In this document: in pieces, positions 1 to 64,000 of the stretch
Position numbering within the stretch: the stretch's first letter is position 1
Layout: the number at the start of each line of letters is the position of its first letter
From: Antedon mediterranea
Taxonomy: Eukaryota; Animalia; Echinodermata
DNA length: 64,000 nt
Assembly: GCF_964355755.1 (NCBI RefSeq)
Contig: NC_092677.1
Coordinates: 21,935,175 to 21,999,174 of the forward strand
Reading direction: 5' to 3'
The notes under the pieces: generated by a model
What the model was told of the DNA's origin: nothing
Databases searched by the model: none
What the model saw: the letters and a program-made list of their open reading frames with translations, nothing else
Position numbers and translations under genes: made by a program

Positions 1-209
1 TTGTAATAGGGCTAGATCTTAAATTATACAGTATTAAAATAAAATAATCATGGGTTAATAAAATTAATTTATCTTACAATTTATTTAAGGGCTATATCCA
101 AGGAGATACTGTAATAAAAAATATTTATTTCAGATTAATAAAATAAAATAGGAAGTACATTTAAATATATAATAAATTATATATTTAAATGTTTATAAAT
201 TATAATTAT

Positions 210-465
210 AAATCCAAAGGCAAATTACTGAAAAAAATGACAATGCTGTGGGTATCAGTGGCTGGATCTCAATTGAGATACAAAAATAAAAAGCGAAAAG
301 CTAAATCAAAACGATAAAGTAAACAGCCAGAAAAGTTAGCAGAGCTTTCGGGCAACACTAGCCCTTCATCAGTGCAAGTGAAGGAATTTGGATAACGTCA
401 GAGTATAAAGCTGGCAAGTGCTGCCTGGGTGGACAGGAATAAAAGAAATATAACAAAGGAAGCCA
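210..465 (-). mobile_element. Penelope-like element terminal-repeat (pLTR) fragment in TA-rich sequence
   Basis: Contains a minimal hammerhead motif on the minus strand and is flanked by TA-rich sequence. Its end (aaatccaaaggcaaattact...gctgtgggtatca) recurs at ~27764-27809 inside (TA)n. Confidence 0.55.
339..376 (-). ncRNA. Minimal type I hammerhead ribozyme
   Basis: Minus strand reads tgca CTGATGA a gggc-tagtgtt-gccc GAAA gc TC tgc. This gives an intact core, a 4-bp stem II, a 3-bp stem I (gca/tgc) and a palindromic AGCU mini stem III. Confidence 0.75.
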
Positions 466-1636
466 TATATTATAAATTATAATTATATATACATATATGA
501 ATATAATTATTGTAATTTAAATAAAAGTCGGTCTCAGATGTTGACCTGTGTACAGTAGGTCTCCCACTTGCCTAACGGTGGTAGTAGGCCTAGCTAGGCC
601 TAGCTAGTCTAATGTAGTGCGAGTGAGTGGCTGCCCATAATGTAAGTTAGGCTATTATTTATTGATTCATCACATTCTATCCTATATGAAATGCATCTTT
701 GGCTGGCACAAAAAGTTGGCCTAGGCCTAGAAAAAAGGTTTAGTCTACACGCACAACATCAGAAGGGTGGCCGTCCAGAATAGACAGGTCTAGATAGACT
801 AGTATATATAGAGAGAGGCATCAGTTATTCTGCATTTTTGTTTGCATTACAATTTTATTTATACTAAATCAACTCACTGACATTAGCAGCAGACGGCGTA
901 ATTATAAAAATGCCTAATAAACAAGTGAAAATAAACGAGCGATGACTACGCTCTATGTAGGCCCCAACCCGATAGCAGCCATTTTCCCATGTGTTTCAAC
1001 AACAAACAACAAAAACGATGACCAAACAGATGTGGTGACCTAGGTGACCTGAATATTAACCAATCAGGGACAAGGAATTTTATGCTAATTAGGTAAACCG
1101 TTGAACACATCGCGCAAGAAAACAAAAAACAAAGTTCGACACTTTTCTACTTTAAATACACATTTTCTGTTGTCCGATTTTGGTAGACTTTCTACAAGAC
1201 GTTTATAGTATTTTTATCTATCAAATAAGTGTATCAAATCATTTATTGCAATTTTGTCCACCAAAAATCGTAGATTGACTGGACTATCAGTTTCATTAAA
1301 TGTTTAATGTTGTCATTGTGTCCTCATTATTTTAATCACTGTTTGTCTTGTTGAAAAGGGAATCAATTTAACAGTATTGTCTAAAACGACCATACATAGT
1401 AAGCAACCACCTCTCTTAATTAAGAGTCCGCTTCTCATAATCGACAACGTCCTGTAATGACCACCTCTATTACGTGAACAATTTAGTAGCATTAATATAT
1501 AGATGATTTTGCTACAATGTGTTTGTTATGCACTAAATAATATTCTAATAAGTTCTAATGTTCAGATTATATTTAAAAAATATATTCTTATTATATATAT
1601 TTTACATTAAACAATAGGAAAACTTCACTGATAAAT

Positions 1637-2146
1637 AAGGCCCATATCCAGGGGAGGTTAAGGAGTTCAAACGAACCCTGCCGGTGTAAATACATAATAA
1701 TTCTTTAACTTATTATATGGTGAAGCTGAGGTGGTGGTGAATATCATTCTTAACCTCATTAGGCCTACTGTACTGCCAAATTTATTTATTATTTAAAATA
1801 TTTGAATATATTGCTCATTTTCTCATGTCAGTTGTTGGCATAACTCTCCAAATTTTCTAGCCACAGTTCCGACCATGATGGAGGCTGAGTGGGTGAAACT
1901 CTCACTCACCGCCCCTACCACTAAAATTGGCTCTACCTAGTGTACATTTTGGATTCAATTATCTTTTTGATGTTTTATATAATTTATTCCAAGCTGGAAC
2001 TTGGATATGATTTTTCCAAATTTCTTATCTCTCAGTTGACACCTCTTCAGATAAATTAATTTTTAATACAATTTTTCGTCATTCTATCAAAGGCTCCACT
2101 TTTCCCAAATTTGCACCCCTCCATAAAAATCCTGGCTATGGGCCTG
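1637..2146. mobile_element. Degenerate hAT-like MITE
   Basis: Ends aggcccatatccagg ... cctggctatgggcctg form an imperfect TIR. Related pieces occur at ~33770-33925 and inverted at ~47900-48060. Confidence 0.5.
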
Positions 2147-2239
2147 AAGTTTGTTACTCTATTCTACTATTTTTTCTATTCTTTCCTATCTTAACATCCT
2201 ACACATTTCTTTCTATCTATATTCTATTTCTATTATTAG

Positions 2240-2356
2240 CCTCTTCTATTGATGTGTTTGAATTTCTGAGTCTTGGAGACATGTCTCCTGAATCTAAACA
2301 TGACCAATGCAAGTGGTCATCAAGTTCAGACAAATCAAGTCCTATAGCACTAAATA
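2240..2356 (+). CDS. FHOD3: Formin cassette exon, 117 bp, phase 1-1 (SSIDVFEFLSLGDMSPESK...PIALN)
   Basis: Long pyrimidine tract + tag acceptor, open frame, A|gtgagt donor. Carries the same helix motif as the giant exon. Confidence 0.7.
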
Positions 2357-2841
2357 GTGAGTGTCTCACATTTCTCATCAACTAATGTTGTGTTTTATTC
2401 TAATTGATAAGACATGAATAAATTTAGGATGTAATAACAGTGTGTGGATGGAAATTCAAGAATAAAATAAGCAAAAATGCCAGCGAGTTATAAATGAATT
2501 TAAATGCAGATGAATCAATGCTTATTTTTTACTACAAAAATACTGTAAAACTTATGCATGATTCAAGTTTTAGAAGTTGCACATGCTTCTTCATGGAATG
2601 ATTAACTAACAATACAATTAAAGTTCTAATGTACGGAATAAATATTTATTTAGTTTGGTTTCCTCTGCACATAATGAGGAAAAAGTCTCAATGCCAGGTC
2701 AATTTTAATCTTAGTCATCAACAAAGAATAGAGATTAAAAACAATATTTGTATTTAATGCATTATTGGGAATTTTTCCTTTTTTTGCACTGCTAAAACTA
2801 CACTATATCGTCCACTTTTCTTCATTTTCTCTTTAAAAAAG

Positions 2842-5800
2842 CTTGCACCAATACTGCTTTGCATGTATCGTGCAACAAGCATGTAAACAACAAACATCAT
2901 GACCAATCAAAAAAGATGTCTCAGTACTTAACTTCAGAAATCGTAGAAAACGGTTCAGAAATTCAAATAAATAATCCAGAAAATGAAATTAAGGAATGTA
3001 ATAAAGGTGACATTGAAAATGATGAAGATACATGCAAAACTGATCTAAACGATGTTAAAGGAAATTACAGTAACACAGGTCATATAAATAAACATTTTAA
3101 AAGTGAATTAGCAGTACACAATGAAACAAATGAAAACCGTCAGTCCTCTTATTTGAGGCCAGATAATGAGTGTAGAGATGATACCCTGGAAAATGATCAA
3201 TGTAATAAAAAACATTGTTCTATTGAGGATAAGGAAAAAACAACAAGTAAAATAACAAATGTAGATCGAAGACTCCAAGCTGATATGATTGATTTTGAGG
3301 ATGACACTGTGCTTAGATTGGCTGACGAGATAATTGAATTGGACCGCACTGAGGTGGCTGTGAATGAGACTATTAAACCTAAGCCTAGTTTATCTACTCA
3401 GTTTGAAGCAGATAGAGCACAGTTTAACTTGCATAAGGAAAACAATAATTCACAACTGTGTTGTAATGGAACTATTAAAATCATGGATAATGAGTCAGCA
3501 CAGCTTAAAGAAGATGATCGTAAAAACTTTGTGAGGATAGAAGATTTTGAAAAGGTAAAGTTTGGACCTGTTAGAAATACAAATGTTGATATCAACACAG
3601 CTGAGAAATCAAAGTTAAAGGATGAAATAACAAGCAATGCTTGTTTAAATAGCCCAGAAGCAAAATGTAAAAATTGTCCTGAAGCATGTATTGAAGATGA
3701 CGAACAAAGCAGTCAAGAAAGCAAAAGTGATATTGATAAAGTAGTGACAGAACAACAACTTCAGGCTATTTGTATTGAAAAATGCTATGGGGATGACTGG
3801 AATGGAAAAAGTAACGAAAGGAAATCAAATCGAAGTAGTGGTGATTTTAGCTTGGATTATTTTGAAGATAGCTTGTCATACCCTGTGATTTCCTTAACAG
3901 AACCGCCTAACACACTTATCCCCTATGTAGAATATTGTCCTTCTGTAGGTGATACATCTGATGAGTATTTATCATGTGAGGATGATGAAGCCAATACATT
4001 AGAAAGAGACCTTGTACTGGATGTCAATTTACAATCTGATAATGAAAGCGAAGAAGAATTATCACAAATTTTAAATAATAATTCATCTTTTAAACACAAA
4101 AAATCATTAGATCATGATGAAGTGGAAAATGATGTGATAAGAATCACAGATGATTTTAATGATCAGAAGAAAACAGTTTTAATTGAAGATAAATATGTTC
4201 AAAATGAAGGTAAAATTATAAAAGGCTGTATTGAAAAAAGAAAGTATTTGAATGATAAATTGATTTTGTGTGATTCTGATTCCGGTGTAGGTGATGAGGA
4301 TTCGGGTGTTCCTGTAAATGAAAGTGAAGATAATCAAGGTTTAATTGTTGTGCACAAAGATATTTCTGAATGTGTCTATGATGGTGTTTACAGCAGGAGG
4401 GCTGGTAACATTTTAGAAAACAGGAACGTTGAAGTGTGCAAAGTCCTGGGTCAAGAGGTTAACAATATCTCTATTGATAAAAACAAGCTGGCTTTTGAAA
4501 CCCAGCCTGAGCTTGAAAAGCCTGAGGCAATACCCAAGTCTATGCATTCATTTGATGTGGATAAAAAGAATATTAACAATCATGTTGGAAACGTGTCTGT
4601 AGATACAGGTGATTCCTATCCAAACAGAAATAGCTCTGGGCAAAATGGATACATGCAAATTATAAAAGATGAAGATATATCTTACAGTGAAAGTAAAACT
4701 AATGATAAAATAGGGGTTGACAATTTCTGTTGTGGATCTTGTATTACTGGAGGGAAAACTACAGTTGTGAAACCACAATCCAAGGGTAAAAGTCATCAGA
4801 TACAAAAAGAAAATAACCAACAATTACAGGTACCCTGCCAAGAACTTGGTAGCAGTTGTTATGTAGGGTTATTTCAAGGTAAGTCACCTGCCTTGCCTCA
4901 TGTTGAAAACAGTAATCTAATTGGGAATTCTGTATTGGATAATACATTTTTAGATAAAAGTGAGAGAATTCTACCTCAGACAAATGGCACCAATTCCTGC
5001 AATGAGACAACAGATACAAATGTTGAACATGGATTAGTATGTCTATCAAGTGATGCTAAACATATTAATGTGGAAGATGGATTGAAGCCAACATGTACTT
5101 CATTGTGTATGCCTCATACCTTAATGACAAATGATGAGGTTGTTAACAAGAAAGATGAAAACCAGATAATATACTCTGATGATATTAATATGAGATTGAT
5201 ACCAATTGATGAAACATTTGATAATCATAATTCTATTTTGGAAAATAAAGTTCCTAATAAAATCGATGAAAACGACACAGAGAACCTAGATTTACAAGGC
5301 AGACAAGATAATGAATCCACTAATTTTAAAAATGTTCCTACTCATTTGTCTTTAGAAAGAGGAAGTAATATTGATGAGAAACAATGTAACAACACTATAG
5401 GCAACAGCACCAAAGAAGAGGATATTGAAGTGCATTTAGATGATGAGATTGACAGTTCTGAGAATGTTGATATAGAATATGTTTGTGAACAATTATGTAA
5501 TATAGAAGTAAAGCCCAAGAACAATGTCAATGAAAGTAAAGATACCAATACAGATGAAAACACTAATAATTTACATCCATTTAATCAGGAATTAAAAGAC
5601 AAGAATGATGGTCCTTTGGATTCTGAAAATGTGGTAATTGCTGCACATAATGATTGTTTCTCAAGTACAAGCTCTCAAATTGAATGCAATATGGAAGGTC
5701 AACCAATAGAAATAGAAATTTCTCAAATCTCTACTGAATCTGACTTGATCGGAAATGACATTTTACAATGTTTGACTAAAGAAGTAGCAATTAAGATGAG

Positions 5801-8800
5801 TACATCAGATTGTAATTATAAAGAGATGAACAAAATTGTTCATAATGATCAAATGCTTTCAATTGAAGATGAAATTATAGTTCTTCAAGATTCTAATCTA
5901 AGAGAAGAGCCAGCCAGTGAAAAACAGAGAATAGGGCTAGAATATGACGTACCAGGAACACCAGTTCAAGTCAATAAGGAAAAAGTCGTTGAGCATGAAG
6001 ACACTCATGATTTTAATAATTTCTATGTAAAAGAAACTGAGCAAAATGTAAGCACATCTTTAAATGATGAAAGTAAATCTGATAAATGCAATAATTTGTT
6101 ATTACATGAAAGACAAACTAAAAAGAGAACTCATAAGAAATCACCAGAGCCATCTTTGTTTCAAGTAGCAGAGAAAGTTAGCCATGACCAGAGAAATGCA
6201 ATCATGGATGATGTTCAAGACATTCTTCTGCTTCTTAGTATGGGTGATTCTAGCTTTGGTAGTACAGAAGAAAAAGATGAAGAAACATACATCAACTCAC
6301 CTGATGATACTATTATCAAGGAGAACAGTCAAGATGATGATAATGATGATGAACGTACAGAAATGGATGTTGGGTATGATCAGTTTGATACAGACATAGA
6401 AGATGAAATAGATACTGACAGAAAGGAAGATAACACAGGTGAAATTTACATAGATGAAAACCCATTGAAAAATAAAACATCTATTGTAACTGATTCGTCA
6501 ACAAGTGCCACAGGTAGTATACATTTTGATGAATCAATTCATACAATTTCAAATAAAAGTATTTGTATAGATGAGCCTGTAACATTAAAAACTAACCAAC
6601 ACAAAGAGAACATCAGATCTGGTAAGTCAAATGAGGAAGAAGATTCTATTGGTTTCAGTGATACGGATGTAAATTTTACAGAGATTAATGTATGCAAGAA
6701 GTTAGTGGACTCTTTTGAAAATGAAATTTGTTTACCAGAGTGTACACCAAAATGCGTCAGTTTTACAGAAAAACAAGGTAATAATGAAGCATTGATGAAC
6801 CAATTACAAAATACAGCACTATCTAATTGTGGGGAAAACAAGATCATTCCTCCTGTAGATAAAACTAACATTATATCATCTTCAAATTATCTTGGTAATG
6901 ACTGTACTGATCCAAATATTTATTATAAAAGAAGAAGAGATAATTTAAATGGTAAAAGATGGGATGAGGATGATGAAATACTTAAACTATTAACTTCTGG
7001 CGTTTCTCAACCTGAACATACTGAAAAGGAAATGTCTTGTATGTCATTGAATAGAAGGTGGAATCATAAAATTGAAGAAAATTCTGACAAAAAAGAATTG
7101 GAAAATAGTAAAAAGGAATGTGAAAAATCTGTAGATGAAATAATTACCTATGATTCTCTACCTGATGTTAGCCCAAAGCCTAAAGAAAAGAAAGTTTTGG
7201 CAAAACCAAAACGTTGGAAAAAGCAAATTGAAGAAGAAGTGCTTACTGTTAAAGCGATTAAAATAAAGAAAGCCAAACAAAAGTGTGAAAGGACAGATGA
7301 TGATTTGCTCAAAATGTTAAAAGGTGGTGCTATAACTGACCAGATGAGATTGGCTGAGAAACAAAGTAAAAAACGAAAGGAAAGACGAATCAAGGAACAG
7401 AAAGAGGAAGAAGATGCACTCAATTTCTTAAAAGGTGGAATTGCAGACTTTGTAATCGAAGAGGAAAATTCATCCAATGAGAACACAGAATGCTCAGAGA
7501 TAATTGTAGATGCAAATACGAAAAAAGCTCTAAAGAAAGAACATTTAATTAATAAAGACACGCTAGAAATATCAATTGATACCGCATTTAAAGGAATGTC
7601 TAAAACAGAAGAGGAGAAAATGTTGGCCATGTTATCAGTACGTTCTAATTCTGACAAGAAAAAGAAAACAGAAGATGATAATTTGCTATTGCTTTTAAGT
7701 GAAGGAATCGAGGATGTAGATCTATTTGATGATTTCCAAGACACTCAAGTTGATGTTTCTGAATTGTCATATTATAAAGGCCTAGAGGAACATACAGATG
7801 TAAAAGAGGCTGAAAATGATGCAGATAGTATTGATGAAGAACTATCAGATGAAGAATATAAACATTTACCGGCAGATGAGGGATCCCTTTTGTTAATGTT
7901 ATCAACTGGTGCAATCAGTGAAAAGGAACAATTAGCACAAAAAGTAGCCTATGCTAAAAAAAGAGAAAAAGAGGAACAGAATGATTTGCTTTTGCTTTTG
8001 AGTAATGGAACACAACATTTAGAATTAGATATGTCTACATTCCACGAAAAGCAAGAAGAACATATTGCCAGTGACAAATACAATGATAATTACTTTGATT
8101 CTGAAAATTCAAATTCAGAAGTAGTTTATGTCACAGACCATACTATTTCACATGAAAGTCAAAATCATGTTGGTGCATCTCCAAAAAGCATTAGTATAGT
8201 TAGTGATGAAGATGAGATTCTTGCATTATTAAAATGTAGTAATAAACTTGTATTTGAAAGTGATACAAAAGGAGTTCCCCACCAATCACCAGTAGTTCCA
8301 CAAAAAACAATTTCAACATCAGAATTAAAAGAAACTTGTTCCAATGAAGGTAATAAGGCAAATGTTGAAATGTTGAATCCTATAGAAGAAACATGTACAG
8401 TGATAATGTCAAAGACAAATTGTAACTCAGATAGTCTGGAATTAGACACCCAAATAAACAAGAAATCAACTCAGCTGAGAATGATACCAATGGAAAAATC
8501 GGTACAAAGTAATTCAGATACCATTGGCAAAGATAAAATCCTAAGCACTTCTACTATGGTTAAGGAAGATGAAGCCAAAAGTGAAGATAAACTATGTAAA
8601 CAAGCATCAAGCTCCTTTCCTGTGGAAACATACAAAACAATTAGTGACGAAGATGCTGAAGCACTGTTTTCACTTTTGAAATCTGGTGATGAACCCACTA
8701 AAAATATAATGGCTTCATCAGGTGTTACACATGCACATAACTCACCAGTTGAAAATATGAAAATAGCGCATTCAACAGTAACAAATACTGAACACCAGGA

Positions 8801-8883
8801 TCAGGATTGTATGTTGAGAAATATTGATGAGATTAAACAAGATAAACCAAAGGTTACTGGCTCCTCCATAACTTCAGAGAACA
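2842..8883 (+). CDS. FHOD3: Giant formin exon, 6042 bp / 2014 codons, acidic, low-complexity, probably disordered; phase 1-1
   Basis: ORF 2859-9014 is open for more than 2000 codons in AT-rich DNA. Acceptor ttcattttctctttaaaaaag at 2841 and donor AAC A|gtgagt at 8883/8884 give a length divisible by 3. Confidence 0.8.
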
Positions 8884-9253
8884 GTGAGTATCTGCATGGC
8901 ATTGGGTGCTTGGAGTTCAGTGTTTTTAAACTTGTGCATGGCAAAGTATATAGTATTTTATTTAACATTAGGTGTATTGCTTTAGCATGTGTAATTTGTA
9001 TCCACAAGTTTTAACAATTTAATATTAGCTGATTAAATGGATAGGAGACCACTTAATTATTAAATTGATTGTCCTTTTCAAGTTTATCAATATTTAATAT
9101 GAATTTTATTGCACTTATAATTTATATTCGTATTAAATAAAATGTTATATAACCTTATATGCCATTATCAAGTACTATTATCATTATCAATATCATTGAC
9201 ATCATCAAGCACAAAATATTTAAAGCTTATGACACTTGTTTTCTTCCTTTAAG

Positions 9254-9298
9254 CCTGGTGGCCTGATAGCGCAGAAAGTCCTCAGTGTAGTCCTTACA
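9254..9298 (+). CDS. FHOD3: Formin microexon, 45 bp, phase 1-1 (WWPDSAESPQCSPY)
   Basis: ttcttcctttaag acceptor, A|gtgagt donor, open frame, GC-richer than flanks. Confidence 0.65.
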
Positions 9299-9929
9299 GT
9301 GAGTACAACACATCACCAGCACATCTCATAAAACAACAATGTTTAGTTAAATTAAAGCTTAGTTTCAACTTCAAAACCTGTCGTGATACACTGTACTATA
9401 TATACTACAATTATAGCATAATGATTCCATCACAAATACAATATGATTAGTGTAATTGGATAAAACGAAATTAGATGAAGTTGTTTAACTAGATATCTTT
9501 TTAAAATAGCCTTTTTGGTAGAAGCTTGTTATATGTAACCTCTGCTTTATGAGCGTATTATTTCTTATTTTTGTTTTTTGTTATTTATGTGACTTATGCC
9601 ATAAACTATTAACTGTTGTGATTGTAGTGAAAACAATTTTATTTCCCTAGATTCTTGTTCCAATAATGATTGTGCAAATATCGTTTGTGGAAGAAATATT
9701 AACTTTTAATTTGACATTGACTTGTTATTTCTAACCATAATAATACATTGGTACCATATTAGCATTCTTGTTTTTAAATAATATGGTTCAATGAAGCATA
9801 TTGTTTCCCTCTTAGTCTTGCCATCCTCAAATATAATATTCATTTCTCCTATTTAGAATAAAAAAAAAATATTGTACTGTTCTTGAATTCTAAATTGCTA
9901 TCTTTTAAATGCTTCTTTGATTTCTCTAG

Positions 9930-9962
9930 AGACTTTTCCTCCATCTGACAAACTGTATAATA
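9930..9962 (+). CDS. FHOD3: Formin microexon, 33 bp, phase 1-1 (TFPPSDKLYN)
   Basis: tttctctag acceptor, A|gtaagt donor, open frame. Confidence 0.6.
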
Positions 9963-10624
9963 GTAAGTTTTAGTTTTTACTTTTTAAAAAATTAGACGAT
10001 ACATGGTCTATTTCTGCTGCATAGCGCCGAATAAACCGTTCATAGATTTAAAATATAATTTGTATATTGACTGCATTTCTTCTCAATTTTTGCCCCTAAA
10101 TAACTGTTTAAATCGTTAGCATTACTCAAAATGCAATGGGTCCTGGTGGTTAATTCAAACGTTACTGCAGTATAGTTGACTGAAGGTCAGCGGCTGTCAA
10201 ACAACAGGTTAAATGGCACTGAATCAATTGGGTGTTTTTAACTGTTATTAATAAATTATTAGTAAATTTAATACTATTCTTCTAATTTGATTTGAGTTTA
10301 GCTGTTAAATAACATGAAAGAAACAATGAATATAAGAATTAATTTTGATTACATTATTTTTGTTATTTTTTAATTAGGGATATGGGTATAAATTCTAAAT
10401 GATGCTAACTTTTTATGGCAACACTCTTAAACTGAGAAACCTGTTATGATGGTAATTCTAAATTTGCCCATCAGTAGGCTTAGGCCTAATTTTTTTTTCT
10501 TCTATTATTTGTATTTTTCTTTTTATATCGCCTTAAATTAAAGTTTGTAAAAGTATTTCAAAATTGTAAACAATTTGATATTGTATGCCACTTTAGCTCA
10601 TATAACTAATTACAAGTGATTACC

Positions 10625-11379
10625 GGTATATTATAACACCTAAATAAATTTCTGTCATTTGATTGGACTATTGTGAGTCACATGGTGATCGTTAAATAGT
10701 ACTTTTTTTTGTGTCCGAAAAAAAATTATGTTCGCGTACGAAAAAATGTACACAATAACAAACAAAAACACTTGATTATATCGCCATGGAATTTTTTGAG
10801 AGATATACGTACTATTTTAGACCAAATTAGCATTTAAATTAGCTTTAGATCGTTGATGATTTTGATTAATTAATGGCAACAACTCAAAAAGACATGGAAT
10901 CGTAGAAACAAAATACAAAATTAGCCTCAATCACTTTCAGTTGCCAGGCGAAGTTTCGAAATGATATTGCTGACTTTCTAGCCTAAGCTAATATATACTA
11001 TTATTATAAAATCATATTATATAATAGCTTAGTCCACAAAGGCAGCAATACCCTTATAAAAATATATATAATTGTTTTGCAATATAAATAATGTTACAAA
11101 AGAACAAATAAATACTACTGTTTTCAATGTCAATGTGTATTATGTATATATATTATAATATCTGTATGCTTTTATTCAATCTGATTCAAATGACAGGAAT
11201 CTATTTAGATGTTATATAAAACCGATAATAATGAATGTTTTTATTCATGGAATGGTACAAATAATATCATTCGGTGAATGATGAAAAGTTATTTCCTTTG
11301 CCTCGTTAAAATATAACCTTTCATCATTCTCCTCATGCCATTATTTGTACCATTCCACTCATAAACATTCATTATTTGT
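10625..11379. mobile_element. Non-autonomous element with a long terminal palindrome; inverted copy at 61741-62526
   Basis: Collinear reverse-complement similarity to 61741-62526. 11228-11379 folds back on itself (aataatgaatgttt..ggaatggtacaaataat / attatttgtaccattcc..aaacattcattatt). Confidence 0.7.
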
Positions 11380-11433
11380 ACTATTTAATATTAGAACAAC
11401 CTATGAAACAATGCAGATGAAATAGTAGAATAT

Positions 11434-11900
11434 GACCCCATTTACACTTCAGCTTTTAGCGAGCCCGAGTCCGGCTCCGAGCCAAAAGTGCCCAAGTGTA
11501 AACACTCTGGGAACAACCGAGCCGGCCTCGAGCCGGCTCAATTTTGAGCCTAGTCTAGAGTAGGCTTCGGGCCGGCAATTACGGGCTTCGGGCCGGCACT
11601 TCGTAAATAGTGTAAACACTCGCGGTCATAAAATGAACGTTCTGGGTCAACCATAGTTTAAAGTTTACGAAACTTATTGGTGATGAACGGGAATTCTTCA
11701 TTGAAATTAAATTGGTGTATATATATATATATATATCTTATCATCGAGCACTCTTCCGTGAGAGCAAGTGTAAACACAATAGTAGGGGCCCGAGGCCGGC
11801 TTTTTGGGTAAGTGTAAACACATTGCGGGCTAAAAAGAAAGCCGGCGTCGGGCCGACTTGGGGCCGGCTAAGAAATCGTTGATGAAGAGTAAATGGGGTC
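11434..11900. mobile_element. PIF/Harbinger-like MITE
   Basis: TIR gaccccatttac / gtaaatggggtc, 3-bp TSD TAT on both sides, internal GC-rich repeats (gtgtaaacac, gagccggc). Confidence 0.75.
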
Positions 11901-12073
11901 TATGTGTAACCAGTTGCCCTTTGTTTATATTATGGTACTTTGGTTCAATTCAAATCAGAGCCAGAAGAATGAGATAGTGAATGGTTTGCAGACTTACAAA
12001 TGATTTCAACCTATATAATATTTAGTTATCATTGTTATGATATATTTATATTTGGTGATTGATTGATTGATAG

Positions 12074-12187
12074 ATTGGTGGAGTATGCACCATACTACAA
12101 AATCACATGCAACAATACAGGAAGAACCAGAATTGAGTTCAAAAGAGACAAAAACAGCAATCAATGTAGCATCTGAAGCTACGACAC
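12074..12187 (+). CDS. FHOD3: Formin cassette exon, 114 bp, phase 1-1 (WWSMHHTTKSHATIQEEPELSSKETK...EATT)
   Basis: tag acceptor after (gatt)n (weak pyrimidine tract), open frame, C|gtaaga donor. Confidence 0.55.
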
Positions 12188-12329
12188 GTAAGAATATCAA
12201 ACATGCTAGTTGCTATTGCAATACACACTAACATATATTTATATAACCGTTTTTTTTGCAGCTCAAATATTGGAATGGAATTCTAGGTTATAATAATAAT
12301 AGGCAATGTATAATTGGTTTGAAAAATAT

Positions 12330-12545
12330 AAATTTTTAATTTAGCATCGTTATCCTAGTATCTGGGCCGGTATACGACCTTTGGGAATAATGCTTAAACC
12401 ATGGAATTACAGTACTATAGTTTAGTTTATGATTATATTTTGTTTTGTACAGTAGGCAAGACTATATTTACATTAAACAAAATGATTGTTAAAACAAAAA
12501 TAATTGATAATAAATCATTATTTCTGAAGAAAGAACAATAATTAT
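12330..12545. repeat. Dispersed repeat shared with ~41645-41850
   Basis: tacagtacta..tttagtttatgattatatt..agtaggc.agactatatt..aataattgataataaatcattatttctgaa is present at both loci. Confidence 0.6.
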
Positions 12546-12896
12546 AAATGTTACGTCAAAAAGTTGAGCAGCATTTTTTGTAAGAAATATTTCTTGTTAT
12601 CAGTTTTCTTGCAGCCGGCCAATACAGTGGTTTGGAATGCAATTCTAGGTTTTCTTTGTATTATAATTTCATTATGGTTTTTAACAAGCATATTTAGTAA
12701 TTCTTTGGATTATTCTTTAAATTACTTTTTAATCGAATATTCATGTCTATAATTAAACAATATTTTTTGTAATGTACAAAACACAGTAATTGTGTGTAGA
12801 TTTCCGTTGCTTTTGGCTTTGTCATAGATTTTCATTGGTTCCTTTAAACACAGATTTAATTTATTGGACAAATAATTTTTAGGTTTCAAAATATTA

Positions 12897-13310
12897 GACT
12901 AGAAGGTATTCTTTTTTTGAAATACATGATTCCTGGTTTTATATGCATCAATGTCGACCTGCATGACAGAGGATGTGCATGTGTATTTTCTAAGATTCTG
13001 AGTAGAAGTTATTCTTTTTGTTGAAATACATGATTACTGGTTTTATGCATATCAATGTCTACCTGCATGACACAGGATGTGCATGTATATTTTCTGTTAG
13101 ATTCTGAGTAGAAGTTATTTTTTTTGTTGAAATACATGATTACTGGTTTGCATATCAATGTCGACTTGCATGACAGAGGATGTGCATGTGTATTTTCTGT
13201 AAGATTCTGAGTAGAAGTTATTCTTTTTGTTGAAATATATGATTTCTGGTTTTATATGCAGATTTCAATAACTTGCATGATAGGATGTGCATGTGTATTT
13301 TCTAGATTCT
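12897..13310. repeat. Tandem repeat, unit ~105-110 bp, about 4 copies
   Basis: Recurring agaagttattctttttgttgaaatacatgatt..ctgcatgacagaggatgtgcatgtgtattttct..agattctgagt. Confidence 0.9.
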
Positions 13311-13370
13311 GTATCAATGATGATTGACTTTTATTTGTTTTCTTGGATTTATAATTATATTTCAATACAG

Positions 13371-13454
13371 CCTCTTATATTGCTGTTAGTGTTACTTCTG
13401 AAAAGGCTAAAGCTGTAGTCCCTCGATACAGGTCTAGGCAGAGAATTCAAGACA
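13371..13454 (+). CDS. FHOD3: Formin cassette exon, 84 bp, phase 1-1 (SYIAVSVTSEKAKAVVPRYRSRQRIQD)
   Basis: tacag acceptor, A|gtgagt donor, open frame. Confidence 0.7.
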
Positions 13455-13844
13455 GTGAGTTGTTCACTAGATTTGTTCACTGATAAAGGAAAATTCGATT
13501 GTAAAAATGTTTGTATTAATGTACATTAACATTCTAATGAAATATAGTCTCATACACTGATGTTTCATAATGAACAAAATATTTTTTGGTTTAGTTATCG
13601 ATACTCTAACAGTATTTTTAATACATTAATACATATTCATAATACACCCATAGCGATAACATACAATCAATAATAGTGAAGCACAACTTCTACAATTTCA
13701 ATTGTGCTTCCTACATACAATTATTATTACAGTATTTAAAAATATTTATTGATGTAAATAAATATTGTTTGTTTCTTTTAGTATTGGATTGCAGTTGCAA
13801 TTTATGACCGTAATCATATTTTATATAAAACCACTTTTTTATAG

Positions 13845-13898
13845 ATGCTGATGATATTATGAAATTATTAATGGAGGGTGATTCAACTTTAGATTGTA
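13845..13898 (+). CDS. FHOD3: Formin small exon, 54 bp, phase 1-1 (ADDIMKLLMEGDSTLDC)
   Basis: cttttttatag acceptor, A|gtgagt donor, encodes one copy of the repeated helix motif. Confidence 0.75.
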
Positions 13899-14262
13899 GT
13901 GAGTACATGTCCCTCCCTTATAGTTTACTTTCTATATCACCATTTTTCACACACAACTAAATTACCAAATCTATAAACTATTTTTGTCACTTTTTACTTT
14001 TTACACAACATAACATTACTTTAAGTAAGATTTCAATCAAAGTAAGATAGCAATACAAAGGAGAAAAATGTTATCATGTTTAAGAGGTAAAGTGTATAAT
14101 GTATTAATATTCAATTAAATATAATACAATTGAATATTAATACATTTAAAAATCATTGGAATTCTTGATCATTCTTATATGTATTCATCATTAAGTTAAA
14201 ATTTAATTAAGGGAAGAAATATTAGATTAACATCATTTCATTATACAATATTTACTCATTAG

Positions 14263-14385
14263 GTAATACAGATTTAACATCATGCAATGACATGTCAAAA
14301 GATGATAATACCATCAAGAAGTCTCTCACAGAATATCCTTCAAGACCAGTGGATAAATCTACTACACAATCATCTGTAGTGGGCA
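14263..14385 (+). CDS. FHOD3: Formin cassette exon, 123 bp, phase 1-1 (NTDLTSCNDMSK...QSSVVG); alternative in-frame acceptor at 14272
   Basis: ctcattag (or tacag) acceptor, A|gtaagt donor, open frame. Confidence 0.65.
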
Positions 14386-14820
14386 GTAAGTGTTAGAACA
14401 AGTAGAAATGTGTTTTCATTCAATTTGTTTAGAGTTTCTAACATTAGCCGTCTTATGTTATATGACAATCAATGCACATGTTTTCCCATTCCTACTGTGC
14501 AATTATATTATTACTATTTGTTCATCTGGTTGGACACTTTTTTGGTGGTTTGTGACAGTCCAGATAAATCCATTCTCTAAGTTAAAATATAGTTTTATAG
14601 GTATTCATGTAATCATAAATAAAACATAAAAAACATTTAAGACCTGATTTTATGTTCTATGCCTGTTTATATATAATAGTATTTCTTCGGAGGTCCAGCT
14701 TCGTAAATTAAAATACTGAAAGCATATCAATTCTGTCTCTGGTGCAGATGCGTATAGTGCTGTTTCACTGTACCACACCAAAAGTCCCTATCCAATTAAA
14801 TTTTGAATAATACCATGAAA

Positions 14821-14893
14821 GCCCCAGTGGTCTAATTTTAGGATATCTGCATATCAAGCAGAAGGTTCCAGGTTCAAATCTCGGTTGCGGGGA
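14821..14893 (+). pseudogene. tRNA-like sequence within a dispersed repeat (related inverted piece at ~36200-36290)
   Basis: A-box-like gtggtctaat, tctgc-atatcaa-gcaga arm, B-box ggttcaaatc; acceptor stem is poor. Confidence 0.45.
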
Positions 14894-15237
14894 CCTTTTC
14901 TCATTCTCACAGTATAAAGTATAAAGTTAAACAAATATTATTTTAAAATATTAAGTTAAACTGTTTTCTACATCTATGATACAAATAGTAATGTTAAAGA
15001 AAATGTTTAGATCTTTACTCATAATTTATGTGTAACTTTTATGTTATTCAGTAGGTATTATTTATTTTGTTAATTAACCACTGTATACAAATAATTGATA
15101 GTACAGTAGAGTGTTTTACGCAAAGCTTTATTGTGATTATTTTGTATTTGTTAAAAAAGTTTATTATGTAGTAGTATTAATTTTATTCATTACATTTAAA
15201 AACTAAATACATTTTTATGATACTTTACCCATAATAG

Positions 15238-15333
15238 AGAAAAAAACTACAGCTGATGATGAAGAAGATATATTGAAATTGCTCACGAAAGGTGACTCAT
15301 CTCCCAAGACTATGATATCTACTCATACTGAGG
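15238..15333 (+). CDS. FHOD3: Formin cassette exon, 96 bp, phase 1-1 (KKTTADDEEDILKLLTKGDSSPKTMISTHTE)
   Basis: tag acceptor, G|gtatgc donor, clear copy of the helix motif (compare DEDDEILKLLTSG in the giant exon). Confidence 0.75.
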
Positions 15334-15509
15334 GTATGCCATCTACTACAGTTTTGTTGCATCTTCTAATCAATTGAATATAATTTTATCTTTCTAGCTT
15401 TTTTATATTGTTTAGCCTAAATTGAATTTATGTTCATTCTTATTAATAGAAAGAAATGTTTATTTTGTTAGTGAAATAGTATATGTTGATTGATTTGTTT
15501 TTCTTTAAG

Positions 15510-15572
15510 AACTAGTTCCTTATTTTTCTCGAAAATGGAAGCCACGATTTGCAACATCTACTCAGCTTGTCA
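15510..15572 (+). CDS. FHOD3: Formin small exon, 63 bp, phase 1-1 (LVPYFSRKWKPRFATSTQLV)
   Basis: tttttctttaag acceptor, A|gtgagt donor, open frame. Confidence 0.6.
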
Positions 15573-16284
15573 GTGAGTGCAATTTATATGATTGCAGCAT
15601 TAGCATGTTGTCTTTCTCAGGATTCCTCATAATTCTTCTAACTGATTGCCACATATTCATTTCTAATTTTGCAATAATGATACATAACATTTACTTAATA
15701 AGTTTTGTATGTGGTGTTTTTATTTTTAAACTTTATTTTTGAATCCACAGCAATATTCAGAACTATTTGACGTTTTTCATACATATTTAAAATATTGTTG
15801 CATTTGCTTTTATATCATTCATTACTTATTCATAATTGTTTTTGATAAATTTGTGTTGTATTATTATATTTATTGATTGCATGGCCTACTAACTATTGAT
15901 ATAGGCGCAGAGAGAGACACATACACAACATTATTTATTTGTTTGTTTTCTTCTTCAAGATGTTAACTAATATATTAATAAAGAAAAAGTCATGGTTTTT
16001 CTTTTTAGCTTAGTTTGAAAAAGACTAGCTGTTTAGATTTAGATTTACTACTACTGTGATACCAGAGAAGGTGGCAGAAACCATTGCACAGCCAATTCAA
16101 AGATCATGATGAACAATTAATTACAAAGGTTCATCAACTGAAACATTATCTTGCAGCCAACCTTTTAATTTGTGCTATTAATAACACTCAATATCTAGGT
16201 CATGCTGTGTTGTTGCAGTGTCAATCATAAATTGTTTTCAATTGTTTACTCTTTAAATAATATTGGTGATGATTTATTTTTAAG

Positions 16285-16344
16285 GTGATACTGAAATTGG
16301 TAATGGTGAAGAAACAACAAAAGTTGAGGGCGAGCAAGTGGATG
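16285..16344 (+). CDS. FHOD3: Formin small exon, 60 bp, phase 1-1 (DTEIGNGEETTKVEGEQVD)
   Basis: tttttaag acceptor, G|gtaagc donor, purine-rich open frame. Confidence 0.7.
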
Positions 16345-16957
16345 GTAAGCGTGCTTTCTTTGCACGCAAAATTTATTAACCTACTACCTACATGCACATG
16401 ATATACAATGCATGTAGATAATATTTACATTTTGTACTAAAAATATATAATGTAATATCTATATTGTGTTTATTAACGGTGATTTTAACTGTGTATGTTA
16501 CAACTAATCCAACTATTTTATTACCAGTTTTTACTATTTTCTTATTTTTTAAACTTACAAAAACAATATACAAATTATTTTGGTTAAGATTCATTGATGA
16601 AGTGGTTCTTTCAATCGTTACATGTAAGCTGGTATATTGTGCAGGAAATCCTGTATATACCGACTTTAGTGAGAAGGGTTAATGTATATCCAGCTAATAA
16701 ATAATGCTTGACAAAATTATACTTTTTTTAGATAGACACCCTTTAATCATATTGGCGGTGAATTAAATTCTAATAATCTAGTACAATTTATATTGCACAT
16801 GGATTAACCTAATTTTATTGTAGTTTGAAAATTTGCGATTAAAGACATTGATAAACTTTATTGCATAAGATAATATAAAGGATTTTGTTCTCTCAGTATG
16901 CTTGTCTTTCATCACAGGAACTATTCTTAGTAATCTATATATTATAAATTGTTTAAG

Positions 16958-17800
16958 TAAGGGCAAAATTTGGTAAATTGCGCGTTACTTCTACAATTTT
17001 TACTCGATGGTATATAAAGTTGGTTCATACTTTCAGTACTGATTTTAACCACCTGATGTAACCCTGTTTACTAATTAAATTGAGTTAGATAATTAGTTAT
17101 TGACAATTAAAACAAATTTGGGTTCAACAACAAATAGGGGTGTTTTCCGATCATGGTACTGTCCAATAGATGTCCATCTCGAAAAATAGCTGCACACAAT
17201 AATACGAAAATGATTGACATTTACCTATCTCCTTCTACAATAATTGTTTTTAATGACTGAAAACAGGTCAAACAGGTCGAGTACAGCATCATAATGTTGA
17301 AGACAGACCAAATTTCTTTAAAAAATACAATTTGAATAGATTTAGTATACGTTTACACAAACCTATTGATTGACCATAAATGGAACATTCCAATCACTCA
17401 GTCTTCCAGTTCAGTATAAATATTTGGTATAACGCAGTAGGTTAATTTATGGGGTGTATATAAATAATATGTTATAAATATAATAATGTGGTTATATATA
17501 AATAATGAATTTGGAGAAAAAAAATACATAAACCATTTTGAAGCGCAGATTCCTTAAATTAGTCCAGTAAAAGTATTGTTGAACCTAGAACAAATTGCAA
17601 CAAATTTGGACTCATTTTGTGACAAGTTTCTCGTTAGGAAGTAATTTCCAGTGTGCTAATTTTAGTTGACTACATAAATCACTGTGTCTATTAATTTCTG
17701 TAAACGACATTACGTGCTCCCTATACATAAATTTGAAATCGCTAGTTTTTTTTTACGCTGAAATTAGTGTGTATTCGAGAATCATCTGTGGGCACAACCT
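16958..17800. mobile_element. Dispersed non-autonomous DNA-element family (fragments also at ~34715-34950, ~35300-35565, ~44335-44402, ~45200-45660, inverted ~46310-46650, ~53510-53650)
   Basis: Shared blocks aagggcaaaatt..tttttactcgatggtatataaagttggttcat, gagttagataattagtt and gtacagcatcataatgttgaagaca. Confidence 0.7.
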
Positions 17801-18668
17801 AGATGGTTCGCGAGTGAAGCGAGAGTGCCATCTAGTATTTATAAGTTTGCTTGACCCATTCTGGTAGAAAACCATACTGGCATGGTAATATAGCATAGCC
17901 TGTATATTCCTAAGACACAGTTCTAAGAGAAAAGGGTTTTGTGTTTTCACCCATTATACACATTTACATTCCTTGTCTTAACATCAAGAATGATAGAGCC
18001 ACATCAGAAGAGATGAATATATTTATGCATTTTTAAAACATTCTTTTCATTTTATTATTTTATCATTTCTAACAATAATTTTATTTTTCTTAACATCTTG
18101 TCTTCAATGAACCAATGGTATTATCAACATGATTTGCCTGCTGGCTACTGTTATAGATGATTGTGAATAAGTGCTGTAGTGCCCTATATTTTGTTGGTAC
18201 TTAAATAAAGGACACAGAATATGCACGCTTGGTAGCCAACATTCTAAATCACTCATATTTTATTTTGCATCAATGTATCTACATATGTATATTATTACAT
18301 TATTCCCACTAAGTATGTGGTGGTAGTCAATAGTCCTCTGCTCTACAGACAACCATATTGCACAATAATGTAACATTGACCTACCGTAACTGTTCTGGAT
18401 CTTGAAATATACAAATTTCTAATTATTAATTGATTAGCATGCTTAGCTTTTCAACATCTCAAATGTATTTGAGACCTGTCATTAACAAAATTTGAAAATT
18501 TAAAAATGCATTAATTAGATTTTTAAATCTACAATCAAAACTGGACAATTTAGATACTTATTTTAAAATAAATTATACAACATTGATGTTGTTAAAGACA
18601 GGTTTCAGTTTGAATTCAATTGATGTTATTGTAGTTGGTGCTGACTAGAACTAACATCTTTTTTGCAG

Positions 18669-18728
18669 AAGGCTATGATACCCTACCTAAGCAAACTAAT
18701 GGCGAGATATCTACACCTGAACCAAATA
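18669..18728 (+). CDS. FHOD3: Formin small exon, 60 bp, phase 1-1 (GYDTLPKQTNGEISTPEPN)
   Basis: actaac branch-like site + tcttttttgcag acceptor, A|gtaagt donor. Confidence 0.75.
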
Positions 18729-20579
18729 GTAAGTTGTAGTTAACCGTTTCTCTCCCCACATCACACCCCACCCTCCACCCACTTACTATGCCATTTTTCT
18801 GCTTATTTAACATTTTGCCTTGGAATCACATGTAACATACTTTCAATACACAGCTAAGCTCATAAAGCACTGTTTGTAACTATTACAGTTTCAATACAAA
18901 AATAGCGCAAACAAAATTTTGTGCGAGAGGCTGATTACCATCGATGATGATGATGATAATCGACTTGTGTGATTCTCAGTCATGCGTAAAATAACTTCAA
19001 AATTCGTATGTCTGTAATTCACAAAAAGATTTTTACACGTTCTCCAGGGACGTTTTGAGGGGGGTGTCACAAACTCATTTTACATATGTTTCCGAGCAAT
19101 TGAAAATACTTTAGGAACTCCCCTGTGACATAAAAGTATATACACAAAATCTACAAAGTTGTAAAATAACTAAAAAATAAAGCTTTAATTTTAATCAACT
19201 TCAATCTTCACTAATCCAGTAAGCACTTTAAACAACAGCTTCACAATAACTTTTACAATCTAATATCCAACCGTCTTCATCAAAAATCCTTCTTACAATT
19301 GTCATACTTCCCCTTATATACAATGTTCATAACCTTCTAGATCATTCTTTATACTTCTTATTCTATTGGATTACAGTTTCTATTAATAGCAGGAATAATG
19401 TTCCTGATTGTTCTTATATTAATTATACATGGTTTCTTAAATCTAAACATACTCTTATTCTAGAATGTTCATGTAGACACTATGGTACTGTATATGTTAG
19501 GAATGGTAATTTATTACAGGGGATTGTTATCGTGCAAAACATTTAATTTGACTATAGTAAAAGCTTCAGAATGATTGATCTACATGTTTAGCCAATAAAA
19601 TGATATTGATAGGAACTCTTTCATATCCATTTTGACAATTTTAAAAAGATTTCACACTTTTATACAAATCAGATATACTAAATGTATCTTGTCTAAATCA
19701 TTTTTAGGTATAATCTAATCTTTGAGAACTTTTTCGATTTTGTGTCATGATAAAACTTTGAAAATCAAATTTGTGAAACCGTGTGAAAAACTTATATCTT
19801 GAAATATTTATTTTGTGATTAATATAAAATATGTTGTAAGGAATATTTGTGCAAAACATTGATAATCAACTTATGTAAGGGTATTTTTTCACCAAGATGA
19901 AGAACAAATGCCGTTAAAAAGCCTACACTGGATGGTAGTTTTCTATCTTTACGTAAAGCAGAAGCCATCTTAAAAAATGACAACTTTTTCTGACCAGTAA
20001 AGTGTTGGTTTGGGCACAATTGGTAAATTCCAAGCTAGCAGTAGTCTAAAATTTGACTTGTATGAAATGTATGCTAATCACAGGACCATTTCACAGTAAA
20101 ATGATATAAATATGGTGTCCTAAAAACGCATTGTTATTTATTTTTTCATACTCGGCTTGTCACAATGTCTGTCATATTTTGTTTTAAAAATCTGACCATG
20201 TAATAGTAGCTTAAATTATTGAAAATTGAAAAATAATGCATGGCATGCGATACAAAATCAACCAATTTTTTTTGTGTTATTATTACTATACTATATAAGA
20301 CTAAATGAAAAATAATCATGTCAAAAATCTTATTTTGATTATGTGAACGAATGTTAAGACACAGAAAGAATTTGCGTGTTTTGTTCGGGAACGCAAGTGA
20401 TCACCGTCTTCAGCTTAAATAAGCTTGATGTTAAGCTCAAACATCTATTCATAATTTGTTTCACACTTTAATTCTGTTTTGGGCGCGTTAGGCCCCGTGT
20501 CTAAACTAGCGTAGGCTAGGCCTACAACACAGTAGGTCTTTTTTAGGAGGCCTAATTAAATATTTTAGAATTTAGTGTA

Positions 20580-22095
20580 CCGTATATTTCGGTGTATAAG
20601 TCGCACCTGTGTATAAGACGCACCCCCTAACTGAGAGTAAAATATCGGTATTTTGTATATCGTCGATGTATAAGACGGCCGCGCCCAGCCTCAACAAGAA
20701 GGGAAGTCCCCCATTCCGTCAGTTCTTTCTAACTTGTTATTCATGAGTTTCGCACCCGCAACATCGAGTGCATGACCGCACGTGTGTGTGGGCTAGCCTC
20801 GCTCGATCCTTTTATCGAGAGGCGCACGTTTTCACGGACAATCGTATTCGATTAGTATCTATGTATCCTAGAAGTGTGTACGCTAGGTCTATGCTATACG
20901 GAAGCCCGTTCGGGCCACAAGTTAACTATATTTTAAAAGCTGTTATCTGGCGGCCGCCACTTAATTATCTGGCGGCTGCCACTTAATTATCTGGCGGCCG
21001 CCACTTAATAATTAGTACATGTCCCATCACGTGACATGTACGTGCATTGGATCAGAGGCGATGTTGCATGCAATAAAATATGGAACGCAAGTAATCTCTT
21101 CACATGCGGTGACGTCATGCTCTCAAACTATTTCATTATGCTCTTATACCGCACACCATTATCTTATACTCATTCCTAATGCTCTTATGTGCATAACTAA
21201 TCCTCTTATACTCATTCTTAATGCTCTTATACTCTTTCTTAATGCTCTTATAATCTTTCTTAATGCTTTTATACTCTTTCTTAAAGCTCAAATGCTCTTT
21301 CGTCATGCTCTTATGTGACTTTCCATGCTCTTATGCTCTTTCGTCATTCTAAATTATGCGACGTATCATGCTCTTATGAGGTAACTAAAAATCCATCGAC
21401 ACATTTTCGACGCACGTGGCGCACTACTTCAAATGTAAAATAATCGACGGCTGTACAAATAAGTCTAGGAAAGTTACAATTATCTTAATTATTATTATTA
21501 ATAGGTGGCCGCCAGATATTTAAGTGGCGGCCGCCAGATAATTAAGTGGCAGCCGCCAGATAATTAAGTGGCGGCCGCCAGATAATTAAGTGGTGGCCGT
21601 CAGATAACAGCTTTTAAAATATAGTTAACTTGTGGCCCGAACGGGCTTCCGTAATGCTATAATCAACTGGAGAATATACTAGTCGAATACTGTACACCAT
21701 GTGGTTGCCAAGAAGGGCTCGCTCGCGCTGGGGGTCGGCGATTGTGCGTATAACTATAATACTATTCCAATCGTAAACGTTTACAAATGAAATTTTATCG
21801 GAGCGCCTAAAACAGCTCCATAATGAACAAATCTTTTCATCATATTTAGTACAAAATCACGCTAAAATGCCTTGAAAACTAGCAGGTTGCTGTTACGCTA
21901 GTACACTGTAGCTAGGCTAGGCCTACTCTTTAGTAATAGGCCTAGGCCAATTTCCTTAAAAAGCCCAGGCCTAGCCAACGAGGTGGCGATATCTGTGTGT
22001 TGAGGCATTTATGTTCGGTGTATAAATAAGATGCACCCTTAATTTAGAGGTTCAATTTGCGTGTCAAAAGTGCAATTATACACCAACATATACGG
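20580..22095. mobile_element. Tc1/mariner-superfamily Tc2/pogo-like non-autonomous element
   Basis: TA|ccgtatatttcggtgtataa ... ttatacaccaacatatacgg|TA: CCGTA termini with TA TSD. Confidence 0.7.
20897..21653. mobile_element. IS3EU-like MITE nested in the Tc2-like element
   Basis: Near-perfect TIRs of ~110 bp starting TACGGAAGCCC, 6-bp TSD ATGCTA (20891-20896 / 21654-21659), subterminal 22-bp repeats with GCGGCCGC, internal 21-bp repeats. Confidence 0.8.
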
Positions 22096-22334
22096 TACGT
22101 TATTATTTTAATTGTTTCATCCTCGCACACTCGATTTTTACACCTTTTCGGCCAAAACGAATCATAAAACAAGTTTTTTTTTTAAAGCGCCCTCAACGTA
22201 AAAAAAAAACACTTTTTTCTTATCTCCGCCCCAAATTTTTGCCGAAATTAGGGGCGGCGGATGACAGCAAACAAATATAGATATACCGCTTTGAATACTT
22301 TGTCTAAAGTGAAGAAATTAAAATAAATGTTTAG

Positions 22335-23900
22335 TTGTTAGGTGATCATTTAGAATAAAATGATCACCTATTGTTATTGTATAAAATCTTTATTGGTTAT
22401 CCGCAACGAAGTTGCAGGATAACCTCTTGTGATTGTACGAAATCATCATCATCATCATCAACATCATCTTTTTATTAGGTGATCATTTGTTATCATTGTT
22501 ATTGTATGAACTCTTTGTTATTAGGTGATCATTTAGAATAAAATGATCACCTATTGTTATTGTATAAAATCTTTATTCTTATGATTCTTCTTTATTTCTC
22601 TCTGTACAGATTTTGTGTAACAAATATCTCAAAAAATTTAATGTTAATGATTACCAAAATTTCACAATGTCTTTCAAATACTTTAACTTAGTCCTAATAA
22701 GCTTTTCAGCGTGATCACTCATCCGTGACGTCATTTATACGCCATTTTGTGAAATCACATTATCAATCATATCTCCATAATTCATTATCACATATTAACG
22801 AAATTCACAACACGTAAACTTCAGGTCAAGGGTAAAAATATTAGCAAATAAAAACGCACGCGCACGTAGGGTCATGCGCGTGAAATTGCGCGTTAAAAAT
22901 TTAAAAAGCTCAAAATTAAGTTTTGATCAATTTAGAGCATGAATTGGGCCATTTGAGTGTTTCAAAAAATTACAGCGCAAAAACACGTTTTTGCGCGCGT
23001 GATACTTAAAAAGCGTAAAAATACGATTTTTTTGTACAAATCGCATTCTACTCACCATCCTTAGTACATTCACCAAATTTGAGTCAGTTCCGACTTAAAA
23101 TAACGCTATACGAGCAGGTTAAAAATGACAAAATGCGCAAATTAATTGCATCAAAGTGCTGAAAATGGTGAAAAAAAAGGCATTTTTTAAATGAAAATAT
23201 TTCTTCAGAATGCATGATGACCCCAACATTTTTAAACTTATTCTGGAAGCCATTGAGTTGTAGATATGAATTCATGTACATATTTTACATACAAAATGTT
23301 ATTACGTCATCAAATGGCCACTTGAATTTAAAATAAAGTTTTTTTTTCTTTTTAGTCATATTGTATCACATTCAATAGAACGCATCTCTGTTATTTTGTG
23401 CCCGATTTTCGCTCAAATTTTAGTATGTGATTGCTCAATTAATTGACTTTCTCAGGACTTGCCACTATTTTTATTTTGACGACATCATCACGCGTAAAAA
23501 CTTGAATAACGTAGGTCGTGTAATTTCACCTTCGCCGTAAATTTGAATATCTTACAGCTCTTCAGAATTGAAGGTTACATTGATGATTATTTATATGAAA
23601 TAATAATTTATTATGAAAGCTGATGAAATGTAGATATGAATTCATATAAAAACCAAGCCTATCGGATGTTGTGACGTTAACATATGGCCAGTTGAAGTTA
23701 AAAAGTAGTTTTTTCATCTTTTTCGTCAAAGTTATACAAATTTCAAAGAGCGCGCACAGCGCTTCTACGTGCCAGATTCTCTTCCAATTCTTATATTTAT
23801 TTGCTCAATTCATTATCTTTCGAAATTGTCATCTTTGAGTTTATTTTGATAATTCCATCATACCATAAAATTAGAACATGATGTGTGTCCCGTAATTTCA
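22335..23900 (+). mobile_element. Cluster of Helentron/HINE-like fragments
   Basis: Repeated hairpin heads aggtgatcattt-agaat-aaaatgatcacct and ggttatccgcaac..gttgcaggataacc followed by (atc)n. Internal blocks are related to 44940-45085 and 48565-48710. Confidence 0.55.
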
Positions 23901-24195
23901 CCTATGCTACACTGTATATAGATATACAGTATATACTGTACATATTGTATATGGCATATAATAGGCACAACGCAGCACTATAACTTCAACTTTTTACGAT
24001 CGTATGTTAACGTACATGCATGTTTCAAAAATGTTAATTTCATTAAAATGATAAAAATTATGATTTATTATTTGCTCTATTATGCTATTATTTTAATAAT
24101 CATAGTTTTTAATATTTTTAGAAAATTATACAATTTGAAGTTTTAATAAAACTATTTGTATTCTAACTACGAAAGTGATGGTGTAATGATAATAT

Positions 24196-24322
24196 CCTTA
24201 GGCAAGATGCTTTACTCTCATTGCCTCGTCCTTCGAATGGGATGTAAATCTATTGGTCCCGTGTTCATAATAGTGCACGTTAAAGAACTACTGTATTCAA
24301 AAAGAATAGGGGATAATCTCCA
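24196..24322 (+). mobile_element. Degenerate Deu/Nin-domain SINE fragment
   Basis: tccttaggcaagatgcttt..cttcgaatgggatgtaaa..ggtcccgtg..gcacgttaaagaac..aagaatagggg resembles the core of the SINE at 42305-42636. Confidence 0.5.
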
Positions 24323-24346
24323 ATTATATTTATTTTTAATTACTAG

Positions 24347-24445
24347 GGTTAGCTGTGCCATTATCAATATCTACAACATCTTTAACAGCAATATCACCTA
24401 GACGATCAAGAAGAATGGAAGAAATAGAAACATCAACAACTGAAG
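24347..24445 (+). CDS. FHOD3: Formin cassette exon, 99 bp, phase 1-1 (LAVPLSISTTSLTAISPRRSRRMEEIETSTTE)
   Basis: tactag acceptor, G|gtaaaa donor, overlaps ORF 24355-24537. Confidence 0.7.
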
Positions 24446-24921
24446 GTAAAAAAGGGTTAAACTTACTTTTTACTGTTCTGTTCTCTCATAGTGCTTTGTT
24501 TAATTTGAACATGGAGGAACCTCTGTGGTTTAAATAAATCGCCTGCTTTGAATATTTCCCCCACCCAATTTTGGTCCAATTTTTTTAACTACCATTTCAA
24601 ATTTTTGAAATGATTTTTCCTAGTCGTCAATATATCTTTAAACATATACAAAAATGGAATTGTCATCCATGAACACTTGCAAGAATGTTCTCTTTTAATG
24701 AATGGGAATATTCTCAAGTTTTCACAAAACTTCCATGTGATTGGATGCAAGTGTTCAACAATTCCCCGTTCAATTTTAAGTTAGTATTAATTCAAAGAAT
24801 TATGCTAGAATGCACTTCATATTTTCTAATGCAGCTTTTCACTCACACTTTTGGTTCACTTTTACAATATTCTATGAAATGCATATTTCATTACCTTTTT
24901 CATATGCTTTGTTGCTTAAAG

Positions 24922-24972
24922 CAAAACCAGTTAGAAGACGTAGACGTCGACAGGATGGAGGTGATTCAACAG
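24922..24972 (+). CDS. FHOD3: Formin microexon, 51 bp, phase 1-1 (KPVRRRRRRQDGGDST)
   Basis: gcttaaag acceptor, CAG|gtagcg donor, poly-Arg frame. Confidence 0.55.
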
Positions 24973-24984
24973 GTAGCGAATTCT

Positions 24985-27537
24985 AGAATCTTCATTTCTT
25001 GCATGTAGCAGAGTTTTAGTATCTTTGTTTTTTACATGTAGCAGAGTTTTAGGATCTTCATTTCATGCATGTAGCAGAGTTTTAGTATCTTCATTTCTTG
25101 CATGTAGCAGAGTTTTAGGATCTTCATTTCATGCATGTAGCAGAGTTTTAGGATCTTCATTTCATGCATCTAGCAGAGTTTTAGGATCTTTATTTCTTGT
25201 ATGTAGCAGAGTTTTAGGATCTTCATTCCATGCATGTAGCAGAGGTTTATGATCTTCATAACTGAGTTTTAGCATCTTTATTTCTTGTATTACTATTTAG
25301 CAGAGTTTTAGAATCTTCATTTCATGCATGTAGCAGAGTTTTAGTATCTTCATTTCTTGCATGTAGCCGAGTTTTAGGATCTTCATTTCATGCATGTAGC
25401 AGAGTTTTAGGATCTTTATTTCTTGTATGTAGCAGAGTTTTAGGATCTTCATTTCATGCATGTAGCAGAGTTTTAGGATCTTCATTTCATGCATGTAGCA
25501 GAGTTTTAGGATCTTCATTTCATGCATGTAGCAGAGTTTTAGGATCTTTATTTCTTGCATGTAGCAGAGTTTTAGGATCTTCATTTCATGCATGTAGCAG
25601 AGTTTTAGGATCTTTATTTCTTGCATGTAGCAGAGTTTTAGGATCTTCATTTCATGCATGTAGCTGAGTTTTAGTATCTTCATTTCATGCATGTAGCAGA
25701 GTTTTAGGATCTTCATTTCATGCATCTAGCAGAGTTTTAGGATCTTTATTTCTTGTATGTAGCAGAGTTTTAGGATCTTCGGATCTTGCTGTAGAAGAGT
25801 TTTAGGATCTTAAAGCTCTCTGATCTTTATGAAATAGCGTTATATAAATGTTGCAATATTGTCTTCATTTCTTGCATGTAGCAGAGTTTTAGTATCTTCA
25901 TTTCTTGCATGTAGCAGAGTTTTAGGATCTTCATTTCATGCATGTAGCAGAGTTTTAGTATTTTATTTCTTGCATGTAGCAGAGTTTTAGGATCTTCATT
26001 TCATGCATGTAGCAGAGTTTTAGGATCTTTATTTCTTGCATGTAGCAGAGTTTTAGGATCTTCATTTCATGCATGTAGCTGAGTTTTAGTATCTTCATTT
26101 CATGCATGTAGCAGAGTTTTAGGATCTTCATTTCATGCATCTAGCAGAGTTTTAGGATCTTTATTTCTTGTATGTAGCAGAGTTTTAGGATCTTCGGATC
26201 TTGCTGTAGAAGAGTTTTAGGATCTTAAAGCTCTCTGATCTTTATGAAATAGCGTTATATAAATGTTGCAATATTGTCTTCATTTCTTGCATGTAGCAGA
26301 GTTTTAGTATCTTCATTTCTTGCATGTAGCAGAGTTTTAGGATCTTCATTTCATGCATGTAGCAGAGTTTTAGTATTTTATTTCTTGCATGTAGTAGAAG
26401 TTTAGTATCTTCATTTCTTGCATTTAGCAGTTTTAGGATCTTCATTTCATGCATGTAGCAGAGTTTTAGGATCTTCATTTCATGCATGTAGCAGAGTTTT
26501 AGGATCTTTATTTCTTGCATGTAGCAGAGTTTTAGGATCTTCATTTCATGCATGTAGCAGAGTTTTAGGATCTTTATTTCTTGCATGTAGCAGAGTTTTA
26601 GGATCTTCATTTCATGCATGTAGCTGAGTTTTAGTATCTTCATTTCATGCATGTAGCAGAGTTTTAGGATCTTCATTTCATGCATCTAGCAGAGTTTTAG
26701 GATCTTTATTTCTTGTATGTAGCAGAGTTTTAGGATCTTCGGATCTTGCTGTAGAAGAGTTTTAGGATCTTAAAGCTCTCTGATCTTTATGAAATAGCGT
26801 TATATAAATGTTGCAATATTGTCTTCATTTCTTGCATGTAGCAGAGTTTTAGTATCTTCATTTCTTGCATGTAGCAGAGTTTTAGGATCTTCATTTCATG
26901 CATGTAGCAGAGTTTTAGTATTTTATTTCTTGCATGTAGCAGAGTTTTAGGATCTTCATTTCATGCATGTAGCAGAGTTTTAGGATCTTTATTTCTTGCA
27001 TGTAGCAGAGTTTTAGGATCTTCATTTCATGCATGTAGCTGAGTTTTAGTATCTTCATTTCATGCATGTAGCAGAGTTTTAGGATCTTCATTTCATGCAT
27101 CTAGCAGAGTTTTAGGATCTTTATTTCTTGTATGTAGCAGAGTTTTAGGATCTTCGGATCTTGCTGTAGAAGAGTTTTAGGATCTTAAAGCTCTCTGATC
27201 TTTATGAAATAGCGTTATATAAATGTTGCAATATTGTCTTCATTTCTTGCATGTAGCAGAGTTTTAGTATCTTCATTTCTTGCATGTAGCAGAGTTTTAG
27301 GATCTTCATTTCATGCATGTAGCAGAGTTTTAGTATTTTATTTCTTGCATGTAGTAGAAGTTTAGTATCTTCATTTCTTGCATTTAGCAGTTTTAGGATC
27401 TTCATTTCATGCATGTAGCAGAGGTTTATGATCTTCATAACTGAGTTTTAGCACCTTTATTTCTTGTATTACTATTTAGCAGAGTTTTAGAATCTTCATT
27501 TCTTGCATGTAGCAGAGTTTTAGTATCTTCATTTCAG
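24985..27537. repeat. 30-bp minisatellite (gcatgtagcagagttttaggatcttcatttca..) with higher-order structure
   Basis: Obvious tandem units. An ~85-bp interruption recurs at 25780, 26195, 26740 and 27155, and identical lines occur at a 960-bp offset. Confidence 0.97.
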
Positions 27538-27995
27538 TTTAGCATTTAAAATCACCATTATTATTATTATTATTATTATAATTTCCTACATAAAATAAAA
27601 TTGTATGTGCAATATACATTTAAATTTCAAAATTAGTCTTTAGATTAGATTTTGTCTAGCAAAAAGTTTTTGAAAGAGAGAAAAATATCAAGCATTACTG
27701 CTCTGTGATTGCTTATCATGGTGGTATTTAATTTTGAAAGCATCATATTCTGTATATATATATAAATCCAAAGGCAAATTACTAAAAAAATGACAATGCT
27801 GTGGGTATCAAATATATATATATTTATATATTTATATCTTATTATATACAATAGTAGTATTACAATTCAAAATCTGATTATTTCATGGATGGAAAATAGG
27901 CTCTAAATTGACTGTTCTAAAAGCAATAATTACAATATAACCTTTCATATATATTTCACTTTCTAATATTGTATTTTGTGGTTGATTGAATACAG

Positions 27996-28064
27996 ATTTA
28001 TCAACAAGATCAGAATCACAACCTGACCCAGTGGTTCAGCAACTACCAGATCCGGAAGTTCAAA
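27996..28064 (+). CDS. FHOD3: Formin small exon, 69 bp, phase 1-1 (LSTRSESQPDPVVQQLPDPEVQ)
   Basis: tacag acceptor, A|gttagt donor, open frame. Confidence 0.7.
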
Positions 28065-31000
28065 GTTAGTATTCAGTCATTATTTAACAAATTTTACTGT
28101 AGTTAAAATATTGCTTAGAAAAGAATATTCTGTAGGTTTGATTGCAATTGGTGGAAATGGTGGACTGAAGACATGGAAACAGGATAGATTGTAAACAATA
28201 ACCTTGATGATTTAATAACAGTATGTTAAAAAATGTATACAAGTCATATACAAAATAGCAGTAAGAAATGTTTACCTTCCTCGTACAATCCTATAAAACT
28301 GAATGTATTTTATTAAAATTTGTATTAACTAGATTTGTTTTTATGAAGTAAAGCATTAAATGTGCTAATATTTCTCACATACTGGTACTTAGTACTTCTA
28401 TACCTCAAAATTGTAATCTACAATGTTGCACTCGTTTTGTAATGTTCTTATTTATATTAGCTATATTAACAAGGTACTGTGTATAAACATCTTGGTGAAT
28501 TAGTGTTCCAAGTACTTTGGTATGATTGTATACCCAACTCAATTGTAGACATCTGTTCACCATTTTCCTTTATAGAAAGCAATACACTGTACTGGTATAT
28601 GCACATATGATGTGTAGAGAAGTTCTTAGTATAAGTCATCAGCATTTCCAATACAAAAAAAATAAATTAAAAATCTTTTTTGTTTTATAATATAAAGAAT
28701 AAATTATTGATCAATACTATTAATTGCACAGTTAATTAAACACTAATAATAACATAAGAATCTGTATATTAATATTTTAATATTTACTTACAAAGATAAA
28801 TTTCGTGCATGTTATCGTGGATCCCATAGTTATCACCTTTTACAATCACAAAGTGAGTTTTATTTTATAAACAACTTCACAATAAATTTCAGTTTCATTT
28901 ATATGTTTCTTTATTCATTGGAATTCCCCTATTATTACGCTTTTTGTACCCTCTGCTGTTAACAAATTGGCTTGCAATTCCATTTAAATTCTTGGGAAAA
29001 CTTTCTTTGTTATAATCTCTACTAGCAACTAGTAACAGTACAGCTATGAATTAATGCTACGTTTTCATGCGTAACCCTTCATAGCCTATGCGTGGGAAGG
29101 ATCACATAGCCACAAAGCTAAAACGTGCAGAATGTTGCAATAATTTGGAGCTGTACTGTCATCTTGTATTTCAATCCTCTCAAACACATTCTCATTATTT
29201 TCTTGCTTATTTTCATAATCTGTTTTTTTTTTGTGGTTAATATTCGAGTGGATTATAACAATTATTCTTAATTCTATAGTTTTATATGATTTATTTTTTG
29301 TATCTTTACCACAAATATTGATTGAATGGGGACTATAATCTAGTACTTTTTTTAAACCTGAAGATTTTCATTTGGGAAAAGTTTAACCGTTTGAATTTTT
29401 TTTCTCAATTCACAAAATAGCAACTTTTATAAATTAGTATGCTAATAAAATAGTTGTTCAATATCAACTTCTTTTCATTACACTGTTTCTAGTTATCCTA
29501 ACATGCATTGTTCTTCTTTTAATATTAAATTGGTTTCATACACTTTTTGTAATTGTAATTTGTTATATTATGGCAGGCCTCACCTCTTATCAGATCAACT
29601 TGATGGTTGAAAAACTTCAATGACCAAACTCATCCCTCTTGTGACCAAACCAACTAATCTTGTTAAGCAAAGCAATAGTACCTTATCACTTGATTTTAAT
29701 TGATTGGCAGTGGGAAACTAGGTAGCTGCTTTTAGTTAATGTTTGTTGATATTTTTGTTACCATTGAGTCTCATAAAACTGGACTTTATTTGTAATGCTA
29801 ATAAGTTCAAAATTACTATGTAAAATGTCAGAATTAGAAAAAACATTTTTAGCTAGACCAAGCTTGTGTGATTTTGAGAAAAGTTGACTGTATATTCCTA
29901 TACTTTAATTTGTGTAATGATTTTGTTTGTACTTCTATTGTTATTGTATTTTCCAATATTCTTTCTGTCATTGCATATATCCAGCTGTTGAGGCTTTTTT
30001 GGCTTCTCGTAAACTTCTTGCACCTGATAGTAAGTACACCAGTATATCATCTATCATTGCATATTTTACAGTTGCACATTCTCAGTCACATTATTTTTTA
30101 AATTAAAAAATCAATTGATTAAATTATTAATCTTGAAGCAGTGTATAGTACTACAATTAAATCAAACTGCTGTTACTACCAGACTGCTACATCATTGATA
30201 TTCTAACTATTAGTATAATGAGCTTAATATATTGTGACATTTTGTAAAGAAATCAAACCTTAATTGGAAAAAGAACTAGTTGTGTTATTAGCTCAGGTTT
30301 GTTATTATTCAACTCATGTTGTTATTTAGTGAAATCTTTTTTTCTCTTTTCTTGATTTTCTGCATGAAATTTGTGATTTAGTGCATGTAAACTACCGTAT
30401 TAAATATCTGGCAAGGGCTCGATTTTGTACCCCAAATTATTCTCCATTTAAGCCCAGGTGGCTATGTACAGTAGGTTTTAAGGATTTGATATTGGGACGA
30501 AATTACCTATAAACATGCCTTGGTATTACATTGGCAAAAAAATCACTAAATTCTGTTAATTTGGCAGAGCTTCATTATTATCTTGCATGTCAGCTTTAGC
30601 CAACTTTAATAACATTTTAAAAAGTTAATTTAGTTTTTATATGAACAATGAATTTTTTAAGAGATGGCAATATTAGTAAGCAAATTAGTGTGCCCTCTAT
30701 TGTATACAAAATGATTTTATTCTTATTATGGATACACTGGTATTTCGGTGCGATATGCAATGATGATGAATGATATTTTAGTTCCTTTTCGTCCCATTAG
30801 GGCATTAGGCCACTATTGTGGTTTCTGTAACAATTTGATTCAACTGCAGTGATAAATGACTGATGTAATGGACCAGAACACAGTGAAACCCTATAGTCTT
30901 TAAAGATACAGAGAGTTCAACTATGGCTGAGTAGTGGCTTGATACTTTGGCAATATTGTTGCTGTTGTACTTGACTCAAGTGGCCAAGCTAGCTAGTAAT

Positions 31001-31268
31001 AGTTTATTGGCCAGTGAAATCTACTGTGAGATACCCCATGCACTAGTAACATAGAAAAAACAAATCAAGCACTGCACTGATAATAAATTCCATTCTATCA
31101 GAATCACATTAAATGAGATAAATAATTTCTTGTTTAGAATGTAATAATCATACTAGTTTTATTACAGCTAGATTTAAGAAATAATAACAACATTATTGTT
31201 TTTTATTATTTATTTTTAATTTGTGCAGAATGTATAGTGATCCTATAATTATTAATTTCTATATATAG

Positions 31269-31466
31269 CACTACCAAATGGAATTGCTTCTCGTAGAAGA
31301 CGTAGCAAGCAAGAAATTGATGAAGCATCCGAAAAAGAGAGGCGTACTGAAAATTACAATGAAAAAGAAGAATGTTCCCTTTCAAACTGTTCTTCTCTGT
31401 CAAGTCTCAACAAAGAGGCTGGAGATCGGTCATCCTGTGCTTCTAGTATTTCAATAGAAAGTACAG
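31269..31466 (+). CDS. FHOD3: Formin exon, 198 bp, phase 1-1 (LPNGIASRRRRSKQEIDE...SSISIEST)
   Basis: tatag acceptor, CAG|gtatgt donor, 66 open codons. Confidence 0.8.
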
Positions 31467-31650
31467 GTATGTTTTCATATACATTATTTGTCTCTCAATT
31501 TTAAGACAATTCAAACATCCATTACATTTTATTAATGTTTTACACATTTGCATGAATGAATGTGCATGCATATAAAAGATAATTTTAATCCTACATTATA
31601 TTTGATCATTTTAAAAATTGAAATCATTTAACTTTTATTCTTATTTTCAG

Positions 31651-32687
31651 GATCAAATGAAAAAGTTCATTTACCTATGGTCCAAAAATTAGCCAGCAGT
31701 CCTACAGAGACTGCTTTTCATCCTCTAGTGCAATCATTAAAAACAAGTCAAACACAAGATGCTATGCAAGAGCAGATCCAGACAAGTCCCACATCAGATT
31801 CACTAAAAGCAATTAATGGACCACATATTCCTAGTAGCGCTGGCCTGTCGGATATGAAACCACATACTCCTAGTAGCGCTGGCCTGTCAGATACAAAACG
31901 TTATATTCTAGATATGACATATAAACCAGATGACTTACCAACAGCATCACCATCATCCCATTCACGAAAAATATCAACTTGCCTTCACAATTCACCTTCT
32001 ATTATTACAAGAATGGAAAGTTTGAATTCTCCATCTACCCTCTTATTACCACAGAAAGACATTTTAAATAATTTTGGAAAAGTACAATCTGTTCAGGACA
32101 AGCTGCAATTACAGTCTTCACCTGAAGGAACAGTAGCAGAAGAATCTAGCCGTCGTGGTGATGTTAGTGGTGCTATTAGCCAAGCAATTCAAGATTTAAG
32201 TCGTACAAACCCACCAGGATCAATATCAGAGGAAGAATCAATCCCAAATCCACACGAAGAACGCAAAAAAGAATGGGAAAAGATCTTGCATATGAACAAA
32301 CGTGAGCTACGTATTATGAATTGGGACTTCACTGACCTAAATACTGAAGATGATGATGATATTTTAGATTATTTAACACCAATGTACTTTCTGAATGGTG
32401 TACCACCACCACCTCCAGTTAGTGGGGCACCAATGTTTATGCCACCACCGCCACCTATTGTCAACTCGCACAATAGTACGTTGAAAAGGACACCTGATGA
32501 AATAAATAAGAAAAAGAAAACGGTAAGACTACATTGGAAGGAAGCTAACTTGGAGCATCCGGTGTTCTCTTCCATAAAAGAGGGTTCTCAGACAGGTACA
32601 ATCTGGGAAACGCTATCATCAGTAAAATTAGATTGTGACAAACTTGAACATTTGTTTGAGAATCGCACTAAAGAATTGTCGATCAAG
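31651..32687 (+). CDS. FHOD3: Formin exon: Ser/Pro-rich linker, FHOD pre-FH1 motif, FH1, FH2 lasso
   Basis: ttttcag acceptor, AAG|gtaaat donor; RELRIMNWDFTDL, two PPPPP tracts, KKKKTVRLHW, IWETL, KLEHLFE. Confidence 0.93.
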
Positions 32688-34517
32688 GTAAATTATTATT
32701 ATGTAATTATTATTATTATTATTATATAACCGAATAATTAATCTACAAAAACATAAAAAGATCAATCTGAATATAATCAATTGATGCATGGATGCAATAT
32801 TCATTTAGATTACATTTTTACCATTTTCACATTTTGAGTTGGTCATGAGCCTACAAGAACAACCACCACTACATACAGACAAGACCAGCTTTTAATATAT
32901 GATCAATCGAGCAATGGTTATGTTATTGCTTCAAAAGTTTACAATACCATCCATCTGGGAAAAACAAGTCAGACAGTTATATCTGGTTTTTTCTGTAGTC
33001 CTATGTAGCTTATATTTTATTATTATATTTTTTTAATACTGTACTATAATATTTTTAGAAATGTTTATATTATAGACCTGAACCACATATGCCTTGTATA
33101 GAGTAGTATGCTCAAATTGAAAACAAAATAATAGTAATAATAATGTTCGTTTTACCTTTCCCTTCATTACGTGCCAATTTATATACTAAAACTTTCATTT
33201 ACAAAAAAAGGAAGAGTCCCTAAACAATTATTCAATTCCTAAATGTTAATTTTATTTCATATTTTGTTTTCAAGTTTGGCACTAGTTTTAGTGTATGAAG
33301 TAAGCTTCAATCCTTTTTCTAACTTGCTTTTTGATATTTTTTCTGATTTGTTTTAAATTTTTGCTCAAATACCTCACTGGCTGATGCTTGATTTGCATGT
33401 ATACAGGACCAGGTTAGTACACATTTAGCTTTTTTACTGACTGTCCAATGTTTAAGAAGCCAATTTGTAACGATCATTTAAATTATGCAGTACAAATTAA
33501 CAGTATTTAACCATAACATGAAGTTTCCTTAGAAAAACATTAGCAGTTTAAAAGAAAGGTTTATGTTATTGTACAGTAATATTTGTAAAATTTGTTGGAA
33601 CTGTAACTTGTCCTCTTACATGATAACAAAGATGGTATACAATCTTTGACAATTTCATTTCATGACTGCCAATTCATAAGCCATGATTTTATTTACATAA
33701 GCTATTTTTTATATACATGTTTTGCGGTCAATTTCCCACTAACTAAATGTACATATTCTCTTTTTTTACACCAGCCCCATCATGGTTGGGGCTGAGGTGG
33801 TTGAGACCGTCTCACACACAACCTCTTTATATTTTAATACAATTAATAGTGATTGGTTGGTCTATGAAAGGCTCCACTTTTTAAAAATTTGAACCCTTCC
33901 ATTAAAATCCTAGTTATGTTCCTGTGCTATGATGCAATTGTTGTGATCTAAACATCTTGCTATGCTTGAATGCCCTTATTTAATACAGTTATAACAATAC
34001 TACCTCTCTGATTGTTTTGAAATATTATTGTACGCTTTCTCTATGCTAGATTTAAAACTGAGCACATACAATTTTTGTTCACTTAAAATGAATTAGTGGT
34101 ATGCCTGTAGACCATAACACAAACATTGCATTAGCTTTCAGCATTATCTGCTGAATGATCTCAGTATAGTTTATTTTATATTTATTAAATCATTTGCTGA
34201 TCATTTTTGTGGTAATAAATAATATAACTAATACTAAGTGTTCCTAAATTAAATGGTTGTTATATTCAATCCCTTACCGGTATATTGTTTATACTTTACA
34301 GAAGAGTAACATTACAGTATTTACCCATGTGTAATTGGTCTAGCTGCTATTCACTTTGATTTACTCAATATTTATATTCCTAAATTTGTTCATCCTTTAT
34401 AGCTCATATAATATACCTAAATCGACTGACATAGCTTGAAAATATTTTTAATTTGTTTTTTCATTGTAAAATTAAAATTACAATTCATAAACTACTCTTT
34501 TTAATGTACTTTTTTAG

Positions 34518-34673
34518 AAATCCGATTCTGTGAAGAAAAATGTTTTAACAGTACTTGATCACAAGCGTTCAAATGGTATCAACATTGGATTGACAGTTTT
34601 ACCTCAACCTCGTACAATTAAACAGGCTATTCTAAACATGGATAGCATCTCAATTAATAAAGAAGGAGTAGAG
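34518..34673 (+). CDS. FHOD3: Formin FH2 exon (VLDHKRSNGINIGLTVLP...KEGVE)
   Basis: FH2 motif with the conserved Ile; tag / GAG|gtaaga; phase 0-0. Confidence 0.95.
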
Positions 34674-35598
34674 GTAAGATATAATACTTTATTAGCATAC
34701 TATACTTTGTTTAAGTTAAGTTAGATAATTAGTTAGCGACAATTAAAACGAATTGTCCCAAATAGATTGGGGTATACACTGTCTAATGGATGTCGATGCC
34801 GAAAAATACCCGCACACAATGATACGAGGATGCTTCGCATTTATCTATCTCCCTCTACGATAATTGTTTTTAATAGCTGAAAATTGGTTAAACAGCTCAA
34901 GTACAGCATCATAATGTTGAAGACAAGCCGATTTTCTTTAAAAAAAATAGTATTTTGATTTTGGCGATAATAATATTCCAATCTCTCTTCCACAAGTGTC
35001 TATTCTACCACCCTCTCCTCAATGTCATGAGTAGCATTGTAAAGCCAGTACTTTATTTCAATTGATCAGACAGTTAAAATATATAATTACATAAACACTG
35101 AAAATGCTAATGCCATACCGGTATACCATATAATAACTTTCTAATAATAGTAATTAACCTGAGTTAGTTGCTTTCATAAGCACAGTTAACGGAAACTTTA
35201 GTGGGTAGGAACCAACTTACCCGTGTAAATAACGTACCGTATTAACTGGCTCTAAGAGGTGTTTTTCACAAACTGTTTCAAATTATATAAGCACATATAC
35301 AAATAAAATTTATTCTCAATGTTTGTATTAATTTATACTTTAATTACAAAAAATATAAACTTTGTAGCGGTGTATCATTATGTGTACTTACTATGACTAT
35401 GACAGTGAAAGTTTCAATTAAATTGCAATGTTTTACTATGTTTGGTGGTATATTATTTGTAAAACATGAAAACAATTAATATTTCGTTACTGAATGAATA
35501 AAGAATATAATTATTTAAAAATTGTTCCTCTTTGCACCCATCCTCTTCCCCATCCCTCAACCCTATATGATAAACTGAATATTTACCATTTTTTCAAG

Positions 35599-35781
35599 AA
35601 ATTACTGACATTAGTGCCTTCTGATGAAGAGATTAAGCTAATCCAAGATGCTATGGCTAATCATCCTGATGTACCACTTGGATCAGCTGAGCAGTTTCTG
35701 ATGACGATGTCTTCCATCAGTGGATTAAAAGCTAGGCTGAATCTATGGTTGTTTAAGATGGATTATGAAACCTTAGAACAG
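35599..35781 (+). CDS. FHOD3: Formin FH2 exon (KLLTLVPSDEE...LGSAEQFL...ARLNLWLFKMDY)
   Basis: FH2 knob sequence; caag / CAG|gtaaat. Confidence 0.95.
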
Positions 35782-36032
35782 GTAAATCAACAAATTATTA
35801 TACTACAATTTACCTATTTTTCACAGTTTTGGCTTTGTATCGCAGATGAAGACATCATAAAAAGTATTCAGACTTTAATTTGTCACCAATCATGAATCAA
35901 TTGTTAATTTGATTGGTTGGTGATTTGACTGTCTTTCACTTAAATAACTTAAGATCCTTCAAATTAATTTATATTTGATCAAACACTTTAAACAAATTCT
36001 GTACTGTTATTTTATTTTAATTTATACATCAG

Positions 36033-36152
36033 GAGGTAGCTGAACCACTTGCTGATTTGAAACAAGGCATTGAAGATTTGAAATCATCAAAAACATTGAA
36101 ATACATTCTTGCAACATTACTTGCCATTGGTAACTTCCTTAATGGAGTACAG
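36033..36152 (+). CDS. FHOD3: Formin FH2 exon (EVAEPLADLK...LLAIGNFLNGVQ)
   Basis: GN(F/Y)(L/M)N signature; cag / CAG|gtaaaa; absent from the ORF track. Confidence 0.95.
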
Positions 36153-36938
36153 GTAAAATATATATCACTCAGTTACTGTCAGTTACCGTCATAAAAAGTC
36201 GCCCCAACCGGACCCTCTGCTTGATATGCAGATGTCCTAAGCTTTAACATTCTCGGTGTGGTACAGCGGAACAGCACTTGTTCCTCAATTGTACGCACGC
36301 ACAACAGATAAACACATCAGGCACAGAACATTATTGACTACATACCTCCTTGGCCGAGTTAAATAAATAATAATATCGAACATTTAACATTGGTGTTAAA
36401 CTGGTGGTCCAAATGCTTGCTTTGTATATGCCCGGTATATTGATCAGTTTGAATGTTGCAGAAGAGCAGCCTATAAAAAAACAAATATAACAAATAACAA
36501 ATCCATTCATGCAGTCAAATGTAAAAATATTCTATACCATGTTTAAACCAAAATAACTATGTGGATTAGAGAGATGTATTTTGAATGCATCTAAAAACTG
36601 TTCTTACCTTTGTTATGGGCATGTTGTCCATTATTGTCTCAGGATAAAGTTCCACAAGGTCGAACAGTATATCTAAAAGGATAATAATGGCATCTGTGTC
36701 TACTGTTTATCATCTATATGACAACCAGTACCATACCAGTGTCACTAGGCTGACACAATATTTTTTTTTCAATAAAGTCACGAACTATATGTGAAGGAAA
36801 GAAATACTAGGAAAGAAGGAATTAATATAATTCATTTTGGCAAATATAATTTACTTTGCTTCATTGTTTATTTATACAAAATTAATTGACACTTATATTA
36901 CCAGTAAACATTGAGAATTGTACTTTTATTTTTCTTAG

Positions 36939-37100
36939 GCCAAAGGTTTTAATCTAGAATATCTTGCCAGAGTACCAGAAGTTAAAGATACAGTGCATAA
37001 ACAATCCCTCCTCCATCATCTTTGTAGCATGGTAATAGAGAAGTTTCCAGATAGTTCAGATCTGTACAGTGAATTAGCATCTATAAGTCGTTGCTCAAAA
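36939..37100 (+). CDS. FHOD3: Formin FH2 exon ([28 protein letters not shown]...RCSK)
   Basis: FH2 post region with the conserved Lys; ttag / gtaagc. Confidence 0.95.
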
Positions 37101-37459
37101 GTAAGCAGTTTAGTTATAATTTTGATAAACATAATTCCATGTGATATTGTTAAAGAAAAACCAAAAACTTCATCGAATTCTGATGCAAAATATATTCTAT
37201 TTTATTAATGCTTAAAGTAAACATAATTTAAAAATAACAAATAGATGATTTCCTTATATTTGTGAATAGTGGACAAATTTATTGAAATACAATTTTTTAT
37301 AATTTTGGTATCTTTTTTTCATCACCTTGTCTCAATTATTCTCAGTTAGTTGATGCATTATGATTGAAAGCCATGAAATCATAAAACAAAATGTTGAATT
37401 CCACGAATATCAGAGAATTTCAACAAATTTTCTTTAGTAAAGTAATCTATTCATTTTAG

Positions 37460-37575
37460 GTTGATTTTGAGGTGCTTGCTGTTACACTAGAGAGAATGGA
37501 GATTCAATGTAAGCAGTCCTGGGAACATTTGAGAGTCATCTCCAAGCATGACAGCCATTCCCAACTAAAAAACAA
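37460..37575 (+). CDS. FHOD3: Formin FH2 exon (VDFEVLAVTLERMEIQCKQSWEHLRVISKHD)
   Basis: FHOD-like CK.SW.HL..I.KH; ttag / gtaagt; phase 0-2. Confidence 0.93.
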
Positions 37576-38652
37576 GTAAGTAACCATTCTTCTTTATTCT
37601 TTATTTCAAGCCAACAGTGTAAAACACCAATAACATTATGAGATCTATACAGGATTTAGATTAGCAGTGTGAAAAATTAAACTAGCACAATATTACAGAG
37701 CCACATAAAGAGTTATAACATTCTTTTCCATGAATCACAAAGGCATGTGGTAGTAGGCATGTTGTTTAATTTTCATCATGTATATTATAGAATGTTCCTA
37801 TAAATCTCAAACTTTAATCGCATAGGACAATTTTAATGAGTAAATTGTTGATGTACCTCCAGCAAAGGATTAAAAAATATGTATTGTGCACAAAGTTCCA
37901 GAGGCATAATACAGCTAAGTGATCCTCCAATACTGGGGCTTTGAATACCGGGCATATATTAATATGTCCCATTTCCGCAACATTTCTGAAATATTTAACA
38001 TGTACAATTTTTTAATTTTTTACTTTACTGTATTCAGAAATTTATTTTATTTTTTTAAATTTTTGTGTTCCTCCTCAGGAGCTCTCTTGAGCTCAGGACC
38101 CTGTGTTTAGCCAGTGATCACCACTAACCAGCCCATTAAAAAAATGTTCAAGATCCATTTCTCAAAGCACATATAACCTCTAATGATAGTTGTCACATGT
38201 GCACATGGTATTGATTTAATTGCAGTGAAACCGAATTAAAGTATAAGAAAAATGACTTTTATTATGACTATTATTATATTAGGATTATACAATACCATGG
38301 GATATTGAAATAGGTTGGATATGAATATTTTTGTTTAAAGCTTAATACCCCATTTCTCTGCCAGCAAAATTGCAGAGTTTATCCGTAAACTTTGGCGCCA
38401 CGCCTTTAGGCAGTTATATTCCCAGAGGACATGTAATGATAGTACTACAGTATTTTTACTGGGAAATAGTAAACTCGACTAATTTATAGGTCCATGCTCG
38501 ACGACACAAAGAAGTCTGTCTGTAGGCTAGCTGATCAAAACATTCCTTCCTCTAAAATTATTCTTGCGTATGTCGTAAAGTGTCACGTTGTCTCTAAGGA
38601 CTGTCCAAATACATGAGAAAATAATGTAGTGAAATTCGTTGAATGAGCTTAA

Positions 38653-40226
38653 AGGGGATTCTGGGTTTAAAATTGCTTTTAAATATTGTTTATTTATTAA
38701 ATAAAAAATATTATAACAATATAGACATGTCAGAATGAAGAAGTAATAACGAGAAATTAAAAAAATTAAATTTCATATACATTTTAGGGTAAATTCATGG
38801 AAAGTCTGTTTTTCAGCAGCTTAGGGAAGCTCATTAATATTCATGAGATATTCACAAAATCACGTCATCAGTGGATTCTAAACTCGCGACGTCATGTACG
38901 TTGTGTTTGTCAACTAATTTACATCTCTCTCCCTTGTCAAACGACGACCAACCGATCATTGTGAAATACATTTTTTGTAGATTTTCTAAGCTGGGCCTAA
39001 AGTGTAATAATAACAGTAGTAGCATATATTTATTTGACATTTAATGAAATACAAAATTTAGTACAGATTACGGAGTCAAAAATTATTATACTATTTTTAT
39101 ACCTCGAATAGTACAGATCGTATTATCGGCTTCACATACTAGGCGTGGCCTAGCCTAAATCATTTTTTTCATGGGTGAGAGCCATTCTGACTAGGGATTC
39201 CATGCCACGATGGCTACGTTAAAACATTGGGGTCCGTCATGGGCCTAGCTAGCCAACTACTAAACGATTGGCCCATAAATAACAAACCAAACTCCTAAAC
39301 AATCTAAACCTAAAACGTTCTATAAAATTGGCTGTAAATATTGAGACAAAACAAGGTCCTATCGCCGTCCGCACGTATGGTCTCCCGATCGTCTAAGTAG
39401 GCCTAAAATAGGCCTAGTTTACTCTCCAAAAAAGCGGATACTGCATCAAGCAAGTAGACCAGGTAGTAGGAAGGAGACCTAGCCGATCCGGCCCAGTTAA
39501 AAATTGAGCTAGTTATTGTAGTAGACCCTATGCGAATTGATACTACCAGGCCTTTTACTATAGGCTACACTTGTTAAAATTAGCAATACTTATGTTTACA
39601 AATATTCCAACTCTCTCATTATCTATACCATTCCGGTAGGTCGAGTCGACCTTCAATCAAATACTGTACATCGTTCATGTTGTGATTATAGACGGGGTAT
39701 ACTCGACCGACCAGTTTGGTATTGTATACTGTATCTGCTTATCACGTGACGATGCCAGGCATGGGCCGGCAGAGAGAGCATGTGTATCGTCGTCTCGCTC
39801 TCCTCGCTCAGCAGGAATGTATACATTACGCTTCATTGATTTTTTGAAGGCTTTCCCTAAGTCGGTGCGAAAATCGGCAAACGTAAAGTGCAAACATATC
39901 TAATTTTTCACTGTTTTGATGAATTTTCATAGAAAATTGACTTTATAAATGGGAAGACCGACTAAAATTAAATCAGATAAGTATAATTTTACAAAAGTAC
40001 TTGATATGGTTAATGATAATGAGTCGTCGGAAGATTGACCATTTCACGAATTTTCTATCTGTAACACAGTGTCATATCGCCGTAGCTGCACTTGTAATCT
40101 GGCCTCATTTCACAGCCTTCGTTCTGCTTCACTGGGCGCTTATATAAATTGAAACTTTTACGGTTCAAGAGACAAACAAATATATTTTACATTTTTTACT
40201 ATTCATTTTAAACCCGGAACGCCCCT
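38653..40226. mobile_element. Kolobok-like non-autonomous transposon
   Basis: TTAA|aggggattctgggtttaaaat ... attttaaacccggaacgcccct|TTAA: imperfect TIR, TTAA TSD, purine termini. Confidence 0.75.
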
Positions 40227-40825
40227 TTAAATAAACACTTTTTTATTTAATAAACATGTAATATCATATTTTATGAATTTTACAATGTTGATATACAAAA
40301 TATATTACTAAAAACCGTAATTTTATGTAATTATTTTAGTGAAAAATGGACCATAGTACAATTGCCGACTGAGGGCGCAATTTGTTTATTTTCAGCGATG
40401 TTTTAGACTCTATAATTCGAAAACTACAAGTTGGATTTTCATAATTTGTTTTTACTCGGGGTACCCGAGTCTAGGACTTAATCATTTTCTCCTCTTCCTC
40501 CATCTGGACACTATTGAGTAAAAAGTGCGATTTTTAAAGTACTACTCCTCCCTTATTAGTTGTAGTATTGAGCTGGGATTTGGCATGAATATACTACAGG
40601 CACATGTCCTCAAATCTATAGAGCAGGATTTTAAAATTTCAAACCGGATGCAGCCATATGACGTCTCGAAGATGGTACCATATAGCTGTATTTGGTAGGT
40701 TATTGATGTGTATGTGACGTCACATCCCGTCTTATGACGTCATTACAGCTTCATTTTTTAATTAATTTGTTTAATTAAGAAGCCACAATGTGTGACACAC
40801 ACCACAGCGTTATGTAGTTATATGC

Positions 40826-40884
40826 GGCTTCTTGGCGTAGTGGTTAACACACAGAAGGTCCCCGGTTCGAGCCCGGGCGAAACC
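40826..40884 (+). pseudogene. tRNA-Val-like pseudogene, internally deleted
   Basis: ggcgtagtggttaacacacagaaggtccccggttcgagcccgggcgaaacc followed by poly-T; part of the D and anticodon arms is missing. Confidence 0.6.
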
Positions 40885-41097
40885 TTTTTTTTTTAACTTT
40901 ATGGTGAAAAGTACTGTATACGCAATATGATATACAGTATATCTTATTTTTATTATTTTTTTAAATATTTATTTTGTGTAATCGGTAATTATCACTTTTA
41001 CACATGTTTATCTTGCTTTGTGCTTATTACCATAATAATTTATTTGTAATTTAAATGGATTAAAAAACTTTGTGTAACCCACATTTTTGGTGTAAGA

Positions 41098-41173
41098 GGT
41101 TTCGTAGTGTAGTGGTTATCAAGTCTGCTTAACGCGCAGAAGGTCCCTGGTTCGAGCCCTCATGGCGAGACCA
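41098..41173 (+). pseudogene. tRNA-Val(AAC)-like pseudogene
   Basis: ggtttcgtagtgtagtggttatca..tctgc-ttAACgc-gcaga..ggttcgagcc..gcgagacca + TTTT; the T-stem is disrupted by extra bases. Confidence 0.7.
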
Positions 41174-42304
41174 TTTTGCTTAAACTTTATGGTGAAATAT
41201 ACTGTATACGTAATATGATATAGAGTATATATATCTCGTTTTATTACTCGGGGTACCTGAGTCTAGGACTCTCTAATCTTTTCCTCTTCTTCTTCCATCT
41301 GGACACTATTGAGCAAAAAGTGCGATTTGTAAAGTACTACTCCTCCCTTATTCGTGGTAGTATTGAGCTCAGATTTAGCATGAATATACTACAGAGACAT
41401 GTCCTCAAAGCTATAGAGCCGGATTTTTAATTTCAAACCGGATGCAGCCATATCACGTCTCGAAGATGGTACCGTATAGCCGTATTTGGTAGCGCGGTTA
41501 TTGATGTGTATGTGACGTTACATCCGGTCTTATGACGTCATTACAGCTACTTTCGCTTTACCCCGAGTATTGCACATTCGTGCTTGTTATTATAATATTG
41601 ATTCAAAATACTAACAGCAATGTATAATTTGTTTGAAAAATATTAACTTTAATTTTGCATCATCGTTATACCTAGTATGTGAGCTGGGTCACTACAAAAA
41701 TAGGAAATAAGCCCCTACCCTGGAATATGTACAGTACTAAAATTTAGTTTATGATTATATTTTTGTTCTGTATAGTAGGCCAGACTATATTTATGTTTCA
41801 CAAAATGTAAAAAATAATTGATAATAAATCATTATTTCTGAACAATAACAATTTCTTAAAAAAAAAAAAAAAGACTACATAATTGCCCAGAGTAATACTT
41901 ATTTTTACAGAAAATGATAGCCGAAACAGTATTTATTTACATTACCTTGGTGTTTTTCTATTTTGTGACAAATAAATAAATAAATTTTAACATTTTGTGT
42001 GTATGTTGGTTAAAAAGATGGTGTAAATTATGTATGATTTTCATAAAACCTATCATGTTTTATGCTTAAATTGAAAGTGTTCCAGTGGCTTGTTTAAAAA
42101 AAAAAAATAATAGAACAATAGTTAATTAACGAAGGTGTGAAGTTTCATTGAAATAAAACAATTAGAATACCCTCTTAAGGCGTAAACTTAAACGCACTAT
42201 TTTTTTTTTTCAGCATTTGATTTGTTATTATCACTGAATTATTTCTATTGTTAGTATTGTTATTATTATCGTTACAATTATTATGGTACATTTTACTGAT
42301 TTTA

Positions 42305-42636
42305 TTTATTTATTGTTTGTTTGTTTGTTTGTTTTATCTTTATACTGGGTAACCTCTTCAGTCAAAGACTGATCTCCCAGAGGGCCCAGTTGGTGATCAG
42401 TGGCTGTGATGTACTAATACACCGGGGTAACCCCCTACTCATCTCGAAAGATGTACTAGGTTCTTTAAAGTGCACACGAGCAAGTTGTGTACACTGGACC
42501 TACGGTTTATAGTCCTTATCCGAGAAGACTCGTTCTACCACCAGAACCATGGAGTGAGTGAGCCTCGAACCCCTGCCGATGTTATGGCTACGTGATTACG
42601 GTTCCACTGTCTTAACCGCTCGGCCACTCACTCACA
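42305..42636 (-). mobile_element. Full-length tRNA-headed SINE with Deu/Nin-type core
   Basis: Minus strand: A-box tggccgagcgg, B-box ggttcgagg, core ctcggataaggactataaaccgtaggtcc..taaagaacc..gagtagggggttaccccggtg, and an (aaac)n/(aaat)n tail. Confidence 0.8.
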
Positions 42637-42916
42637 CTTATTTACTTATTTATTACAAATTTATTTATTTAAAGGGGCTTTGCGTCTAAAGCTTTTGCTT
42701 ACAGCTTATAACCCCATTCACAACTTAAATTAATTTATATTTACTTTGTATTTAATAATATTCAAAATATAATTATTATTTATGTATACTTTTAATTTTA
42801 GATTGTGAATAAAGTTATATATTAAAAATATGAGACAACATCGACAAAACAAAGCACACTTAAATCTACTACAAACATATCTTGATTTTAGATTTAAATA
42901 AAACATAAACCATTAA

Positions 42917-43509
42917 AGGCCAGATGCGAGCAAAAAATTTCTATTGATCATACATTCCAATAATTATCGATCTATAGCTTCCGTTATGTTTCATAATTTT
43001 TGGAATTTTATTTGTGTTACAAAAACTTGTTGAAAATAAGCACTTTATTATCATTTATTATCATAGTTTAAATTACACAGTAAAATTTCAATTCTTTTGT
43101 ACACAAAATGTTTTAAATAGAGAGGCATTTTTGAACTATGAAAAATAAACGGTGTGGTAAAAAATGTTATCAGATGACTAAATATAGGTAATATAACGTA
43201 ATTTTACGTTTCTGGTATTTTTATTCATTTTTATTTTTATTTTCATGCTATAGCAAAAATTGTCCTCCGTATATCCACCATCTTTTTTCACCTTCTAGGG
43301 AGTCACCAGACTTGTTATTATATTAGGTTAAACTACCTAACTACTGAAAACAATTCTTCCTGGTTTTTATAGCAGAATTTTGCCAAATTTTGTATTTGAC
43401 CATTTTAAGGGAAATTCATGATTTTTTCATCTTGATTTCTGTTGCAAATATTTGATTTATGTACAATTAACCAGATATTAAATTTAAAATTCATGCCTGT
43501 ACCTGAGCT
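42917..43509. mobile_element. Possible Kolobok-like element
   Basis: TTAA on both sides and weak inverted termini (aggccagatgcgagca / tgcctgtacctgagct). Confidence 0.35.
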
Positions 43510-43853
43510 TTAAAGAAAATATCAATAGAGTCTATAATAAGATGCAATATGCAATATAATGCAATATATGATATAAATAATCTTGGTAAGCATTACTGTG
43601 AGTATTTAATTCACATACAAATTTATCTTGTTTGTTTAAAGCTTGGCAGTGTAAAAGTGGTACAGTATATGTTGCAGCTATACATAGCGCTGGAATTTAA
43701 TTTAAATACTGCCCTCTAGCATCATTATGTTATTTATGATTGTACTAAAAAATTAAGTACCTTAAAAGAAACTTTCTTAAATATTGAATATTTTGGTATG
43801 AACAATCAAACAATTCTAATTGAAATTGTTATATATACTATTTATATTTTCAG

Positions 43854-43928
43854 ATTACAAGAGTTTTTAGCAGACTCTGCACAGAGAATTATTGTTCTAA
43901 AGATTGTACATAGAAGAGTTCTTAATAG
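43854..43928 (+). CDS. FHOD3: Formin FH2 exon (LQEFLADSAQRIIVLKIVHRRVLNR)
   Basis: FHOD-conserved LKIVHRRV.NR; ttttcag / AG|gtgagg; phase 2-2. Confidence 0.95.
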
Positions 43929-44057
43929 GTGAGGAATAGAAAAACCTACAAGCTTATCCAATAATTTCACACTGGTTACCAAATTGTAGGAGAATTTAAA
44001 ACATCTATGACATTTATATAAAGGAATTAAATTATTTGTTATCTTTCTTTTCCACAG

Positions 44058-44250
44058 GTTTAATAAATTATTACTTTATTGTGGGTTTAACCCAAATTCT
44101 GCAAGTGACATTAAGGTCAATGAGTTTTGTAAGGTGCTAAGTGAATTTGCTTTAGAGTATCGGACCGCTAGGGAACGTGTCCAAGAACAAGAAAAGAAAA
44201 AAGAGAATCACAGAAAGAGGAATAAAACTAGAGGAAAAATGATAGTTGAG
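44058..44250 (+). CDS. FHOD3: Formin FH2 end exon (FNKLLLYCG...SEFALEYRTARERV...RNKTRGKMIVE)
   Basis: FHOD-diagnostic EFALEYRT and RNKTRG.MI; acag / GAG|gtatgg. Confidence 0.96.
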
Positions 44251-44528
44251 GTATGGTGCATGTTGTACAAATAATGTATTTTAATATAGAAGTTTCTTGA
44301 GATTGTTAGCATTGTACTGGAATCTATTTATGTACTGGCGAAATTCGATAAATCGCCGTTACTTCTGGAATTTTTACTTGATGGTATATAAAGTTGGTTC
44401 ATGGGTCATTCTTCAGTAAGTGTCTAAAATTGTGTCCCGATGCTTTGGTGGGTTAGAGACTGAAAATTCATCATTAAAAAATAAAAATTCTTGACTTATA
44501 TCATGATCAACATTATTGTAAATATAAC

Positions 44529-45090
44529 TAGATTTGAACTCATCACTATGGACGAGTTATGTTATCCGCCGCGAAGATGCCACGTGCACTTTATACGTTA
44601 GAATATTGTGCACAGAAAAACGATTATGCCATTGTGACCTGAAGAAAATAAAATGTGCCCTCTTTCTTTTGTGTCTAAATATATAATACAGTACACTACT
44701 GTATACATACTAAATACAGTGCTGAATAGGTGAAAATAACGGGACCTTCCTTTTATTCCAAATTTTAACATGATGATGTCATCAAAATGAAACACGTAGA
44801 TAGCAATTTTGGAAGGAAATTATCTGAGCAACAACATATTAACGTGTTGAAGAAATTTAGATACGTAGAATATGGATGCGCGCTCTTTTAAATGCCATGA
44901 ACTATGATGCAAAATATGAAAATACGACTTTTATAATCCAACTGGCCATATGATGACGTCACAACATCCGATGCACAAAAATTGGTACATAAATTTGTAT
45001 CTGCAATTCAACAGCTTCCAGAAAACGTTTTAATCATGAGTATCACTTTTTATTCTTATTCTAGCTATAACATATTGAAATTTACTGTAA
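44529..45090 (-). mobile_element. Helentron/HINE-like fragment, same family as 48484-49616; another fragment in opposite orientation at ~45748-46100
   Basis: Shared end agatttgaact..agtta.gttatccgccgcg..gccacgtgc and shared internal block actggccatatgatgacgtcaca. Confidence 0.6.
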
Positions 45091-46734
45091 TAACTTAAAA
45101 CCTTTGACAATAAATACATAAACCATTTTTTGTCACCGTTTGAAGTGCAAATGTCTTACTGTGAGTGTGGGTACTGTTTAAGCAAATAATTATACAAATA
45201 AACTTTATTACGGACAGTTTCTTGTCAACGTTAATTGTATTAATTAATAATTACAAAAAATATAAATTACTTTACTATTTCAATTGATTATGACAGTGAT
45301 AGTTTCAACAAAGTATTAAATCGCAAATGTTTTACTGTTTTTAGTGGTATATTATTTATAAAACATAAAAACAAATGTCTTTACTGATAAAGAATATATT
45401 TAAAAATGATTCCTCTTAGCACCCATCCTCTTCACCATACCTCAACCCTAATGTTACATAAAAAACACAAATTGCGTTGGTTTAAATTTGACTCAAGTAA
45501 TTCTCAGGGCGCTAATTTTAGTTGACTACATAAACTGTGTCTACTTATTCGTTCCTGCAAATGACATGTATTATAGTCCTGCGGTACGTACATTTGAAAT
45601 CGCCAGGTTTTTTTACGCTGAAATGACCGTGTATGCGAGAACCATTTGTGGGCACGAGCATACCATTTAGTGTTTACAATTAGTTTAGATGATGCATGTA
45701 TGTAAGAACTAAAAAGTATACTGTCAACATCTTTATTTTTCGTTATTTTTGGTTATCCGCACTGCAGTCGGACTTAGCGAACAGCTAGCGCCCGTAGACA
45801 TGGCGACGTCATTGTATGGCCACTCGAATATAAAATATAGGATTTTTGTCTCTTTCGTCGTAGCTCATCACATTTAATAGAGCGCATCTCCACTTATCTG
45901 TTTTCCATTTCCCCCAATATTTTGATATTGTCTAGGTCAATCAATTATCTTTCACATGATTTACCATTTTTAAAATATTGATCATCATGTGCAAAAGCGT
46001 GAAAAACTTGGGTCACTTATTTTCATCATTCCAATAAATGTCAATATGTTATAGCTCCTCAGAATGAAAAGTGATAATCATGATTAAAACGTTTTCTGGA
46101 ACATTTACCTACTTGTGTTATACCAAATAAGTTCAGACCCATGGTGTTAGACCGTTTTAGCAAGGTCACATTACCAACTGCAGAGACAAAAATGAGCATA
46201 TTCATGTGCTCTTACCCACATGTTTTCATCATTGTTTCCACTGTATATAGACCTAGATCTGAGCCCTACAAAATTAGGACAAAAGGACGAAATTTGCCGT
46301 AAATAAAACATACCTCCTTATTAAAATAGTGTCTTTTAAGAAATTTGGTTTGTCTTATTATTATGAGGCTGTACTCGAGCTGTTTGACCAGTTTTCAGCT
46401 ATTCAGCTAAATCGATTGTAGAAGGAGATAGGTAAATGCAAAGCATCCTCGTATTATTCAAGATGGACATCCATTAGACAGTGTATACCACGATTGGAGC
46501 AAATCGTTGAACCTAAATTCATTTCAATTGTCAATAACTAATTATCTAACTCAATTTAATTAATAAACAGGGTTACATCAGGTGGTTAAAATCAGTACCA
46601 TCGAGTAAAAATTCTAGAAGTAATGAATGATTTACCGAATTTTGCCCTTATGTAAATTTATATATAGATTCATACAATAATCGAACAATACACAACAATT
46701 ACACATTACAGTTTATACATTATATTTCAATTAG

Positions 46735-46849
46735 AAATTTACTGGGAAAGACAAAGAAGAGGATGCAAAGCTTCAAAAGCTTTTGAAAGGTTCTGGAACA
46801 ACTCCTGGTGATGATGCAACACGTAAAGCAAGAGCAAAGAAACCCCAAA
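46735..46849 (+). CDS. FHOD3: Formin post-FH2 exon (KFTGKDKEEDAKLQKLLKGSG...RAKKPQ)
   Basis: ttag / A|gtaagt; phase 0-1 links its neighbours in frame. Confidence 0.85.
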
Positions 46850-48483
46850 GTAAGTGAAACTACATTGTTAGACCTCAGCAGACACACATAATTATAGGCC
46901 TATTTCTGTATTGCCTCTAATTAGTAAAATTATTGAACGGGCTCTTTATGAACAGATATGTAATTATCTTCATATTAATCACTTTTTAAGTAATTCTTAA
47001 TCTGGTTTTCATAAATGAATAAATTTTTCACCAAATGTCAGATTATTTTTCGTGGAACTCTTTCATTTTCAGCATTATAGTATAAGGCCTAAAATAGGTT
47101 TTTTAAACTTCTCGTATCAAAAAACCTGTACATTAAATCAAATTATGTTTTAAAATTACAAATCACAAAGTAGGTGGAGGTATACACTCTCGGAGTGGCT
47201 TTCTAGTTTATATTGTTTTTACTTTTGTACATTTGATTTTATTTATATGATCCACCAGTGATATCAGTACTACAATACTAAAGGTGTCTTCACAATAAAG
47301 ACAGAAATAAATAAAATAAAAAAGCATTTTTGCTTTTAATGATTTGTAATACAATTATTATACAAAAGTCTTTCTTTAAAATTAATAGAAAGAACGGGCA
47401 AAATAGATATTGTAAGTAATAAAACTACTTTTTCAATTTAATGCATATTTTTATATTTTGGAGAGAGTACATACTGTAGTAGAAAGATAAGCAAGTGATG
47501 ATTTACATTTATTGTTTATTGATTTAAGAATACAAATGATCACTATAGACTTAGGCAAGCAATATAATATCTTTATGGAATATTAGCAATAATCACTGGT
47601 TGATCATCATTCATCATCATTCATTGTGATTTGACATGGTTTTATTTGTGTATGTATTATCAATCAAGCCTTTTCTGTTAACCTTAATATTCGACCCTTA
47701 TCAATGTCCTACACAAATTCAAAAATCTGTTTGGATGTGTACCCTCTCTTCAACATTTTCTAAAATAGTAAGGATGAAGAACGATCACAAATATATATAG
47801 ATTACATTGATTTTTAAGCAAATTTGATTGCAAGTAAAACAGATAGATCTTTTCATTGTTTTAAACAAAACATGATTCTAAAATGTGTTTATATATAAAC
47901 CAGTAATGTTGCCAAGATTTTTATGGAGGGGTTCAAATTTGTGAGAAAATGAAGCCTTTTAGGGACCAACCACAATTAATTATATTTAAAGATCAAAAGA
48001 TTAATCAGTATTGACAACTGAGAGTCTCTACGACCTTAGCCCCAACATGGTTTGGCGGAGATAAAAATTAAGACATAAGTTAACTTTTTGTGAAATTTCC
48101 AACTTAGAATCAATTTTATAAAACAGTAAAAAGATAATCAAATTCCAGCCTACTGGAATTAATTGGACAGAGCAGATGCAAGATTTGGTGGTGAGCCACC
48201 TTACTGTAGTTTTGGTTGAAGCAAGACAATTTTGAGAATATCTGGATTTTTTTATTTTTTTTTTCACAAATATTACATAGCTACACTTCCTTTTTAGCTG
48301 ACTATGTGAAAACTACCAAGATTGTATTTTCGACTTAAACACACTCAATATTATTAATGGAGAATGTAGGGTACATTCTCTATATTCAGATAGCCCAAAC
48401 TGTCCACCAAACTTAAACTTTCACTTTTAATTTATATTTATTATTTATTTATTTTTTGAAAAAAGTAATTATAAAATTAAATT

Positions 48484-49616
48484 AGATTTGAACTTGCACT
48501 GTGGACAAGTTAGGTTATCCGCCGCGCAAACGCCACGTGCCAAATACAACTTTTAATTATAATTGAACTGGCCATATGATGACGTCACACCATCCGATGC
48601 GCATAATTTGTACATTAATTCGTATCTACAATTCAACAGCTTCCTGAAAACGTTTTAATCATGATTATCACTTTTTATTCTGAGGAGCTATAACATATTG
48701 AAATTTATTAGAATGATGAAAATAAGTGACCAAAGTTATTCACGCTTTTGCATCTGATGACGTCATAAAAATTTTAAAAATGGTAAATCATGCGAAAGAT
48801 AATTGATTGACCTAGACAATATAAAAAAAATATGGGGGAAAATGGAATGTAAAAACAAATAGACATAAATTTTCATTCTTACCTATGCGCTACCTTGGCT
48901 ATACAACAGTGAGTTTCAAAGATTTGTTGTTGTTGTTGTTAGTTCCAAGTTGATCACGAATGTAAATATTATGAATGTAAATATTATGTATGTATTGTTT
49001 TGATTGTGTTTTTCTGCCGAGAAAACAATTATCATTATACTATGTATGAATGAATTAATATATCGAATCTGAATCTGAATCTGAATCTGGAATACGGATA
49101 AGCTCTATTTAATGTAATGAGCTATGACGAAAGATACAAAAATCCTATATTTTATATTTGAGTGGCCATACGATGACGTCACAATGTCCGGTTAGCCATA
49201 TTGATTCATTATCCGATATCTACATCTCATCAACTTCCAGAATATGTAATTAAAAAAAAGTTCACCACATAGTTTAGAATCTAAAAATGCGCGCAAATTG
49301 TCCAATTCGACGTGCTCGTATGACGTAATTTTAAGTCGAAATTGTTTAAAAGTTGGTAAAATTACTAGAAAAGGCTGGAAAAACAAATCACGCGAAAAGA
49401 ATATGTTTAACGCTACTTTCGTAGAATTTTTGACATGCTCAAAATGACATGAAACGCGTAGAAATTTATTTTTCGCATTTTAAAATTTTAAATGCGATAA
49501 TTTTTTTTCCATAGAAAGTTAGCGCATGACAATATAAATATAAATTTACACTTTGCTAAGTTTAAAAAAAGATTCAGACAATAACAAGGGGTTATCCGCC
49601 AAGTGCGGATAACCAA
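48484..49616 (-). mobile_element. Helentron/HINE-like element
   Basis: Sub-terminal inverted repeat ggttatccgc (48513) / gcggataacc (49605), head hairpin ggttatccgc-caagt-gcggataacc, tail hairpin aacttg..caagtt. Confidence 0.65.
48849..49093 (+). mobile_element. 5'-truncated LINE 3' end inserted in the HINE
   Basis: Residual TNRHKFSFLP peptide, (gaatct)4 tail, tggaat duplicated at both sides; absent from the related copy at ~45870-45920. Confidence 0.55.
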
Positions 49617-50610
49617 AAACAGCAGTATTAATTCTAATCAATGTGGAGTGACTGTCTGAATTTGGATATAAATGTGGCTGCAGAAGCTTTGATAATAATA
49701 ATGTCTTTTGCATATATATTAAAAACATTGACCCTTGCCCTTGGCTGTTGACAGCAACTCCTTCTTTCTGGTAATACTTTATTCAAATTACAATACCTTT
49801 ATTATGAAGCATGATGATCAATAAATTGTAAATATGTCTATAATGTAATATGTTATATTATTTGATCAATGTCATCACAACACCATAATGACAGATATCA
49901 ATCAAAATGTTCTCTGTGCTGCTGTTAAATAAATGTTAGAGATAGTGATTTAGGCATTTTAACGATAACTGTTGATTGAAAAACATCAGCATCTTATATA
50001 ACTATGACTAAAATGAAGATACGCAACCCAAGTATATTTTATTTCATTTAGTTACTTCTTTGTAATACTAAAAATCTTCAATCTTTTTCGATGCCATGGT
50101 GATTATCCAGGATCTTTTAAACTTTAAAAGTTATAATATTGAACGAAAGAACGAACTCTAGACACACATTGGGCTACGTTTAGATTACTTTGCAATTGAT
50201 TAAAAAAGGTTATAAATGCCAAATAATCGCTATGTTCATTGCTAGTACATTTAAACAGAACCCTAAATGTAGATGGATCAAAATTCCTACCTACAAATCT
50301 ACAGAATGATATGAAATCATCTATTGACAAATGTATTATTGTAGTTATCCACAATATAGCAGATAACTCCTTGTTATTGTATGAAATCATCATTTTCTGT
50401 ATTATTCTTCTTTCTTTCTGACATTTGTGTGGGATCGCATATCTAAAAAAAAACCTGTAAAATTTATTAACTTGGTCAACATGTGGACATTTACATGATG
50501 ATTTGCACACGCTTTAGTTGAAAATGTTGTCAAAATTAAAAAATATTGTCAAAATAATTTTGAATTTTTTATAGCTCTTCGGGATCAACGGTGACCTCCA
50601 TTTAACAAAA

Positions 50611-50640
50611 ACTAGCAGTAACCCGTGCTCCGCACGGTCT
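50611..50640 (-). mobile_element. Helitron-like 3' end
   Basis: Minus strand hairpin ccgtgc-gga-gcacgg followed by CTAG|T. Confidence 0.4.
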
Positions 50641-51285
50641 TCTTCTGCCTTAATATGTGTTTGTACTTTGCATGGGCAAGTATAATAAAAGCGCACTCAT
50701 AAAATAAAAACAAATTGTATCAAGAATACAAAGTAGTCTAGGTTTAATATTCATTTACTTGTTTTTGTTTTGACTGCCATTTTCTTTTTTTTTTATCATC
50801 GTCCATACACTTTTCTCTTCATCCTCCCCCCCCTCCCCCAATCCCTTACTCTTTTTTTAAATATGCAAATTAGTTTTAGAGAGGAAACTCATGAATATTT
50901 ATGATTATTTTTACCCTTAAGTTTTACCCTTAAATTAAGTGTTTCCCTTAGGTAAGTGAATCCCTTAACTCATTTGTGAATACCCCTTAAGTGTTTCCCT
51001 TTGTTAAGGGAATTCTTAAATTTTAAGGGTAAGTATTTCCCTTAGCCTAAGTGAGATTGGTGAATATTACTGCTGTAGCCTTAATACCATCATTCAAATT
51101 ATTAAGTATATAGTCAAGTTTGATCATCTATAAAAGAGAAAGTATCCTGTTTTTTAACTCATCAGCTTCCCTAATAAATTTTACAAAATCATGGGGAGCG
51201 ATAATAGATATCATTGGAATTGAGCAGAGTTCTATTGAATCCGTATATTGCAAGATTCTACTCATCCCATGCATAATGTATTTTA

Positions 51286-51475
51286 GGTGTTACGCATAGC
51301 CGCAAGCAGTAGACGTTACCGGTCCATCATCTCTCGTACAAATAGGTTTCGTAACAGCTTTTATCCAGCTGCCATTCAGGCACTGAATGCTTGTCAGTAT
51401 ACCATACGAGAGTATTTATCTGATCTCAGAGCATAATTTCTATGTATATCTACTCTTATGCAAATGACAATAAAT
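51286..51475 (+). mobile_element. Truncated 3' end of a CR1-group (Rex1/Babar-like) LINE
   Basis: Translates SSRRYRSIISRTNRFRNSFYPAAIQALN, typical of an ORF2 C-terminus; ends gacaataaa. Confidence 0.7.
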
Positions 51476-54453
51476 GGAAGTAATTTTCCATTGATGTCAT
51501 TATTTTGCATTTAGAGTTCATGTAAATAGTATTATAAGATGGGAGACAATCAAAAGCCAGCGATCTAGTACTGAGCAGTCTTTAAACATAAAGTAAACTG
51601 AAATTGCATTTTCTTAAGAATACTTCTCCAAAAAGAGAGGCAAGAGTTGTAATTTGTGATTGTAATTCAAAACATAATTTTATTTAATGTACAGGTTTTT
51701 TTTATACTAGTAGTTTTAAAATACTCTCAATGCTGAATTATCTTTCCTTTTTTAGCAAAATCTGTTACCTGGTATTTTCGCTGAAAAGTTACGGTTATTT
51801 AATTTGTTTACCATTTGATGCGATCGATCACATCACAATATGAAAATATCAATCCGCTTGCGATGCTTTCTGGTATTTGTAGTGGGCCATTTAAATTATA
51901 AGAATCGACTTATTTTTAACGCAATATGTCCATATAGTATTTATTTTTACATTTAAAAAAACCTTAAATTAGGTCGGAAAAAACGTAGGTCGAGTGGCTT
52001 TAACTAGCGAATTAATGTTTTAAATCCACATGAAACTGAAAATTTTTTTTAGATAATGATAAATGTTTTATCATCTACATCTCCTTGAAAGTCACTAGCT
52101 ATGATTGGTAGAATGTATTACAGTTTTAGATACTGTAGGTTTGATAATGATAAATCTATACTGTACTATTACATTTTTTGATAAATTTTAATGGAATATC
52201 ATTTTAGGTGAAATAATTTCCTGAAACTTACCATCTCTTACATCATTATATTTGTGAATTTGAAGGCCTTATTAAAAGTTATTGCACTTATGATTTGAAA
52301 TTAGCTTTATAAGTAATGAATTGAACCGTTCACATCTTAATCAAAGTATGCATTTACGAAAGTTATCACCATGACAACTTTTCTGTTCCCATTGACAAAG
52401 CTCTGGTTTGTCCTGTAATATGATCCAGGCAATACTATGTGTTGTTTATTTTTAGCTAAACAGAAACTAAATACCATGAACTAAATTCAGAACAAAAAAA
52501 AGTGAAGCGGCATCAATCTGAGAAGCAAACAAATTATGCGGTAGTAATTTAAGTTGTGCGGAATGACTGTTAAATGTAAAGAGAGCAAAACCTGATCAAT
52601 AGAACTCATATTATGAACAATCCATTTAGGACATAGGTGTGGGACTATGAGTGAGAGCTGACCACTTAACAGCTTGTTAATTTACTAAATGCCCTTCAAG
52701 GCTGTATCTAAAGGTGATAATGCAGTAGAAATCTATTGATAAAGGAAAATTTTCCTGCTAATTCACTACATAATTAAAACACAAATTGATTCACACAGTA
52801 TGTATGTGAATATTATATTGCAGATTTTTCATGGACAAGCAACTATATCTTGACCAGTGAAAGAGATATGATTTTTTTAGGCCATTTTATTATAAAATGA
52901 AATTGCTGGGTGTGTGATCACTGCAAGCTGTTTTGTGTCATTGATCAATTAACATGGACTTTCACTTCAACCCCTCTTCCTTCTCATGATAAAGCAATGT
53001 ACCTAATAAGTTTTCGAGTTTTTTTGTCAAAAATTGAAAATTGTTGTAGCACAGTTTCATTCAGCTTTTCCATACTTCCTGTCCTGCTTTGATGAATGTT
53101 CTCAAGGTCAGATTTTCAGGACTTTTTTCTGTGATTATTAAATTATTATAAATAAACTTTGGAAAAAGTAAAAGTGTAAATGTAATCAATTATTTGTATT
53201 TATGAAAGCCCCATATTTGATTATTTTAAAAAATGTTGTCCAAAACTTGTCCATCACTTGCTCCAGTTAACGCATAACATCAAAATACCAGCCTGTCTCC
53301 AGTAACAAATGTTTGTCATATAGTACTTTCTCCGCAGATAACGTACATGTTTAGATTATTCATAGTCTAATAGTCCAGTCAAACTATCTAATATTTGAGT
53401 GGGTGACCCACTACTAATTGAAAACAAATTTATTTCACTGCAGTATATCTCAGTATGACCCACTTATCGCCATACTAAAAAGCATGAGAAATTGGTCTAA
53501 TCTGCATAATAGGCAAATTAGTAAATCGCGCGTAACTTTTTTCTCAATGGTTTGAACATGGGTTCATACTTTCCATACTAAATTGTACTAGCAATTGAAA
53601 ACTATTAGGCCTACTAATTAAGTTGAGTTAGATAATTATTTATTGACTTAAAGCATATCGATCGAAACGTCGAGAAACTCATCAGTTCTTTTCAGAACTA
53701 ATAAATGTGGTGTACCACAAACTTTTTATCAACATTTGATTTCGCCATGCAACCCTTCAAACCATAAATATAGATTATATGCATTTTTGGTAGGTGAGTG
53801 GATTAGGTTTTGTAATCCATTTTTTTTATACCATATTTAATGAGGGTGATCCATCCAGCAATTGCTGATCATTAGGGACCCTCATATCAGAGGTTCACAA
53901 GACAAATATATACCCAAGATGCTCTACATAAACAAAGTCTCATTTCAAGTCTTTGGGAGTGGAGTTGATTCTTTCATAGTACGTTGCAGCGACATCATAT
54001 CACAGTCTCGGCAGTAATTTTATTACATAACCCATTGTATATTATTTTTACTGTATTATGTATGTAACTGTTTTTATAATCTCTGTATTTTAAGTGTTTT
54101 TAATGTGACAATCCCCAAGAAAAGCAAATTTCCAGTTTTAAATATTGGACGAATATATCTTGAATGTAGACATGTTCTTAATTTGCATAATATGCAAATT
54201 AATTTGATTTTCAATGACCAAGAAAACATGTTTGATTAATGGAGGACTATACTAAAATGGACTGTGGTAAAATAAATTATTTTGATGGGTGAAGACCATA
54301 TATTATTTTGTCTGGACTATAAGGAAAATTATGGTCTAGAAAAGTTGAATGACAATTTTAACTTTCTGGTGGTTATTCCCCTCTCCTGCTACCAAATTAT
54401 TTTATATAAACAGTTACAGACAGTGGAAAAAACTGTTGATTGTATTTACACAG

Positions 54454-54591
54454 GTCGAAATAGCATGCCAGGAAATGAGGAATCAACAGAAGAACAAGGG
54501 GATGAAATGATGGACATATTAGTTAAATCTGCGACTGCACCTAGCAACCGTGCTCCCCGCAAACGAACCAGGCATGGCAACCGAAAGTCAT
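54454..54591 (+). CDS. FHOD3: Formin DAD exon (EEQGDEMMDILVKSATAP...RKRTRHGNRKS)
   Basis: MDxLV DAD core plus basic region; acag / T|gtaagt; phase 1-1. Confidence 0.95.
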
Positions 54592-55399
54592 GTAAGTTAC
54601 ACATTTTTTTCTATATCAGGAAACAAAACATTCTGGTAATTTTGCACCCTTACCAATTGTTCTCTATCGTTAGCACTTTATTCAAGTTGGTTAAAACCAT
54701 GAGTTTGTACATGAAATCAAAATTACATCTGTATTAAATTATAGTTAATAGTTAGTGATTTGTCTAAGCTTAACCTTGGGTGACTGGGCAGCTTGACTGT
54801 TTAAGCATGAACAAATCTGATAACTGCTGGTGGCAAATGAAATGTACTTTTGATGACACAAGTGAAAATTGATGACTAGCCAATGAACTGTTATAAGCAA
54901 TGTCATTTTAAATATTTGTGCCATTTTTGTCAACATTACAAAAATTCTCATTTCTTTTGAGTAATGTTTGAAAGAATGCGATTTCCATTTTTATTCTATT
55001 TATATATCTATTTAATATATGTAGTGTGTGTGAAATTAAGGACTTGCGAGTTTGCCGAGTGTTGCTAATCAGATTCCAACATGCCATTAGTGGTCTAATG
55101 ATAAAAATGTCTGCATATATTCCAGGTTTGAATCTCAAATCTATGTGATGGTTTATTCTTAATCTCTTTTATAAATTTACCATTTATAAACAACCAAGAT
55201 TCAACCCAGAATTTTATGCTTCATATGCAGACAATACCTACCATTAGAACACTGTGCCTTTCATGGTGTGGTGTAACATTTGTTTGGAAATACACTAGTT
55301 TCCAAGTGTTTGCTTGCACAACAGAAATCAAATTGATCATGTTGTAATACAGTACTGTATATTAATTCCCAAGGTAGGATCTCCAAAAAGATACTTTTG

Positions 55400-56087
55400 T
55401 TTACATAATACGAATTTAACATCACTTTGGGTCTGCTGCATATCCTTAAAATACAGAATAAAACACGGTATATTTGATACCATATTTTTTAGTACCCCAT
55501 TTCTGCTAGAAGTACTAACTTGGTTGGTTGTGTTAAAATTCATCTTTTTTACCCAACATGCCATTCGATCCCCCAAAATGGGGACAAGTTATTCCTTCCT
55601 TGCCGGAAATAGAATTTGTTATCTTGGCGATGGCGTAGCCTCTGCTTTCACAGTCACTGTTTCTTTTGTTATTGACTTGTTTCAACGACAGTCCGCACAC
55701 CCCATACTTGTTTTAATTTTTGGTAAGTTATTTTTATAAATCTGGCTGTCCTGTTTTTTTTGCTTTTTAATTTCCCGCAATATTTGTTTCACCAACAGAT
55801 TATTTGCAAATGTTGTTCCTTACTTTCTTTGACTATAGATTATCCATCCTTGTGTAAAAAGCTTACAGAAATCAAAATATACAGTATTTTTTATTGGCAG
55901 CAGAAACGGGTACCCAAAATACGGTTTAAATTTATAAATACCGTATTTTATCCACAAATTTTGTGGGGAAAATATAGTATATACAAAATGAGCACTGTTT
56001 CCGCTGCCAAAAACATACCGTATATATACGGTATTAAAAAAATACCGTATTAAATACGGTATTTACTTGGCAGCAGAAACAGGGCTA
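55400..56087. mobile_element. Nest of inverted repeats / small MITE
   Basis: agcactgtttccgctgccaa (55991) is inverted to ttggcagcagaaacagggct (to 56087). ~55440-55515 is inverted to ~55893-55960. Confidence 0.5.
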
Positions 56088-59000
56088 TAGAGAAACTATT
56101 CTGTAGATAGCGGTATATATGTTGTCATGCTCATGTTAAATGACTTTTAACTGATTTGATGATGCTTGAATGGACTTATTATTAAATCGTATTGACTTTG
56201 CCAGTGTCTGTTATTTAAAAAACAAATTATATAGTTTAGTATTTATTTTATTGCAAGATATAGGTGTATTTGCAGTTTTATTTAACTAGTAGTTGAATCA
56301 AGTTGATTCTTGTTTGCTGTGATTTTCTAATCTTGTTTGTTGAGTAGTTAAATTACCATTGGATTTTTTAAGAGACTCAAGTGTTAAGTGCTGCCATGAC
56401 TATATTGGGTGTCTTATATCAACATACATATTGTGTGGACTCTTTATTAATAAGCCGTATTGATTAGTCAAGAATTTTAATAAACCATTTTAGAGAGTGA
56501 TTATTGGCACTGTCATTTTTTATAATGTATAATAGGAGCACCAATCAGATATAGAAAAATATATGTTTTTTCAATTATTGTAGTTATTAATTGTATCACA
56601 AGGTATGTCAATATTATAGGACTATGTAAATGTATAATGGCATACCCCAATATTTAAATAGACCTGTTGTTTATAACCATTTACTTTTGGCTACAAATTT
56701 TTAATATCGCACTTGAACAATAGGCAATAACAAATGCATTCATAATATATGTATGTACTTTGTAATAGTGCATGCATTTTTTAACTATACACAGCCAATT
56801 ACTTTTAATTTCACAGTAGCAGCATGAGTTTGTCGATAATTTATTGAAATTAAATCACAACAATTATTAAGTATTTTATTTACATTTGAGCAGATGAGTT
56901 TGGGCATTATACTTTGTGATAGCAGTGATTGAATGACTCATGATAGATTATTGTGTAAGTAAAGTATGTCCATTTTTAAAGTTTAGTTTATAAAGTTTAG
57001 AAACAAAATGTGTTTAAATACGGAAAGACAAGTTGTACTAGATTTAATAAGAAAAATTTGCACCATGAGAAAAAAAAGAGAGAAACCCTGTAAAGCAGAT
57101 TTACGAGAAGTGAATCTTAAGAAAAGTTGATAATATATGAGAGACCCACCCATCTGTTACATTACTGTTACAATTTTAGTAGATCTTGCATTATTAGACT
57201 ATGGCCATTAAAAGCCAATCTATGTAGAACTAGGAAGTCCTTTTTGAAAATTTGCAAACATCTTTAATATTGTAATTATTTTAATAATATTTTAAAAGTA
57301 ATAACACAAAGTTTGACATAAAAAACATATCATATAAAGAGAAAATTACATTTAAACGTCCGTAGTTTAAATTTCTTTTCAAAATGTTATTGATTCATCA
57401 AATTATTACTCAGTTGAATAGAATACTTACATAAAATCTTCAAATAATCAATATAGAAAATAAATTAATTAATAAAAATAAAAATATTGATTTAAATAGT
57501 TTTATCCTAAGTTTAGTGCGATGTATATTTACGATTTGATGAAAAGCCTGGACACAATAACAACATGGCGTCGATTACGGAACACACATTTCTCTCTCTG
57601 AGGGTCCAATAAAATATTGTTTTCAACCCTGAAATCAGTGTTTATAAACCTCCATAAACATTACAGGTGCTAAATAAAGTGTTGTAGATGATGCTAGATG
57701 GTATTGCAAAGATTTGAGGATGTAAATAAAACGACTAAACTACATACAGACTCCATAAATTCTGATTTTACCTTGATTTGTATTAAATTTACCGTAACCC
57801 CGGCCCGTCAGCGCAAGAACGTTAGCTTTGGTAAGTTGAACATATTAGGCCTATTGGGTCCTAATAATAAAAAAACATTTGTTTTGTACAAGCTGAAGTT
57901 GGTTAAATATAGTATTGGTATTACTTATATTTTATAGTAAAGAGAATTTCGCTAGGCAAAATTAACTAGCCTCTAGTACTAGTAGGCCTAGATAGTCTAT
58001 GCTACTTAGTTACACTGAAATTGGTTAGATATTGATATGCCTAAAAATGAAATATGAAATCAAAAAAAGTATAATTGTTTGTAGTTAAACAATGCATTCC
58101 AGTACAGTATTAGGAATGGGAATGAGACAACTAAGGAGTATTTCTAAAGTATCGACCGGAAAAATAATTTGTCCTAATTTTGGCCCTTTGAGGGACTCCG
58201 ATAAACTGTTCCTTCTAATCAGATATAGTTGAGTTATAGCGGACATTCTGTTTTGAAAGAAATCTGAAATCCACACGACACTGGTTTTACCCCAAGTGAT
58301 AGTAGTTTTTGAACTCGCTGCTTGAAAATAAATAACAATGATCGAGCCGGACTGCTATTATTTACACATTTTTTGTACACTGTTAAGGCCTGATATTTCA
58401 AAATAACAAGTGTAAAAATAACGATCTCGTACAAATGTGTAAATAATAGCACTCTGGCTCGATCATCGTTATTATTTATTTTCAACTTTAATGATTTGAA
58501 AAAAATATGCAGTATAATTTTCATGATTGGAAGTGCCATTTCTGACCTTTGACACTGTACATTAGGATTATTTCATGTCAAATCAACCAATATACTGAAA
58601 ATTTGTATGGGTCACATCGCAGATTTAGCTGATAATTGTTTATGTATAAGCAAATGTTACCTCAAAAAATATAGACTTCTTGTTATGTGTGTTTAGGTTA
58701 GCCTCCAATTCAAATCATTACCTTTCCAATAATAGGCAGATCAACAAATTGACAATGCACAAAATAGGGCATTATAAGTTAAGTTAAAGTCAAGTTAAAA
58801 GTTTGTGAAATGTGTATATTCAAATGTCATTTATCACTTTATTCTACTCATTTACATATCAAAATTAAAATGACCAACAATAAGAAGCAATTACTAAAAC
58901 TCATATGAGTGCAGAGCACAGAGAGCAAGAATCAATGCGAGTAGAAATCCAATTTACATATCCCCTATGGCAACACTTTAATAACCAGAGGGGGATTTCT

Positions 59001-60107
59001 AGAAACCTCATTTGAAATATTGACAGAATTGGTTGAATGATAGCGTAATCAAAATAAGAAATTCATCATCAAAACCTACACAACTCGTCCTTGCTTCCTG
59101 ATTGGCCAACTTAACATTTTCAAAGTGTGGTTGGTTGGCAGGCATATAGGTCTTGCCCAAAACTGAACCACATTTGGATCAACTCAATATCTAATTTGAA
59201 ATTAAACCTAAGAAGCCTTGCGGGCACATCTTTGCTGAAAGAAAATCATTAAATTTCAATAGTCGATGCCTAATATATGATCCTTGCAAGTTCATAATAG
59301 TAATGACAATATCATTATTTTTAGTGTACCAAGAGACAACTCAATTAAACTTCAATTTATTAAAATAAATATGTTAGTAAACACGTAGGTGTGCATTTAT
59401 TTTTGATATTGAATTTTTGTTAAGCAATAATAAAGAAAAGGCATAATAGTTTAACGTAAATTAATTAATTTATTTGGTTGGAACCTAATTTTTGTTTTTA
59501 TATAGTAAGTAACATTTGCATAAAATATTTATAATTACATCATTTATATTTATGTAATATAATTGTTTTAATCTTATGGTAAATAAATGTTTATGCTTAT
59601 CATTCTCTAAAGCTTTGACAATAAATAGTATAACTACCCCATCATAACAGTTTTTCAATGTATTTTCTAATAATGTTTTATGCAATTAAATTAATTGCTA
59701 AAAACTATATTAAATTTGTATTTTTGAAAATGTTCTCCATTTTCAAAATGTTTAAAATTTTAATACAGTTAAATTTGGTGGTATATACTAGTTGTTTTTT
59801 ATGTTTGCCCACATCTTCTTTACTTAATACATATTAAATGTTCATTAATATCTAGGTCATATGACAAGTATAGAGAATAAGTTTTGTAATAACCAAAGAT
59901 AAATTACTTATCAGCTATCAACTGCTTATACTATTCCATAATTAAAATGACAAACACCCTATTGTTAATTTTCAAAGACGTAAGAATATGTTGATTACAT
60001 ATTGATTTTAACAAAACAGTCCTCCAAATGCACATTATTCATACATTATGGTATTCATACATGGATGGCATTTTCCAATATTTTGCATGGTTCATGGTTT
60101 GTGTTTT

Positions 60108-60865
60108 TTATTTTGTGAGACAAGAATATGAGGTCCTTTGGTCAAACAAGAATGTAAGGTCCTTTAGTGAGATGAGACAAGAATGTGAGGTCCTTTTGTG
60201 AGACAAGAATGTGAGTTTTCTTTTGTGAGACAAGAATGTGAGTTTCTTTTGTGAGACAAGAATGTGAGTTTCTTTTGTGAGACAAGAAGAATTCTTATTT
60301 TGAAAGAATAAAAAAACATTCAATTCAATTGATGAATTAATTACTTCTACAAAAAGTTGAATTTACAGAAATAAATTAGCAGATTAAGCCCCAACCTCTT
60401 ATTCTTGTCTCACAAAAGAGCCTTATCTCCTTGTCTCACAAAAGAACCTCCTCTTCAGTCTCACAAAATAACCTCATTTTCTTATTTCATAAAAGGACCT
60501 CACATTCTTGACTCACAAAAGAACCTCAGTCATTTTCTTATCTCATAAAAGTACCTCACCTTCTTGTCTCACAAAAGAACCTAATTTTCTTTCTCACAAA
60601 AGAAACTCCCCTTCTGTCTCACAAAAGAAGCTCCCCTTCTGTCTCACAAAAGAAGCTCCTCTTCTTGTCTCACAAAAGGAGCTCCTCTTCTGTCTCACAA
60701 AAGAACCTTCTTGTCTCACAAGAGAACCTCATTGTCTTGTCTCACAAAAGAACCTCATTTTCTTGTCTCACAAAAGAAGCTCCTCTTGTCTCACAAAAGA
60801 ACACCATTTCCTTGTCTCACAAAAGAACCTCATTTTCTTGTCTCAAAAAAAGAACCTCATTTTCT
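60108..60865. repeat. Two oppositely oriented arrays of a ~21-23-bp unit (ttcttgtctcacaaaagaacctc)
   Basis: 60108-60290 reads tttgtgagacaagaa; 60400-60865 reads ttcttgtctcacaaa. Confidence 0.9.
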
Positions 60866-60947
60866 AGAAGACAATCTTGAAAATAAAGTTTTATCTTATA
60901 TTTATATTTTAGTAACATGTTTCCACCATTTTTGTTTTCTTCTATAG

Positions 60948-61033
60948 TACGTAGAACACTAAAAGGTGGATTATCAGAAGAAGAGGCTAAAGCACTCGGA
61001 TTTGTGGCTAAACCGGAAACTTTAAAAGTGTAG
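60948..61033 (+). CDS. FHOD3: Formin terminal coding exon (LRRTLKGGLSEEEAKALGFVAKPETLKV*)
   Basis: Completes RKS|LRRTLK and matches the FHOD C-terminus; tctatag acceptor, TAG stop at 61031-61033. Confidence 0.95.
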
Positions 61034-61416
61034 AAAAGTTATACCTTATTATGGCAATTTTTGTTGGCTCTTTGTAAATTTCAGAAACAAACCGCTTTTT
61101 GTAAAATTGATTATAAAGCACAAATACCAAAGTATTGATATTTGCTTATCTAAAAACTCCATTATTTGTTGTGTCTTCACGTTGTACATGACTTTGTTTG
61201 TCATAACGTGCATATAAAAATTATTACTAGTGTTAATTATTGATTCATTGGTTCTTTTTATTTCAAAATTATTTGTCTTATTATATTAATTCACTTGTAT
61301 CTTTTATTGGCATTCATTAAACAAAATTAAAACGTGCAGAGGATAATAGGTATAGAAAGTGTGTTTTAATTATTGAATGTTATAGGCTTCCTACAACCAT
61401 GATTAAAGGTAATATA

Positions 61417-61422
61417 AATAAA
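61417..61422 (+). promoter_or_regulatory. Candidate polyadenylation signal
   Basis: First AATAAA noticed after the stop codon; weak evidence in AT-rich DNA. Confidence 0.25.
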
Positions 61423-61740
61423 ATTTGCTCTCTCACTATAACACAAGAGTATACCCGATACAATTGTGATGTTATCAAATGTTTATATTGTCATTTATTA
61501 TATTGACTTTATTGTAGCATAAAGAATATACAAAATGATTTTGTGCCCATATCATTTTGGCTACGGTATATTAATATTGTGATAAATGTATAGAATATAG
61601 TTGTAATCAAATTGAACTGTAAATTGTATTCATAACCATATATGTTAATAACAGTTGACACATCTAGGTGTTTGCCATTTGATTAGTGCCCTGCATCAGT
61701 TGGATGGATGGTAGTACATTGCACCATCCTGTTTTATTAA

Positions 61741-62526
61741 ACAAATAATGAAGGTTTATGAGTAGAATGGTACAAATAATGCCATGAGGTGAAATATAAC
61801 CTTTCATCATTCACCGAATGACATTATTTGTACCATTCCATGAATATAAAACATTCATTATTTGTTTAAAATAACATCTAAATAGATTCCTGTCATTTGA
61901 ATCAGATTGAATAAAAGCATAGAGGTATTTAATTAATATCTCTATGGTAACGTATGTAGGCCTATACATTGACATTTAAACATGTTTTTGTAACATATTT
62001 AAATTGCAAAACAATTACAATATATATATTTTTATAATACTGTATATTAAACATATTACATTTATTTGAATTTTATAAAAACAATTTATAATAGACCTAA
62101 TAATTATGTCAACAACCAAACAAAGCGCCTACCTACAGCCTAGGCTAAAAAAGGCATTGCGAAACTTCGCCAGGCAACTGAAAGTGATTTAGGCTGTTTT
62201 TTTTTTCTAACGATTTAACGTCTTGTAGAGTTGTTTCCATTAATTAATCAAAATCATACAAACGTTTTAAAGCTAATTTAAATGATATTTTGGTCGAAAT
62301 TAGTACGTATATCTCTCCAAAAAAGTGTTCATGTTTTTTATTGTATATAAACAGGGACGTTGTTGGATTCAGAAGCACAGTATACTCTTGCAATTTTTAA
62401 TTTCGTATGCGAGAAGAAATTTTTTTCGTACATGAACGATAGTTAGGAGTACGTACTATTGCACGCCATGTGATCCACAGTTGTCCAATTAAATGACAGG
62501 AATTTATTTATGTGTTATATAATACC
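61741..62526. mobile_element. Inverted copy of the 10625-11379 element
   Basis: Reverse-complement collinearity, including the terminal palindrome. Confidence 0.7.
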
Positions 62527-62704
62527 AATAACTACTCCGTTAATATTTTGAACACCGTTTTTTAAGGGCGTTGTATTTCACATTGGTTAGTAGCTGTGAA
62601 ATGGATATAATTGATTCATCTTTCGACTCATGAAAATATTCTACACTACATATTCTTTTACATTCACAAAAATCCAGTAACATAATAAATGTAATTGTAT
62701 AATT

Positions 62705-62736
62705 TGTTATTATTATTATTATTATTAATATTATTA

Positions 62737-62768
<32 letters not shown>
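62705..62768. repeat. (TTA)n microsatellite
   Basis: Directly visible. Confidence 0.9.
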
Positions 62769-63274
62769 TTGTATAGCTGAATATTACGACTTGAACGAAT
62801 TAAACAATTTATTAAATATTGTTTAGTATAATTGAAAAATTATAGAAAATATTGAAAACCGTAAATTTAGTTAGGTCTATTTAAAATTTCAGGTGAAATA
62901 TATATATATTTTAAAATCAATGAAGTAAGTGAAACGATATTACCGATAGCACATAATCCTATGTGTTGACTAGTTTTATATTCTGTGTATAAATAAAAAG
63001 TGTTCTTTGTACAAAAAATGCCGCATTTTAAACTATTTTTAAAGTATTTAAAAAAGAGTAGATAACATATAAAGCTGGATGGCATAAGTAAGAGTGCAAC
63101 ATTTAAAAGGGACGAATAAGCTTATGACCCGATTTATCTCAGCTCTGATCTCGCTTTATTTTTTTCATGTATGCCGTTCGAACAAAATAAATAGTGCAAG
63201 AATTATTTTTGTGTATTCCTTTGTCCATAATAGCTTTGTCACATTTTTATGTTAATAACAGTGTAGGCTATATG

Positions 63275-63485
63275 CTAGTTGTTGCCGCGTATACGTACGA
63301 CTACAACGGACGACTTTACAATATATAGTACGGTACCTCTAGAAAATATCAAAAACGTATCAAAAATTTTCCGATTTGCGCGATACAGTTGTTGCCGCGT
63401 GTACGTACGACTACAACGGGCGCCTTACTACAATCTATACCTCTAGAAAATATGAAAAACGTATCAAAAATGTTTCCACTTGCGT
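63275..63485 (-). repeat. ~110-bp tandem duplication with a Helitron-like hairpin/CTAG end
   Basis: agttgttgccgcgt.tacgtacgactacaacgg occurs at 63277 and 63387; the first copy abuts ctag. Confidence 0.55.
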
Positions 63486-64000
63486 TATATTATATTTTGT
63501 ATTGTTAAAATTCATTATTATTTTTTTTTAATGTTGATACGTTTCTTGTTCAGACAACACAGTAGCATACATTAAATATTTTATGTGGAGTCATATACAC
63601 ATGTATTATTATTACATGCGTAGAATGTTTAGTCCAACTGTGATAATATTCAAAAGAATTGCCATGTTTCGTTGTCGGATGATTCGCGAAACGATTGAAA
63701 ACAATGAAAGCGTCTTGATACCAGCAGGAGGAGCTTCGTCTGAACTTAATATGCCATGCGCAAACGCGAATTATCCTCAGTTTATCAAGGTCTATGTAAT
63801 TTTAACCTATTAAAAGCAGCAATTGTATTGAACTGCCTGGAATGATTGTCTTTCCTTCAGCTGTGCTTTAACTGTTCGTGAGGGTTAGTTAATACGTTCA
63901 CTTTGTAAACTGCTCTGGGTGAGGGCGTTTAGGCAACAAATACAATTAGTTTCTTAGTACAGTACACATTGACAAATTTACACTGAGAATTAAAACGGTA

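Follow-up and report, generated by a model that had tools for sequence, protein, structure and literature searches.

The window analysed here, a stretch of 64,000 nucleotides, carries on its forward strand an FHOD formin gene of the feather star Antedon mediterranea, which matches an Antedon model at 99.95%. FHOD formins build sarcomeres, and disordered inserts target their long isoforms; to our knowledge, the binding code of these inserts is mostly not understood. The host gene encodes an FH1, an FHOD-type FH2 and a C-terminal DAD with an extended polybasic tail. GBD(SRBM)/FH3 gave no tblastn match within the window and is present in the near-identical model P0195; the FH3 exons probably sit upstream of the window, and a contig of run X1 runs on upstream in letters absent from it. 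The features of the locus are:

2240..2356, + strand: small phase 1-1 exon with a weak, divergent motif copy (core 2254-2277)
2842..8883, + strand: giant internal cassette exon of 6,042 bases, phase 1-1, acidic, with 10 motif copies; a Pfam search of the giant frame found no family
6222..6245, + strand: core of copy 2
6978..7001, + strand: core of copy 3, near consensus
7305..7328, + strand: core of copy 4
7416..7439, + strand: core of copy 5
7620..7643, + strand: core of copy 6, without the final Gly, which is present in the Anneissia counterpart
7683..7706, + strand: core of copy 7
7887..7910, + strand: core of copy 8, for which Anneissia has no aligned counterpart
7986..8009, + strand: core of copy 9
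8217..8240, + strand: core of copy 10
8664..8687, + strand: core of copy 11
9254..9298, + strand: small linker exon with a SPYKTF-like second element, conserved in echinoderm FHODs and not a motif copy
9930..9962, + strand: small linker exon, directly after the giant exon in run X1
13845..13898, + strand: 54-base phase 1-1 exon, hardly more than copy 12 (core 13856-13879)
15238..15333, + strand: 96-base phase 1-1 exon with copy 13 (core 15270-15293)
31651..44250, + strand: FH1 and FH2 exons of the FHOD formin
46735..46849, + strand: exon encoding the conserved post-FH2 helix, which resembles the motif more closely than anything else in the gene
54454..54591, + strand: exon with the true DAD core and polybasic tail
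60948..61033, + strand: last coding exon, stop codon included

All 13 motif peptides listed in a first-pass annotation of this DNA are found in frame, on the forward strand and where they had been placed; 12 of them are robust, the one at 2254 weak. Because its leave-one-out matrix score is only 1.0 bit, against 7.4-23.8 bits for the other 12, the 2254 copy is considered a doubtful member of the set; a divergent counterpart was found in the second crinoid. The assignment of copies to separate small exons stands as well, with one copy each at 13845-13898 and 15238-15333 and the weak one at 2240-2356. The copies had further been described as dispersed through the N-terminal half of the formin. 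They are real, but do not spread over that whole half: they are confined to residues 467-2677 of the 3,705-residue model P0195, which places them after the GBD/FH3 domain, in the disordered FH3-FH1 linker. Within the giant exon all 10 lie in the last 900 codons and none in the first 1,100 residues. An acidic element before FH1 was also considered as a copy and ruled out (best score 3.8 bits).

The motif is 13 residues long, with the consensus basic patch, acidic run, D-[IVL]-[LM]-x-[LMF]-L-S-x-G. In a set of 86 copies, selected by a pattern that fixes several columns, Asp occupies position -1 in 70; with +5 and +7 left free, Gly is found at +7 in 77 of 88 sites and Ser or Gly at +5 in 70 of 88. 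Position +3 is a large hydrophobic residue in 13/13 window copies, and K/R are enriched at -20..-6 (0.24 versus 0.14, reached in 0/2000 permutations). The recurrence is significant against shuffled sequence. The core pattern occurs 10 times in the giant frame, against a shuffle mean of 0.10 and with none of 5000 shuffles reaching 10; as this pattern was derived from the same copies, the independent test is a scan of sea-star proteins. There a matrix built from the 13 window copies picks out 8 sites in P0005 and 6 each in P0124 and P0125 (shuffle means 0.005, 0.025 and 0.0), and for each protein 0/200 shuffles reach the observed number. Sea-star FHOD isoforms have 6-9 copies by this matrix, shuffles about none.

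A motif-only profile run against 1.84 billion proteins returned seven matches, six of them FHODs or FHOD fragments. The HEAT-repeat protein P0133, matched at E 5e-4, was discarded as a false positive. Carriers of the motif are two crinoids, three sea stars, three acorn worms and another ambulacrarian, and none of the remaining 226 FHODs examined has it. Cores are better conserved than spacers in Antedon/Anneissia (65/96 versus 739/2012), Acanthaster/Asterias (39/64 versus 291/636), P0132/P0129 (30/40 versus 273/560) and Saccoglossus/Ptychodera (51/96 versus 459/1236), a contrast that is exaggerated by the anchoring of pairwise alignments on the motifs. Conservation of the helices alone, raised as a question in the first-pass annotation, holds between echinoderm classes: between crinoid and sea star the sole remaining matches are weak and motif-anchored (E 0.007-0.8). 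The array is restricted to one gene, FHOD, across echinoderms and hemichordates, while its spacers turned over.

The 6,042-base exon is spliced into a transcript-type contig: in run X1 one contig connects 2356 directly with 2842 across GT..AG. That X1 is RNA is a guess from its record, but the intron-skipping joint is present in X1 and in 0/3 other runs compared. A second X1 contig stops at 8883, and its loose end corresponds to the further exon at 9930. The read comparison covered 2200-9000, and inclusion of the exons at 13845 and 15238 is taken from gene model P0195. Among the runs, 15 of 22 variants are amino acid changes and no variant hits a motif, which is uninformative given that the motifs occupy only about 6% of the exon. 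Of the linker exons, 17 were located; all begin in phase 1 and 14 also end in it. The proposal of a multivalent array is borne out: the array is genuine and conserved, and its copy number varies among annotated isoforms, as given by automatic gene models. Its linker exons are phase 1-1, and the Acanthaster models have 1, 8 or 9 copies.

Spacing from copy to copy varies from 19 to 667 residues, and for this reason no folded repeat domain is favored. Each copy is predicted to form a two-turn helix within a disordered chain: in an AlphaFold model built on an input of two sequences (mean pLDDT 51), 7/7 copies are helical and the chain has no fold (pTM 0.19). An ESM Atlas search with two repeat regions gave no usable match, Pfam on 10 repeat peptides gave two chance families only, and PDB sequence searches with two motif profiles gave chance matches only (best E 0.21 and 0.51), with no DAD, WH2, LD or tropomodulin chain among them. 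The motif matches no catalogued motif among those testable, so it is a candidate new short linear motif. Its hydrophobic face is wide, with four of five positions hydrophobic and small residues at +2, +5 and +7, and in comparison with DADs the repeats are higher in hydrophobicity (H 0.22 versus -0.01) and lower in amphipathicity (moment 0.44 versus 0.60). Together with the charge-blocked flanks and the sticker-and-spacer layout, these properties would suit self-associating helices that pack mutually, with the long isoform thereby serving as the scaffold of a gel or condensate. We consider this improbable, as a fixed Asp at -1 together with Gly at +7 points to a single defined pocket, and mutual repulsion of the acidic runs would be expected; confident packing is absent from the single-chain model, an absence that is weak evidence either way.

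The label of DAD mimics given to the repeats is not sustained. The DAD core is hydrophobic-M-D-x-L-hydrophobic-x-x-hydrophobic (PMC12858348); 0/86 copies match it, even in relaxed form. In the mDia1 DAD register the Met position is acidic in the repeats and hydrophobic in only 3/86. In the FHOD DAD register, taken from the supplement of PMC5047451, D/E at +2 occurs in 4/86 repeats versus 19/20 DADs and V at +5 in 0/88 repeat sites versus 20/20 DADs, and true DADs score at most 1.5 bits on the repeat matrix. A downstream polybasic stretch follows 16 of the 86 copies, compared with 13.9 by chance (reached in 281/1000 draws), and 5/5 true DADs. This stretch keeps the FHOD1 DAD on the acidic FH3 surface, where single Arg changes within it cause release and single core changes leave binding unweakened (PMC12858348). 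Binding of the repeats to the FH3 groove in cis or trans, which would loosen autoinhibition or cross-link formin dimers, is accordingly judged quite unlikely. It would agree with the acidic run and hydrophobic positions 0, 1 and 4 that a short helix of the same protein, the FHOD-type DAD, shares with the repeats in the published register, with Met at +1 in 35/86 and +8 occupied by Ala or a hydrophobic residue in 44/86, and with the presence of the motif only in a protein possessing an FH3. The basic patch before each repeat could replace, in reversed order, the polybasic tail that follows the DAD. However, the repeats have a hydrophobic +3 and Gly +7 and many linker copies where there is one C-terminal DAD, and the Acanthaster models with 8-9 copies are without FH3. 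The FH3-binding motif of nesprin, DxWLD[IVLA]xE (10.1101/2020.06.19.161299), occurs in 0/9 proteins.

The alternative label, WH2, fares no better, since an LKKT-like motif follows the helix in only 1/86 copies (0/29 in the first copy set) and the repeats match no WH2 family in Pfam and no WH2 chain in the PDB. They do have the amphipathic helix with hydrophobic positions 0, 1 and 4 by which WH2 is defined, the spacing of L36, L37 and I40 in WIP, whose helix alone retains much affinity, with a 10-fold loss (PMC7407642), and the FHOD linker binds F-actin weakly (PMC10192571). The repeats may be WH2-like actin-binding helices that do without LKKT and were possibly copied from the formin's own post-FH2 tail helix, gripping the barbed-end cleft or filament sides and using avidity for bundling or monomer capture. 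As with the arrays of WIP, WASP and Spire type, they are helices of two to three turns repeated in a disordered chain; they differ in the acidic lead-in, in the large hydrophobic +3 and in a spacing that is variable instead of closely tandem, and we regard this explanation as a minority possibility. On the repeat matrix the four best of 51 distinct post-FH2 helices reach 12.5, 7.7, 7.0 and 6.5 bits and all four score higher than any of 16,103 background windows (maximum 4.8 bits), although the mean is -7.0 bits. In the monomer model of FH1-FH2-tail (P0006), confidence in the post-FH2 helix is low (block means 51-59), and at that level the model gives no sign that the helix packs on the FH2.

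Somewhat less likely still, the array may amplify this conserved, unnamed tail helix, which all FHODs would use on one partner, actin or the formin itself, and which an echinoderm-hemichordate ancestor would have copied up to twenty-fold into spliceable exons. If this origin were true, exon choice would be a dial for formin tethering, cross-linking or self-inhibition, and the array would point to a concealed binding site in FHOD3, a human cardiomyopathy gene.

Two further identities had been offered as alternatives, and neither fits. LD-type motifs, LDXLLXXL and the inverse LXXLLXDL (definitions in 10.1101/278903), occur in 0/86 copies each, and strict LxxLL in 14/86 only. Generic sorting or export signals of acidic dileucine or LxxLL type would account for [DE]xxxL[LI] in 51/86 copies and for a loose hydrophobic-x-x-hydrophobic-hydrophobic in 83/86, but leave Gly +7, Ser/Gly +5 and the M/F variants at +3 unexplained; drifted low-complexity by-products, the other form of this explanation, are excluded by the conservation across echinoderms and hemichordates. 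As a whole it is very improbable.

The explanation we prefer, at about an even chance, is that the repeats, conserved and arrayed along the alternatively spliced FH3-FH1 linker of ambulacrarian FHODs, provide multi-point docking helices for one partner other than the formin's own DAD groove. The four hydrophobic side chains (0, 1, 3 and 4) of each copy would bury in a groove, Gly +7 would terminate the helix, and the acidic run and preceding basic patch would read the charge beside the groove. Binding by any single copy would be weak, and avidity for a repetitive structure would come from stringing up to 13-20 copies along a tether of about 2,200 residues, with valency set by splicing. The target would most likely be the contractile lattice of muscle, with the FH2 dimer held where thin filaments form.

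Muscle targeting is probably the role of the array by analogy with other FHODs. In cardiac FHOD3 the same linker receives an insert, which binds myosin-binding protein C (PMC10192571), and in C. elegans a long-isoform exon in the linker is required in muscle, where some defects are rescued by the short isoform and not by the long one (PMC6027879). The Drosophila long isoform goes to the Z-disc (PMC5061545) and contains a repeated motif of its own, Trp-Trp (PMC4601495). In Drosophila, however, the extension lies at the N-terminus and outside the linker, which limits the precedent.

The feather star insert displays its code plainly, as a 13-residue motif with up to about 20 repeats in one gene of echinoderms and hemichordates. 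The repeated motif is a ready bait for a partner search and the array a natural case of exon choice changing valency, in a limited clade of carriers.

Among known systems, the tropomyosin-binding site 1 of tropomodulin and leiomodin presumably resembles the motif, in a register chosen by us. The acidic residue and two leucines have the spacing of D19, L22 and L25 in Lmod2; the second helix (L30, L33, L37) is missing, its positions being all hydrophobic in 1/86 copies (PMC7500696). Paxillin LD motifs are probably the best functional analogy, since they too are short acidic amphipathic helices, several of which occur within one disordered region, but the repeats have an acidic residue for the first Leu of LDXLLXXL, and LD has no fixed Gly. 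The other FHOD inserts, namely cardiac FHOD3, C. elegans exon 8 and insect Fhos, are likewise alternatively spliced disordered segments with a tissue-specific role, and the Trp-Trp extension of insect Fhos, which lies before the GBD, also holds a repeated short motif. Their motifs are unrelated to that of the feather star, whose insert has about 2,000 residues, compared with 158-175 for linker inserts, and up to about 20 copies.

The host gene is an FHOD-type formin on the plus strand, with most of its length inside the window. These exons were located:

31651-44250, plus strand: FH1 and FH2 exons (domain matches)
54454-54591, plus strand: DAD exon
60948-61033, plus strand: last exon

No GBD/FH3 exon was found within the window; the Antedon mediterranea gene model P0195 (3,705 residues), which matches the giant exon (2842..8883) with 99.95% identity over 2,014 residues, carries GBD/FH3 at its start. 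Introns of the gene contain a minisatellite at 24973-27536 (33-base unit, about 80 copies, higher-order repeats) and, in the last intron at 60106-60865, a 26-base unit in two arrays of opposite orientation. A 22-base tandem unit at 20943-21009, inverted at 21507-21607, flanks a 21-base array, and 20943-21607 looks like a small intronic inverted-repeat element.

The motif copies span residues 467-2677 of P0195, within the disordered linker that connects FH3 to FH1. All 13 peptides named in the first-pass annotation as DAD/WH2-like helices are present and in frame. The core pattern, which had been derived from those very copies, has 10 occurrences in the giant frame; the shuffle mean is 0.10 (0 of 5,000 shuffles reach 10). 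In leave-one-out scoring with the matrix, 12 copies reach 7.4-23.8 bits and the one at 2254 gets 1.0 bit. Over its opening 1,100 codons (2842-6200) the giant exon is acidic, has 38 Cys, lacks motif copies and is about 31% identical to Anneissia.

Motif anatomy was described from 86 pattern-picked copies in nine proteins, including 12 of the 13 window copies; position 0 is the first hydrophobic core residue. A K/R-rich stretch at -20 to -6 (0.24 versus 0.14; 0 of 2,000 permutations; 86 copies) is followed by an acidic run at -5 to -1, whose -1 position is Asp in 70 of 86 copies, and then by [IVL]-[LM]-x-[LMF]-L, where x is most commonly Ala. With +5 and +7 left unconstrained in the pattern, Ser or Gly occupies +5 in 70/88 and Gly +7 in 77/88. 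Copies lie 19 to 667 residues apart. AlphaFold on 7245-8270 predicted helices for 7 of 7 copies and no fold (two sequences as input, low confidence).

In the register of a published alignment, whose supplementary part pairs FHOD cores such as EILESLVKTA with GVMDSLLEAL (PMC5047451 supplement), the repeats genuinely resemble the DAD, having in common with it the run of acidic residues as well as positions 0, 1 and 4, but none matches the full core. Position +2 is D/E in 19/20 FHOD DADs but in 4/86 repeats, and +5 is Val in 20/20 DADs but in 0/88 repeats. The main determinant of FHOD1 autoinhibition, according to PMC12858348, is a polybasic tail contacting acidic FH3 residues; such a tail is not above chance in the repeats. 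That the repeats are DAD mimics is improbable. For the WH2 label, the spacing within the helix agrees, LKK(T/V) is missing, and the repeats also fail as LD, inverse LD, tropomodulin second helix and nesprin motifs; actin-binding helices are an unlikely reading, if less so than DAD mimics. These comparisons are made at motif level, and failed membership would still be compatible with an action like that of a DAD or WH2 helix.

The closest look-alike of the motif is the same gene's post-FH2 helix, at 7.0 bits on the repeat matrix. Variants of this helix reach 12.5 bits (a mollusc), against a best background of 4.8 and a best DAD of 1.5; only 4 of 51 exceed background. Its position (window 46735-46849) is conserved in FHODs ranging from those of molluscs and insects to those of vertebrates. 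It may be an unnamed FHOD element, because the supplementary alignment (PMC5047451) gives each FHOD a single motif, the DAD. A possible 23-base micro-exon with splice-like ends, absent from P0195, lies between the post-FH2 and DAD exons at 47389-47411.

Applied to three sea-star proteins, a matrix built solely from the window located 8, 6 and 6 sites; shuffle means were near zero (0/200 each). A 17-position profile from the 13 window and four sea-star copies gave seven matches at E up to 0.001 among 1.84 billion proteins: two sea-star FHODs, partly by construction; P0129, which carries an FHOD FH3, and P0130, a Saccoglossus model with an FH2; P0131 and P0132, fragments related to these; and P0133, a HEAT-repeat protein rejected as a false positive. 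P0129 clusters with echinoderms and hemichordates at 97/98 support, a placement that does not extend to class. By matrix, the named long isoforms hold 12 (Anneissia), 10 (Saccoglossus) and 10 (Ptychodera) linker copies, P0129 about 19, and two Glandiceps models one each. Among 226 further FHOD proteins, of which 115 have at least 1,629 residues, a strict pattern has no match; fish and amphioxus isoforms dominate this set, and insects and molluscs are sparse in it. Single copies escape the profile search, which also missed both crinoid proteins, though these contain the array. Because the comparison set is skewed and the profile search incomplete, confinement of the array to Ambulacraria is only likely. 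Echinoderms and hemichordates separated more than 500 million years ago.

The expectation that orthologues preferentially keep the helices held: conservation is higher in the cores than in the spacers in 4/4 pairs, and between crinoid and sea star the sole remaining matches are motif-anchored. An SPYKTF-like linker element followed by LY (window 9254-9298) is common to crinoid, sea-star and P0129 FHODs; the hemichordate, amphioxus and snail proteins checked gave no match to it. The Acanthaster long models (P0005, P0121-P0123) and P0130 have no GBD/FH3 at their start, perhaps because the gene model was split or because a different start is used; models from Asterias and Ptychodera contain both FH3 and array.

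In X1, a sequencing run guessed from its record to be RNA, one contig runs from an upstream exon into 2240-2356 and on to 2842 across GT..AG, and a second passes from the giant-exon end at 8883 to the 9930 exon. These joints show that the giant exon is an internal cassette that is spliced in. No splice joints occur in the other three runs compared over 2200-9000; the two later small motif exons rest on the gene model. All 17 located linker exons start in phase 1 and 14 end in it, the other three being over-extended by the longest-match rule (the 13845 exon is 54 bases with a canonical donor); phase 1-1 exons can be skipped without frameshift. The exon at 9254-9298, included in P0195, is skipped in the X1 contig, which points directly to alternative splicing of the linker. 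Copy number in automatic gene models (1, 8 or 9 per Acanthaster model, 0 in three Patiria models) supports, to that extent, the earlier suggestion that splicing sets valency.

The reading we favour, at about even odds, is that the repeats are a multivalent docking array of groove-binding short helices. Each helix would fold upon binding the groove of one conserved partner, many copies would provide avidity for a repetitive structure, and exon choice would set the number of contacts. Self-association elements are as improbable as DAD mimics, and generic signals are very improbable.

No description of the array was found in the literature searched, which covers subscription papers sparsely and whose alignment figures or supplements might show the motif unnamed. 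A muscle context is suggested by analogy with vertebrate, nematode and insect FHOD inserts. Snail FHOD models P0200 and P0242 have about 1,000 additional residues before the GBD, a pre-GBD extension like that of insect long isoforms but without their Trp-Trp repeats. Short-motif arrays in disordered regions and FHOD isoform inserts are already known; this motif and its array have apparently not been described before.
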